NCBI GenBank assembly: GCA_963726245.1
Contig: CAVSBT010000014.1
Location: 1 to 26,191 of the forward strand
Length of the DNA: 26,191 nucleotides
Direction of reading: 5' to 3'
Source of the DNA: an uncultured Chloroflexia bacterium
GTDB lineage: Bacteria > Chloroflexota > Dehalococcoidia > DSTF01 > JALHUB01
Shown here: one piece after another, positions 1-26,191 of the stretch
Layout: each line of letters begins with the position of its first letter
How positions within the stretch are numbered: position 1 is the stretch's first letter
The notes under the pieces: model-generated
Seen by the model: the letters and a program-made list of their open reading frames with translations, nothing else
Databases searched by the model: none
What the model was told of the DNA's origin: nothing
Program-made: the position numbers and the translations under genes

Positions 1-3
1 CAG

Positions 4-75
4 TTGCCTCAGCGCTGTGGCGGGCGTACCATCCCTATGATGCAGTTGCTGCCAGCGCTGCGGCGGGTGTACGAT
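4..75 (+). promoter_or_regulatory. Two tandem sigma70-like promoters upstream of dodecin
   Basis: TTGCCT(4-9)-17 bp-TACCAT(27-32) and TTGCTG(46-51)-18 bp-TACGAT(70-75). Each lies within one copy of an imperfect direct repeat (1-33 and 43-76). Confidence 0.5.
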
Positions 76-110
76 CGCGAACCTGGGTAGAGCGCACGGA
101 GGTGCCGGCC

Positions 111-323
111 ATGGCGGAGAGTGTCTACAAGATCATAGAACTCGTGGGAACCAGCACGGAGTCGTGGGAAGCGGCAGCCCGCGGTGCTGTCGAGCGCGCC
201 AGCAGCACGCTGCGCGACCTCCGGATCGCGGAGGTCGAGAAGCTCGACATGACCGTCGACAACAATAAGGTGGTCCTTTACCGCGCGAGGATCAGGCTCT
301 CGTTCAAGTACGAGGAAGGGTAG
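111..323 (+). CDS. Dodecin family flavin-binding protein
   Basis: 70 aa, MAESVYKIIELVGTSTESWEAAARGAVERASSTLRDLRIAEVEKLD...YRARIRLSFKYE, matching the dodecin pattern (K.IELVG.S..SW..A...A...A..TLR). GGAGG at 98-102 favours ATG 111 over GTG 102. Confidence 0.93.
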   Translation: MAESVYKIIELVGTSTESWEAAARGAVERASSTLRDLRIAEVEKLDMTVDNNKVVLYRARIRLSFKYEEG

Positions 324-524
324 CGCCTCCGCCGGTCACGGCTGGACATCGCCGAATAATCTCAACCGGCGCGCCCCGTCAGGTGATTGGTCGCCAGGCA
401 TCTCGCGTGGCGCACCTGTGGACACGCCGTGCAATGGAGGGATCTACGAACGGTCGGCCACAGGGGCGACTAACCCCACGAGTTCCGGGTGGCGACCAAC
501 GTGCCGGAGGTTGTTGGACAAGCT

Positions 525-561
525 TGACGGCCGCCCACAGGCGGCCGTCACTGCTTTTCTT
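525..561 (+). terminator. Rho-independent terminator-like hairpin between convergent genes
   Basis: Perfect 11-bp stem TGACGGCCGCC-CACA-GGCGGCCGTCA (525-550) followed by CTGCTTTTCTT. Confidence 0.65.
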
Positions 562-628
562 GGTTGGCGCGGGAAACGGGCCCTGTCAGACTACGAGCGA
601 CTCACACGGTTGCCGAGGTTCTTGAGGA

Positions 629-2227
629 TTACCTGAGCGTCCTGCCGTTGTTGGGGCGGCGTCCCATGCGGCGCGCGACGTCGGCGGCGAAATTCGCGGC
701 CGTTCCTACGACGCCGCGCTGGTGGGGGATGGGGCGCATCGCGTTCGACAGCTCCGGGTGCTTCTCGGCGTAGGCCCGCACTTCCTCCAGCGTGACGCCG
801 TACCTGTCGAGCACGCGCTGCAGCTCCTCACGGGCCTTGTCTTTCGCCTCCTGCAGCTTCATCTGGACACGGCTCTTGACCAGCACCTCGCCATCCCCCG
901 TCGTCTCGATGGGGATGAAGATTGTGTCGGCCAGGTCGCTCACCACCTTCGCCTGGACGCCGTCGCTGATCGTGCTGGGCATGCAGCCGAAGGGTTTGAC
1001 GGAGATCATCATGTGGGCTTTGGCGTGTCGCACCATGTATATGTGCTTGGTGACCTCCAGGTGGCCCTCGCCGGCGATGAGGCGCTTCTCGTAGTAGCCT
1101 TCGGAGTAGCGGTCGAGCATGCCCATCGCCGGGATGCCCTGCGGCTTCATATTCATGATGGCGCGGTAGAAGGTGTAGAGGGCCTCCCCGAAGTGCTTGC
1201 CTGCGCGGAGCCCCAACCAGACGAGCCAGGGGTTGGCCGTGCCCATCCCTTGCGGGTCTGGCTTGACGAAGAGGCGGTCCCGCACCTTGAGCTCGTTGAG
1301 CCAGATCATGTACTCGAACCAGGCCCCGACCGTGTCCAGCATCACCTCGGCGCCCTCCGACTCCAGCCAGTGCAGGAGACGGTGGTTGGACTCGTCCTCC
1401 GCGTGCTTGAGGAAGAACTCGCCGGTGACCTTCACCCGTGGCTTGACCCTCAGGTAGTCGACCTTGATGCGTCCGAGCTTGACCCTGATGGCCGCCATCG
1501 TCTTCGAGATGGAGAGTCCCTCTCTTGCTGCGACCCGCACCATCTCGCGGGCCTCCGCCAGCGCCCGGTCGGTTACGCCGGGGACGACCTCGTAGGGCCG
1601 TATCTGGCAGGCGAGGTCGCCCAGGAGGTCGGCGGCGATCGCCACCTTGCCGAGACGCAGGAATATCTTGGGCGTCATCTGCACCCCCGCCGACTCCTGA
1701 TTGATGTCGAGGCCGTGGGCGATGTCCAGCATCGCGATCCGGAAGTTGGGGAAGCCGGCCGCCTCGAGCGCCTTGCGCATGTCCGCCTCGTACATCCCCA
1801 TCCGGCAGGGCCCGCAGTCGCTCGCCCAGAGGAGGGCAAAGCGCTCTTCGATCTCGCTGTCGGAGAGACCCTCCCGCCGTTGCTCAAATAGGAACTTGAG
1901 CAGGGTGCCGATCGTGTAGTAGGTGGGGTTGCACTGGCCGCGGTTGCAGAACTCCTTGCCGATGGCGAGCGACTCCTGGTCAGGGGTGGGAAGTCGCTGC
2001 GCCTTGTAGCCGAGCCCCTCCAGCACGCCCACGAGCACCCCTTGGAAAATGGCGGGAAGCGCGCAGAAGACGATGGTGGTCTCCGCTTTGTTTATCGGCG
2101 TTGTGGGGTCGGCGGGCCGCTTGAAATGGCGCACCTCCGGCCCCTCCACGCCCATCTCCTGGGCTAGGGCGCGGCGGAAGGCCTCAACCTTCGCCTCGAT
2201 CTCAGCCTCTGACGCTGTCGTAGACAC
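629..2227 (-). CDS. 2-hydroxyacyl-CoA dehydratase-like Fe-S reductase subunit (COG3581-like; PlsR-like)
   Basis: 532 aa with Cys motifs GQCNPTYY, DCGPCRMGMY and KPFGCMP, plus KVTGEFF and GEG. Overlaps the 3' end of the upstream activase gene. Confidence 0.8.
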   Translation of the reverse strand: MSTTASEAEIEAKVEAFRRALAQEMGVEGPEVRHFKRPADPTTPINKAETTIVFCALPAIFQGVLVGVLEGLGYKAQRLPTPDQESLAIGKEFCNRGQCNPTYYTIGTLLKFLFEQRREGLSDSEIEERFALLWASDCGPCRMGMYEADMRKALEAAGFPNFRIAMLDIAHGLDINQESAGVQMTPKIFLRLGKVAIAADLLGDLACQIRPYEVVPGVTDRALAEAREMVRVAAREGLSISKTMAAIRVKLGRIKVDYLRVKPRVKVTGEFFLKHAEDESNHRLLHWLESEGAEVMLDTVGAWFEYMIWLNELKVRDRLFVKPDPQGMGTANPWLVWLGLRAGKHFGEALYTFYRAIMNMKPQGIPAMGMLDRYSEGYYEKRLIAGEGHLEVTKHIYMVRHAKAHMMISVKPFGCMPSTISDGVQAKVVSDLADTIFIPIETTGDGEVLVKSRVQMKLQEAKDKAREELQRVLDRYGVTLEEVRAYAEKHPELSNAMRPIPHQRGVVGTAANFAADVARRMGRRPNNGRTLR

Positions 2228-5200
2228 GTTCCCCTCCGGCTAGAAGCATCCCTTCCTCCAGGCTCTTGCGGTAGCTCGCCACCTGCCGCTCGATCTCCTG
2301 CGCTGCCTCACGGCGACGCTGCATATCCTCCAGCCGGCGGCGGAGGAAGTAGTCGATCGTCTCCACCCGCAGCTTGATCGAGCCGACCGGCCGGTTCTCG
2401 TCGAGGTCATGGAAGGCGAAGTAGGGCGTACCGGCCGCCTCAAGTATCCCCTCGATCACGTGGTAGATGGGGGAGTCGAGGCCGCACTTGAAGGAGGAGA
2501 AATCGATACCGCTCAGGTTGGGATGGCGGGCGACGAACTTCGCCGCCCAGACCTTGCGGCTGGTGTTCTCGCTGAAGGTATGTTTCCAGACATCATGGAT
2601 GTCCCGCGGGTCGGCGATCTCCCCCCGGCGTACCTCCTCGCCGAAGAGCCGGTCGAGGATATCATCATCCATGGGCAGCGAGTCGATGGTGAAGACGGGG
2701 TAGCCCAGCCGCTGGATAAGCTCCGGTATGTCGTGGTGCACGGCGGGGTCGTTGTGGTAGGGGCGGCCGAGCAGGACCACCCCGAGGCGGCCCTCTTGCT
2801 CAAGCCGGTCGAGGACCTCCCGCGCCCGTCTCCTCAGGCCGCCGCGGAACGCCTCCAGCGCCCGGTAGCCCTCCTCTATCGCCGCCGCGTTCTCCTCAGG
2901 GCTCACGCCGAGGATCGGGCGGAAGAAGCTCAACATCTGCTGCTCGAAGAGGTTGGGCTCGCCCATGTGGAGGACGGGGGCGTAGAAGGATGCCCCTCTC
3001 TCGGCGAAGGCGTCTTTCTCCGTGGTGAAGGCTGCTTTCACCACCTCCGGTATCCCCTGCACCGTGGGACAGCTCCAGCCCGCCTGGCATTCGTAGATAT
3101 CGCTGGGGACGCTCATTATCTCCGGGAAGAAGATGACGTCCGGCTGCTTCTTGGTGAGGAGGTTGTGGACGTGGGAGACCGCGATCTTCCCCGGGAAGCA
3201 GGGGTCGATGGAGCCGCGCCGGGAGCCCTCGCGGAACATCTGGTCGTCTGTGTAGTCGGACCAGAGGATGTTGCGGTGGGGCACGCCCAGGCTTTCCAGG
3301 TAGGCGGTGAAGAACGGGGCGTAGGAGTACATGGTGAGCAGTCGCGGCATTCCGATGCGCAGCCGCGCCCGCCGCTCCCGCAGCCGCGCCGCCGTCCGGG
3401 TGCCGTCCCGGCCCCACAGGAAGCGCTGCCCCCTGCCGTTGGTGGCGGCGACGCCCTGCGGCGAGTAGCTGCGGAATGCCTCGCGGGCGGCGATCTCGAC
3501 GAAGTTGGGGTTCGCCTTCTTCACCACATTCTCGCGGGTGTTGAAGGCCCTCACCTCGTCGATGCTCTCCGCCATCCCCCGCTCGCAGGTGGCGGATATG
3601 AAGCGGGTCGTGTGTTCGGGCGAGGTCCTGATGTCGACGAAGGTGCGCAGACACTTGTTCTTGCAGAACGAGCAGCTGGTAGATTCGTCGCGGGTGGCGG
3701 TGAAGGTGAGCGCCTCCACCCGGTCGAACCCGATGAACGAACTCTCCCCGCCGTTGCCTACGCGGATCGCCTCGCTTGCAGCGCCGAGAGCGCCGCTCTC
3801 GCCGGCGTGCGGGTGGACGTGGATCTTCGCGTCCGGCACGCGGGCTTTGATGAAATCGTACTGGGCCTTGACCACGGCCAGGTTGTAGTGCGTCCCTCCC
3901 TGGAGGAGGAAGGTCTTGCCGAAGCGGGCCAGGTTCGTCTCCTGGACGACGTAGAGCCAGACGTTCTTGGGCAGGGTCAGGGCGAGGCCGGCCATGATCT
4001 CGGACGGCTGCCAGCCGAGTTGCTGGAAGTGCGAGATGTCCTGCTCCAGGAAGACGGCGCAGCCGTAGTGAAAGGCCGGCGCCCGCTCGGCGCTGAGCGC
4101 GACGTCGGCCCACTGGCTGAGGTCATAGCCGAAGCGGGCGGTCGTACTCTGGAGGAAGTAGCCGTTGCCGGCCGAGCACTGCGTGTTGAGCTTGAAATCC
4201 TTGACGGCGCCCGCCTTCATGATGATGACCTTGATGTCCTGCCCTCCCACGTCGGCGATGACGTCCACGTCGGGGTAGTAGCGGAGGGCGGACCGGGCGT
4301 GGGCAACCGTCTCCGGGATCGCCATGTCGGCGCCGAGCGCCTCCTTCAGCAGGTCCTTGGCATAGCCTGTCGTGGCCATGCCCAGGATGCGCAGGCGCGC
4401 TCCCTGCCCCTCCACCTGGCGTCGCAGCTCGCCCAGCACTTCTTTGGCGTCCTGGAGCGGGTTGCCCTTGCAGAGCTGGTAGGCTTTCGCCAGCAGATTG
4501 CCTTCGCCGTCTGTGAGGACGGCCTTCGTCGAGGTCGAACCGCCGTCCAGCCCCATGTATGCTTCCACGACCTGGCCGGGAGAGAAGGCGAGGGGTGTGA
4601 AGGGCTTCGCGCCGTAGAGCCGGCGGAACTCCTCGAGGTCTTCCCCGGGGGCCAGTGGGCCCCGCTGGCCGGTGTCCTGCTTCGCCTTCCGCCGGCCGAG
4701 GTCGATGTACTCCTCCAGCGCCCGCGTCCCGGCGTAGGTGCCGGCGAGTCCCTCCTCCTGCTGCCCGTATAGGGTCGTCCCCAGGGCGGCGTAGTACAGG
4801 GAGTGCTCCGGCACGACGATTAGCTCCTCAGGGGTGGAGCCGGCGGGCAGCGTCAGCCCCCGTTCCTCCCAGAGGCGCGGCACGTGTCGCCGCCACGCCT
4901 CCTGTAGACAGGGGAGGAAGGTGTTGGGGCCGCCCAGGAGGAGCACCTTGGGGCGCAGGACGTTGCCGCGGGTGAGCACGCTGAGGTTCTGCTGGACGAT
5001 CGCCTCGAAGAGGGAGACAATCAGATCCTCGGAGGGGACGCCCTGCTTCTGTAGGCTGTTCATATCGGTCTCAGCGAAGACGCCGCACTTGCCGGCGATG
5101 GGGTGCACCTTCGCGTTGCCGTGCCGCACTTCCCTGAGCTGCGCTTGGCTCAGGTGCAGCTTCGCCGCGATGCGGTCGATGACGGCGCCCGTGCCACCGG

Positions 5201-5804
5201 CGCACTTATCGTTCATGTTGGCGAGCTTCCGCTTGCGGCCCGTCTTCGGGTCCTCCCGCCAGATGATGATCTTGGCGTCCTGCCCTCCCAGCTCGATGAC
5301 CGAGCCCACGTCCGGCTGCAGCGCCTCCGCGGCCAGCGAGACGGCGTTGACCTCCTGCACGAACCGCGCCCCAATGTAGGGGGCGAGCGTCGCGCCGCCG
5401 CTTCCCGTGACGAAGATGCGGAACTGCTCGGCTGGCAACGGGAAGCGCTCTTCTATCTCCTTGAGAACCTCGAGGACCTTCTCCGGCTGGCGCGTACCAT
5501 GGAGGCGGTAGTCGGCGCAGAGGATCTCCTTGCTGTTGGGCGCGACGACCACGTACTTGACGGCTGTGGAGCCGACGTCAAGCCCGATGATGAGCTCGCG
5601 GTGAGATAAGCCGTCGCCGTCCTGACGCGGTCTCAAGACTGGGGACGACGAAGCGTGGTTGCTACCCGTCAGACTCAACCTCCAAGAGTGACCTGCGATG
5701 CCATCCGCCGAAAAGGACGAGTCCCGTTGGCCCAGGTTCCCCCGCCCCGCTGGCACAAAACGTTCTGTGGGGTCGAAGCCCGGCTCCTCACGGGCGAGGA
5801 GCAC
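2202..5804 (-). CDS. Fused double BadF/BadG/BcrA/BcrD ATPase (CoA-enzyme activase) plus DUF2229-like domain (PlsA-like)
   Basis: Two ASKHA ATPase modules (GLDVGSTAVK...ELGGQDAK...NDKCAGGTG...KCGVFAE and GLDGGSTSTK...DVGGQDIK...NTQCSAGNG...GCAVFLE), a CSFCKNKC linker, and a C-terminal domain with CFPGK, CPTV, GRPYH and FKCG. The start is uncertain because the first ~65 aa look non-conserved. Confidence 0.88.
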   Translation of the reverse strand: MLLAREEPGFDPTERFVPAGRGNLGQRDSSFSADGIAGHSWRLSLTGSNHASSSPVLRPRQDGDGLSHRELIIGLDVGSTAVKYVVVAPNSKEILCADYRLHGTRQPEKVLEVLKEIEERFPLPAEQFRIFVTGSGGATLAPYIGARFVQEVNAVSLAAEALQPDVGSVIELGGQDAKIIIWREDPKTGRKRKLANMNDKCAGGTGAVIDRIAAKLHLSQAQLREVRHGNAKVHPIAGKCGVFAETDMNSLQKQGVPSEDLIVSLFEAIVQQNLSVLTRGNVLRPKVLLLGGPNTFLPCLQEAWRRHVPRLWEERGLTLPAGSTPEELIVVPEHSLYYAALGTTLYGQQEEGLAGTYAGTRALEEYIDLGRRKAKQDTGQRGPLAPGEDLEEFRRLYGAKPFTPLAFSPGQVVEAYMGLDGGSTSTKAVLTDGEGNLLAKAYQLCKGNPLQDAKEVLGELRRQVEGQGARLRILGMATTGYAKDLLKEALGADMAIPETVAHARSALRYYPDVDVIADVGGQDIKVIIMKAGAVKDFKLNTQCSAGNGYFLQSTTARFGYDLSQWADVALSAERAPAFHYGCAVFLEQDISHFQQLGWQPSEIMAGLALTLPKNVWLYVVQETNLARFGKTFLLQGGTHYNLAVVKAQYDFIKARVPDAKIHVHPHAGESGALGAASEAIRVGNGGESSFIGFDRVEALTFTATRDESTSCSFCKNKCLRTFVDIRTSPEHTTRFISATCERGMAESIDEVRAFNTRENVVKKANPNFVEIAAREAFRSYSPQGVAATNGRGQRFLWGRDGTRTAARLRERRARLRIGMPRLLTMYSYAPFFTAYLESLGVPHRNILWSDYTDDQMFREGSRRGSIDPCFPGKIAVSHVHNLLTKKQPDVIFFPEIMSVPSDIYECQAGWSCPTVQGIPEVVKAAFTTEKDAFAERGASFYAPVLHMGEPNLFEQQMLSFFRPILGVSPEENAAAIEEGYRALEAFRGGLRRRAREVLDRLEQEGRLGVVLLGRPYHNDPAVHHDIPELIQRLGYPVFTIDSLPMDDDILDRLFGEEVRRGEIADPRDIHDVWKHTFSENTSRKVWAAKFVARHPNLSGIDFSSFKCGLDSPIYHVIEGILEAAGTPYFAFHDLDENRPVGSIKLRVETIDYFLRRRLEDMQRRREAAQEIERQVASYRKSLEEGMLLAGGERVYDSVRG

Positions 5805-5826
5805 ATCGCCCTCTGGACCCCATATG

Positions 5827-7356
5827 CTATCTGGCGGCCGCCGCCTCCTTAGCGCGATGCCGGGTGGTCGTGTTGACCAGCGCTTCGCGGTCCCCGCCGC
5901 TCATCCCGGCGATGTACCTCAGCAACTTCTTCCGCGACTCGATGTCGTACTGCGTGGTGATGGCGATCTGCTCCATGATCGGCGAGCCACCACCATGGTA
6001 GGAGCCGATGTTATGGATTCCGCCCGATGCCGAGCAGAGCACATCACCCAGGTAGCGCCAGAACTGCGCCTGGTCCTCGACGTCGACCTTGGGGCTCCGC
6101 TTGGTGTACTTGCGAAGCAGACCCCCGACCTCCGGGTTCGCAAAGTCCCTCTCGTGCGGGAAGGTCGCCGTCACGCCACCGGAGATGTCGCAAAGGATCT
6201 CCGCTTCCCGGAAGACCGCCTCGCCGGTGAGACAGCGACCGACGTTGCAGTAGATCGAGTTGGGGATGTAGGAGCCAGGGCCGTAAGGCACGAAGCCGAC
6301 GCCGGGCATGTAGACCTCCGGCTTGCCGAGGTCCGAGGCAGTGTAGCCCGCGGCGTACCCTAGCTCGGTGGTCATGATGAGCTCCGCAAGCTTCTCCCGT
6401 ACGTGCGGCGCTTTCTGGATGTTGTTCACTTCGGCGGCGAGAGCTGCCCCGCCAAGAATCAAGTCGCCAATCGCCGGCTTGCAGCCGGAATAGGAGTGGC
6501 GGTGGAACAAGGCGAAGAGGAGGGCCAGCACCCCCCCGTGCTGCCATTCGCCGGCCAGGAAGACCCGCTCCCAGGGCACGAAGCAGTTGTCGAAGATCAT
6601 GTAGGAGTCGGTGGAGCCCGGCATGAAGCCGCGCTTGTAGTACTCCCTCTCTCGGAGGTTGTGGATCGTGATCACCTGCTTCAGGCCGTCCCAGTCACCG
6701 GGGATCGCGAAGGCGACCGCGTAGTCCTTATCCTCGGCACGCAGGGCCCTCGTGGGGAGCACCAATACCTCGTCGGCTACCGAGGCTTCGGAGATGTGGA
6801 GCTTGCAGCCACTGACGACGATGCCATCCGGCCGGCGTTCCTTGATGTGGACATAGACGTCGGGGTCGGGCTGGTCGGCCGGCCGCAACAAGCGGTCGCC
6901 CTTCACGTCGGTTTGGGCGCAGCAGCCCACGAGGTCCTCCGTCTGGAAGCGGGTGAGCCACTTCTTGAAGTTCTCGTGGTACTGGGTGGCACCGTTGTTT
7001 GATTGGTCGGCTTCATAGGAGACGTTGTAGATCGCGTTGGTGGCGTCGATGCCCATGCAGCGCTGGATACAACCGCCGATCTTCTGGCAGAGCATGCGGG
7101 TCATGTCCTGCTTCTTGTGCAGGTCGTCGGTGTTCTGGTGAATGTGGGTGAAGCGGCTGATCCGCTGTCCCGTGAGATGGGAGATGGCCGTGCACAGCTC
7201 TTCGTTCTCGGGCCTGGCTGCTTCGTCGAAGGTAGTCCCGATGGTGTTGAGGCAGTTCATCTGCCGCTCGTCGGTGCGGTCGATGAGCTCACCGTCGAAG
7301 TAGATGTTCCGCCGCATCTTGCCGAGTCCCTTGATGTACTCTTCCTTGGTTCTCAT
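5827..7356 (-). CDS. 4-hydroxybutyryl-CoA dehydratase / vinylacetyl-CoA isomerase-like protein (HpaB/AbfD family, FAD and [4Fe-4S])
   Basis: 509 aa with CIQRCMGID (CxxxC), QTDVKGDR, HRHSYSGCK and HGGGSP, all AbfD-type motifs. Strong SD GGAGGAG before the ATG. Confidence 0.85.
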   Translation of the reverse strand: MRTKEEYIKGLGKMRRNIYFDGELIDRTDERQMNCLNTIGTTFDEAARPENEELCTAISHLTGQRISRFTHIHQNTDDLHKKQDMTRMLCQKIGGCIQRCMGIDATNAIYNVSYEADQSNNGATQYHENFKKWLTRFQTEDLVGCCAQTDVKGDRLLRPADQPDPDVYVHIKERRPDGIVVSGCKLHISEASVADEVLVLPTRALRAEDKDYAVAFAIPGDWDGLKQVITIHNLREREYYKRGFMPGSTDSYMIFDNCFVPWERVFLAGEWQHGGVLALLFALFHRHSYSGCKPAIGDLILGGAALAAEVNNIQKAPHVREKLAELIMTTELGYAAGYTASDLGKPEVYMPGVGFVPYGPGSYIPNSIYCNVGRCLTGEAVFREAEILCDISGGVTATFPHERDFANPEVGGLLRKYTKRSPKVDVEDQAQFWRYLGDVLCSASGGIHNIGSYHGGGSPIMEQIAITTQYDIESRKKLLRYIAGMSGGDREALVNTTTRHRAKEAAAAR

Positions 7357-7447
7357 GTCTCCTCCATTGATGTGTTTATTCTAGCTGTGTCATGTTGGGA
7401 ACCAGTTCATGCCGTTCCAGGCCTCGGCGCTACTTCTTGAGCCGTAG

Positions 7448-7466
7448 GTGTGCATAGTAGGCATAC
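7448..7466. promoter_or_regulatory. Imperfect palindrome overlapping a TACTAT -10-like box (minus strand) in the divergent promoter region
   Basis: GTGTGCATAGTAGGCATAC, 7 of 9 positions paired. ATAGTA at 7454-7459 reads TACTAT on the minus strand. No good -35 box was found. Confidence 0.25.
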
Positions 7467-7684
7467 GCCCCTGACCTTCCCCCATCTAAGCTACCACAGG
7501 CTATGTTGGTGTGACCATGGCTCCTGGCCGTAACGAGGCGGAGCATCTGCCTATCACGCAGAGAGTTGAGCTCACGCCGCAGGTTCGGTGGCGAGTACGC
7601 ATCCTATCGCCGCCAGGCCTCCTTCGAGTACAATCGTAGTGTGCCGGGTGCACTCCTCGACACATGCCCGGCTGGTAACAGACT

Positions 7685-10081
7685 ATGACAACGAGCACCC
7701 CGCAGGCCTCCGCCGCCATCTGGTCGCCGTCCCCCTCGCTTTCGCCGCGCGTCCGTCGCCTTCGGGAGGAGTTCTTCTCCTTCGCGGCCCGCGACCACTT
7801 CCGCAACGAGGTCCGCCCCTACGGCAGCGGCACCCCCTGGGACGAAGTCTGGTCTCCCTACCACTGGGGAGTCGTTCCGGAGATGTACCCCCTGTTCGAC
7901 GCCGTCAGCGACAGCCTGCTGGCGGCCGCCGAGACCGTGCCCCTGCCGGACGGCTTCTGGGCCGAGCCGCTGGTGGTCCGCCGCGCCCTCTTCTTCGGCG
8001 CGGTCGTCGAGCGCTGGCTGCCGGTGAAGATCCTGGACGGCGAACTCATCGTCGGGTCCTACTTCAACACCGCCCTCTCAAAGACTCACGCGCGGGCGGA
8101 GGCCCGCACCTGGCGGCAGGGCGTCCGCCGCTGGCGAAAGAAGGCGCGGGAGCTCAACGACACCGGCACCGGCAACTGCGGCGCCATCCCCGGCCACCTG
8201 ATCCCTAACTACCCGAAGGTGCTGCGATTGGGCTTCCGCCGCATCGCCGCCGAACTTGAGGAGATGCGGGCCCGGGAGCCCGACGCGACGAGACGCGACT
8301 TCCTGCGCGCGCTCATCACCTGCTGCGAAGCCGCCATCGCCTTTGCCGGGCGTTACGCAGACGAAGCCGACCGGCTGGCGCAGAAGGAGACGGACCCCGC
8401 GCGACGGGTCGAACTGGAGAAGATCGCCGGTATCTGCCGCCGGGTGCCGGCGGAACCGGCCGCGACCTTCCAGGAAGCGCTCCAATCGCTCTGGTTCGCT
8501 CACATGCTGGTCATGGCCGCTGAGTCCTACCCGGGGCCCGGCCTCTCGCCCGGGCGCATCGACCAGTACCTCTACCCCTACTACCAGGCGGACGTGGCGA
8601 ACGGAGGGCTCGACCGCCAACAAGCCCGGGAACTCCTCCAGTGCCTCTGGATCAAGCACAACTACGCCTACGATTATCAGGGCCGGATCGGCAACCAGGG
8701 GATCAACTCCGGCTTCGGGCAACTGATCACGCTGGGCGGCACCAACCCCGATGGCAGCGACGCCAGCAACGACCTCACCTGGCTGATACTGGACGTCATC
8801 GAGGAGATGAACCTGCTGGAGCCCAAGCCCAACGTCCGCCTCCACGAGAAGACGCCAGAGGACCTGCTGCGCCGTGTCGCCGGGCTGATCGCCCGCGCCC
8901 AGGGCTCGCCCTTCCTGCTCAACTTCGACGAGGCGTCGATCCGCGGCCTGGCCTGGCAGGGGCTCCCCAAAGAACAGCTCTGGGACTACGCGCCGGTCGG
9001 CTGCCTGGAGAACACCCTCCAGGGCTGCGACCGCTCCGGCACCGTCGACGTCAACCTGAACCTGGCCAAGGCGGTCGAACTCACGCTCAATGACGGCGTC
9101 GACATGGCGACCGGCCAGCGCCTGGGCCCGCGGACCGGCAACCCGCGCGCGTTCCCGGACTTCCCGTCGTTCCTGGCCGCCTTCAAGCGCCAACTCACGG
9201 CGCTGCTCGAACAACTCATCGACTGTAACAACCAGGCGGACGCCCTGCGCGCCGGGTTCGACCCGACGCCATACCTGAGCGTGCTGGTCGATGGCTGCGC
9301 CGAGAGCGGCCGCGACGTCACCGCCGGCGGCGCCCGCCACAACTACATCACCGTCGAGGGCATCGCCCTGGCGACGGCGGTGGACTCGCTCGTCGCCGTC
9401 AAGCACCTGGTTTACGACGAGCGGCGCGTGACCATGGACGACGTGCTGGTCGCCATCCGCGCCAACTTCGAGGGGCACGAGGACCTGCGCCGGATCCTTG
9501 CCAACAGAGCCCCGAAGTTCGGCATGGATGACCTGGAGGTAGACGGCCTGGCCCGGGAGGTGTCACGGTTCTGGACGGAGGAGGCGTTCCGTCACGTCTC
9601 ACCGGCCACCGGCCGGCGCTACCGCGGCGGCTACCTCTCCTGGAACTACTGGATTGGCTACGCGCCGCTGACCGCCGCCACGCCCGACGGGCGCCGGCGG
9701 GGGACGTTCCTCTCCAACGGCGTATGCCCGGTCACCGGTGCTGACCGCGAAGGGCCCACCGCCGCGATTCAGTCGGTGGGTCACCTGGGACTTGAGACGG
9801 CGCCCAACGGCGCATCCCACACGCTGAACCTTAGCCCATCGCTCCTGCGCGACGAAGAGCATGTTGCCAAGCTGGCGGCCCTCCTGCGGGCGTACTGCCG
9901 CGTGGGCGGCACCGCTCTCCAGGTCAACGTCCTCGACCCCGACACACTGCGGGCGGCCCAGGCGGATCCGGAAACGTACCGCAACCTGCTGGTGCGCGTG
10001 ACGGGCTACAACGCGTACTTCGTCACCCTGGGGCGCGAGCTCCAGGATGAGATCATCGCTCGCGAAGCGGGGCCGGTGTAA
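7685..10081 (+). CDS. Glycyl radical enzyme (PFL-like superfamily), substrate unknown
   Basis: 798 aa with the C-terminal Gly loop RNLLVRVTGYNAYF and a single-Cys loop APVGCLE, plus GRIDQYLYPYY, APKFG and ATPDGRRRG. Followed by an activase gene. Confidence 0.95.
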   Translation: MTTSTPQASAAIWSPSPSLSPRVRRLREEFFSFAARDHFRNEVRPYGSGTPWDEVWSPYHWGVVPEMYPLFDAVSDSLLAAAETVPLPDGFWAEPLVVRRALFFGAVVERWLPVKILDGELIVGSYFNTALSKTHARAEARTWRQGVRRWRKKARELNDTGTGNCGAIPGHLIPNYPKVLRLGFRRIAAELEEMRAREPDATRRDFLRALITCCEAAIAFAGRYADEADRLAQKETDPARRVELEKIAGICRRVPAEPAATFQEALQSLWFAHMLVMAAESYPGPGLSPGRIDQYLYPYYQADVANGGLDRQQARELLQCLWIKHNYAYDYQGRIGNQGINSGFGQLITLGGTNPDGSDASNDLTWLILDVIEEMNLLEPKPNVRLHEKTPEDLLRRVAGLIARAQGSPFLLNFDEASIRGLAWQGLPKEQLWDYAPVGCLENTLQGCDRSGTVDVNLNLAKAVELTLNDGVDMATGQRLGPRTGNPRAFPDFPSFLAAFKRQLTALLEQLIDCNNQADALRAGFDPTPYLSVLVDGCAESGRDVTAGGARHNYITVEGIALATAVDSLVAVKHLVYDERRVTMDDVLVAIRANFEGHEDLRRILANRAPKFGMDDLEVDGLAREVSRFWTEEAFRHVSPATGRRYRGGYLSWNYWIGYAPLTAATPDGRRRGTFLSNGVCPVTGADREGPTAAIQSVGHLGLETAPNGASHTLNLSPSLLRDEEHVAKLAALLRAYCRVGGTALQVNVLDPDTLRAAQADPETYRNLLVRVTGYNAYFVTLGRELQDEIIAREAGPV

Positions 10082-10097
10082 CGCCCCGGAAGGGGCG
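10082..10097 (+). other. GC hairpin with GGAA tetraloop directly after the GRE stop codon
   Basis: CGCCCC-GGAA-GGGGCG with no U-tract. The 3' arm contains the SD-like AAGGGG of the small ORF at 10102. Confidence 0.45.
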
Positions 10098-10101
10098 AAC
10101 C

Positions 10102-10215
10102 ATGTGTGACTCCAAGCACTACACGGAGACAGCGGCCTGTCGCCACGGCCGCGACGCTGGGGCGGACACCCCCAATGCTGGCGAATCCGGCGAGAAGGTG
10201 TACGAGTGGCCGTGA
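10102..10215 (+). CDS. Putative 37-aa small protein between GRE and activase
   Basis: Translated by hand: MCDSKHYTETAACRHGRDAGADTPNAGESGEKVYEWP. 29 of the 36 codons after ATG end in G/C. Its TGA overlaps an in-frame GTG of the activase gene (GTGA, 10212-10215). Confidence 0.35.
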   Translation: MCDSKHYTETAACRHGRDAGADTPNAGESGEKVYEWP

Positions 10216-11183
10216 CGCACGCCACGCGCTCGGCGAAGACAGCGGATAGCGCGGGAGCGGTCACCGGCGTCACCTTCAACGTGCAGCGCTTCAGCACCGA
10301 GGACGGCCCCGGCATCCGCACAACCGTCTTCATGAAGGGCTGCCCGCTGCGGTGCCGCTGGTGCCACAACCCAGAGGGCCTCTCGCCGCACCCGCAACTG
10401 GTCTGGTACGACGTGCGCTGCATGGGCGCCCGTGCCTGCCTGGCCGCCTGCCCGACCGGAGCCCTGGAACTGACGCCGGCGGGAATGCGCATCGACCGCG
10501 AGCGCTGCTCACCCTGCGACCTCTGCGCCGGAGCCTGTCCCAGCGGCGCCCTCGAGGTCATCGGCAGGCGATGGACGCCGAAGGAGCTCTTCGCGCTTGT
10601 GGCCAGGGACACCGTCTTCTACGAGACGTCAGGCGGAGGCGTGACGGTGTCCGGCGGCGAGCCCGCCATGCAGCCTGACTTCCTGGAGGCGTTCCTGGCG
10701 CTGTGCCACGAAGGCGGCATCGCCGCGGCCATCGACACCTGCGGCTACGCGGACTGGAGCGTTTACGAGCGCCTGCTGCCGCACGTTAGCCTGGTGCTGT
10801 TCGACCTGAAGGTGGCCGACCGGGAGCGGCACCGCGAGGCAACGGGCGTCTACCCGGAGCGCATCTTCGAGAACGCCGCCGCCATCGCAGCGCGGGGCGT
10901 GCCCATGTGGGTGCGGACGCCGGTGATCCCCGGCTACTCGGACGACGAGGAGAACATCGCGGCGCTGGCCGCGTTCATCGCCGGACGGCTGCCGACAGTC
11001 CAGCGCTGGGACCTGCTCGCCTACACGAACCTGGGGCGGCCCAAGTACCACCGCCTGGACCTGCCCTACGCGCTGGAAGACACGGACCTGCCCCTGCGGG
11101 AGCGGATGGAGCGACTGGCTGCCGTCGCTGTGCAGGGCGGCGTGCCGAACGTGACGTGGTCCGGCGCTACCCGGGACCGATGA
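10206..11183 (+). CDS. Glycyl-radical enzyme activating protein (radical SAM, with ferredoxin insert)
   Basis: QRFSTEDGPGIRTTVFMKGCPLRCRWCHNPE, a ferredoxin-like insert (CMGARACLAACP...CSPCDLCAGACP) and GGGVTVSGGEP. Start is GTG 10206 or GTG 10212. Confidence 0.95.
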   Translation: MAVTHATRSAKTADSAGAVTGVTFNVQRFSTEDGPGIRTTVFMKGCPLRCRWCHNPEGLSPHPQLVWYDVRCMGARACLAACPTGALELTPAGMRIDRERCSPCDLCAGACPSGALEVIGRRWTPKELFALVARDTVFYETSGGGVTVSGGEPAMQPDFLEAFLALCHEGGIAAAIDTCGYADWSVYERLLPHVSLVLFDLKVADRERHREATGVYPERIFENAAAIAARGVPMWVRTPVIPGYSDDEENIAALAAFIAGRLPTVQRWDLLAYTNLGRPKYHRLDLPYALEDTDLPLRERMERLAAVAVQGGVPNVTWSGATRDR

Positions 11184-11184
11184 C

Positions 11185-12021
11185 ATGACCACCCTCGACC
11201 TCTCCGAGGCCAAACTTGACGCGGGAGCCGTCGGCGTACTCTCAGAGCTGCGCGCGCCCAAGTTCCTGGCCACCCGCGACGCCGACGGAGTCCCGAACGT
11301 CGTGCCGGTGCTCTCCCTCGAGGCCTTCGACGAGCGGACCATCGTCTTTGGGGAGATGATGATCTGGAAGACGCGCCGGAACCTGGAGGCGGACCCGCGG
11401 GTGTCAATCCTGGTCCTCTCGCCCGACTTGCGGGCCTGGACGGTCCGCGGCCGGTTCGTGGAGTTCCGGAGCAGCGGCCCCTACTTCGACCACGTCGCAT
11501 CCAACGAGAGCGCCCGCTACAACCCTTACGGCAGCTACCGGAGCGCCGGGGTCATCGAGGTGCTGGGAGTATCCCGCACCTCGCAGTTCTCGCAGCGCGG
11601 CCTGCTCCTGGACACCGCCCGCTGCCGCCTGCTGGCGCGCGGCCTCTCGCGCGACGGCCGGACGCTGCCGGCCATGCCGCTTCAGGTGGAGGAGAAGTTC
11701 GGCCGGCTGAAGGCGGCCAAGGCGCTGGCCATCGTCGATGCTTCCGGTCACCCCGACTGCCTCCCGGCCCTGCCGCTGACGACGGCGGGACGCGGACGCC
11801 TGGTGTTCGGCGGCGCCACCGCCCGCGACCTGGCCGGACTCGCGCCCGGCACACCCATCGCCGCCGCCGTCCTCACCCTGGAACCGGTCGCCTACCAGGT
11901 GAAGGGCACGTTCGCCGGCCTGCGCCGCAGCCTGGGGCAGGCGCTCGGCGTCATCGACGTGCGGGAGGCGTATAGCGCCTGCCCGCCGCTGCCGGGCCAC
12001 CCGCTGCCGATGAAGCCCTGA
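11185..12021 (+). CDS. Pyridoxamine 5'-phosphate oxidase-like protein with two FMN-binding split-barrel repeats
   Basis: KFLATRDADGVPNVVP...KTRRNLEADPRVSIL...VRG, then a second degenerate copy KALAIVDASGHPDCLP...YQVKG. Starts 1 bp after the activase stop codon. Confidence 0.8.
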   Translation: MTTLDLSEAKLDAGAVGVLSELRAPKFLATRDADGVPNVVPVLSLEAFDERTIVFGEMMIWKTRRNLEADPRVSILVLSPDLRAWTVRGRFVEFRSSGPYFDHVASNESARYNPYGSYRSAGVIEVLGVSRTSQFSQRGLLLDTARCRLLARGLSRDGRTLPAMPLQVEEKFGRLKAAKALAIVDASGHPDCLPALPLTTAGRGRLVFGGATARDLAGLAPGTPIAAAVLTLEPVAYQVKGTFAGLRRSLGQALGVIDVREAYSACPPLPGHPLPMKP

Positions 12022-12154
12022 AGACCGCAGACGCCGCCTGGTCCGTTTCCGCCCCACGTACTTCTATGGCGGTGTAGCGAAGAAAGGGCTACACTGGGGC
12101 CGATCCTGCGCGGAGCGAGGGGCAGGTCTTTGAGTACCACAGGCAAGGGGGCGT

Positions 12155-13477
12155 ATGACAATGCTACCACGATTCCGACGCGGATTCCTTCTCGCAGCCA
12201 TTCTTCTGGCCGGTCTCCTCCTGTTGAGTTGCGGTGGGGGGGACGAGGCGGGCAGCAAGACGCCCGCGGCAACACAGCCAGCAGGCGCGGGTACCCCAGG
12301 CACCGAGAAAGTGCCGGGGGTAACGGACACTGAGATCCTGCTCGGCAGCCATTTCGCTTTGAGCCAGTCGCCGGCGGCCGCCTACGCGCCCATCCTCGAC
12401 GGCTATCGCGCCTACTTCGACTACGTCAATTCCAAGGGGGGTGTCTACGGGCGCAAGATCAAGCTTCTGGTAGGCGATGACCACTACAACCCGGCGGACA
12501 CCCTGGAGGTCGTACGCAAGCTGGTGGAGCAGGAAGGCATCTTCGCCATGATCGGCTGCCTGGGCGAGTCCACCCATACCACCGTCTGGAAGTACCTGGA
12601 GGAGCAGGGCATCCCTGACCTCTTCCAGACCAGCGGCATCGTCAAATGGACGGACCCGGTGGCGCACACCCGCTTCGGCGGTAACCCCGACTACAGTACC
12701 GAGGGGAAGATACTCGGCAAGTATATTGCCGAGCACTACAACGGGAAGAAGCTGGGCCTGCTGCTCCAGAACGACGAGATCGGGGTGGACGGCGAGGCGG
12801 GCATTCGCGCTGGCCTGGAAGGCAGCGACGTCGAGATCGTGGCCCGCGAGACCTTCGAGACTACCCAGTGGGACGTCACCGCCCAGACGCAGCGGCTTAA
12901 GAACGCCAACCCGGACGTCGTCGCCGCCTACGCCATCCCGCCGCCCGCCGCCAGCATGGTCAAGGTGGCGCGCGAGGTCCTGAACTGGGATGTGCCCTTC
13001 GTGACCACCGGCGTGGTCGTCTCCGACATCTTCGGGCAGCTCGCCGGCGTTCAGAACGCGGAGGGCATGATCAGCGTAACCTTCGGCAAGCAGCTTTTCC
13101 AAACGGACGACCCCGCGATCCAACTGCACCTCCAGATCATGAAGGACTTCGGCCAGGGCGTTCCGCCGAGCAACTTCACCCTCTACGGGCAGGCCATGGC
13201 CGAGATCATGGTGAAGGGGCTGGAGAACGCGGGCCCTGACCTGACACGAGAGAGCTTGATCAGTGGCCTCGAGTCCATCCGCGACTGGTGTTGCACCGCA
13301 TGCATGGTGCCTGTGAACATGAGCCCCACTGACCACCGTCCCATGGAGATGGAATTCTACGTCACGATGCACAACGGCAACTGGGTGCCGTTCGGCGAGC
13401 CGATCAGTTTCGAATCCACGCCGGGCAAAGCCATAGGCTGCAAGGGCATGGGCGAGCCCGTCTACGCCGGCGAATGA
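12155..13477 (+). CDS. ABC transporter substrate-binding lipoprotein (LivJ/branched-chain amino acid-like family)
   Basis: Signal peptide with lipobox LLLSC, PGVTDTEILLG, VNSKGGVYGRKIKLLVGDDHYNP and QRLKNANPD. No permease or ATPase genes are adjacent. Confidence 0.9.
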   Translation: MTMLPRFRRGFLLAAILLAGLLLLSCGGGDEAGSKTPAATQPAGAGTPGTEKVPGVTDTEILLGSHFALSQSPAAAYAPILDGYRAYFDYVNSKGGVYGRKIKLLVGDDHYNPADTLEVVRKLVEQEGIFAMIGCLGESTHTTVWKYLEEQGIPDLFQTSGIVKWTDPVAHTRFGGNPDYSTEGKILGKYIAEHYNGKKLGLLLQNDEIGVDGEAGIRAGLEGSDVEIVARETFETTQWDVTAQTQRLKNANPDVVAAYAIPPPAASMVKVAREVLNWDVPFVTTGVVVSDIFGQLAGVQNAEGMISVTFGKQLFQTDDPAIQLHLQIMKDFGQGVPPSNFTLYGQAMAEIMVKGLENAGPDLTRESLISGLESIRDWCCTACMVPVNMSPTDHRPMEMEFYVTMHNGNWVPFGEPISFESTPGKAIGCKGMGEPVYAGE

Positions 13478-13641
13478 GAGTGACGCCGGTTCATGCGCCG
13501 CTGTTCCTCTTGGAGCGCAGGGAACGCTTTGGGGGGAAAGGCGCATTGAGCGGCATCTAGGTCGAAGGGCGCGACACTTGACGAAAGGGCCTAGACAGCC
13601 GAGCGCGCCGGCGCCCTAGCTACGCAAGGACCTCTTTCTCA

Positions 13642-14202
13642 CTACGGGCCGAAGACTGCCTTCACTTGTAGCTTCTGGGCCGACTGCACAGCGTCGTTCG
13701 TCGGGACCGTGATCTCGAACAGGTGAGGGCCGTCCATCCCCGTCATCATGTGCGTCTCGAAGGAAAGCGTCGTCTTCTCGCCTGGCTTGACTGTCGTGGA
13801 ACCCACGACCGGCTGGAATGGTCAACAACCCTCCAGCACCTTCACGCTGGGCTCGGAGATGACCAGCGGCGCGTCGCCGACGTTCTGGAGGTCGAATGAG
13901 TGGGAGACGTTCGTCATCAGCGGGACCTGGCCAAGGTCCACCTCTGTCGTGGGAAGGTAGAGGCGCGCTCCACCCGTGTACGGCTGAGCGGCGCTGGCGG
14001 CAGATGGGGTGACGGGTGTTGTGTCAGGAGCCACGGCCGACTGTTGATCGCTGCCCCCGCGACTGCGAACGAGGTCCGCAGTCAGGAAGACGGCGATGCC
14101 GACGATTGCGGCCAGCACTCCCCAGCCCACGATCTTGAGGGGCGTGATCCGGCGATGCCCGCCGCTCTTGATCTGCTTGCGTTTCTTATGTTTTGGGTTC
14201 AC
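13642..14202 (-). CDS. Membrane-anchored DUF1573-like Ig-fold protein, probable selenoprotein (Cys-Sec motif, in-frame TGA at 13822-13824)
   Basis: The ORF track stops at ...KVLEGC-TGA, but the frame continues PFQPVVGSTTVKPGEKTTLSFETHMMTGMDGPHLFEITVPTNDAVQSAQKLQVKAVFGP to TAG at 13642, giving 186 aa. This completes the DLG.V...F...NVGDAPL.I...C...PG...TND Ig-like pattern. A SECIS-like hairpin follows the TGA. Confidence 0.8.
13793..13809 (-). promoter_or_regulatory. Putative bacterial SECIS element
   Basis: On the mRNA: UGA, 12 nt, then GUCGUGG-GUU-CCACGAC. This is a perfect 7-bp stem with G at the start of the apical loop, a geometry similar to the E. coli fdhF SECIS. Confidence 0.65.
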
Positions 14203-14283
14203 AGTTCACCCCCTTGTGTCCACCGCCTCGACAAGCCCGCTGCCTCCCGCGCCTTCTTAGAAGCGCCCCGAGTCAGGCCGCCC

Positions 14284-14781
14284 CTATCCTTCGGTGATGG
14301 GCGGAGTGTCCGTCGACGGCCCGTACTTGCTGTACTTGGCGTCGACGTTCTGCCGGATGTCCTTTGCACTCAGTCCCTGGCCTTTCAGAGTCATTACATC
14401 GGCGGCTATGTCCACGCAGGTTCGACAGCCCGAGGCATGGCTCTCGTAGGTTCCGTCCGGCTTAATGAAGCACTCCTTCAAATTGTGGTGCGCGGTGGCG
14501 TGCATGCCGCAGCCGCAATAGCAGGGCATCTTCGTGAAGAGATCCTCGTTGGCGACGGCAGCCTGGTATCCAGCCAGCGTCGCGCTTGACGTGTGAGCGA
14601 ACGCCGGCAATTCGCCGCCCGCCTGCGCGGCTACGCTCTCCGACGCGGGATCGCCGCCCCGCGCGGTGACCCACAGGAAAGCGCCGCCCGCGATGAGGGC
14701 GATCACCACAACCAAAGCAGCCCCGCGAATGCCGTCACGCCGCCACGCTCTCGTGCTCCCCGCAGTTTCTCTCGATTTCAT
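14284..14781 (-). CDS. PCYCGC motif-containing membrane-anchored protein
   Basis: N-terminal TM helix, MPCYCGCGMHATAHHNLKECF and HASGCRTCVDIA. AAAGGAG SD precedes ATG 14781 (165 aa); the longer ORF start overlaps the upstream gene. Confidence 0.85.
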   Translation of the reverse strand: MKSRETAGSTRAWRRDGIRGAALVVVIALIAGGAFLWVTARGGDPASESVAAQAGGELPAFAHTSSATLAGYQAAVANEDLFTKMPCYCGCGMHATAHHNLKECFIKPDGTYESHASGCRTCVDIAADVMTLKGQGLSAKDIRQNVDAKYSKYGPSTDTPPITEG

Positions 14782-14876
14782 GCTTGTCGCTCCTTTTGCT
14801 GTGTGCCTCAGAACGGGGTTGGAATCGTTCAACGGATCAGAAGTATCCACCTCTAGTCGCCGAGGAGTCGCGTTGC

Positions 14877-15263
14877 CTAGGCCCTCGGCTCCACAATCAG
14901 CTCTCCCCACATCTGGTGATGTCCATCCCCGCAGACATTGGTGCACGTGAATCCAAACGTGCCCGGCTTATCCGCGACGAACTCGACATCCGTGTATTTC
15001 CCTGGATATACGGCCTCCACAGCGACGTCGTAGCCTTCAAGGAGAAAGCCGTGTACCACGTCATCGCTGGTGAGACGCAGATGAACGACGTCACCCTCGG
15101 TCACGCGAATTGTCTGTGGATTCCAAGTGCTATTGGCGCCGACGAGCGTGAATTCTTGGTCCGACTGGGTCCGCAGAACGCGCTGATAGCCGAGCGTGGC
15201 CGCCGGCATGCCCAGCAGGACGAGCACAACCAGCCCAATAGCAAGCTTCTCGAGGGTGGACAT
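14877..15263 (-). CDS. Cupredoxin with CuA-type motif (cytochrome c oxidase subunit II C-terminal-like domain)
   Basis: N-terminal TM helix, LTSDDVVHGF and CTNVCGDGHHQM (H...CxxxCxxxHxxM). Confidence 0.88.
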   Translation of the reverse strand: MSTLEKLAIGLVVLVLLGMPAATLGYQRVLRTQSDQEFTLVGANSTWNPQTIRVTEGDVVHLRLTSDDVVHGFLLEGYDVAVEAVYPGKYTDVEFVADKPGTFGFTCTNVCGDGHHQMWGELIVEPRA

Positions 15264-15265
15264 CG

Positions 15266-15646
15266 TCAGACCTCACCGTTTGAATTCGATAGCTCCCAGT
15301 AGTCTGACCCCATTGGTAGCTTCGTGCCCCTGTCTTCCAGGACGCCGGGATGAGGTATGAGGCCAAAGGCGGCACGCATTTCCGCTGCGCCGCCCACGTA
15401 CAAGGCGTTGCACTGGAAGAGCAAGCTCTCGACATCGCCGTGAATCCGGCTCGGAGCCAGAACGCTCAAGAGGTGAACGTGCTCGCGGCTATGGCCGTTG
15501 TGACCGTTCACGCTCGTGCAAACGCCGATGAGATCGCGCCGGACCTTGAGCGCCTCCAACCGAGCGACCGCTGCATCCACCTGCTCATGGTCTGCGAAGG
15601 CGGCCACAACGATGGGCAACTTCCTTCCTGGCTGGACCACCGACAT
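15266..15646 (-). CDS. Hypothetical protein with His-rich loop
   Basis: Fills the gap in a tightly packed operon. GAGG SD lies 6 nt before ATG 15646. Contains CTSVNGHNGHSREHVH. Confidence 0.65.
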   Translation of the reverse strand: MSVVQPGRKLPIVVAAFADHEQVDAAVARLEALKVRRDLIGVCTSVNGHNGHSREHVHLLSVLAPSRIHGDVESLLFQCNALYVGGAAEMRAAFGLIPHPGVLEDRGTKLPMGSDYWELSNSNGEV

Positions 15647-15665
15647 CATTCCCCTCAAATCACAG

Positions 15666-17099
15666 TCAACCGATGAACAACCACAAGAGGATCACCGTAA
15701 TCAGGGCCAGCAGCCCGGCGACCGGGACCACTGACCGCCGTGCCCCCGCCGCGTCGCCGATGTACTCACTCGAAATCTGATGAGCCAGACGCACCGACAT
15801 CGCCAGCCCCACCGTCAGGATTGGCACCTGGATGTAGGGAAGAAGTTGAGGCAGATAGGGTCTCCAGGCGTAGCCGGCGGTGCCAAACAGGTTCCACCCC
15901 CATCCGAAGGGGTCCGACAGCACCGGCAGGATGTCCGAAGCATTGGCGAACAGGAAGTCGAGGCTGAAGGCAACCCAGGCTGCCAGGCCCAGCGGCACGG
16001 CCGTGTAGGCAAAGGCGACGAACAGGCGGCGGGCAGGCACGTCGCTCGCCCTCGACAGCGCTTTCCCCAGCCAGCTGACGGCGAAGAACGCTCCCGGTGC
16101 GAGCACCAACATGGAGACCATCAGCAAGCCCGCGTAACCTATGAACGCCGGCAACTGACCGCTGCCCAGGTTCGCCCAGCTCCTCAGCCAGCCCCAGGGC
16201 CCGGCCATGATCGCTGTGTACAAGAGAGCGGAGGTCAGCAGGATCAACGCTCTGTAAGCTTCGTCCGCGTGCCGCCGTGGCACCGCCAGGTCGACCCCAA
16301 ACGGCCGCAGGCTGAGGGCGATATTCCCCTTAGGACACGTCTTGAGGCACTCCATGCACATGCCGCAATAGGCATTGCGATCCATGGTGCCGGGGTACTC
16401 CATCCAGGGACAGCCAAAGCCGGCCGCAGACCCTTTGATGCACTCTTTCGCCGCGGGGCCGCAGTGAACCAAGCACAGCTCGGGGTCAACGGCCCGCAGC
16501 TCCAGAGGCGCCGCAGCCGAATACTGGCCAACGAATCCGCCGACAGGGCAGACGTAGCGGCAGAAGGCTCGTCGCTTGAAGACCAGGTAAAGGCACAGCG
16601 CGAGGAGTGTGAGCGCGAGGAGAAGGGCACCCGTCACGAACGGTCGCGTGAGTATGACGGCGCTGAAGAGGGCCATGACGACCAGGACGGAGTTCTGCAG
16701 CCAGAGGCCACGGATGGCCTCCGGCCACTCGAGTCCAAGTGTCAGGGGCCGCCGGCGGCCCGGAATCAAGATGGCCCGCCTCTGCACCCATTCGCCGACG
16801 GCCGCAACGGGGCACACGGCGCACCAGGTCCGCGCTCCCAACGGCACGAGGATCAGGATCAGCGCCCCCCACCAGACGATCCAGGCAAAGACTATCGAGA
16901 AGTTGGCGCTGCCGACCGGCGTTCCGAAGAGACCGGTGAGGATCACCAGCACGAACACAGAGAGCACCGGCAGCACGACAATGAACGGGAACAAGCGGTG
17001 GGTGAGGACCAGGCGCACGGGTTCACACCGCAACACGTTGATGCGCTTACTGTCCCCGCCCGCGCCGGCTGTTCGTGGCTCGACGGCGGTTCTAAGCAT
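15666..17099 (-). CDS. Polytopic 4Fe-4S binding membrane protein (NapH/NosR C-terminal/CcoG-FixG-like)
   Basis: Many TM segments with RTWCAVCP, AFCRYVCPVG, CLVHC...ECIKG...GCP and YCGMCMECLKTCP. Likely start is ATG 17099, overlapping the upstream stop codon (alternative 17132). Confidence 0.88.
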   Translation of the reverse strand: MLRTAVEPRTAGAGGDSKRINVLRCEPVRLVLTHRLFPFIVVLPVLSVFVLVILTGLFGTPVGSANFSIVFAWIVWWGALILILVPLGARTWCAVCPVAAVGEWVQRRAILIPGRRRPLTLGLEWPEAIRGLWLQNSVLVVMALFSAVILTRPFVTGALLLALTLLALCLYLVFKRRAFCRYVCPVGGFVGQYSAAAPLELRAVDPELCLVHCGPAAKECIKGSAAGFGCPWMEYPGTMDRNAYCGMCMECLKTCPKGNIALSLRPFGVDLAVPRRHADEAYRALILLTSALLYTAIMAGPWGWLRSWANLGSGQLPAFIGYAGLLMVSMLVLAPGAFFAVSWLGKALSRASDVPARRLFVAFAYTAVPLGLAAWVAFSLDFLFANASDILPVLSDPFGWGWNLFGTAGYAWRPYLPQLLPYIQVPILTVGLAMSVRLAHQISSEYIGDAAGARRSVVPVAGLLALITVILLWLFIG

Positions 17100-17613
17100 G
17101 GGCGGCGCCTGTTCCTTTCCGCAGCCAGCCATACGCCGTGGCCCCGACGGCTACCACAAGCGTAGCTATGACGGCTCCGAGAAACGGGCTGTTGGGCTCG
17201 ACGGAGAGCAACCCGACCATGAAGGGATGCAGGTCGCCGCAGGGCACGGAGCAGCGGAGGCGAAATGTGCCCGGTCTATCGGCCACGAAATCCAGGACAG
17301 ACGTCTTGCCGGGCGCCGCCTCCGTCTTGAGACCGTAGCCGTCCACGTAGACGCCGTGGCTCACGTCCTGCGGCGCAAGGCGTAGGATTACGTGGTCACC
17401 CTTATTGACCTCTATTCTCTCGGGGGAGTAAGCGAATCTGCTCGCTTCAAGGGTGATCTCACGCGTCTCCGGCTTGCCGGCTGGAAAGGGTATGAAGCTG
17501 CCCGCAGCCACCGCCACCACGGATAGACCCGCGACAGCGCCCACTGCCAGCCACCCCCAATAGCGGAACAGCCCTCGCTTCAGTCTCTTGCCTATTTCGG
17601 CTTCTCCCGACAT
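17092..17613 (-). CDS. Membrane-bound cupredoxin with CuA-type motif (N- and C-terminal TM helices)
   Basis: FAYSPERIEVNKGD, DVSHGVYVDGY and RCSVPCGDLHPFM, with hydrophobic helices at both ends. Confidence 0.88.
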   Translation of the reverse strand: MSGEAEIGKRLKRGLFRYWGWLAVGAVAGLSVVAVAAGSFIPFPAGKPETREITLEASRFAYSPERIEVNKGDHVILRLAPQDVSHGVYVDGYGLKTEAAPGKTSVLDFVADRPGTFRLRCSVPCGDLHPFMVGLLSVEPNSPFLGAVIATLVVAVGATAYGWLRKGTGAAHA

Positions 17614-17691
17614 AAACCCATACCCTATGTGGCTCTCCCTGTAGTCGTAATTGAAAGCGCGAGCAGTTCGCCGCGCTCGATTCAGTTGTCC

Positions 17692-18693
17692 CTAGGGTGC
17701 GCAGCCGCTGGCCTTGCCTCCGCCCTGGCTGCCCGTGCCAAGCGCTCCCTGCTGCTGGAGCTGCGCGTAAACCTGCTTGAAGCCGCTGGAGCTCGAGTAG
17801 GCCTTGCCCATCAGCAGGCGCGCGTCGACGTGCTCCCACCCTTGGCCTTGACCCTGGAAGTACTGGGCCAGGTACTGGTACTGGGTGGGGAACCAGAACG
17901 GGCTGATCCTCTTCAGGGCCAGGAAGATGTCGTCGGCGCTGGCCCCTTGAGATGCCATGAGCTCCGCGAGGCCCAGAGCAGCCATTCCGTGGTTGCAGTC
18001 CGGAAAAGCGGTCATGTTGCCGCAGCACGGCCTCCAGGAGTTGGAGGCGACCTCTTCAACCACAGCCTGTTGTTCGGGGGTCAAGGGAATAAGGTCCAAC
18101 GCCGCAAGGTACTGGGGCCCGGGCTTCGCCCCGATGGTCCAGCCGCCGGTGCTGGCGTAGTTGGCTGCTTGCGCTGGGCCGCCCTGAGCTATGGGGCCCT
18201 GGGTAAGGATGGCGTTCTTGCTGGCAAGCCCCACGGCCCACAGCACGTCCAGCGCGAAGTAGGCGTTGCTGGCATCGATGCGGATGGGTTCGTCGGAGCC
18301 GTCAGTCAGCACCTTCACCTGATCAGGGGTGAGGGGCGCGCCGGCGCTCTGGGCGGCAAGCTTGAGCTTCTCCGGATCGATGACACCCGCTTGCACGAGC
18401 CGTGCGGGCACGTCTCCCCAGCGGACATCGAGCTCGACGCCATCCGCAGGGAAGAGCGCCGCGGACAGCTTGTCGGGCTGGTCGGGCGAGACGGCGGTTG
18501 AGCTTCCCTGGAATCTGCCGTGGCTGAACCATCCCCCATAGAAGAGGAGACCGGCGGCCAAGCCGGCGCCCATCAGTCCGAGCCAGGTCTTTCGCAAGCC
18601 GTGACGACGTTCTGGCGCAGTCTGTGCCGGCGGCTCAGCCTCTTCCCGCTCGTCTTCCCAGTTCTCTTGATTGTCTTCGGTCATATCCGACAT
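17692..18693 (-). CDS. Hypothetical membrane-anchored protein with PCC...CNHGM motif
   Basis: GGGGAGG SD before ATG 18693 (333 aa). Acidic N-terminus, one TM helix, YASTGGWTIG, WRPCCGNMTAFPDCNHGMAALG and C-terminal SGCAP. Confidence 0.8.
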   Translation of the reverse strand: MSDMTEDNQENWEDEREEAEPPAQTAPERRHGLRKTWLGLMGAGLAAGLLFYGGWFSHGRFQGSSTAVSPDQPDKLSAALFPADGVELDVRWGDVPARLVQAGVIDPEKLKLAAQSAGAPLTPDQVKVLTDGSDEPIRIDASNAYFALDVLWAVGLASKNAILTQGPIAQGGPAQAANYASTGGWTIGAKPGPQYLAALDLIPLTPEQQAVVEEVASNSWRPCCGNMTAFPDCNHGMAALGLAELMASQGASADDIFLALKRISPFWFPTQYQYLAQYFQGQGQGWEHVDARLLMGKAYSSSSGFKQVYAQLQQQGALGTGSQGGGKASGCAP

Positions 18694-18712
18694 GGCAGAC
18701 CTCCCCTGATGA

Positions 18713-18769
18713 TCACCATTCGCCTGTGACATGAGGCGGCTCACAGATGTGGACTGGGAGGACTTCCAT
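18713..18769 (-). CDS. Possible 18-aa leader peptide MEVLPVHICEPPHVTGEW
   Basis: GGAGAAGGA directly upstream of ATG 18769. Its TGA lies 19 nt before the start of the first operon gene. Confidence 0.3.
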   Translation of the reverse strand: MEVLPVHICEPPHVTGEW

Positions 18770-18927
18770 GTCCTTCTCCGCGCCTTCGAATCCCGCCGCG
18801 GTGGCGCCGCGCATCTACGGCCCCGAGCGCTTCTTCTCAAGCCCCCTGTAAGGTCTTCTTGGCTTCAAGGCCCTGACGCGGGCCGTTCTGACGGGGAGTG
18901 GCACAAATATCACCATCGTCAGAACTT

Positions 18928-18984
18928 GTTGATAAATATGCTCAACTTAGTCGCCATACTGCTCCCTGCCGCTCGTTTTGTCAA
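18928..18984 (-). promoter_or_regulatory. Sigma70-like promoter with downstream inverted repeat (candidate operator) for the copper-motif operon
   Basis: Minus strand TTGACA(18984-18979)-17 bp-CAGTAT(18961-18956), then GTTGA-N9-TCAAC (18928-18946) in an AT-rich patch. Confidence 0.5.
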
Positions 18985-19472
18985 GTGGATTTGCGGCCGA
19001 TTTTACGGAAATCTTTGAGCTGGAATTGCCGGCCCGTCACCTCACGCATTGGGCCGCGTGAAGCCGACGGTCGTGGGGCTCCAAATCATCAACAGATGAA
19101 GTAGGGGGCCGCAAGGGGCAGGATGGAGGAGATAGCCAAACGTGTCCGAGTTAGGAGAGCAGTCTAGGGCAGGTCAGGCTGACCTAGAACGCTGCTAGAT
19201 GCCCGTAGGAAGAGTCATGAAACGAAGGGTGTGGTAAGCGCGGCCCCGGGGTGAGTTCTCCCCGGTGCCTGATAAGAAGAACGTCGCGACGCCCCATAGC
19301 CTGGCCTTTGGAGGCACATGGCTGGGACAGCCCGAAGGACGACTATTCGGGCCTAGTCAGATACAAAGCGGGGCAGGCCGAAGGGGGCGCGTGGCAGCGG
19401 GCCCCGCCTGGCTTGCAGCTATAGCCGGCCTTGAACACGAAAAGGGCCGCGCATACCATCAAATGGGCAAGG

Positions 19473-19964
19473 CTAGCTTTGGCCGGCTACCTTCTTGGGA
19501 GCGGCGCGGCCATAGACATCGAGAAGCTGGAGTCGCGTTGCCTGAAACCGCTCCTCCATGACCTGGGCAGCACGCCTCATGAGTTGGAAGCCGAGGTCGT
19601 GGTCGCTCTCGCTCCTTTCGCGGAGGCATCTCCCATCGAGCGCGATAGCCCGTGTCAACTCCACCGCCCGAGCGTCGAAATGCCAGCGGTACGGCGGCAT
19701 CATCCACGACCACCCCAGAACGTCACCCTCTCTAAGGCTCTGGATGATGACAGGACCGCGCTCAGACGATGATATCTCCACTGCCACTCGACCTTCGCGA
19801 ATGAGGTAGAAGTGGTTGGCCTCTTCACCCTCCCGAAATATGACCTCACCGGCGTCGAAACGCACGTTGGACGCACAGTCGACGAACAGTTCACGGTAGG
19901 GCTCTTCCATCCCCTTGAAGAAAGGATGCGCTGCCAGGATACGTTCAAGGTTCTCTATGGCCAT
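19473..19964 (-). CDS. Stand-alone cyclic nucleotide-binding (Crp/Fnr N-terminal-like) domain protein
   Basis: 163 aa with IFREGEEANHFYLIREGRVAV and GDVLGWSWMMPPYRWHFDARA. No C-terminal HTH domain. Confidence 0.9.
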   Translation of the reverse strand: MAIENLERILAAHPFFKGMEEPYRELFVDCASNVRFDAGEVIFREGEEANHFYLIREGRVAVEISSSERGPVIIQSLREGDVLGWSWMMPPYRWHFDARAVELTRAIALDGRCLRERSESDHDLGFQLMRRAAQVMEERFQATRLQLLDVYGRAAPKKVAGQS

Positions 19965-20076
19965 CGGTTCCTGATCCTTTCCGTCAGCTCCTATGTTCCC
20001 TTTGGCCCATTGCCCTGGCCTCTTACCCGATACAAGGCCGCTCCTTGAGGACGCCTAGGCCTTCCGCCGGGTCACG

Positions 20077-20556
20077 CTAGGCGCTTTCAACAGGAGCATG
20101 GACACCAACGGCCGCTAGCTCGTCGACGATCCTGTCCGCAGCAGCCGGGAGAGCCTCCTCCACCTCCGCTGTGCACTGCTCGCCGAATGTATACGGGTCC
20201 TTGACAGCGACCACATAGATGAGGATCTCCTGCGGCAGCGGCAAGGAGAGCCGGCGGGCCAGCTCGAGGGCCAGATGCAGGTTAACGCCATGGCTCAGCC
20301 AGGCGCAACCCCCTTCCAACTCCTCTTCTCGCAGCCGGCGCACCTGGCCGGCAGCACTCCCGTCACAGATGCTGTCGATGATGACGCCCCGGTCGTAGTG
20401 AGCCAGGAGCTGAATGGTCTTGAGGCCGGCAATCGCCGCCTCAACCAGGTCTGCCTCGGGATCGTCGAGCAGTTCATGAACGCGACGCGCCACCGAGAGG
20501 CCGGTGGCGTCGTCGGAGAGGATGGGATTGCCCAGTCCCAGGATCAGTGTTTTCGT
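20077..20556 (-). CDS. Hydrogenase maturation protease (probable ACG start)
   Basis: (M)KTLILGLGNPILSDDATG...VIIDS...SHG...FGEQCTAEVEEALP. GGAGGGG SD lies 6 nt before ACG at 20556; the nearest ATG/GTG/TTG start in the ORF track (20661) lies deep inside mvhA. Confidence 0.85.
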   Translation of the reverse strand, partial: TKTLILGLGNPILSDDATGLSVARRVHELLDDPEADLVEAAIAGLKTIQLLAHYDRGVIIDSICDGSAAGQVRRLREEELEGGCAWLSHGVNLHLALELARRLSLPLPQEILIYVVAVKDPYTFGEQCTAEVEEALPAAADRIVDELAAVGVHAPVESA

Positions 20557-20558
20557 TC

Positions 20559-22046
20559 CTAGCCCCTCCGCAGTTGCTGAACGATTTTCCCCTGGGCGTC
20601 GTGGATGCTCACAATCAGGGGCATCTCGCCGGGCAATGAGTGGGTGGCGCAGCCGAAGCACGGGTCGTAGGCGCGGAAGGCCATCTCGATGCGGTTAAGA
20701 AGCCCCTCGGTGACGACCGTCCCCTTCTTGATCAGCCCCTGGCTGGCCTTCTTCACCGACATGGCGATGGCGCCGTAGTTGTGAGCGGTGCCGACGATGA
20801 GGTTGATCTTGCGGGCCACCCCTCTCTCGTCCGCCTGGTAATGGTGGATGAGGACACCGCGCGGCGCCTCAACCACACCTACGCCCTCGCCTGGCGTGGC
20901 GCTGGGAATGGTGCGAACGTCGGGACTGGTGATCTCCGGGTCCGTGGCCAGTTCCACCATGCGCTCGGCGGCATAGACGAGCTCGATGAGGCGGGCCCAG
21001 TGCGTCGCTAGCGTGGCGTGCACCGGCTTGCCCCCCAGAGTCGAGTACATGCGCTCGTACTCGGCCTGGGCCAGGGGGGTGGCCATCCCGTCGGCGGCGT
21101 TGAGACGGGCCAGGGGGGCCACCCGGTAGATGCCGCTGTCCTTGCCGTCAACGAGCCCCTGCCACCCCAGCTTCTTCAAGTAGGGGAACTTGAGGTAGGT
21201 CCAGGGCTCCACGTGCTCGGCGATGTGCTCCAAGTAATCCGAGGGGTCGAACTTGAGGAACTCTTTCCCGTCCGGGTCCACCACCCGCAGCATGCCGTCG
21301 TAGAAGTTCACTTTGTTGTCGGCGTCCACCAGGCCCATGTAGTAGGTCTTGTGGGTGAAGGTGTCGCTCACAATCATGTCCAGGTAGCCCTTGTTGGCCA
21401 GCACCACGTCATCGAGGATCTTGAGGGAGAGCTTGCCAAATTCCACCGCCGAACGGGCGATCGCCTCGATCTTGACCCGGTCCTCCTCGGTGATGGGCTT
21501 GCTGACGCCGCCGGGAAGGCCGCAGACGGGGTGAATGTACTTCCCCCCGATCATCGCCACCACGTCGTGGCAGAGCTCGAGGTGCTTGAGCACCTCGCCT
21601 CCAATCTCCAGGCCCACCTTGTGCACCACGCCGATGATGTTGCGCTCGGCGGGGCTGGCGTCGGGCCCCACGACGAAGTCGGGGCCACTGAGAGCGTAGA
21701 AGTGCGTAGCGTGGTCGGCCACGAAGAACGCGCTGTACAGTAGCTCTCGGAGCTTCTTGGCCGCAGGTGGGGGGTCTACCTTGAAGACGGCGTCCAGGGC
21801 CTTGGCGGAGGCCATGTGGTGAGCCTCCGGGCACACCCCACAGATGCGCGGGGTGATGATCGCCAGGTCTTCGACCTGCCGGCCCTCGCAGAACTTCTCG
21901 AATCCTCTCAGCTCAGGTACCTGGAAGTAGGCGTTCTCCACATCCCCCTCCTTGTCGAGGAAGATGTCGATACGGCCGTGGCCTTCAAGGCGGGTGATTG
22001 GGTCTATTACTATGCGTCTTTCGGTAGGTGTGGCATCCGTACTCAT
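20559..22046 (-). CDS. mvhA: Group 3c-type [NiFe] hydrogenase large subunit
   Basis: IDPITRLEGHG, ELRGFEKF, L1 motif PRICGVC, EAPRG and L2 motif RAYDPCFGCATH followed by a 26-aa cleavable tail. Clustered with mvhD, mvhG and hdrA. Confidence 0.93.
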   Translation of the reverse strand: MSTDATPTERRIVIDPITRLEGHGRIDIFLDKEGDVENAYFQVPELRGFEKFCEGRQVEDLAIITPRICGVCPEAHHMASAKALDAVFKVDPPPAAKKLRELLYSAFFVADHATHFYALSGPDFVVGPDASPAERNIIGVVHKVGLEIGGEVLKHLELCHDVVAMIGGKYIHPVCGLPGGVSKPITEEDRVKIEAIARSAVEFGKLSLKILDDVVLANKGYLDMIVSDTFTHKTYYMGLVDADNKVNFYDGMLRVVDPDGKEFLKFDPSDYLEHIAEHVEPWTYLKFPYLKKLGWQGLVDGKDSGIYRVAPLARLNAADGMATPLAQAEYERMYSTLGGKPVHATLATHWARLIELVYAAERMVELATDPEITSPDVRTIPSATPGEGVGVVEAPRGVLIHHYQADERGVARKINLIVGTAHNYGAIAMSVKKASQGLIKKGTVVTEGLLNRIEMAFRAYDPCFGCATHSLPGEMPLIVSIHDAQGKIVQQLRRG

Positions 22047-23086
22047 GGTACCCTCTGCGTAACGACCGGCGGATCGCCCTGCGCTCTCTCCAATTCGTCC
22101 GCCGCGCCAGCAGGAGAGAGCGCTCCGTCCTTGCGGACCCTTCGCAACATGGACGCCGGCAGGCCGAAGAGATAGCAGATCCCCAAGAGATCAGGGAGGG
22201 TATCGGCGATCCGCTCGATCTCGTCCTGATCCTGGGTGTCGATGATGGAGGCCAGGGCGCTGAGCAGCTTCCCGCCCTGGTCAATCACGTTCGGCGGCGG
22301 CCCATAGCAGCCCCGGCAGGGCATGTTGACCGAGAGACAGGGTGCGCCGCAGCCGCCCCGTGTGGCCGGGCCGGCGCAGATGATGCCTTGCTCCAGCAGG
22401 CAGTGGGTAGAGTCCGCCACGATCTCGTAGGGGCGGTGGAAGCCGCGGATCCGCTTGTCCTCCCTGATGCGGGTGCAATCGTAGCACACCGTCTTGTCCG
22501 ACGCGCCCACCACTGAGCCGGGAGCGGGCAGTTGACCCTGCATCACCGCCTGCAGCACCGCCTCGGTCTGCTCCCTGACCGGCGGACAGCCCGGCACGAA
22601 GTACTCTACGGGCACCACCTGCTCCAGCGTCCGCACCGTGTCATAGAACTCCGGGAGTGTGAGCTCTCCCTCCGGGACCTGGCAACTGAGCTGGGGACGC
22701 ACGCCGTTATCGTTGGCTGTGGACGGCGTGTCATGGTAGACAAGCTCGAAGATGGATTCCCTGTCGGCGACGTTGGCCAGGCCGGGGATGCCTCCCATGT
22801 AGGCGCAGGTGCCAAAGGCGACCAACACCTTCGACTTCTCTCGTAGCATGTGGGCCATGTGCTCCTGCTCTGAGTTCCTGATCGCCCCATTGAACAGGCA
22901 GACGTCGATGCTCTTGTCCGGCAGCGCCTCCACGTCCTTGTACTTGAAGTCCATGATGCAGGGCCAGAGGACGATGTCGAAGGCCTCGGCCACGTCCAGG
23001 ATCTTGGCGTACAGGCGGACGACGGCAATCTCGCAGCCGCCGCAGCTAGCAGCCCAATACAGAGCTAGTTTCGGCTTCTGAGCCAT
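22043..23086 (-). CDS. mvhG: [NiFe] hydrogenase small subunit
   Basis: ASCGGC, FGTCA, PGCPP, VCYDC, CLLEQGIICAGPATRGGCGAPC and PCRGCYGP. Confidence 0.92.
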   Translation of the reverse strand: MAQKPKLALYWAASCGGCEIAVVRLYAKILDVAEAFDIVLWPCIMDFKYKDVEALPDKSIDVCLFNGAIRNSEQEHMAHMLREKSKVLVAFGTCAYMGGIPGLANVADRESIFELVYHDTPSTANDNGVRPQLSCQVPEGELTLPEFYDTVRTLEQVVPVEYFVPGCPPVREQTEAVLQAVMQGQLPAPGSVVGASDKTVCYDCTRIREDKRIRGFHRPYEIVADSTHCLLEQGIICAGPATRGGCGAPCLSVNMPCRGCYGPPPNVIDQGGKLLSALASIIDTQDQDEIERIADTLPDLLGICYLFGLPASMLRRVRKDGALSPAGAADELERAQGDPPVVTQRVP

Positions 23087-23106
23087 AACAACCCCCAGGC
23101 TTCGGT

Positions 23107-23568
23107 CTAACCTTGCTGGCCCACTGCCAGCTTCGCATCCTTCTTCAAGGGGCCCAGCTCTTTCAGCGCTTTCGTGAAGTCTGCCACAACCTGGGCAAAC
23201 CTGGCCCCTTCAGATGCCGAAACCCATTCCAATCTCACCCTCTCGGGCTCGATCCCGAAATCACCAAGCATCTTTCTCAGCAGGTGAATCCTTCTTCGCG
23301 CCTTGTAGTTTCCTTCCATGTAGTGGCAATCACCCGGGTGGCAACCCCCGATCAGCACACCATCCACACCCCTGGCGAAGGCCTTCAAGATGAAGGTCGG
23401 ATCGACTCTGCCACTGCACATCACCCTTATCATCCTTAGGTTGGGCGGGTACTGGATTCTGGAGGTGCCGGCAAGATCGGCACCTGCATAGGTACACCAG
23501 TTGCAGGCAAAGCCGAGTATCAGGGGCTCAAAGCCGTTTCTGTCCATTGCCAGACCCTCTTCTCGCAT
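23107..23568 (-). CDS. mvhD: Methyl-viologen-reducing hydrogenase delta subunit ([2Fe-2S])
   Basis: FACNWCTYAGADLAG, RVMCSGRVDP, GCHPGDCHY and WVSASEG. Alternative start at ATG 23547. Confidence 0.95.
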   Translation of the reverse strand: MREEGLAMDRNGFEPLILGFACNWCTYAGADLAGTSRIQYPPNLRMIRVMCSGRVDPTFILKAFARGVDGVLIGGCHPGDCHYMEGNYKARRRIHLLRKMLGDFGIEPERVRLEWVSASEGARFAQVVADFTKALKELGPLKKDAKLAVGQQG

Positions 23569-23575
23569 GCTTTCC

Positions 23576-25258
23576 TTAGGCTTCCGTCAGGGCCTCTATC
23601 TGCGCCAGAATCTGTTCATCATTGAAGTGGTTCATCGTGATTGCCCCGGACGGGCAGGCGGCCCCACAGGTGCCGCATCCTTTGCACAGCGCCTCGACGG
23701 TGCGGGCGACCGCCTTGCCATTCTTGCTGTCCATCAGCATGGCGCTGTAAGGACAGAGAACGGCACAAATGCCACATCCGCCGCAGAGATCCTCATTGAC
23801 GGAAGAAGTGATGGCTTCAGGTCTGACATGTCCTCTTTTCATGGGCGTTGCGGCTTTGGCGGCGGTGGCGCAAGCCTGGAAGATGGCCTCAGACACCTCG
23901 ACCGGCCATCGGGCCGAGCCGCATATGAACATGCCATCCGTAGCGAATTCCACCGGCTGCAGTTTCAGGTGGGCCTCCAGGAAGAAGCCTTCCGAACTGA
24001 GCGGAACCTTTAGCTGCTTGGAGATCCCCGCATTGTCACCCCGTGGAACAAGGGGCGCAGTCAGTACAACCGTGTCTGCCGGAAGCTCCACTTGTTTGCC
24101 CATCAGGTCATGGTAGACTCTGACGCCCTTGAGTTCGCCGTTGGCAATAACCTCGGGTGGTGTCTCCAGGCTGTACCTAACGAACCTGACACCCAGCTCC
24201 ATCGCTTTTCGATAGTACTCTTCGAACTCCACGCCGTAAGCCATCACATCGCGGTGGAGGATCCAGACGTTCGCCTCCGGGTCATTCTCCTTGATCAGCA
24301 CGGCATTCTTGATCGCCGTCAGACAACAGAACCTGCCGCAATACGGCCTCTCCGGCACGCGAGCGCCCACGCAGTTGATCATGACGACGTTCTTGGCCTC
24401 TAGCGTGCGCTCTTTCAGTCGTCCTTCCAGCTCGAGCTGGGTGAGCACGCCGGCCGTTTCTCCATAGCCGTACTGACCTACCGGTTTGAACTCCTCGGCG
24501 CCGACAGCGACTATGATGGTGCCTACTCTAAGCTTGCTCTCCTTCTCCCCTTCCTCCAGGGCGACGTCGAAATTGCCTATGAACCCCTTGACGTCCTTCA
24601 CCGTGGTGGAGAGATGGGTTGTGATGTGCTCGTGGTTTCGCACCTGGTTGACGAGGGGCACGACCAGTTCGCTGGCCTCTTTGTTGGCAGTGAACAGCCT
24701 GTTGATGCCGAGCAGCAGGCCACCGAGCTCTGCTGCCTTCTCCACCAGGTGGACATCGAAGCCTTGATTGGCGAGGTTCAGGGCTGCGGTCATTCCGGCT
24801 ACGCCGGAGCCGATTACCAGACAAGCCGGGGTGACGTCGATCTCGATCTCTTCCAGCGGCTTCAGCAGCCTGGCCTTTGCCACCCCCATCCTGACAAGGT
24901 CTTTGGCCTTTTGGGTAGCTTCCATGGGAAGGCTCATGTGCACCCACGAGCACTGGTCCCTTATGTTGACGAACTCGAAGAGATACTTGTTCAGGCCTGC
25001 TTCCTGACAGGCGGACCTGAACAACGTCTCGTGGGTCCTGGGAGTACAAGACGCCACTATGACGCGGTTCAGGTTGTTTTCTTGAATCTTCTTCTTTATG
25101 GAGGAGATGCCTTCTTCTGAACACGTGTACAGGTTGTGCTCGGCGTGGGCTACGTCGGGCAGACTTTTCGCGTACTCCACCACTTGCGGCACGTTGACGT
25201 AGCCGCCGATGTTCCTGCCACAGTGACACACAAAGACGCCGATCCGGGTATCAGGCAT
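23576..25258 (-). CDS. hdrA: Heterodisulfide reductase subunit A-like flavoprotein (short form)
   Basis: GVFVCHCGRNI, ASCTPRTHE, NIRDQCSWVH, IGSGVAGM, CVGAR...YCGRFCC...IK and two C-terminal ferredoxin motifs (CGGCGICAVLCP, CKGCGTCGAACP). Likely start is ATG 25258. Confidence 0.92.
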   Translation of the reverse strand: MPDTRIGVFVCHCGRNIGGYVNVPQVVEYAKSLPDVAHAEHNLYTCSEEGISSIKKKIQENNLNRVIVASCTPRTHETLFRSACQEAGLNKYLFEFVNIRDQCSWVHMSLPMEATQKAKDLVRMGVAKARLLKPLEEIEIDVTPACLVIGSGVAGMTAALNLANQGFDVHLVEKAAELGGLLLGINRLFTANKEASELVVPLVNQVRNHEHITTHLSTTVKDVKGFIGNFDVALEEGEKESKLRVGTIIVAVGAEEFKPVGQYGYGETAGVLTQLELEGRLKERTLEAKNVVMINCVGARVPERPYCGRFCCLTAIKNAVLIKENDPEANVWILHRDVMAYGVEFEEYYRKAMELGVRFVRYSLETPPEVIANGELKGVRVYHDLMGKQVELPADTVVLTAPLVPRGDNAGISKQLKVPLSSEGFFLEAHLKLQPVEFATDGMFICGSARWPVEVSEAIFQACATAAKAATPMKRGHVRPEAITSSVNEDLCGGCGICAVLCPYSAMLMDSKNGKAVARTVEALCKGCGTCGAACPSGAITMNHFNDEQILAQIEALTEA

Positions 25259-26189
25259 GCTCAGCACCCCCTGCTAGAACTTCAGCCGCTCGAGCCGCTG
25301 ACCCGGATGCTTGAACCACCGAGTCCGGGATATCCCGAGGGCTGTGAGCATAGCCGCAGGCGAAGATCCCGGCCCTGCTGGTGTCCAGCGGGCGGGACAG
25401 GCGGTCCGGGATCTCGACGAAGCCGTGTTGGTCTAAGGTTATGCCCAGCCTGTCCGCCAGCTCCCTGACGCCCACGGACGGTATCAATGCCTGGCAGAGG
25501 ATGACCAGCTCGGTTTCGAAGGTCTTCGTCTCACGCGCGGTCGTATCCTCGTACCAGATGATCGGGTTGCCGTTCTCGGCGACGTCAATACTTGCGGGCC
25601 GGCCTCTGACGTATGTTACGTCGTACTCATCTCTGGCACGGGCGATGTACTCCTGGAATCGCTTGCCCACTGCCCTGAGATCCATGTAGAAGATGGTGGA
25701 CTTTGTCCCAGGGTGGTGCTCGTAGGCCAGAATGGCCTCCTTGGTAGCATGCATGCAGCACACGCTTGAACAGTAGGCCTTATGCCTGAAGTCACGGGAG
25801 CCGACGCACTGGATGAATGCTATGTTGGTGGCCACCTTGCCATCAGAGGGGCGCATGAGCTCACCGCTCGTGGGGCCGGAGGCCGAAGTCAGCCTCTCAT
25901 ATTCCATGGCGGTGATTACGTTCTTTATCCTTCCATAGCCGTACTCGCCGAGCTTGGAGACGTCGTAGAGGTCCAAGCCGGTGGCCAGGATAACGGCGCC
26001 AACGTTGACGTCGACGTATCTCTCTTGCATGTCGTAGCGTATGGCCTTGGCCTGGCAGGTCTTCTCACACAGTCTGCAATCTGAGCAGACGGCGCAGTTC
26101 AGACACCGGAGTGCCTCCTCGATGGCGGCCTCTTCGCTGAAGGCGAGCTCTATCTCCTGGAAGTCCCTCACCCTCTCTCTGGGGTCTCG
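25251..26189 (-). CDS. HdrA/HdrL-like FAD-dependent oxidoreductase, C-terminal part (runs off the window edge)
   Basis: The frame stays open to the edge. FQEIELAFSEEAAIEEALRCLNC resembles a GltD-like domain end, followed by the HdrA core EYERL, QCVGSRD...YCSSVCCMHATKEA and PRDIPDSV. Confidence 0.88.
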   Translation of the reverse strand, partial: RDPRERVRDFQEIELAFSEEAAIEEALRCLNCAVCSDCRLCEKTCQAKAIRYDMQERYVDVNVGAVILATGLDLYDVSKLGEYGYGRIKNVITAMEYERLTSASGPTSGELMRPSDGKVATNIAFIQCVGSRDFRHKAYCSSVCCMHATKEAILAYEHHPGTKSTIFYMDLRAVGKRFQEYIARARDEYDVTYVRGRPASIDVAENGNPIIWYEDTTARETKTFETELVILCQALIPSVGVRELADRLGITLDQHGFVEIPDRLSRPLDTSRAGIFACGYAHSPRDIPDSVVQASGSAARAAEVLAGGAEHA

Positions 26190-26191
26190 GG

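Follow-up and report, generated by a model that had tools for sequence, protein, structure and literature searches.

An orphan PFL2-type glycyl radical enzyme encoded with its activase and a clade-specific split-barrel partner in an uncultured Chloroflexia bacterium

Described systems and the locus

The 1,2-eliminases and isomerases among the glycyl radical enzymes (GREs) are defined by a CXE motif, and roles have been assigned to its glutamate, as general base, and to His164 of glycerol dehydratase, as proton donor to the departing hydroxyl (PMC13450708, sections 5.6 and 5.7). In the C–S cleaving members IslA, IseG and HpsG, the sulfonate is anchored by two arginines and one glutamine (same review, section 5.6.3), while pyruvate formate-lyase (PFL) uses the catalytic pair Cys418/Cys419 (PMC12338860). 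Some GREs carry small bound subunits, namely the γ subunit of 4-hydroxyphenylacetate decarboxylase (HPAD), the β and γ subunits of benzylsuccinate synthase (BSS) and the β, γ and δ subunits of methylalkylsuccinate synthase (MASS); these are co-encoded with the GRE and hold a redox-capable cofactor, and their role is unclear (PMC13450708, sections 4.2 and 7). The accessory subunits given in this 2026 review are Fe–S or rubredoxin-like only, the terms 'FMN' and 'pyridoxamine' do not occur there and 'flavin' is used only for an unrelated monooxygenase, so a flavin-type GRE partner does not appear to have been described.

We analysed a window of 26,191 nucleotides, the whole of the stretch presented here, from an uncultured Chloroflexia bacterium with a genome of the Dehalococcoidia type. 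It encodes a GRE, its cognate radical-SAM activase and a tandem split-barrel protein, hereafter the partner, on the same strand (Table 1). Re-translation from the coordinates located all four GRE motifs listed in the initial annotation at their given places.

Table 1. Features of the GRE locus, in positions of the window.
Feature	Position	Strand	Basis and remarks
GRE, PFL2/glycerol-dehydratase type, orphan clade	7685..10081	+	798 aa; PF02901 and PF01228
Trp-rich N-terminal motif WDEVWSPYHWG	7838..7870	+	clade-conserved, within the ordinary GRE N-terminal region
His171, putative proton donor	8195..8197	+	aligns with His164 of glycerol dehydratase (1r8w)
Cys loop GCLE (CXE motif), Cys440 and putative base Glu442	8999..9010	+	by alignment to 1r8w
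YLSWNYW strand	9632..9652	+	Tyr650 aligns with Tyr640 of glycerol dehydratase (1r8w)
Glycyl radical loop VRVTGY, Gly774	9992..10009	+	RVTGY at 9995-10009; inside PF01228
GRE-activating radical-SAM enzyme	10206..11183	+	325 aa; TIGR02494, Radical_SAM and Fer4 domains
Activase CX3CX2C motif	10341-10364	+	checked by re-translation
Tandem PNPOx-like split-barrel protein (partner)	11185..12021	+	278 aa; PF01243, residues 27-112
Peripla_BP_6 solute-binding lipoprotein	12155..13477	+	PF13458, E 4e-51

An orphan clade within the eliminase/isomerase GREs

In a Pfam scan the GRE matched the PFL-like family PF02901 (E 4e-141) and the Gly_radical family PF01228 (E 3e-28, residues 677–780), values far beyond chance. 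Its designation as unassigned in the initial annotation agrees with the NCBIfam profile search, where no equivalog cut-off was exceeded: TIGR01774 gave 500 of the 678 bits required, and the top matches were HypD (NF043068, the best equivalog, 467 against 1100), the HpsG type (NF048011, 448 against 1000) and CutC (TIGR04394, 399 against 1050).

The predicted structure (pLDDT 84.8) displays the ten-stranded GRE fold, with residues 14–798 superposing on known GREs. The comparison with characterised GREs that had been proposed alongside the annotation left all solved eliminases and isomerases tied, at Z 35–37 and 26–34% identity, while BSS and MASS scored lower (Z 29.5–32). The fold is shared with the glycerol dehydratase of C. 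butyricum (1r8w) and the propanediol dehydratases (5i2a, 9rco) at Z 36.9–37.0 and r.m.s.d. 2.6–2.9 Å, at an identity of only 30–32%. The highest identity to a solved GRE is 34%, to PFL2 of Archaeoglobus fulgidus (2f3o, Z 36.9), which also has a CXE loop and the equivalent histidine, but belongs to a different clade (403 bits). To our knowledge, this is the only solved archaeal PFL-like GRE, and its function is debated. In the 2026 review it is likewise an orphan (PMC13450708, section 7).

The Cys loop contains one cysteine, as annotated, instead of the adjacent pair of PFL, and the annotation's reading of the Cys-x-Glu loop as a trait of GRE eliminases is in line with the published definition of the CXE motif (PMC13450708). 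Cys440 and Glu442 correspond to Cys433 and Glu435 of glycerol dehydratase in the alignment to 1r8w and show no variation across 23 clade members; His171 is invariant in clade alignment A2, and Tyr650 is invariant or nearly so. The RVxG loop is likewise common to the two enzymes. Within the YLSWNYW strand, L651, S652, W653, N654 and Y655 are invariant in the clade; Trp653 is a clade-specific inserted residue and, together with Tyr282, an insertion relative to glycerol dehydratase. The Trp-rich N-terminus, singled out as unusual, is present and conserved (W52, D53, V55 and W61 are nearly invariant), but it forms no new domain, being part of the region that superposes on ordinary GREs.

Despite these shared catalytic positions, the predicted pocket differs from that of glycerol dehydratase. 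At the residues that we take to bind glycerol (positions counted on the 1r8w alignment), His281 is replaced by Pro285, Ser282 by Gly286, Tyr339 by Gly345 and Asp447 by Val454. Asp278 of HypD, presumably the amine ligand, also aligns to Pro285. This pocket map is drawn from the alignment alone, and the invariant pocket loops are of low confidence in the model (residues 283–285 and 336–344, pLDDT <50).

Two assignments to known enzymes can be weighed on this evidence. Placing the GRE as a divergent branch of a known eliminase or isomerase family (glycerol or propanediol dehydratase, HypD, CutC, HpsG/HpfG/IslA or PflD/YbiW) would agree with the CXE loop, the conserved His171, the three families at the head of the NCBIfam matches and one public source that calls a relative 'trans-4-hydroxy-L-proline dehydratase'. 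The scores of those three profiles, however, lie below half of their cut-offs, the tied Z scores single out no solved member, the glycerol-binding residues and the HypD Asp278 position are replaced, and neither a microcompartment (genome) nor an aldehyde dehydrogenase (contig) is at hand; we consider this assignment very unlikely. A true PFL would fit the names that most public sources give to relatives ('formate C-acetyltransferase' or 'pyruvate formate lyase family protein'), but is barely credible given the single Cys of the GCLE loop, a TIGR01255 score of 96 bits where 994 are required, and Z 28 to E. coli PFL compared with 36–37 to the eliminases. The GRE is an orphan clade inside the eliminase/isomerase GREs; since it retains the CXE loop and histidine of these known classes, the 'new GRE class' of the initial annotation is correct as to orphan status and too strong as to class.

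A conserved three-gene module

The GRE has relatives at 55–93% identity in Chloroflexota, Actinomycetota, Bacillota, Deltaproteobacteria and archaea, the clade taking in both Asgard and TACK archaea. The clade is widespread: record titles and run labels trace its members to metagenomes from peat, wetlands, sediments, hot springs and digesters. Of 96 loci that reach at least 1.1 kb downstream, 87 carry an activase behind the GRE; of 83 that reach at least 2.2 kb, 76 have the partner next after the activase (75, plus L030, which was recognised by profile comparison at an hhalign probability of 99.2 and by HMM). Conservation of the triad thus spans bacterial phyla and archaea; no partner was found in the flanking DNA of L049, L054, L070 and L111. 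The two-domain partner occurs in 9 genomes of a 301-genome Chloroflexota sample, and in all seven copies whose flanks are available, the activase and a GRE C-terminus lie directly upstream. The pairwise distances of GRE and partner are correlated (r = 0.52, 30 loci, none of 999 permutations as high), which shows co-inheritance only, as kin share history. GRE, activase and partner form a self-contained three-gene module.

The activase exceeds the TIGR02494 cut-off (331 bits against 174) and carries a two-cluster ferredoxin-like insert, a type also found with glycerol and propanediol dehydratases. Those systems do not have a split-barrel partner, and the locus here differs in turn by having no microcompartment or aldehyde-processing neighbour. 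The absence of the usual accessory genes noted in the initial annotation is borne out more widely: no BMC shell domain was found in the whole genome (82.8% complete), the seven aldehyde dehydrogenase matches in the genome all lie off the contig of the window, and a Pfam scan covering 27 ORFs of the window gave no P5C reductase family. No riboswitch was found on searching. Of 114 other loci, only 4 have a relative of the Peripla_BP_6 lipoprotein close to the GRE, and this gene is probably a mere local neighbour outside the conserved unit. The genes flanking the cassette differ from locus to locus and none points to a substrate. Where a cassette contains an inserted gene, the product is frequently an amide or amine hydrolase: a creatininase-family protein (7 loci), an adenosine deaminase (5) or a peptidase C69 (3).

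The partner exceeds the cut-off for PNPOx_N (PF01243, 42.3 bits against 28.1) with its first barrel only, the C-terminal half giving weak profile matches to PNPOx-like proteins. In the model (pLDDT 88.9), the best structural match is HupZ (5esc, Z 16.5 with residues 10–135), and the N-terminal barrel superposes on the FMN-binding protein of Desulfovibrio vulgaris (1axj/1wlk; Z 14.6, r.m.s.d. 1.9 Å, 28% identity) and on Swol_0183 (3in6), all within Z 14.6–16.5. These proteins are single-barrel homodimers, whereas the partner fuses two barrels in one chain and, unlike them, is tied to a GRE operon. It also differs from the accessory subunits of HPAD, BSS and MASS, which are HiPIP-like [4Fe-4S] or rubredoxin-like; no gene for an Fe–S accessory subunit is conserved in the cassette among the called ORFs, a set that starts at 70–90 aa. 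Divergence is about 1.6 times faster in the partner than in the GRE; inside a single phylum the partner falls to 21–26% identity, whereas the C-terminus of the GRE retains 56–59%. The 'flavin-barrel partner' of the initial annotation stands as a conserved partner, its flavin as a matter of fold likeness. On the models the partner probably carries flavin, although HupZ, its top match, is heme-associated and counts against this.

We predicted the complex of GRE residues 55–798 with partner residues 22–275, both chains being truncated, from alignments that we built ourselves. The pair scored 0.39 compared with 0.04 for the best of three controls, in a range where the tool is more often wrong than right barring prior likelihood. 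Of 157 solved complexes, 116 attain the pass mark, as do 2 of 215 mismatched pairs; passes with a score of 0.60 or less comprised only 18 of the 157 solved complexes, plus both passing mismatches. The runs share at least 73% of contacts, with a partner pLDDT of at least 79. The prediction lends weak support to contact, and in our assessment the partner probably sits on the GRE.

Possible chemistry and roles of the partner

We lean, with moderate conviction, towards an orphan PFL2-type GRE module with 1,2-eliminase-like chemistry and a clade-specific split-barrel partner. The activase would put a radical on Gly774, from where it would pass to Cys440; the Cys440 thiyl radical would take a hydrogen adjacent to a substrate hydroxyl, Glu442 would remove the proton from that hydroxyl and His171 would protonate the adjacent leaving group. 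By this mechanism the GRE would catalyse a 1,2-elimination, most likely a dehydration, or a ring-opening isomerisation. The substrate may be small and polar, and other than glycerol, propanediol, choline, hydroxyproline or a C2/C3 sulfonate. Candidate jobs for the partner are electron supply for activation and reduction of the product.

The partner could instead be neither a GRE subunit nor a pathway enzyme, but the dedicated one-electron donor of the activase in place of flavodoxin, which serves PFL activase in vivo (PMC13450708, section 2.2). Its gene starts 1 nt past the activase stop (usually within about 60 nt in relatives), its N-terminal barrel is like the small FMN-binding protein of D. 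vulgaris, and the genome (82.8% complete) yielded no Flavodoxin_1 domain. Yet that domain occurs in 4 of 9 sampled genomes that have the cassette, no more rarely than in the others (101 of 292), L091 holds both a flavodoxin gene and the partner within its cassette, and other GRE systems work without a dedicated donor. The distance correlation is highest for activase and partner by Pearson (r 0.81), but by Spearman their 0.58 is no higher than the 0.59 of GRE and activase. As the weak complex pass was for GRE and partner, the sole pair run, it too speaks against a donor role, which we judge unlikely while giving it some weight. A separate downstream enzyme, reducing or isomerising an imine, enone or aldehyde product without a stable complex, would parallel P5C reductase for HypD: reductases that depend on FMN or F420 are found among PNPOx-like barrels (3f7e, 4zky, 5jab, 4qvb), no other pathway enzyme is conserved beside the GRE, and the inserted amide and amine hydrolases hint at nitrogen-bearing substrates. 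This role is rather doubtful, as neither an NAD(P)H-binding module nor another electron-donor gene is conserved with the cassette, the proteins nearest in fold are small FMN proteins of the carrier type, not enzymes, and the weak complex pass favours contact with the GRE.

Beyond the favoured eliminase-like module, a bolder and similarly doubtful proposal is that the partner is a GRE subunit of a new kind, a flavin-bearing redox protein bound to the catalytic subunit and enabling chemistry not known from PFL-like GREs. Class III ribonucleotide reductase carries out a net reduction with formate or thiols. If the proposal were true, net reduction coupled to elimination would be possible, and a reactive product could be reduced on the enzyme, replacing the microcompartment. 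With Asgard and TACK archaea among the members of the clade, the proposal would further provide a first functional handle on archaeal PFL-like GREs; according to the June 2026 review, whole GRE clades, archaeal above all, await experimental validation (PMC13450708, section 7).

The three-gene unit, with its oxygen-sensitive radical enzyme, matches no studied GRE-class enzyme and occurs in many uncultured anaerobes. Because public sources usually label the clade formate C-acetyltransferase, formate production inferred from it in metabolic reconstructions is probably wrong. With only three genes, the module is an easy target for heterologous reconstitution, and a flavin-type partner, if true, would be a new architecture for the GRE superfamily.

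Gene module and family position of the glycyl radical enzyme

Three closely spaced genes on the forward strand (7685-12021) encode a glycyl radical enzyme (GRE), its radical-SAM activase and a tandem split-barrel protein, hereafter the partner (features are collected in the table below). Translation and domain scans revealed a CX3CX2C motif and a ferredoxin-like two-cluster insert in the activase, and the partner gene starts 1 nt past the activase stop. On re-translation, the four GRE motifs named in the initial annotation were in place. The reported lack of the usual GRE gene context was also borne out: no BMC shell domain was found anywhere in the genome (82.8% complete), none of the seven aldehyde dehydrogenase matches in the genome lies on the window's contig, and the P5C reductase family was not found among the 27 scanned window ORFs. 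An Rfam scan of the whole window returned 0 families at the gathering score, and hence no riboswitch clue. Among the sequencing runs listed as carrying the sequence, none was of RNA.

Coordinates of the module, its motifs and loops, and neighbouring or related features (window positions unless a locus is named)
Feature	Position	Strand	Description
GRE (gene 1)	7685-10081	+	798 aa; Pfam PFL-like E 4e-141, Gly_radical E 3e-28
WDEVWSPYHWG	7838-7870		GRE motif
Pocket loop 283-285	8531-8539		GRE loop; pLDDT < 50
Pocket loop 336-344	8690-8716		GRE loop; pLDDT < 50
GCLE	8999-9010		GRE motif
YLSWNYW	9632-9652		GRE motif
VRVTGY	9992-10009		GRE motif
Activase (gene 2)	10206-11183	+	325-aa GRE-activating radical-SAM enzyme; TIGR02494 331 bits vs cut-off 174
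Partner (gene 3)	11185-12021	+	278 aa; PNPOx_N at residues 27-112, 42.3 bits vs cut-off 28.1
orf532	629-2227	-	532 aa, no family
ATPase-like protein	2202-5804	-	1200 aa; two BcrAD/BadFG ATPase domains + DUF2229
HpaB-like protein	5827-7356	-	HpaB_N + HpaB family; 136 bits vs cut-off 480 for true HpaB
Solute-binding protein	12155-13477	+	Peripla_BP_6 lipoprotein
Membrane/cupredoxin group	14284-17613	-	PCYCGC-motif protein, Fer4_5 membrane protein and cupredoxin/COX2-like protein together
Mvh/Hdr-type group	20559-25267	-	MvhA/MvhG/MvhD-type gene set adjoining HdrA-like flavoprotein with Fe-S domains
Second GRE, source genome (L035; G000 contig C22)	113-3168	-	Orphan PFL2-type GRE with own activase
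Second GRE, Dehalococcoidia relative (L008)	13153-17518	+	943-aa GRE and PLP-dependent decarboxylase (PF00282) directly after the cassette

The GRE scores 500 bits against the NCBIfam PFL2 subfamily, below its cut-off of 678, and falls far short of the equivalogs HypD (467 against 1100), HpsG (448 against 1000), CutC (399 against 1050) and PFL (96 against 994). Among solved chains, those closest in sequence (396-421 bits) are a CutC, glycerol dehydratase (1r8w), A. fulgidus PFL2 and HypD. An AlphaFold model built from an alignment of 23 clade members (pLDDT 84.8) can be superposed on every solved eliminase or isomerase GRE with Z 35-37 at 26-34% identity, with lower scores for the X-succinate synthases (Z 29.5-32) and lower again for PFL (Z 28). 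Since these structural alignments take in residues 14-798 of the model, the Trp-rich N-terminus, initially singled out as unusual, is no new domain and instead belongs to a diverged but ordinary GRE region. The GRE is an orphan. The source genome carries a second one (L035), 34% identical to the first, with a GCVE loop and cut off at the contig end; a genome search found no split-barrel partner for it.

Distribution of the module and its neighbours

More than 120 relatives of the GRE were found at 63-90% identity, most of them named 'formate C-acetyltransferase' or 'pyruvate formate lyase family protein' at source, with genome loci from Dehalococcoidia, Anaerolineae, Actinomycetota (Geothermincola, Solincola), Bacillota, one deltaproteobacterium, Nezhaarchaeota and Jordarchaeum. 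Our set comprised 114 loci other than the window, including 80 metagenome loci, and its counts are not fully independent, at least one pair (L028 and L089) being a single contig held in two collections. The activase lies downstream of the GRE in 87 of the 96 loci with 1.1 kb or more of DNA beyond it, and tblastn located the split-barrel gene in 75 of the 83 with 2.2 kb or more. An archaeal outgroup locus missed by tblastn (L030, 45% identical) encodes a remote partner homologue (hhalign probability 99.2, HMM E 3e-28), raising the total to 76/83. Among the remaining seven, three contigs (L010, L039 and L108) stop just past the activase, and the partner was not found in the available DNA of the other four (L049, L054, L070 and L111).

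The two-domain partner occurs in 9 of 301 sampled Chloroflexota genomes, and wherever flanking DNA is present (7/7) the activase and the GRE C-terminus lie directly upstream. Across 30 loci in which the triad is complete, distances between GREs correlate with those between partners (r = 0.52, with 0/999 permutations as high) and the partner diverges ~1.6 times faster than the GRE; the correlation shows co-inheritance, not function. Proteins of a single barrel (~140-157 aa, 1-4 per genome; L127-L133 and L137-L141), homologous to the N-terminal half of the partner, were also observed in seven small, mostly complete genomes (1.4-1.9 Mb) from one family of the same class (G033, G069, G096, G132, G150, G177 and G276).

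Genes beyond the triad are variable. The solute-binding protein was set aside as a substrate clue, as just 4 of the 114 other loci have a relative of it close to the GRE, and an acyl-CoA dehydrogenase was rejected as a partner, being a neighbour in only 16/115. Three genes diverge from the GRE (629-7356, minus strand) and may form a radical or ATP-activated dehydratase-type set; since the HpaB-like gene, the 1200-aa activase-like ATPase and orf532 have relatives in 0/114 other loci, they are unrelated to the module. Downstream of the solute-binding protein lies a group of membrane and cupredoxin genes, and the Mvh/Hdr-type genes further along look like an electron-bifurcating hydrogenase-type cluster. 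In a Dehalococcoidia relative, a second GRE (943 aa) and a decarboxylase directly follow the cassette.

The cassette itself carries inserts that vary by lineage. Between the GRE and the activase we found a creatininase/MftE-family amidohydrolase (7 loci), adenosine deaminase (5 loci: L052, L054, L056, L073 and L115), Fer4-nitroreductase (5 loci), acyl-CoA dehydrogenase (5 loci), peptidase C69 (3 loci), YjbQ (2 loci) and flavodoxin (1 locus), and between the activase and the partner a GH13 alpha-amylase (3 loci). Both adenosine deaminases tested (L052 and L115) score above the TIGR01430 cut-off. As many inserts are amide or amine hydrolases, they hint at nitrogen-bearing substrates for the GRE; none of them is present throughout, and the substrate is therefore not fixed by any. 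The inserted adenosine deaminase could act on the substrate or might instead, we infer, act on 5'-deoxyadenosine, the activase by-product.

Active site and likely chemistry

Active-site positions were counted on a sequence alignment of the GRE to glycerol dehydratase (1r8w). Four residues are retained, with His164, Cys433, Glu435 and Tyr640 of glycerol dehydratase corresponding to His171, Cys440, Glu442 and Tyr650, all invariant or nearly so across the 23 clade members. Four others are changed (His281 to Pro285, Ser282 to Gly286, Tyr339 to Gly345 and Asp447 to Val454), Tyr282 and Trp653 are clade-specific insertions, and Asn443, Thr444, Asp449, Arg450, Ser451, Thr453, Asn654 and Tyr655 are clade-invariant. 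A 2026 review (PMC13450708) describes the CXE motif as common to all C-O, C-N and C-S eliminases and to isomerases, with a hydrogen bond from its Glu to the substrate; for glycerol dehydratase it assigns Glu435 the deprotonation of one hydroxyl and His164 the protonation of the leaving hydroxyl. Given these roles and the retained CXE/His set, the alignment points to CXE-type 1,2-elimination (dehydration) or ring-opening isomerisation as the most likely chemistry, on a polar substrate that would be none of those already known. The GRE model is poorest at two invariant pocket loops near the predicted active site (residues 283-285 and 336-344), whose conformation may be one without a template among known GREs.

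Structure and role of the split-barrel partner

The partner model (pLDDT 88.9, from 18 sequences) comprises two beta-barrel halves linked by a long helix. Residues 10-135 superpose on HupZ (Z 16.5), the Swol_0183 FMN-binding protein (Z 16.4) and the D. vulgaris FMN-binding protein (Z 14.6, rmsd 1.9 Å, 28% identity), and on F420- and FAD-binding barrels with Z 11-14. Profile searches match the C-terminal half only weakly to PNPOx-like proteins (E 0.002-1.5). KFLAT, WKTRRNL, RYNxY and, at the C-terminus, PPLPG are among the conserved stretches, and an ESM Atlas search with the partner returned its own family only.

Three roles were weighed for the partner, namely a redox subunit bound to the GRE, the electron donor of the activase, and a downstream reductase. 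Complex prediction, using custom alignments and shortened chains (GRE 55-798 and partner 22-275), scored 0.39, where the best of 3 controls reached 0.04, with at least 73% of contacts in agreement between runs and a partner pLDDT of at least 79. The mark it passed is reached by 116/157 solved complexes and 2/215 mismatched pairs, but at scores of 0.60 or below by only 18 of those 157 and by both passing mismatches; the prediction weakly supports contact. No GRE/split-barrel complex is known to be solved, so the pass does not stem from a structure the predictor had already seen. Translational coupling to the activase speaks for the electron donor, as does the flavodoxin precedent for the PFL activase in the same review (PMC13450708), whereas one locus holds both a flavodoxin and the partner. 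Flavodoxin_1 was not found in the source genome (82.8% complete); among the 301 Chloroflexota genomes it matched in 4/9 with the cassette and 101/292 without, which is no contrast and does not help the electron-donor reading. The predicted complex slightly favours a redox subunit bound to the GRE.

Searches for GREs together with Dehalococcoidia, PNPOx or split barrels, or uncharacterized similarity-network clades returned nothing on the clade or the partner, and no title among the matches listed for GRE papers from 2025 onwards concerns the clade; a further paper (PMC12507026) has GREs in its reference list only. In the 2026 review (PMC13450708), HPAD, BSS and MASS are the only GREs given accessory subunits, each of them HiPIP-like or rubredoxin-like, FMN and pyridoxamine go unmentioned, and whole GRE clades, above all archaeal ones, still lack validation. 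Together, the three genes make up a real orphan GRE module that is widespread, and the superfamily has no described partner of this kind.

What the first reader, a model, noticed from the sequence alone, without database searches (positions are those of the whole stretch)
13642..14202. Probable unannotated selenoprotein: DUF1573-like Ig domain with Gly-Cys-Sec-Pro and a SECIS-like hairpin
Seen: the TGA at 13822-13824 follows a Cys codon in mid-domain, at the position where DUF1573 proteins carry their CGC-type motif. The same frame runs 59 more codons that complete the fold (KPGEKTTL...ITVPTND). A perfect hairpin GUCGUGG-GUU-CCACGAC begins 12 nt after the UGA. The read-through part carries HMMTGMDGPH, a His/Met cluster typical of Cu(I) sites. 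Established: bacterial Sec insertion needs a hairpin just 3' of UGA, and vicinal Cys-Sec is a redox motif in mammalian thioredoxin reductase. Inference: an extracytoplasmic Sec-containing copper chaperone or thiol reductase that gene callers would truncate.
Basis: partly seen in the sequence, partly recalled or inferred. Interest (0 to 1): 0.9.

Follow-up and report, generated by a model that had tools for sequence, protein, structure and literature searches.

The report
Membrane-anchored Cys-Sec selenoprotein of Chloroflexota
The stop codon in the middle of this small gene is very probably read as selenocysteine, giving a membrane-anchored, outward-facing Ig-fold protein with adjacent cysteine and selenocysteine that is conserved across Chloroflexota next to copper-protein genes and that gene callers cut short.

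Summary
The CDS is 14202..13645, with UGA at 13824..13822 after Cys126 and 59 more sense codons. A 7-bp hairpin with a GUU loop starts 12 nt after the UGA.

The gene is a genuine selenoprotein gene, not a pseudogene:
- 40 of 41 homologous loci carry TGA at the same column and one carries TGT. Eight database relatives read Cys-Cys.
- Substitution patterns are the same on both sides of the TGA.
- The hairpin meets all four bSECIS rules and covaries: 96.8% of cells are paired and 5 of 7 pairs show compensatory changes.
- The genome has selA, selB, a UGA-containing selD and tRNA-Sec.

The protein is a signal-anchored DUF1573/PapD-like Ig domain. It carries an invariant G-C-U-P and a conserved M-[H/M]-x-G-M-x-G-P-H.

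It is not the known DUF1573 selenoprotein OS_HP2 (motif UGC). It scores 30 bits against a cut-off of 100, and its Sec lies at a different column.

Function is inferred. Neighbours are PCYCGC (24 of 29 loci), NapH-like Fer4_5 proteins, CuA-type cupredoxins, HMA proteins and copper ATPases. This points to copper handling outside the cytoplasm, with thiol/selenol redox as the rival. I class it as a new variant of a known kind.

The parts
13645..14202 (-). Complete coding sequence of the selenoprotein (186 codons, GTG start, Sec127). The stop TAG lies at 13642-13644.
   Evidence: Translation with TGA=U. Homologues begin MNPK[HR]KKRKQ at the same start. Pfam domains span the UGA.
13822..13824 (-). 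UGA read as selenocysteine (residue 127). The preceding codon 13825-13827 is TGT (Cys126).
   Evidence: The same column is TGA in 40 of 41 loci and TGT in one. Eight full-length database relatives read CC here.
13793..13809 (-). bSECIS hairpin with a 7-bp stem (GUCGUGG/CCACGAC) and a GUU loop. It starts 12 nt after the UGA, and the loop starts 19 nt after it.
   Evidence: Covariation: 96.8% of cells paired, 5 of 7 pairs with compensatory changes. It meets the four rules of the bSECIS model quoted in PMC13188914 section 5.
14071..14139 (-). Hydrophobic signal-anchor helix (about residues 22-44). It follows a Lys/Arg-rich N-terminus, which predicts N-in, C-out.
   Evidence: Read directly from the sequence. 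The same layout is seen in homologues. AF2 gives low confidence here. No topology predictor was run.
13645..13962 (-). Ig-like DUF1573/PapD-like domain (residues 81-186). It carries N107-x-G109, G125-C126-U127-P128, P140-G141-E142 and N169-D170.
   Evidence: AF2 pLDDT is 96-98 over residues 80-186, with seven strands. Foldseek matches HYDIN/PapD-like domains and 2qsv. Invariant columns come from A2.
13723..13752 (-). Met/His loop H151-M-M-T-G-M-D-G-P-H160 between strands 143-150 and 158-168. The family consensus is M-[H/M]-x-G-M-x-G-P-H.
   Evidence: In 34 sequences M152, G155, M156 and H160 are at least 90% conserved and G158 is invariant. The loop is absent from a canonical C-G-C DUF1573 domain.
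14284..14946 (-). Upstream gene for a PCYCGC-family protein in its Cys form (CYCGC...H...C...H..C..C). The true start is probably later than 14946, because this ORF overlaps the cupredoxin gene.
   Evidence: Pfam PF13798 79.7 bits. NF041379 CYCXC (seleno)protein 60.5 bits, below the cut-off of 90. It is a neighbour of the Sec gene in 24 of 29 wide loci.
14877..15263 (-). Membrane-anchored cupredoxin with a CuA-type motif (DVVHGF ... C-x3-C-x3-H-x2-M).
   Evidence: Pfam COX2 33.6 bits and Cupredoxin_1 31.8 bits. The motif was read. Calling it 'CuA-type' rests on recalled knowledge.
15266..15658 (-). 130-aa ORF with no family match, lying in the same gene string.
   Evidence: No Pfam or NCBIfam hit. 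It is conserved only in the closest relative, L057.
15666..17132 (-). 488-aa Fer4_5 membrane polyferredoxin, distantly NapH/MauN-like. It is the first gene of the string.
   Evidence: Pfam Fer4_5 33.6 bits. NapH models score 28-31 bits, far below their cut-offs. It is a neighbour in 17 of 29 wide loci.

Best explanation
The gene at 14202..13645 (minus strand) encodes a real selenoprotein; I put this at about 0.93. SelB with Sec-tRNA(Sec) reads UGA127, guided by the hairpin 12 nt downstream.

The product is a 186-residue type-II membrane protein. It has a basic cytoplasmic tail, one transmembrane helix, a roughly 35-residue linker and an Ig-like DUF1573/PapD-like domain outside the cytoplasmic membrane.

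The domain carries a vicinal Cys126-Sec127 pair (G-C-U-P) in the loop after strand C'. This is the loop where ordinary DUF1573 domains have C-G-C. It also carries a subfamily-specific Met/His loop, M-[H/M]-x-G-M-x-G-P-H.

The most likely job, at about 0.5 and inferred only, is soft-metal handling outside the cell, chiefly Cu(I). The thiolate/selenolate pair and the Met/His loop would take up and pass on copper. The protein would act within a conserved gene module with these members:
- a PCYCGC Cys/His protein;
- one or two CuA-type cupredoxins, sometimes fused to cytochrome c;
- a NapH-like membrane polyferredoxin;
- an HMA (CopZ/MerP-like) protein;
- in some genomes, CopA/CopB-type ATPases, Met-rich proteins and a two-component system.

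The Cys-Sec pair would cycle between selenylsulfide and the reduced form. In one genus an adjacent TlpA-like UxxC selenoprotein could be its reductant.

Shown here: Sec decoding signals, family conservation, fold and neighbourhood. Inferred: topology, metal identity, ligands, partners and redox cycle.
For: Sec decoding:
- The frame stays open through the UGA, and the domain spans it.
- TGA sits at the same column in 40 of 41 loci, down to about 33% identity. One locus has TGT.
- Eight full-length relatives have EGCCPP.
- In 12 pairs, synonymous:non-synonymous changes are 64:51 after the UGA and 108:86 before it.
- The hairpin obeys all four bSECIS rules and covaries. The peptide changes from VVGSTT to TIGSMV while the stem is kept.
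- In several homologues TGA also ends the same gene, so UGA is not reassigned genome-wide.
- selA, selB, selD (with UGA at the SCAG-U-AGK site) and two tRNA-Sec(UCA) genes are in the genome. selA is in 25 of 26 carrier genomes.

Fold: AF2 pLDDT is 96-98. Foldseek finds PapD/HYDIN-like Ig domains and 2qsv at rmsd 2.5.

Copper context:
- In 29 wide loci PCYCGC is present in 24, Fer4_5 in 17 and cupredoxin in 13. At least one is present in 26, and all but one lie on the same strand.
- Pfam tallies over 232 neighbour ORFs are led by COX2 (22), PCYCGC (21), Cupredoxin_1 (18), Fer4_5 (12) and cytochrome c (11). HMA, E1-E2 ATPase and plastocyanin-type Copper-bind are also present.
- L083 has the operon HMA-PCYCGC-cupredoxin-Fer4_5-cupredoxin::cyt c-Sec gene.
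- L061 has a CPH-type ATPase, a 13% Met protein, the Sec gene and an HMA protein.
- L070, from the same taxonomic family as the window, has a CPC ATPase with HMA and cupredoxin domains.
- A TlpA-like W-U-R-W-C gene lies beside the Sec gene in L034.
Against: - No selenium incorporation has been shown for any member of the family.
- The hairpin's stability alone is unremarkable (z = -0.25). It also overlaps a conserved peptide, so part of its conservation is at the protein level.
- On copper, no known copper chaperone appears among the listed Foldseek hits, and the protein matches no PCuAC or Sco model.
- Among 26 carrier genomes, 22 have a Sco hit (20 over the cut-off) and 13 have PCuAC. The protein is therefore not a simple stand-in for them.
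- The HMA neighbour scores about as well against MerP and a UxxU metal-binding selenoprotein model as against CopZ, all below their cut-offs.
- The strand order of the AF2 model (A, B, C, C', E, F, G) implies, by Ig topology recalled from memory, that Cys-Sec lies at the C'-E end and the Met/His loop at the E-F end. These are opposite poles, so one site built from both motifs within a monomer is unlikely. I could not read coordinates to measure this.
- One divergent member (L056) keeps C-U but lacks the Met loop.
- Three of 29 wide loci show none of the three marker neighbours.
Confidence: 0.5

Rival explanations
1. It is a real selenoprotein, but its chemistry is thiol/selenol-disulfide exchange rather than metal binding. 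The vicinal Cys-Sec would act like the GCUG end of thioredoxin reductase. It would take electrons from the NapH-like polyferredoxin or a TlpA-like reductase, and it would reduce cysteine pairs of exported partners such as apo-cupredoxin, the PCYCGC protein or apo-cytochrome c.
For: - G-C-U is the redox motif of mammalian TrxR (recalled knowledge).
- A TlpA/redoxin-like UxxC selenoprotein gene lies directly upstream in one genus.
- CcmE (4 ORFs) and cytochrome c (11 ORFs) are among the neighbours.
- Partners rich in Cys are constant neighbours.
- The 2026 review's abstract ties selenoproteins to antioxidant defence, and the 2022 review's abstract says most families are thought to act in redox reactions.
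Against: - The fold is an Ig sandwich, not a thioredoxin fold.
- The conserved Met/His loop has no role in this scheme.
- Copper ATPases, HMA proteins and Met-rich proteins in the neighbourhoods point to metal handling.
Confidence: 0.25
2. It is a real selenoprotein that binds another soft metal or metalloid, such as Hg(II), Ag(I) or Cd(II), as part of a detoxification module. The vicinal Cys-Sec would act like the vicinal Cys pairs of MerT or the MerA C-terminus.
For: - The HMA neighbour matches MerP (39 bits) and a UxxU metal-binding selenoprotein model (54 bits) about as well as CopZ (46 bits).
- Vicinal cysteines bind Hg(II) in Mer proteins (recalled knowledge).
- The review notes that many metal-related selenoproteins are implicated in mercury and arsenic resistance.
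Against: - No merA, merT or merR family appears in the top 25 neighbour families of either batch.
- The ATPases carry CPH with a His-rich tail, or CPC with HMA, which I recall as copper-type signatures.
- The commonest neighbours are copper proteins.
Confidence: 0.12
3. It is not a selenoprotein. The TGA would be a true stop from a nonsense mutation, an assembly error, or two separate small genes, or it would be read through by a standard tRNA.
For: - Gene callers end the protein at Cys126 in all 11 database entries of this clade, P0001-P0011.
- A GTG at 13806 could start a 54-aa ORF.
- The hairpin's energy is not exceptional.
Against: - The same TGA is found in 40 of 41 loci from many genera, which rules out an error or a recent mutation.
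- The Ig fold needs both halves.
- Coding constraint is equal on both sides of the TGA.
- A Cys codon replaces the TGA in L040, and Cys-Cys forms exist.
- TGA also terminates several of these genes.
- The Sec machinery is present.
Confidence: 0.04

Closest known systems
DUF1573 domain-containing selenoprotein (OS_HP2, NCBIfam NF041425). It was first listed for Olavius symbionts (PMC1976440, passage seen) and is tabulated with motif UGC in PMC9312934 and PMC13188914 (table passages seen).
   Same: It has the same Pfam domain: PF07610 is passed at 33.7 bits against a cut-off of 26.1. It is also a selenoprotein, and the Sec lies in the same loop after strand C', where the domain carries its Cys motif.
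   Different: - It scores 30.3 bits against the NF041425 cut-off of 100. None of 401 Chloroflexota genomes reaches that cut-off.
- The motif is C-U-P, not U-G-C.
- In hhalign, Cys126 pairs with the second Cys of C-G-C, Glu124 with the first (the known Sec position), and Sec127-Pro128 form an insertion.
- It has an extra conserved Met/His loop and its own gene neighbourhood.
C-terminal Gly-Cys-Sec-Gly redox centre of mammalian thioredoxin reductase (recalled knowledge)
   Same: It has a vicinal Cys-Sec preceded by Gly, which can form an eight-membered selenylsulfide ring.
   Different: Here the motif is internal, is followed by Pro, sits in an exported Ig domain, and has no flavoprotein attached. 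There is no homology.
Extracytoplasmic copper chaperones and CuA assembly factors: PCuAC (PF04314), Sco (PF02630), CusF and CopC (properties recalled)
   Same: It is a small beta-sandwich outside the cytoplasm with Met/His ligand candidates (as in PCuAC, CusF and CopC) and a Cys pair plus His (as in Sco). It is encoded beside CuA-type cupredoxins.
   Different: No sequence match to these models was found, and none appears among the listed Foldseek hits. Sco and PCuAC coexist with it in 22 and 13 of 26 carriers. Selenium as a ligand for copper transfer is not a feature I know for any of these chaperones (recalled, not searched).
Csac_0668-family 2Fe-2S/CopZ-family selenoprotein, listed with motif 'CU' in PMC13188914 (table passage seen)
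   Same: It is a bacterial selenoprotein family listed with an adjacent Cys-Sec motif and a metal-related annotation.
   Different: It belongs to a different domain family (cd10141 in that table), and no similarity was detected here. Its cellular location was not examined here. I did not compare sequences.
CYCXC/PCYCGC (seleno)protein family (OS_HP4, NF041379, PF13798), the constant neighbour
   Same: It is also a family with Sec and Cys forms, and it is co-encoded with this gene in 24 of 29 loci.
   Different: It is a different protein. All 27 neighbour copies aligned here, the window's included, are Cys forms. Its function is unknown (PMC13068155, passage seen).

Membership tests
Bacterial selenoprotein gene | In-frame UGA with the reading frame and domain continuing beyond it | tested here: met
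   59 sense codons follow the UGA. Both Pfam domains span it.
Bacterial selenoprotein gene | bSECIS element: 3-9 nt loop, 4-16 bp stem, G in the first two loop positions, 16-37 nt from UGA to the loop, MFE <= -7.5 kcal/mol (rules quoted from PMC13188914 section 5) | tested here: met
   Loop GUU, 7 bp stem, 19 nt spacing, -10.6 to -11.1 kcal/mol. The hairpin is conserved in register in the folds, and the stem is paired in 96.8% of cells across 41 loci with covariation.
Bacterial selenoprotein gene | Homologues with Cys, or with UGA, at the same column | tested here: met
   40 loci have TGA and 1 has TGT. Eight Cys-Cys proteins were found.
Bacterial selenoprotein gene | Purifying selection downstream of the UGA | tested here: met
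   Synonymous:non-synonymous changes are 64:51 downstream and 108:86 upstream in 12 pairs. There are invariant residues after the UGA.
Bacterial selenoprotein gene | selA, selB, selD and tRNA-Sec in the genome | tested here: met
   selA 547.6 bits, selB 258.2 bits, selD 360.4 bits with one TGA, and two tRNA-Sec(UCA) genes. The MAG is 83% complete with 6% contamination.
Bacterial selenoprotein gene | Selenium shown in the protein (75Se labelling or mass spectrometry) | not testable with these tools
Pfam DUF1573 (PF07610) | Score over the gathering threshold | tested here: met
   33.7 bits against 26.1; 35.6 bits in the genome scan.
Pfam DUF1573 (PF07610) | C-G-C motif after strand C' (seen in one canonical member, L090; that it is general is recalled) | tested here: not met
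   The motif is G-C-U-P instead. Only the second Cys column is shared.
NCBIfam NF041425, OS_HP2 family (seleno)protein | Score over the curated cut-off of 100 bits | tested here: not met
   30.3 and 30.4 bits.
NCBIfam NF041425, OS_HP2 family (seleno)protein | Sec at the first position of U-G-C (motif as tabulated in the two reviews) | tested here: not met
   That column holds Glu124. The Sec is an inserted residue after the second Cys column. No true OS_HP2 sequence was available to align directly.
PCuAC / Sco copper chaperones | Match to PF04314 or PF02630 | tested here: not met
   Only DUF1573 and the HYDIN-like Ig domain matched at E <= 0.1. No such chain is among the listed Foldseek hits.
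PCuAC / Sco copper chaperones | Binds and transfers Cu(I) | not testable with these tools
   This needs metal-binding assays. Only neighbourhood evidence is available.

The most novel reading that the evidence does not exclude
This would be the first selenium-based extracytoplasmic copper handler. A Chloroflexota-wide module would use a NapH-like membrane polyferredoxin to feed electrons to an Ig-fold protein. That protein's TrxR-like Cys-Sec pair would reduce and/or carry copper as a selenolate complex. It would load the module's own CuA cupredoxins together with the PCYCGC protein. This would give functions to two 'unknown' families at once, DUF1573 (C-U/C-C subfamily) and PCYCGC.
Probability: 0.3. 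Interest if true: 0.75.

Novelty: new variant of a known kind. Interest (0 to 1): 0.6.

Why it matters
- Annotation: every database copy of this clade that I saw is truncated at Cys126 and named, where named at all, 'hypothetical protein'. The Ig domain's second half and its conserved Met/His loop are therefore missing from protein catalogues. The fix applies to at least 25 of 401 sampled Chloroflexota species genomes.
- Selenium biology: this adds a second, differently placed Sec position to the DUF1573 fold. It is also a bacterial, exported example of the vicinal Cys-Sec pair best known from thioredoxin reductase.
- Copper and redox biology: the gene marks a conserved but undescribed module of PCYCGC, CuA cupredoxins, a NapH-like polyferredoxin and an HMA protein. 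The natural Cys-Cys and Cys-Sec pairs make that module's role directly testable.

Tried and rejected
- Pseudogene, sequencing error or two genes: rejected because of the shared TGA column, the domain spanning the stop, and equal coding constraint on both sides.
- Genome-wide UGA reassignment: rejected because TGA also terminates several family members.
- Membership in OS_HP2: rejected.
- Replacement of Sco/PCuAC: the window's own genome shows no Sco, PCuAC or COX1 (it is 83% complete). But 22 and 13 of 26 other carriers have Sco and PCuAC, and 24 of 26 have COX1. I dropped the idea.
- CcoG-type cupric reductase for the Fer4_5 neighbour: this was a recalled lead. NCBIfam returned only weak NapH/MauN and NosR hits and no CcoG model, so it is not claimed.
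- Rfam scan of the window: no family reached its gathering score.
- Sequence search of the PDB with a Cys form gave only chance-level hits. The profile search gave HYDIN repeats and 2qsv.
- The representative-library search was swamped by giant multi-Ig proteins. Only six single-domain relatives were in the 150 listed.
- The Atlas search only reconfirmed the DUF1573 fold. It added one lead, a cluster of cytochrome c::DUF1573 fusions.
- The [NiFe] hydrogenase gene at 20559-22046 is not a Sec form, because its stop is not TGA (one search was in the wrong frame).
- Distances between the Cys-Sec pair and the Met/His loop could not be measured, because model coordinates are not exposed.
- Supplementary tables of BSepDB and of the reviews were not seen. 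They may already list Chloroflexota members under 'DUF1573'.
- The Haft and Tolstoy 2025 paper on selenoprotein neighbourhoods is not held and may bear on the novelty claim.

Statements that something is not in print rest on searches only.
Full report
WHAT IS THERE. The feature lies on the minus strand.
- An ORF starts at GTG 14202, behind AAGGGGGTGA. It reads MNPKHKKRKQ...VKVLEG-C126 and then meets TGA at 13824..13822.
- The ORF continues in frame for 59 codons (PFQPVVGSTTVKPGEKTTLSFETHMMTGMDGPHLFEITVPTNDAVQSAQKLQVKAVFGP) to TAG at 13644..13642.
- Twelve nucleotides after the UGA lies GUCGUGG-GUU-CCACGAC at 13809..13793.
- Pfam places one DUF1573 domain (33.7 bits, cut-off 26.1) and one HYDIN/VesB-like Ig domain (39.3 bits) on residues 81/85-182, across the UGA.

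IS THE UGA A SEC CODON? Five independent lines say yes.

(1) Machinery.
- The window's genome is a 2.68-Mb MAG, 83% complete with 6% contamination.
- It holds selA (547.6 bits), selB (258.2 bits) and selD (360.4 bits).
- selD has one in-frame TGA at the ...SCAG-U-AGK site.
- It also holds two tRNA genes that ARAGORN calls tRNA-SeC with anticodon UCA.

(2) Shared column.
- The large protein database holds ten relatives of 60-88% identity. All are 121-126 residues long and all end in ...[E/Q]GC, so they are cut at the same place.
- Six-frame searches of genomes found the gene in 2 of 18 genomes of the window's taxonomic family, the window's own genome included.
- They found it in 27 of 401 sampled genomes of the phylum, counting the window's genome and one chance-level hit. 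Of the 33 places listed, 31 have exactly one TGA inside the match.
- A scan of species genomes added 11 loci. They are titled Dehalococcoidia, Chloroflexota, Anaerolineae or Tepidiformaceae, plus one 'Gemmatimonadetes' MAG.
- I re-extracted all 41 loci. In 40 the TGA follows G-C (or S-C) directly, and in one (L040) the codon is TGT.

(3) Cys forms. Eight full-length database proteins read ...VEGCCPP...MHxGMxGxH...NDP (P0012-14; P0110, P0129, P0132, P0149, P0162).

(4) Coding constraint beyond the stop.
- The most conserved blocks of the family lie after the UGA: P128, P140-G141, M152, G155, M156, G158, H160, F162 and N-D-P.
- In 12 sequence pairs, synonymous:non-synonymous differences are 64:51 in the 24 codons after the UGA and 108:86 in the 30 codons before it.

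(5) SECIS.
- The hairpin meets the four published bSECIS rules, read in PMC13188914 section 5. It has a 3-nt loop and a 7-bp stem. G is the first loop base and is followed by U. There are 19 nt between the UGA and the loop. The energy is -10.6 to -11.1 kcal/mol.
- Its stability alone is not unusual for this G+C-rich sequence: z = -0.25, and 75 of 200 shuffles fold as well.
- The comparative signal is strong, however. In 41 ungapped sequences the seven pairs are formed in 96.8% of cells, and five pairs change on both sides (G-C/A-U, U-A/C-G, C-G/U-A, G-C/A-U, C-G/A-U/G-C).
- 0 of 500 column shuffles reach the observed covariation score. Sliding the 3' arm gives 16-70% pairing.
- The encoded peptide changes in step (VVG[S/A]TT, TIGSMV, AVSSTV, TVGATV) while the stem persists. 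This is what an RNA constraint laid over a coding constraint looks like.
- TGA also ends several of these genes (L062, L032, L038 and others), so UGA is not reassigned genome-wide.
- selA is present in 25 of 26 other carrier genomes. The exception is 88% complete.

I put the selenoprotein reading at about 0.93. What is missing is direct proof of selenium in the protein.

THE PROTEIN.
- The N-terminus is strongly basic and is followed by about 23 hydrophobic residues (22-44). This is a signal anchor that should leave the C-terminal domain outside the cytoplasmic membrane. I read this from the sequence and did not compute it.
- AlphaFold2, given a 34-sequence alignment, yields a seven-strand Ig-like sandwich with pLDDT 96-98 for residues 80-186. 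Confidence is low for the anchor and linker.
- Foldseek finds PapD-like/ASH/HYDIN Ig domains. The closest bacterial match is 2qsv, an uncharacterised Porphyromonas gingivalis protein (rmsd 2.5, 22% identity). The profile search against PDB sequences also hit it, at E = 1.2e-4.
- Invariant or nearly invariant residues are D89, G91, N107, G109, G125-C126-U127-P128, P140-G141, M152, G155, M156, G158, H160 and F162.
- Cys-Sec follows strand 119-124. The Met/His loop joins strands 143-150 and 158-168.
- If the strands are A, B, C, C', E, F and G of an s-type Ig fold (topology recalled, coordinates not available), the two motifs sit at opposite poles. Two sites, or a site formed between molecules, fit better.

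RELATION TO THE KNOWN DUF1573 SELENOPROTEIN.
- Two reviews tabulate a 'DUF1573 domain-containing protein' selenoprotein with motif UGC (PMC9312934 and PMC13188914, table passages seen).
- In those tables it stands where OS_HP2 would, between DUF166 and OS_HP3. The Olavius symbiont study lists OS_HP2 as a new family with two selenoproteins (PMC1976440, Table 2 passage seen). The link between the two names is my inference.
- NCBIfam models it as NF041425. The window's protein scores 30.3 bits against a cut-off of 100.
- No genome of the 401 sampled reaches that cut-off.
- I ran a profile alignment against a canonical C-G-C DUF1573 domain from the same phylum (L090...ASASCGCTAAHVGKKELAPGE...). 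Cys126 falls on the second Cys, Glu124 falls on the first Cys (the U of 'UGC'), and Sec127-Pro128 form an insertion. The canonical domain has nothing like the Met/His loop.
- The window's gene therefore belongs to the same fold family but to a separate subfamily, with its own Sec position.
- I found no paper describing this subfamily. I could not see the BSepDB tables or the 2025 paper on selenoprotein neighbourhoods.

NEIGHBOURHOOD AND LIKELY FUNCTION.
- In the window, the gene is the last of a same-strand string:
  - a Fer4_5 membrane polyferredoxin (17132..15666, weakly NapH/MauN-like);
  - a 130-aa ORF with no family match;
  - a membrane-anchored cupredoxin with a C-x3-C-x3-H-x2-M motif (15263..14877);
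  - a PCYCGC protein (14946..14284);
  - the selenoprotein.
- Using the window's proteins as tblastn queries on 29 loci with 3-5 kb flanks, PCYCGC is present in 24, Fer4_5 in 17 and the cupredoxin in 13. At least one is present in 26 and all three in 13. All but one lie on the same strand.
- With the shorter flanks first fetched, 34 of 41 loci (the window included) showed at least one of the three.
- I ran Pfam on 232 neighbour ORFs that I picked by length and GC3, so some are not genes. The top families were COX2 (7+15), PCYCGC (9+12), Cupredoxin_1 (4+14), Fer4_5 (6+6) and cytochrome c (4+7).
- Further down the same tallies were histidine kinases (4+5), HMA (5 in batch 2, plus at least 1 in batch 1), E1-E2 ATPase (2+2), CcmE (4) and plastocyanin-type Copper-bind (2).
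- In a complete Anaerolineae-type genome the operon reads HMA - PCYCGC - cupredoxin - Fer4_5 - cupredoxin::cytochrome c - Sec gene. A histidine kinase with a Met-rich segment and a response regulator lie convergent to it.
- In L061 the gene sits between a CPH-type P-type ATPase plus a 13% Met secreted protein on one side, and a regulator pair plus an HMA protein on the other.
- In L070 (same taxonomic family as the window), a CPC ATPase with HMA and cupredoxin domains lies 2 kb away.
- In genus g63, a membrane-anchored TlpA/redoxin-like gene with W-U-R-W-C, itself carrying an in-frame TGA, lies directly upstream.

This is a copper-centred, extracytoplasmic redox neighbourhood. I infer that the protein binds or passes on Cu(I), or keeps partner cysteines reduced, within this module. 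I prefer the metal role (about 0.5) over pure thiol/selenol redox (about 0.25) and other soft metals (about 0.12).

EVIDENCE AGAINST THE COPPER READING.
- No copper chaperone appears among the listed structural matches.
- The protein matches no Sco or PCuAC model.
- Sco is present in 22 of 26 carriers (20 over the cut-off), PCuAC in 13 of 26 and COX1 in 24 of 26. The protein is therefore not a substitute for the usual CuA assembly factors.
- In the window's own genome, none of the three was found.
- The HMA neighbour is as MerP-like as it is CopZ-like.
- The two motifs probably lie far apart in the domain.
- One divergent member lacks the Met loop.
- Nothing here measures metal binding.

VERDICT. 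The functional guess is reasonable but unproven.
- Novelty: a new variant of a known kind. It is a second, differently placed Sec site in the DUF1573 fold, with a TrxR-like vicinal Cys-Sec, confined mainly to Chloroflexota, and marking an undescribed copper/redox module.
- Interest: 0.6. New bacterial selenoprotein families are reported regularly, but an exported Ig-fold Cys-Sec protein tied to CuA cupredoxins is unusual and directly testable.

Noticed in passing
L034:56-760 (+); the same gene is in L035 and L037 (genus g63: G066, G054, G042): A membrane-anchored TlpA/redoxin-like ORF with an in-frame TGA in a W-U-R-W-C (UxxC) motif lies directly upstream of the DUF1573 Sec gene. It is probably a second selenoprotein in the same operon.
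   Followed up: partly
G000 C31:67876-67969 and C19:83811-83904 (L018, L019); selD-like matches on C27 and C31: The MAG has two tRNA-Sec(UCA) genes. It also has two selD-like loci, one with a Sec codon and one split over two frames without one. With 6% contamination, this may reflect two strains or a real duplication.
   Followed up: no
window 2202-11183: This is an anaerobic radical-enzyme cluster. It holds a BcrAD/BadFG-type activase fused to DUF2229 (2202-5804, minus strand), an HpaB-family protein (5827-7356, minus strand), a glycyl-radical enzyme (7685-10081, plus strand) and its radical-SAM activase (10206-11183, plus strand).
   Followed up: no
window 14877-15263 and 15666-17132; L083:2607-4909: A stand-alone CuA-motif cupredoxin lies next to a NapH-like polyferredoxin, in a genome where no COX1, Sco or PCuAC was found. 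In Anaerolineae-type genomes the cupredoxin is fused to cytochrome c. This may be an uncharacterised electron-transfer or copper-redox unit.
   Followed up: partly
L040 (G102) compared with L043 (G120): Two genomes of one genus differ at the Sec column (TGT against TGA). They keep an identical hairpin, and G102 still has selA. This looks like a recent Sec-to-Cys switch.
   Followed up: partly
L061:1769-2692; L085:7320-8183; L044:1877-3004: Secreted proteins with 9-13% Met (GGMMGG repeats) and a histidine kinase with a Met-rich N-terminal segment lie beside the Sec gene. They resemble copper-binding Met motifs.
   Followed up: no
Atlas cluster reported (structure search, row 8): A cluster of about 100 proteins, commonest in Nitrospirota, fuses a cytochrome c domain to a DUF1573 domain. 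This hints that the fold often works beside electron carriers.
   Followed up: no
window 20559-22046 (-): This is a [NiFe] hydrogenase large-subunit-like gene (PF00374). Its stop is not TGA, so it is not a Sec form.
   Followed up: partly

Follow-up and report, generated by a model that had tools for sequence, protein, structure and literature searches.

Seven co-oriented genes (A to G), all judged real and all on the minus strand between positions 13642 and 18693 of a 26,191-nucleotide stretch of DNA from an uncultured Chloroflexia bacterium (hereafter the window), form a conserved and apparently undescribed gene cassette of the Chloroflexota. Its fixed core is B-C-E, in which two CuA cupredoxins flank a polytopic Fe-S protein in 26 of 26 loci with at least 3 kb on both sides of C (32 loci were mapped in all), whereas A and D are optional, so that the seven genes are not the single unit proposed earlier. 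On balance, we favour a modular outward wire that would lead from NAD(P)H over Fe-S clusters to a first and then a second CuA centre, with an acceptor that varies and with F, G and A loading copper. Among the functions offered in the original prediction, an electron conduit is best supported, given the fusions of B to C and of D to flavoproteins, the model of D with C and the one copy linked to nos; CuA assembly would suit F, G and A as accessories but not the cluster as a whole, and copper reduction is possible.

CuA cupredoxins, the Fe-S protein and the adaptor

Each of the seven products had been predicted to carry a metal motif, which agrees with the sequences except for the His-rich loop of D: this loop is unconserved, and the sole invariant His in 18 rows belongs to a PHPG motif. 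Of the six membrane anchors proposed, five pass the hydropathy threshold of 1.6; the maxima of A (1.44) and D (1.09) stay below it. Gene B (173 aa; 17092..17613, minus strand) encodes a CuA cupredoxin between two TM segments and gene E (128 aa; 14877..15263, minus strand) a TM-anchored CuA cupredoxin, and both, like their orthologues, contain the full CuA ligand pattern H..CxxxCxxxHxxM. The closest solved relative of E is the CuA domain of Thermus ba3 (E 1e-14), and E occurs with a cytochrome c domain in 20/26 loci. The full ligand set is shared with subunit II of heme-copper oxidases, from which the cassette differs by its two CuA copies and by the lack of an adjacent subunit I; B and E reach 44 and 59 bits with TIGR02866 (cut-off 147.7), and subunit I was found neither in the source genome (G000, 82.8% complete) nor in a relative (G283, 97% complete). 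To our knowledge, heme-copper oxidases and N2O reductase, in which it forms the entry site, are the only enzymes known to contain CuA.

Gene C (488 aa; 15666..17132, minus strand, likely start 17099) encodes a polytopic NapH/NosR/CcoG-like protein with nine hydrophobic segments by hydropathy, a CxxCP and a CxxxCP motif, a ferredoxin domain and 11 Cys that are invariant in 69 rows. We infer two Fe-S sites, the first of which would be non-canonical, with C220, H223 or C224, C231 and C266. The only Pfam match is Fer4_5 (PF12801), passed in two stretches (33.6 bits, cut-off 22), and NCBIfam returns NapH models only, with scores below their cut-offs (TIGR02163, 27.8 vs 213 bits; PRK09477, 31.3 vs 234). 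The structural model (pLDDT 86.8) has a helical C-terminus and no Foldseek match, other structural matches being helical bundles only (Z up to 9.3), which is not proof of a new fold. With NapH/MauN/NosH (TIGR02163), C has the Fer4_5 motifs and the TM layout in common, the profile match being weak (E 1.6e-6), but it carries about 200 extra C-terminal membrane residues and the non-canonical first cluster, and NapG and the nap genes are missing at the cassette. In the parts of PMC8238504 covered here, NapH-like proteins appear as modular conduits, and in NosR/NirI/PceC and the flavinylation-linked NapH-like proteins (PF12801) an external one-electron carrier is fused to the N-terminus of a Cys-Pro/4Fe-4S polytopic protein. 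The same arrangement is seen in 21 of the best 120 C homologues, in which B is fused to the N-terminus of C (two fusions were checked); these fusions carry COX2/Cupredoxin_1 domains. A modular pairing with terminal enzymes is a further likeness, one cassette copy lying in a nos operon. By contrast, the carrier of the cassette is a CuA cupredoxin in place of the FMN domain (C has no external FMN-binding domain in Pfam), a second CuA(-cytochrome c) subunit is added, the terminal enzyme is usually unlinked, and there is a cytoplasmic adaptor associated with a flavoprotein of the GltD/NfnB type. CcoG/FixG is likewise a membrane protein with two Cys-Pro sites and two Fe-S clusters, and CcoG reduces Cu(II) and raises copper tolerance, according to the passages covered of PMC7558416. 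A copper-related context is also common to both, but C lacks the Ig-like C-terminal domain (no hit in Pfam or NCBIfam) and a cbb3 operon, the source genome contains no cox1, and C is fused or paired with CuA.

Gene D (~126-130 aa; 15266..15658, minus strand), in which the PHPG motif is invariant and K-x-P-x-G near-invariant, encodes a cytoplasmic adaptor that is rare in the cassette. Fusions of D with Fer4_20 flavoprotein domains occur in 3/16 representatives as well as at L165 and L199, and a fusion with E in 1/16; they point to a GltD/NfnB-like flavoprotein as the donor. A phylum-wide D alignment is dominated by the flavoprotein part and therefore says little about D itself. The multimer prediction proposed as a check was run for D with C and gave a score of 0.66 (best control 0.00), a value reached by 116/157 solved pairs and 2/215 mismatched pairs, with at least 62% contact agreement between runs and a partner pLDDT of at least 75. 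In the model, the conserved motif of D is placed on residues 220-249 of C, within the ferredoxin domain.

Accessory proteins and a predicted selenocysteine

Gene G (186 aa; 13642..14202, minus strand) encodes an anchored DUF1573/Ig-like protein which, judged from its sequence, is a selenoprotein with a G-C-U-P motif (U127), read through an in-frame TGA (13822-13824, minus strand), and which carries a Met/His loop, HMMTGMDGPH. The codon at this site is TGA in 23/25 rows and TGT in 2/25 (one out-of-frame row was dropped). It is followed by a SECIS-like hairpin (13793..13809, minus strand) with a 7-bp stem and a GUU loop whose G lies 20 nt past the UGA; a stem of at least 6 bp is kept in 22/22 distinct TGA forms, with compensatory pairs, whereas the folding energy, taken by itself, lacks significance (z -0.53 to 1.17). 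Furthermore, selA and tRNA-Sec are present in the source genome, and selA in 24/24 carriers (carriers alone were counted). The read-through protein passes DUF1573 (PF07610; 33.7 bits, cut-off 26.1) and stays below NF041425 (30.3 vs 100), placing it outside the OS_HP2/DUF1573 selenoproteins as modelled. Gene F (165 aa; 14284..14781, minus strand) encodes an anchored PCYCGC protein with conserved Cys and His that passes PF13798 (80.7 bits, cut-off 25) and is related to OS_HP4, with 61.3 bits on NF041379 (cut-off 90) and no PDB sequence match. Both DUF1573/OS_HP2 and PCYCGC/OS_HP4 are predicted selenoprotein families, the former listed with a UGC motif, for which the passages covered give neither function nor operon (PMC13188914, PMC9312934, PMC1976440). 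G differs from its family by G-C-U-P instead of UGC, the C-U motif being unlisted, and would add a new Sec motif; F differs from PCYCGC/OS_HP4 selenoproteins in having Cys only. Atlas matches were clusters without a name.

The product of gene A (333 aa; 17692..18693, minus strand) contains RPCCxNxTxxPDCNHG, invariant in 39/39 aligned rows, and a C-terminal GC. It has 4328 homologues and no family match in Pfam or NCBIfam profile searches, nor do F, G or A match the PCuAC/Sco family in Pfam. The model (pLDDT 82.7) has no Foldseek match, the best VIA match being CcmH (Z 4.8, rmsd 3.0, 76 aligned), which does not prove a new fold. Helix 40-60, of low pLDDT, is a possible anchor, plausibly real though weak, and the protein is probably extracytoplasmic. 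At 160 A loci (duplicates included) the neighbours are CopA (63), CsoR (38) and DsbD/CcdA (80); A belongs mainly to copper-resistance islands and is an optional accessory, probably a Cu/thiol-binding factor. For three function-less families, PCYCGC, DUF1573/OS_HP2 and that of A, the cassette would be the first functional context.

Recurrence and genomic neighbourhoods

The cassette genes co-occur elsewhere and recur across several families, and they are not routinely attached to terminal-enzyme operons: nosZ is linked in 1/32 loci, which sets the cassette apart from a nos accessory module, and cox genes, with their own subunit II, lie ~5 kb away in 1/32. The nos locus (L198) has B-C-D-E and a further cupredoxin ahead of NosZ (854.6 bits, cut-off 625), NosD-F and an ABC-2 permease resembling NosY. 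C proteins accompanied by D fall into a single clade (FastTree support 0.984; rooted at the midpoint, no topology test, no order of events claimed), which includes those of the flavoprotein fusions, of the nos-linked copy and of the window. B-C-D-E exists without F or G (L198, L199, L207/L208), and F and G are also neighbours of distant C homologues without CuA genes (G-C-F in L212, G-C in L216), which fits pure CuA loaders poorly. Other distant C homologues without cupredoxins adjoin GltD-like genes (L184, L210, L211; one ORF call in L214). Copper-resistance neighbours in the 26 loci are CopA (9), YHS (13), HMA (7) and multicopper oxidase (5), and thiol-related ones TlpA (7), CcdA (5) and DsbA (2). 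Since 24/29 other carriers encode a heme-copper oxidase at another place in the genome, the cassette is not limited to anaerobes that lack oxidases. The C homologues found on plasmids (12 records, <34% identity) are all distant ones.

The upstream Hdr-Mvh operon had been suggested as an electron source, but this link recurs in only 1/32 loci (L007), where a divergent csoR lies between the two, and Hdr-Mvh was rejected as a dedicated donor. Among the contigs listed for comparison, which were short, none spanned the interval between Mvh and the cassette. The proposed single sigma-70 promoter is unsupported as well: the TTGACA hexamer is present (18979..18984, minus strand), but the -10 box matches at 3/6 positions and the number of promoter-like sites passing a scan was 0 (shuffle mean 1.0). 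A palindrome at 18928, GTTGA-N9-TCAAC, has two copies in the genome and is absent from all related cassettes compared. Cassette GC3 (0.70-0.82) lies inside the range of the genome, so that a compositional sign of recent transfer is absent.

Proposed electron flow and competing explanations

In the outward reading, B, C, D and E would be one membrane complex, comparable to a NosR/NapH-like module with copper replacing the covalent flavin. A GltD/NfnB-type NAD(P)H/ferredoxin flavoprotein, suggested by the fusions, would use D to dock on the Fe-S domain in C, as modelled; electrons may then cross the membrane through C, via the Cys-Pro sites or quinone, and reach first the CuA centre of B, next that of E and, where present, cytochrome c, a path to which the ligands and fusions point. 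The acceptor would vary, being NosZ in one genome and, in Anaerolineae, probably oxidases or reductases in trans that work with cytochrome c. The most likely task of F, A and G, the last with its Sec and Met/His loop, is to supply the CuA sites with Cu(I) and hold their thiols in the reduced state, like PCuAC, Sco and TlpA; loading by G is probable. If so, a NapH-like protein wired to two separate CuA domains would be a copper version beside the flavin and cytochrome solutions for membrane crossing, and the cassette would be a candidate electron donor for the TAT-type clade II NosZ of Chloroflexota. Several observations speak against the conduit. As originally noted for the window, no heme-copper subunit I (cox1), NosZ or multicopper oxidase was found in the 82.8%-complete source genome, nor was NrfA, and B and E are its only CuA motifs; its GltD-like gene lies on another contig, split over two frames. 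Besides the single nos link, C is absent from 8/8 nosZ genomes in the phylum sample, most Anaerolineae loci have neither D nor an adjacent donor, and copper-resistance genes often flank the cassette.

The main rival, which we regard as tentative, is copper handling, with C as a CcoG-like cupric reductase or a wire ending in a surface Cu(II) reductase, F, G and A binding the Cu(I) that is to be imported, detoxified or delivered, and CuA relaying or buffering copper. The CcoG-like layout of C (PMC7558416, parts covered), the frequent position inside copper islands, the neighbours of A and the csoR of L007 fit this, as does the missing terminal enzyme (cox1 and nosZ were also not found in the 97%-complete relative). 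It is countered by the NapH-only NCBIfam matches and missing Ig-like domain of C and by the copy within a nos operon. CuA centres and cytochrome c fusions, moreover, are electron carriers. A CsoR-type operator was found neither at the cassette nor in 13 upstream stretches with a wide pattern that recovers the control site at the csoR-copA promoter of the source genome, and another scan gave a chance-level result. A bolder version of the wire, rather doubtful at present, would be quinone-independent and NADPH-driven and serve, in anaerobic oxidase-less Dehalococcoidia, as a surface reductase for Cu(II) or another high-potential acceptor from the environment, a bacterial counterpart of the Fre/Steap reductases of eukaryotes, with a vicinal Cys-Sec chaperone, a new-fold Cys/His protein and the His of D possibly ligating the cluster of C. 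The cassette also raises the question what high-potential copper centres do in sediment anaerobes without oxidases.

Inward flow, in which an external donor would give up electrons through E and B, and C would hand them on to quinone or the cytoplasm, is improbable: from CuA (high-potential, about +240 mV) to Fe-S/NADPH (low-potential, about -320 mV) it would run uphill, NosZ requires outward flow, and an adjacent dehydrogenase gene is found in none of the 32 mapped loci, even if E resembles oxidase subunit II and oxidases such as ExaA are among the enzymes served by NapH-like modules (PMC8238504, parts covered). That F, G and A are what the system really serves, with DsbD-like reducing power for external thiol or selenol enzymes, is suggested by L212, L216 and the TlpA, CcdA and DsbA neighbours, and seems quite improbable given the loci with B-C-D-E alone. 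Reduction of disulfides by a CuA relay is, besides, thermodynamically impossible. Least probable is a chance or decayed collection left by a lost nos or cox operon; C is patchy (3/93 genomes of the order; not found in an 89%-complete congener), but the frames are intact, the ligands invariant and the Sec codon and hairpin conserved, and the genes recur across several families. A CsoR-CopA pair of the source genome lies on contig C20, away from the cassette.

Gene set and distribution

All seven co-oriented genes (A to G) of the original prediction lie on the minus strand of the window (13642-18693): a 333-aa protein with a conserved Cys/His motif but no family match (A), two CuA cupredoxins (B and E), a NapH/NosR-like membrane protein with Fer4_5 (C), a small cytoplasmic adaptor likewise matching no family (D), a PCYCGC protein (PF13798; F) and a selenoprotein that matches DUF1573 once its TGA is read through (G). 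TM anchors had been assigned to six of the seven; that of A is weak. The His-rich loop proposed for D is not conserved among its homologues. The single TTGACA promoter is not supported: the hexamer is present, but the scan yields no promoter. Just downstream of the hexamer, a palindrome (GTTGA-N9-TCAAC, 18928-18946), absent from related cassettes, is possibly a regulator site.

All seven genes were found again at two loci (L007 and L009), in changed order. Homologues of C occur in 27/401 genomes of the phylum, 15/401 of the class (distant ones counted) and 3/93 of the order, each count including the host genome, G000. Close C homologues gave a neighbour table of 33 rows, or 32 loci (L207 and L208 each cover half of a single locus), after duplicates or fragments were left out (L102, L104 and L185); loci from related genomes are not independent. 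Twenty-six of the loci extend at least 3 kb to either side of C, and near C these contain B (26/26), E (26/26), F (24/26), G (19/26), D (5/26) and A (5/26), and E carries a cytochrome c in 20 of the 26. The cassette is real and conserved, and apparently represents an undescribed copper variant of NapH/NosR-like conduits. It was not found in the openly searchable literature, a coverage outside which most subscription papers lie, nor in passages of PMC13188914, PMC9312934, PMC13068155, PMC1976440, PMC7558416, PMC8238504, PMC11409646 and PMC11828985, although it could sit unnamed in the gene-cluster tables of PMC8238504 or in nos-cluster supplements. The literature found gives no function for PCYCGC, and searches for Anaerolineae with cupredoxin and 4Fe-4S, or for CuA, polyferredoxin and Chloroflexi, returned no match.

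Links among B, C, D and E

B and C are fused in 21 of the 120 best C homologues listed, in the layout of NosR but with a CuA domain in place of its FMN. The D family is small (16 representatives at 50% identity), and is fused to GltD/NfnB-like flavoprotein domains in three representatives and to E in one; at L165 and L199 the gene order is B-C-[D-flavoprotein]-E. All seven D-bearing sequences in the C tree, the window's and six others, fall into one group, in which the window C clusters with L009, L197, L007, L198, L165 and L199 (support 0.984). The modelled D-C complex scored 0.66 (best control 0.00), a value reached by 116/157 solved and 2/215 mismatched pairs, counts that apply only roughly to D-C, whose alignments were built for this analysis. 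Its contacts, which agree to at least 62% between runs with partner pLDDT of at least 75, place conserved His103, Lys113 and Pro115 of D against residues 220-249 of C, and the model supports a putative binding of D to C. The second cluster motif of C is canonical. In the first, Cys220 and Cys231 are joined by His223, which is nearly invariant, and by Cys224, which varies, so that its ligation may be unusual. GltD-like genes also adjoin distant C homologues lacking cupredoxins. A separate distant-C family (L184, L210, L211 and L214) is paired with ferredoxin-GltD flavoproteins; a divergent heme-copper oxidase pair lies close by at L184. The GltD-like gene of G000 lies outside the cassette (C37:135358-136775) and is split across two frames, by either an assembly error or pseudogenization.

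Proposed copper-related accessories

The Sec codon of G is TGA in 23/25 aligned rows and TGT in 2/25 (window counted, one spurious row dropped), with about 60 conserved residues downstream. By the SECIS rule applied here, 22/22 distinct TGA forms have a 6-8 bp stem with compensatory pairs and a loop starting with G at +20, a conservation partly owed to that of the peptide; the hairpin is lost in one of the two Cys forms. All 24 carriers tested have selA, and G000 encodes selA and two tRNA-Sec genes elsewhere. Two reviews give the Sec motif of DUF1573 as UGC, whereas G has GCUP; since this adjoins a Met/His loop, it suggests a putative Cu(I) site. G also occurs with distant C and no cupredoxin, as a Cys form in G-C-F between ahbC- and ahbD-like haem genes (L212:1340-3743) and as a Sec form in G-C (L216:8591-10437).

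A has 4328 homologues, in Chloroflexota, Patescibacteria and archaea, but was found in 0/300 other class genomes. Its 160 loci contain DsbD/CcdA (80), CopA (63), cupredoxins (59), CsoR (38) and, in about 46, DUF1573 proteins of the SCxCT type. A lies near C only where the locus was found via A (0/26 C-anchored rows), and given these neighbours and this absence, A belongs to copper islands and was recruited into the cassette. Across L010-L164, in Patescibacteria and some archaea, an island of A with CcdA/DsbD, DUF1573, CsoR, CopA and cupredoxins is repeated.

Candidate electron acceptors and neighbouring genes

Electrons would leave NAD(P)H and run outward via Fe-S to the two CuA sites, a direction resting on redox potentials, while F, G and A would load copper; proposed analogues are PCuAC and Sco for these loaders and Fre/Steap for the conduit. 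Only L198 among the 32 loci names an acceptor: B-C-D-E and an extra cupredoxin are followed directly by a nosZ of clade II, whose product has a twin-arginine leader, and by genes for a fused NosD-F and for a permease resembling NosY. Routine attachment to nos operons is thus not seen (1/32 loci); a nosZ match extending past the CuA domain occurs in 1/24 and 0/5 other carriers, and C in 0/8 nosZ genomes (291 sampled). Heme-copper oxidases are encoded elsewhere in 20/24 and 4/5 carriers, frequencies that describe carriers only, and within about 5 kb of the cassette at one locus (L168). None was found in G000, G283 (97% complete), G654, G655, G658 or G334, but G283 is not devoid of acceptors, since it has cytochrome bd and multicopper oxidase matches. 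In addition, cox1, NosZ, multicopper oxidase and NrfA were not found in G000 (82.8% complete, 6.3% contamination; closest named homologues in Dehalococcoidia), where a NosD-like match is weak and under cut-off.

In G000 the cassette would be an orphan-acceptor conduit. The product of an 818-codon frame with a cytochrome bd subunit I-like N-terminal fragment and one haem c motif (CxxCH; C9:48980-50203) is a possible partner of E. The frequent location of the cassette in copper islands keeps Cu(II) a live candidate as acceptor. Speaking against control by copper, a search for a CsoR-type operator found none at the cassette. CsoR-CopA and CcmF are present in G000 outside the cassette.

An Hdr-Mvh block (19473-26191, minus strand; hdrA-like, mvhD, mvhG and mvhA, together with genes for a hydrogenase protease and a stand-alone cNMP-binding protein) is co-oriented and ends 780 nt before A, its hdrA-like gene being split (25251-26189 and 23576-25267). 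It had been proposed as the electron source, and the adjacency is indeed seen in the window but recurs only once (L007). Directly upstream of other cassettes lie Rrf2, ThiS/MoaD, ThiF, cysteine desulfurase and CysK (L009:1619-5588 and L197:4636-8575), with Rrf2-CysK nearby at L174, possibly supplying sulfur for Fe-S or thiols. On the plus strand of the window, 7685-13477 encodes a glycyl radical enzyme under all NCBIfam cut-offs, an activase, a protein resembling PNPOx and a binding lipoprotein of the branched-chain type, which we read as an as yet unassigned catabolic unit. On the minus strand, 629-7356 holds an HpaB/4-hydroxybutyryl-CoA dehydratase-like gene, a CoA-activase of 1200 aa that combines BcrAD with DUF2229, and a protein of 532 aa matching no family.
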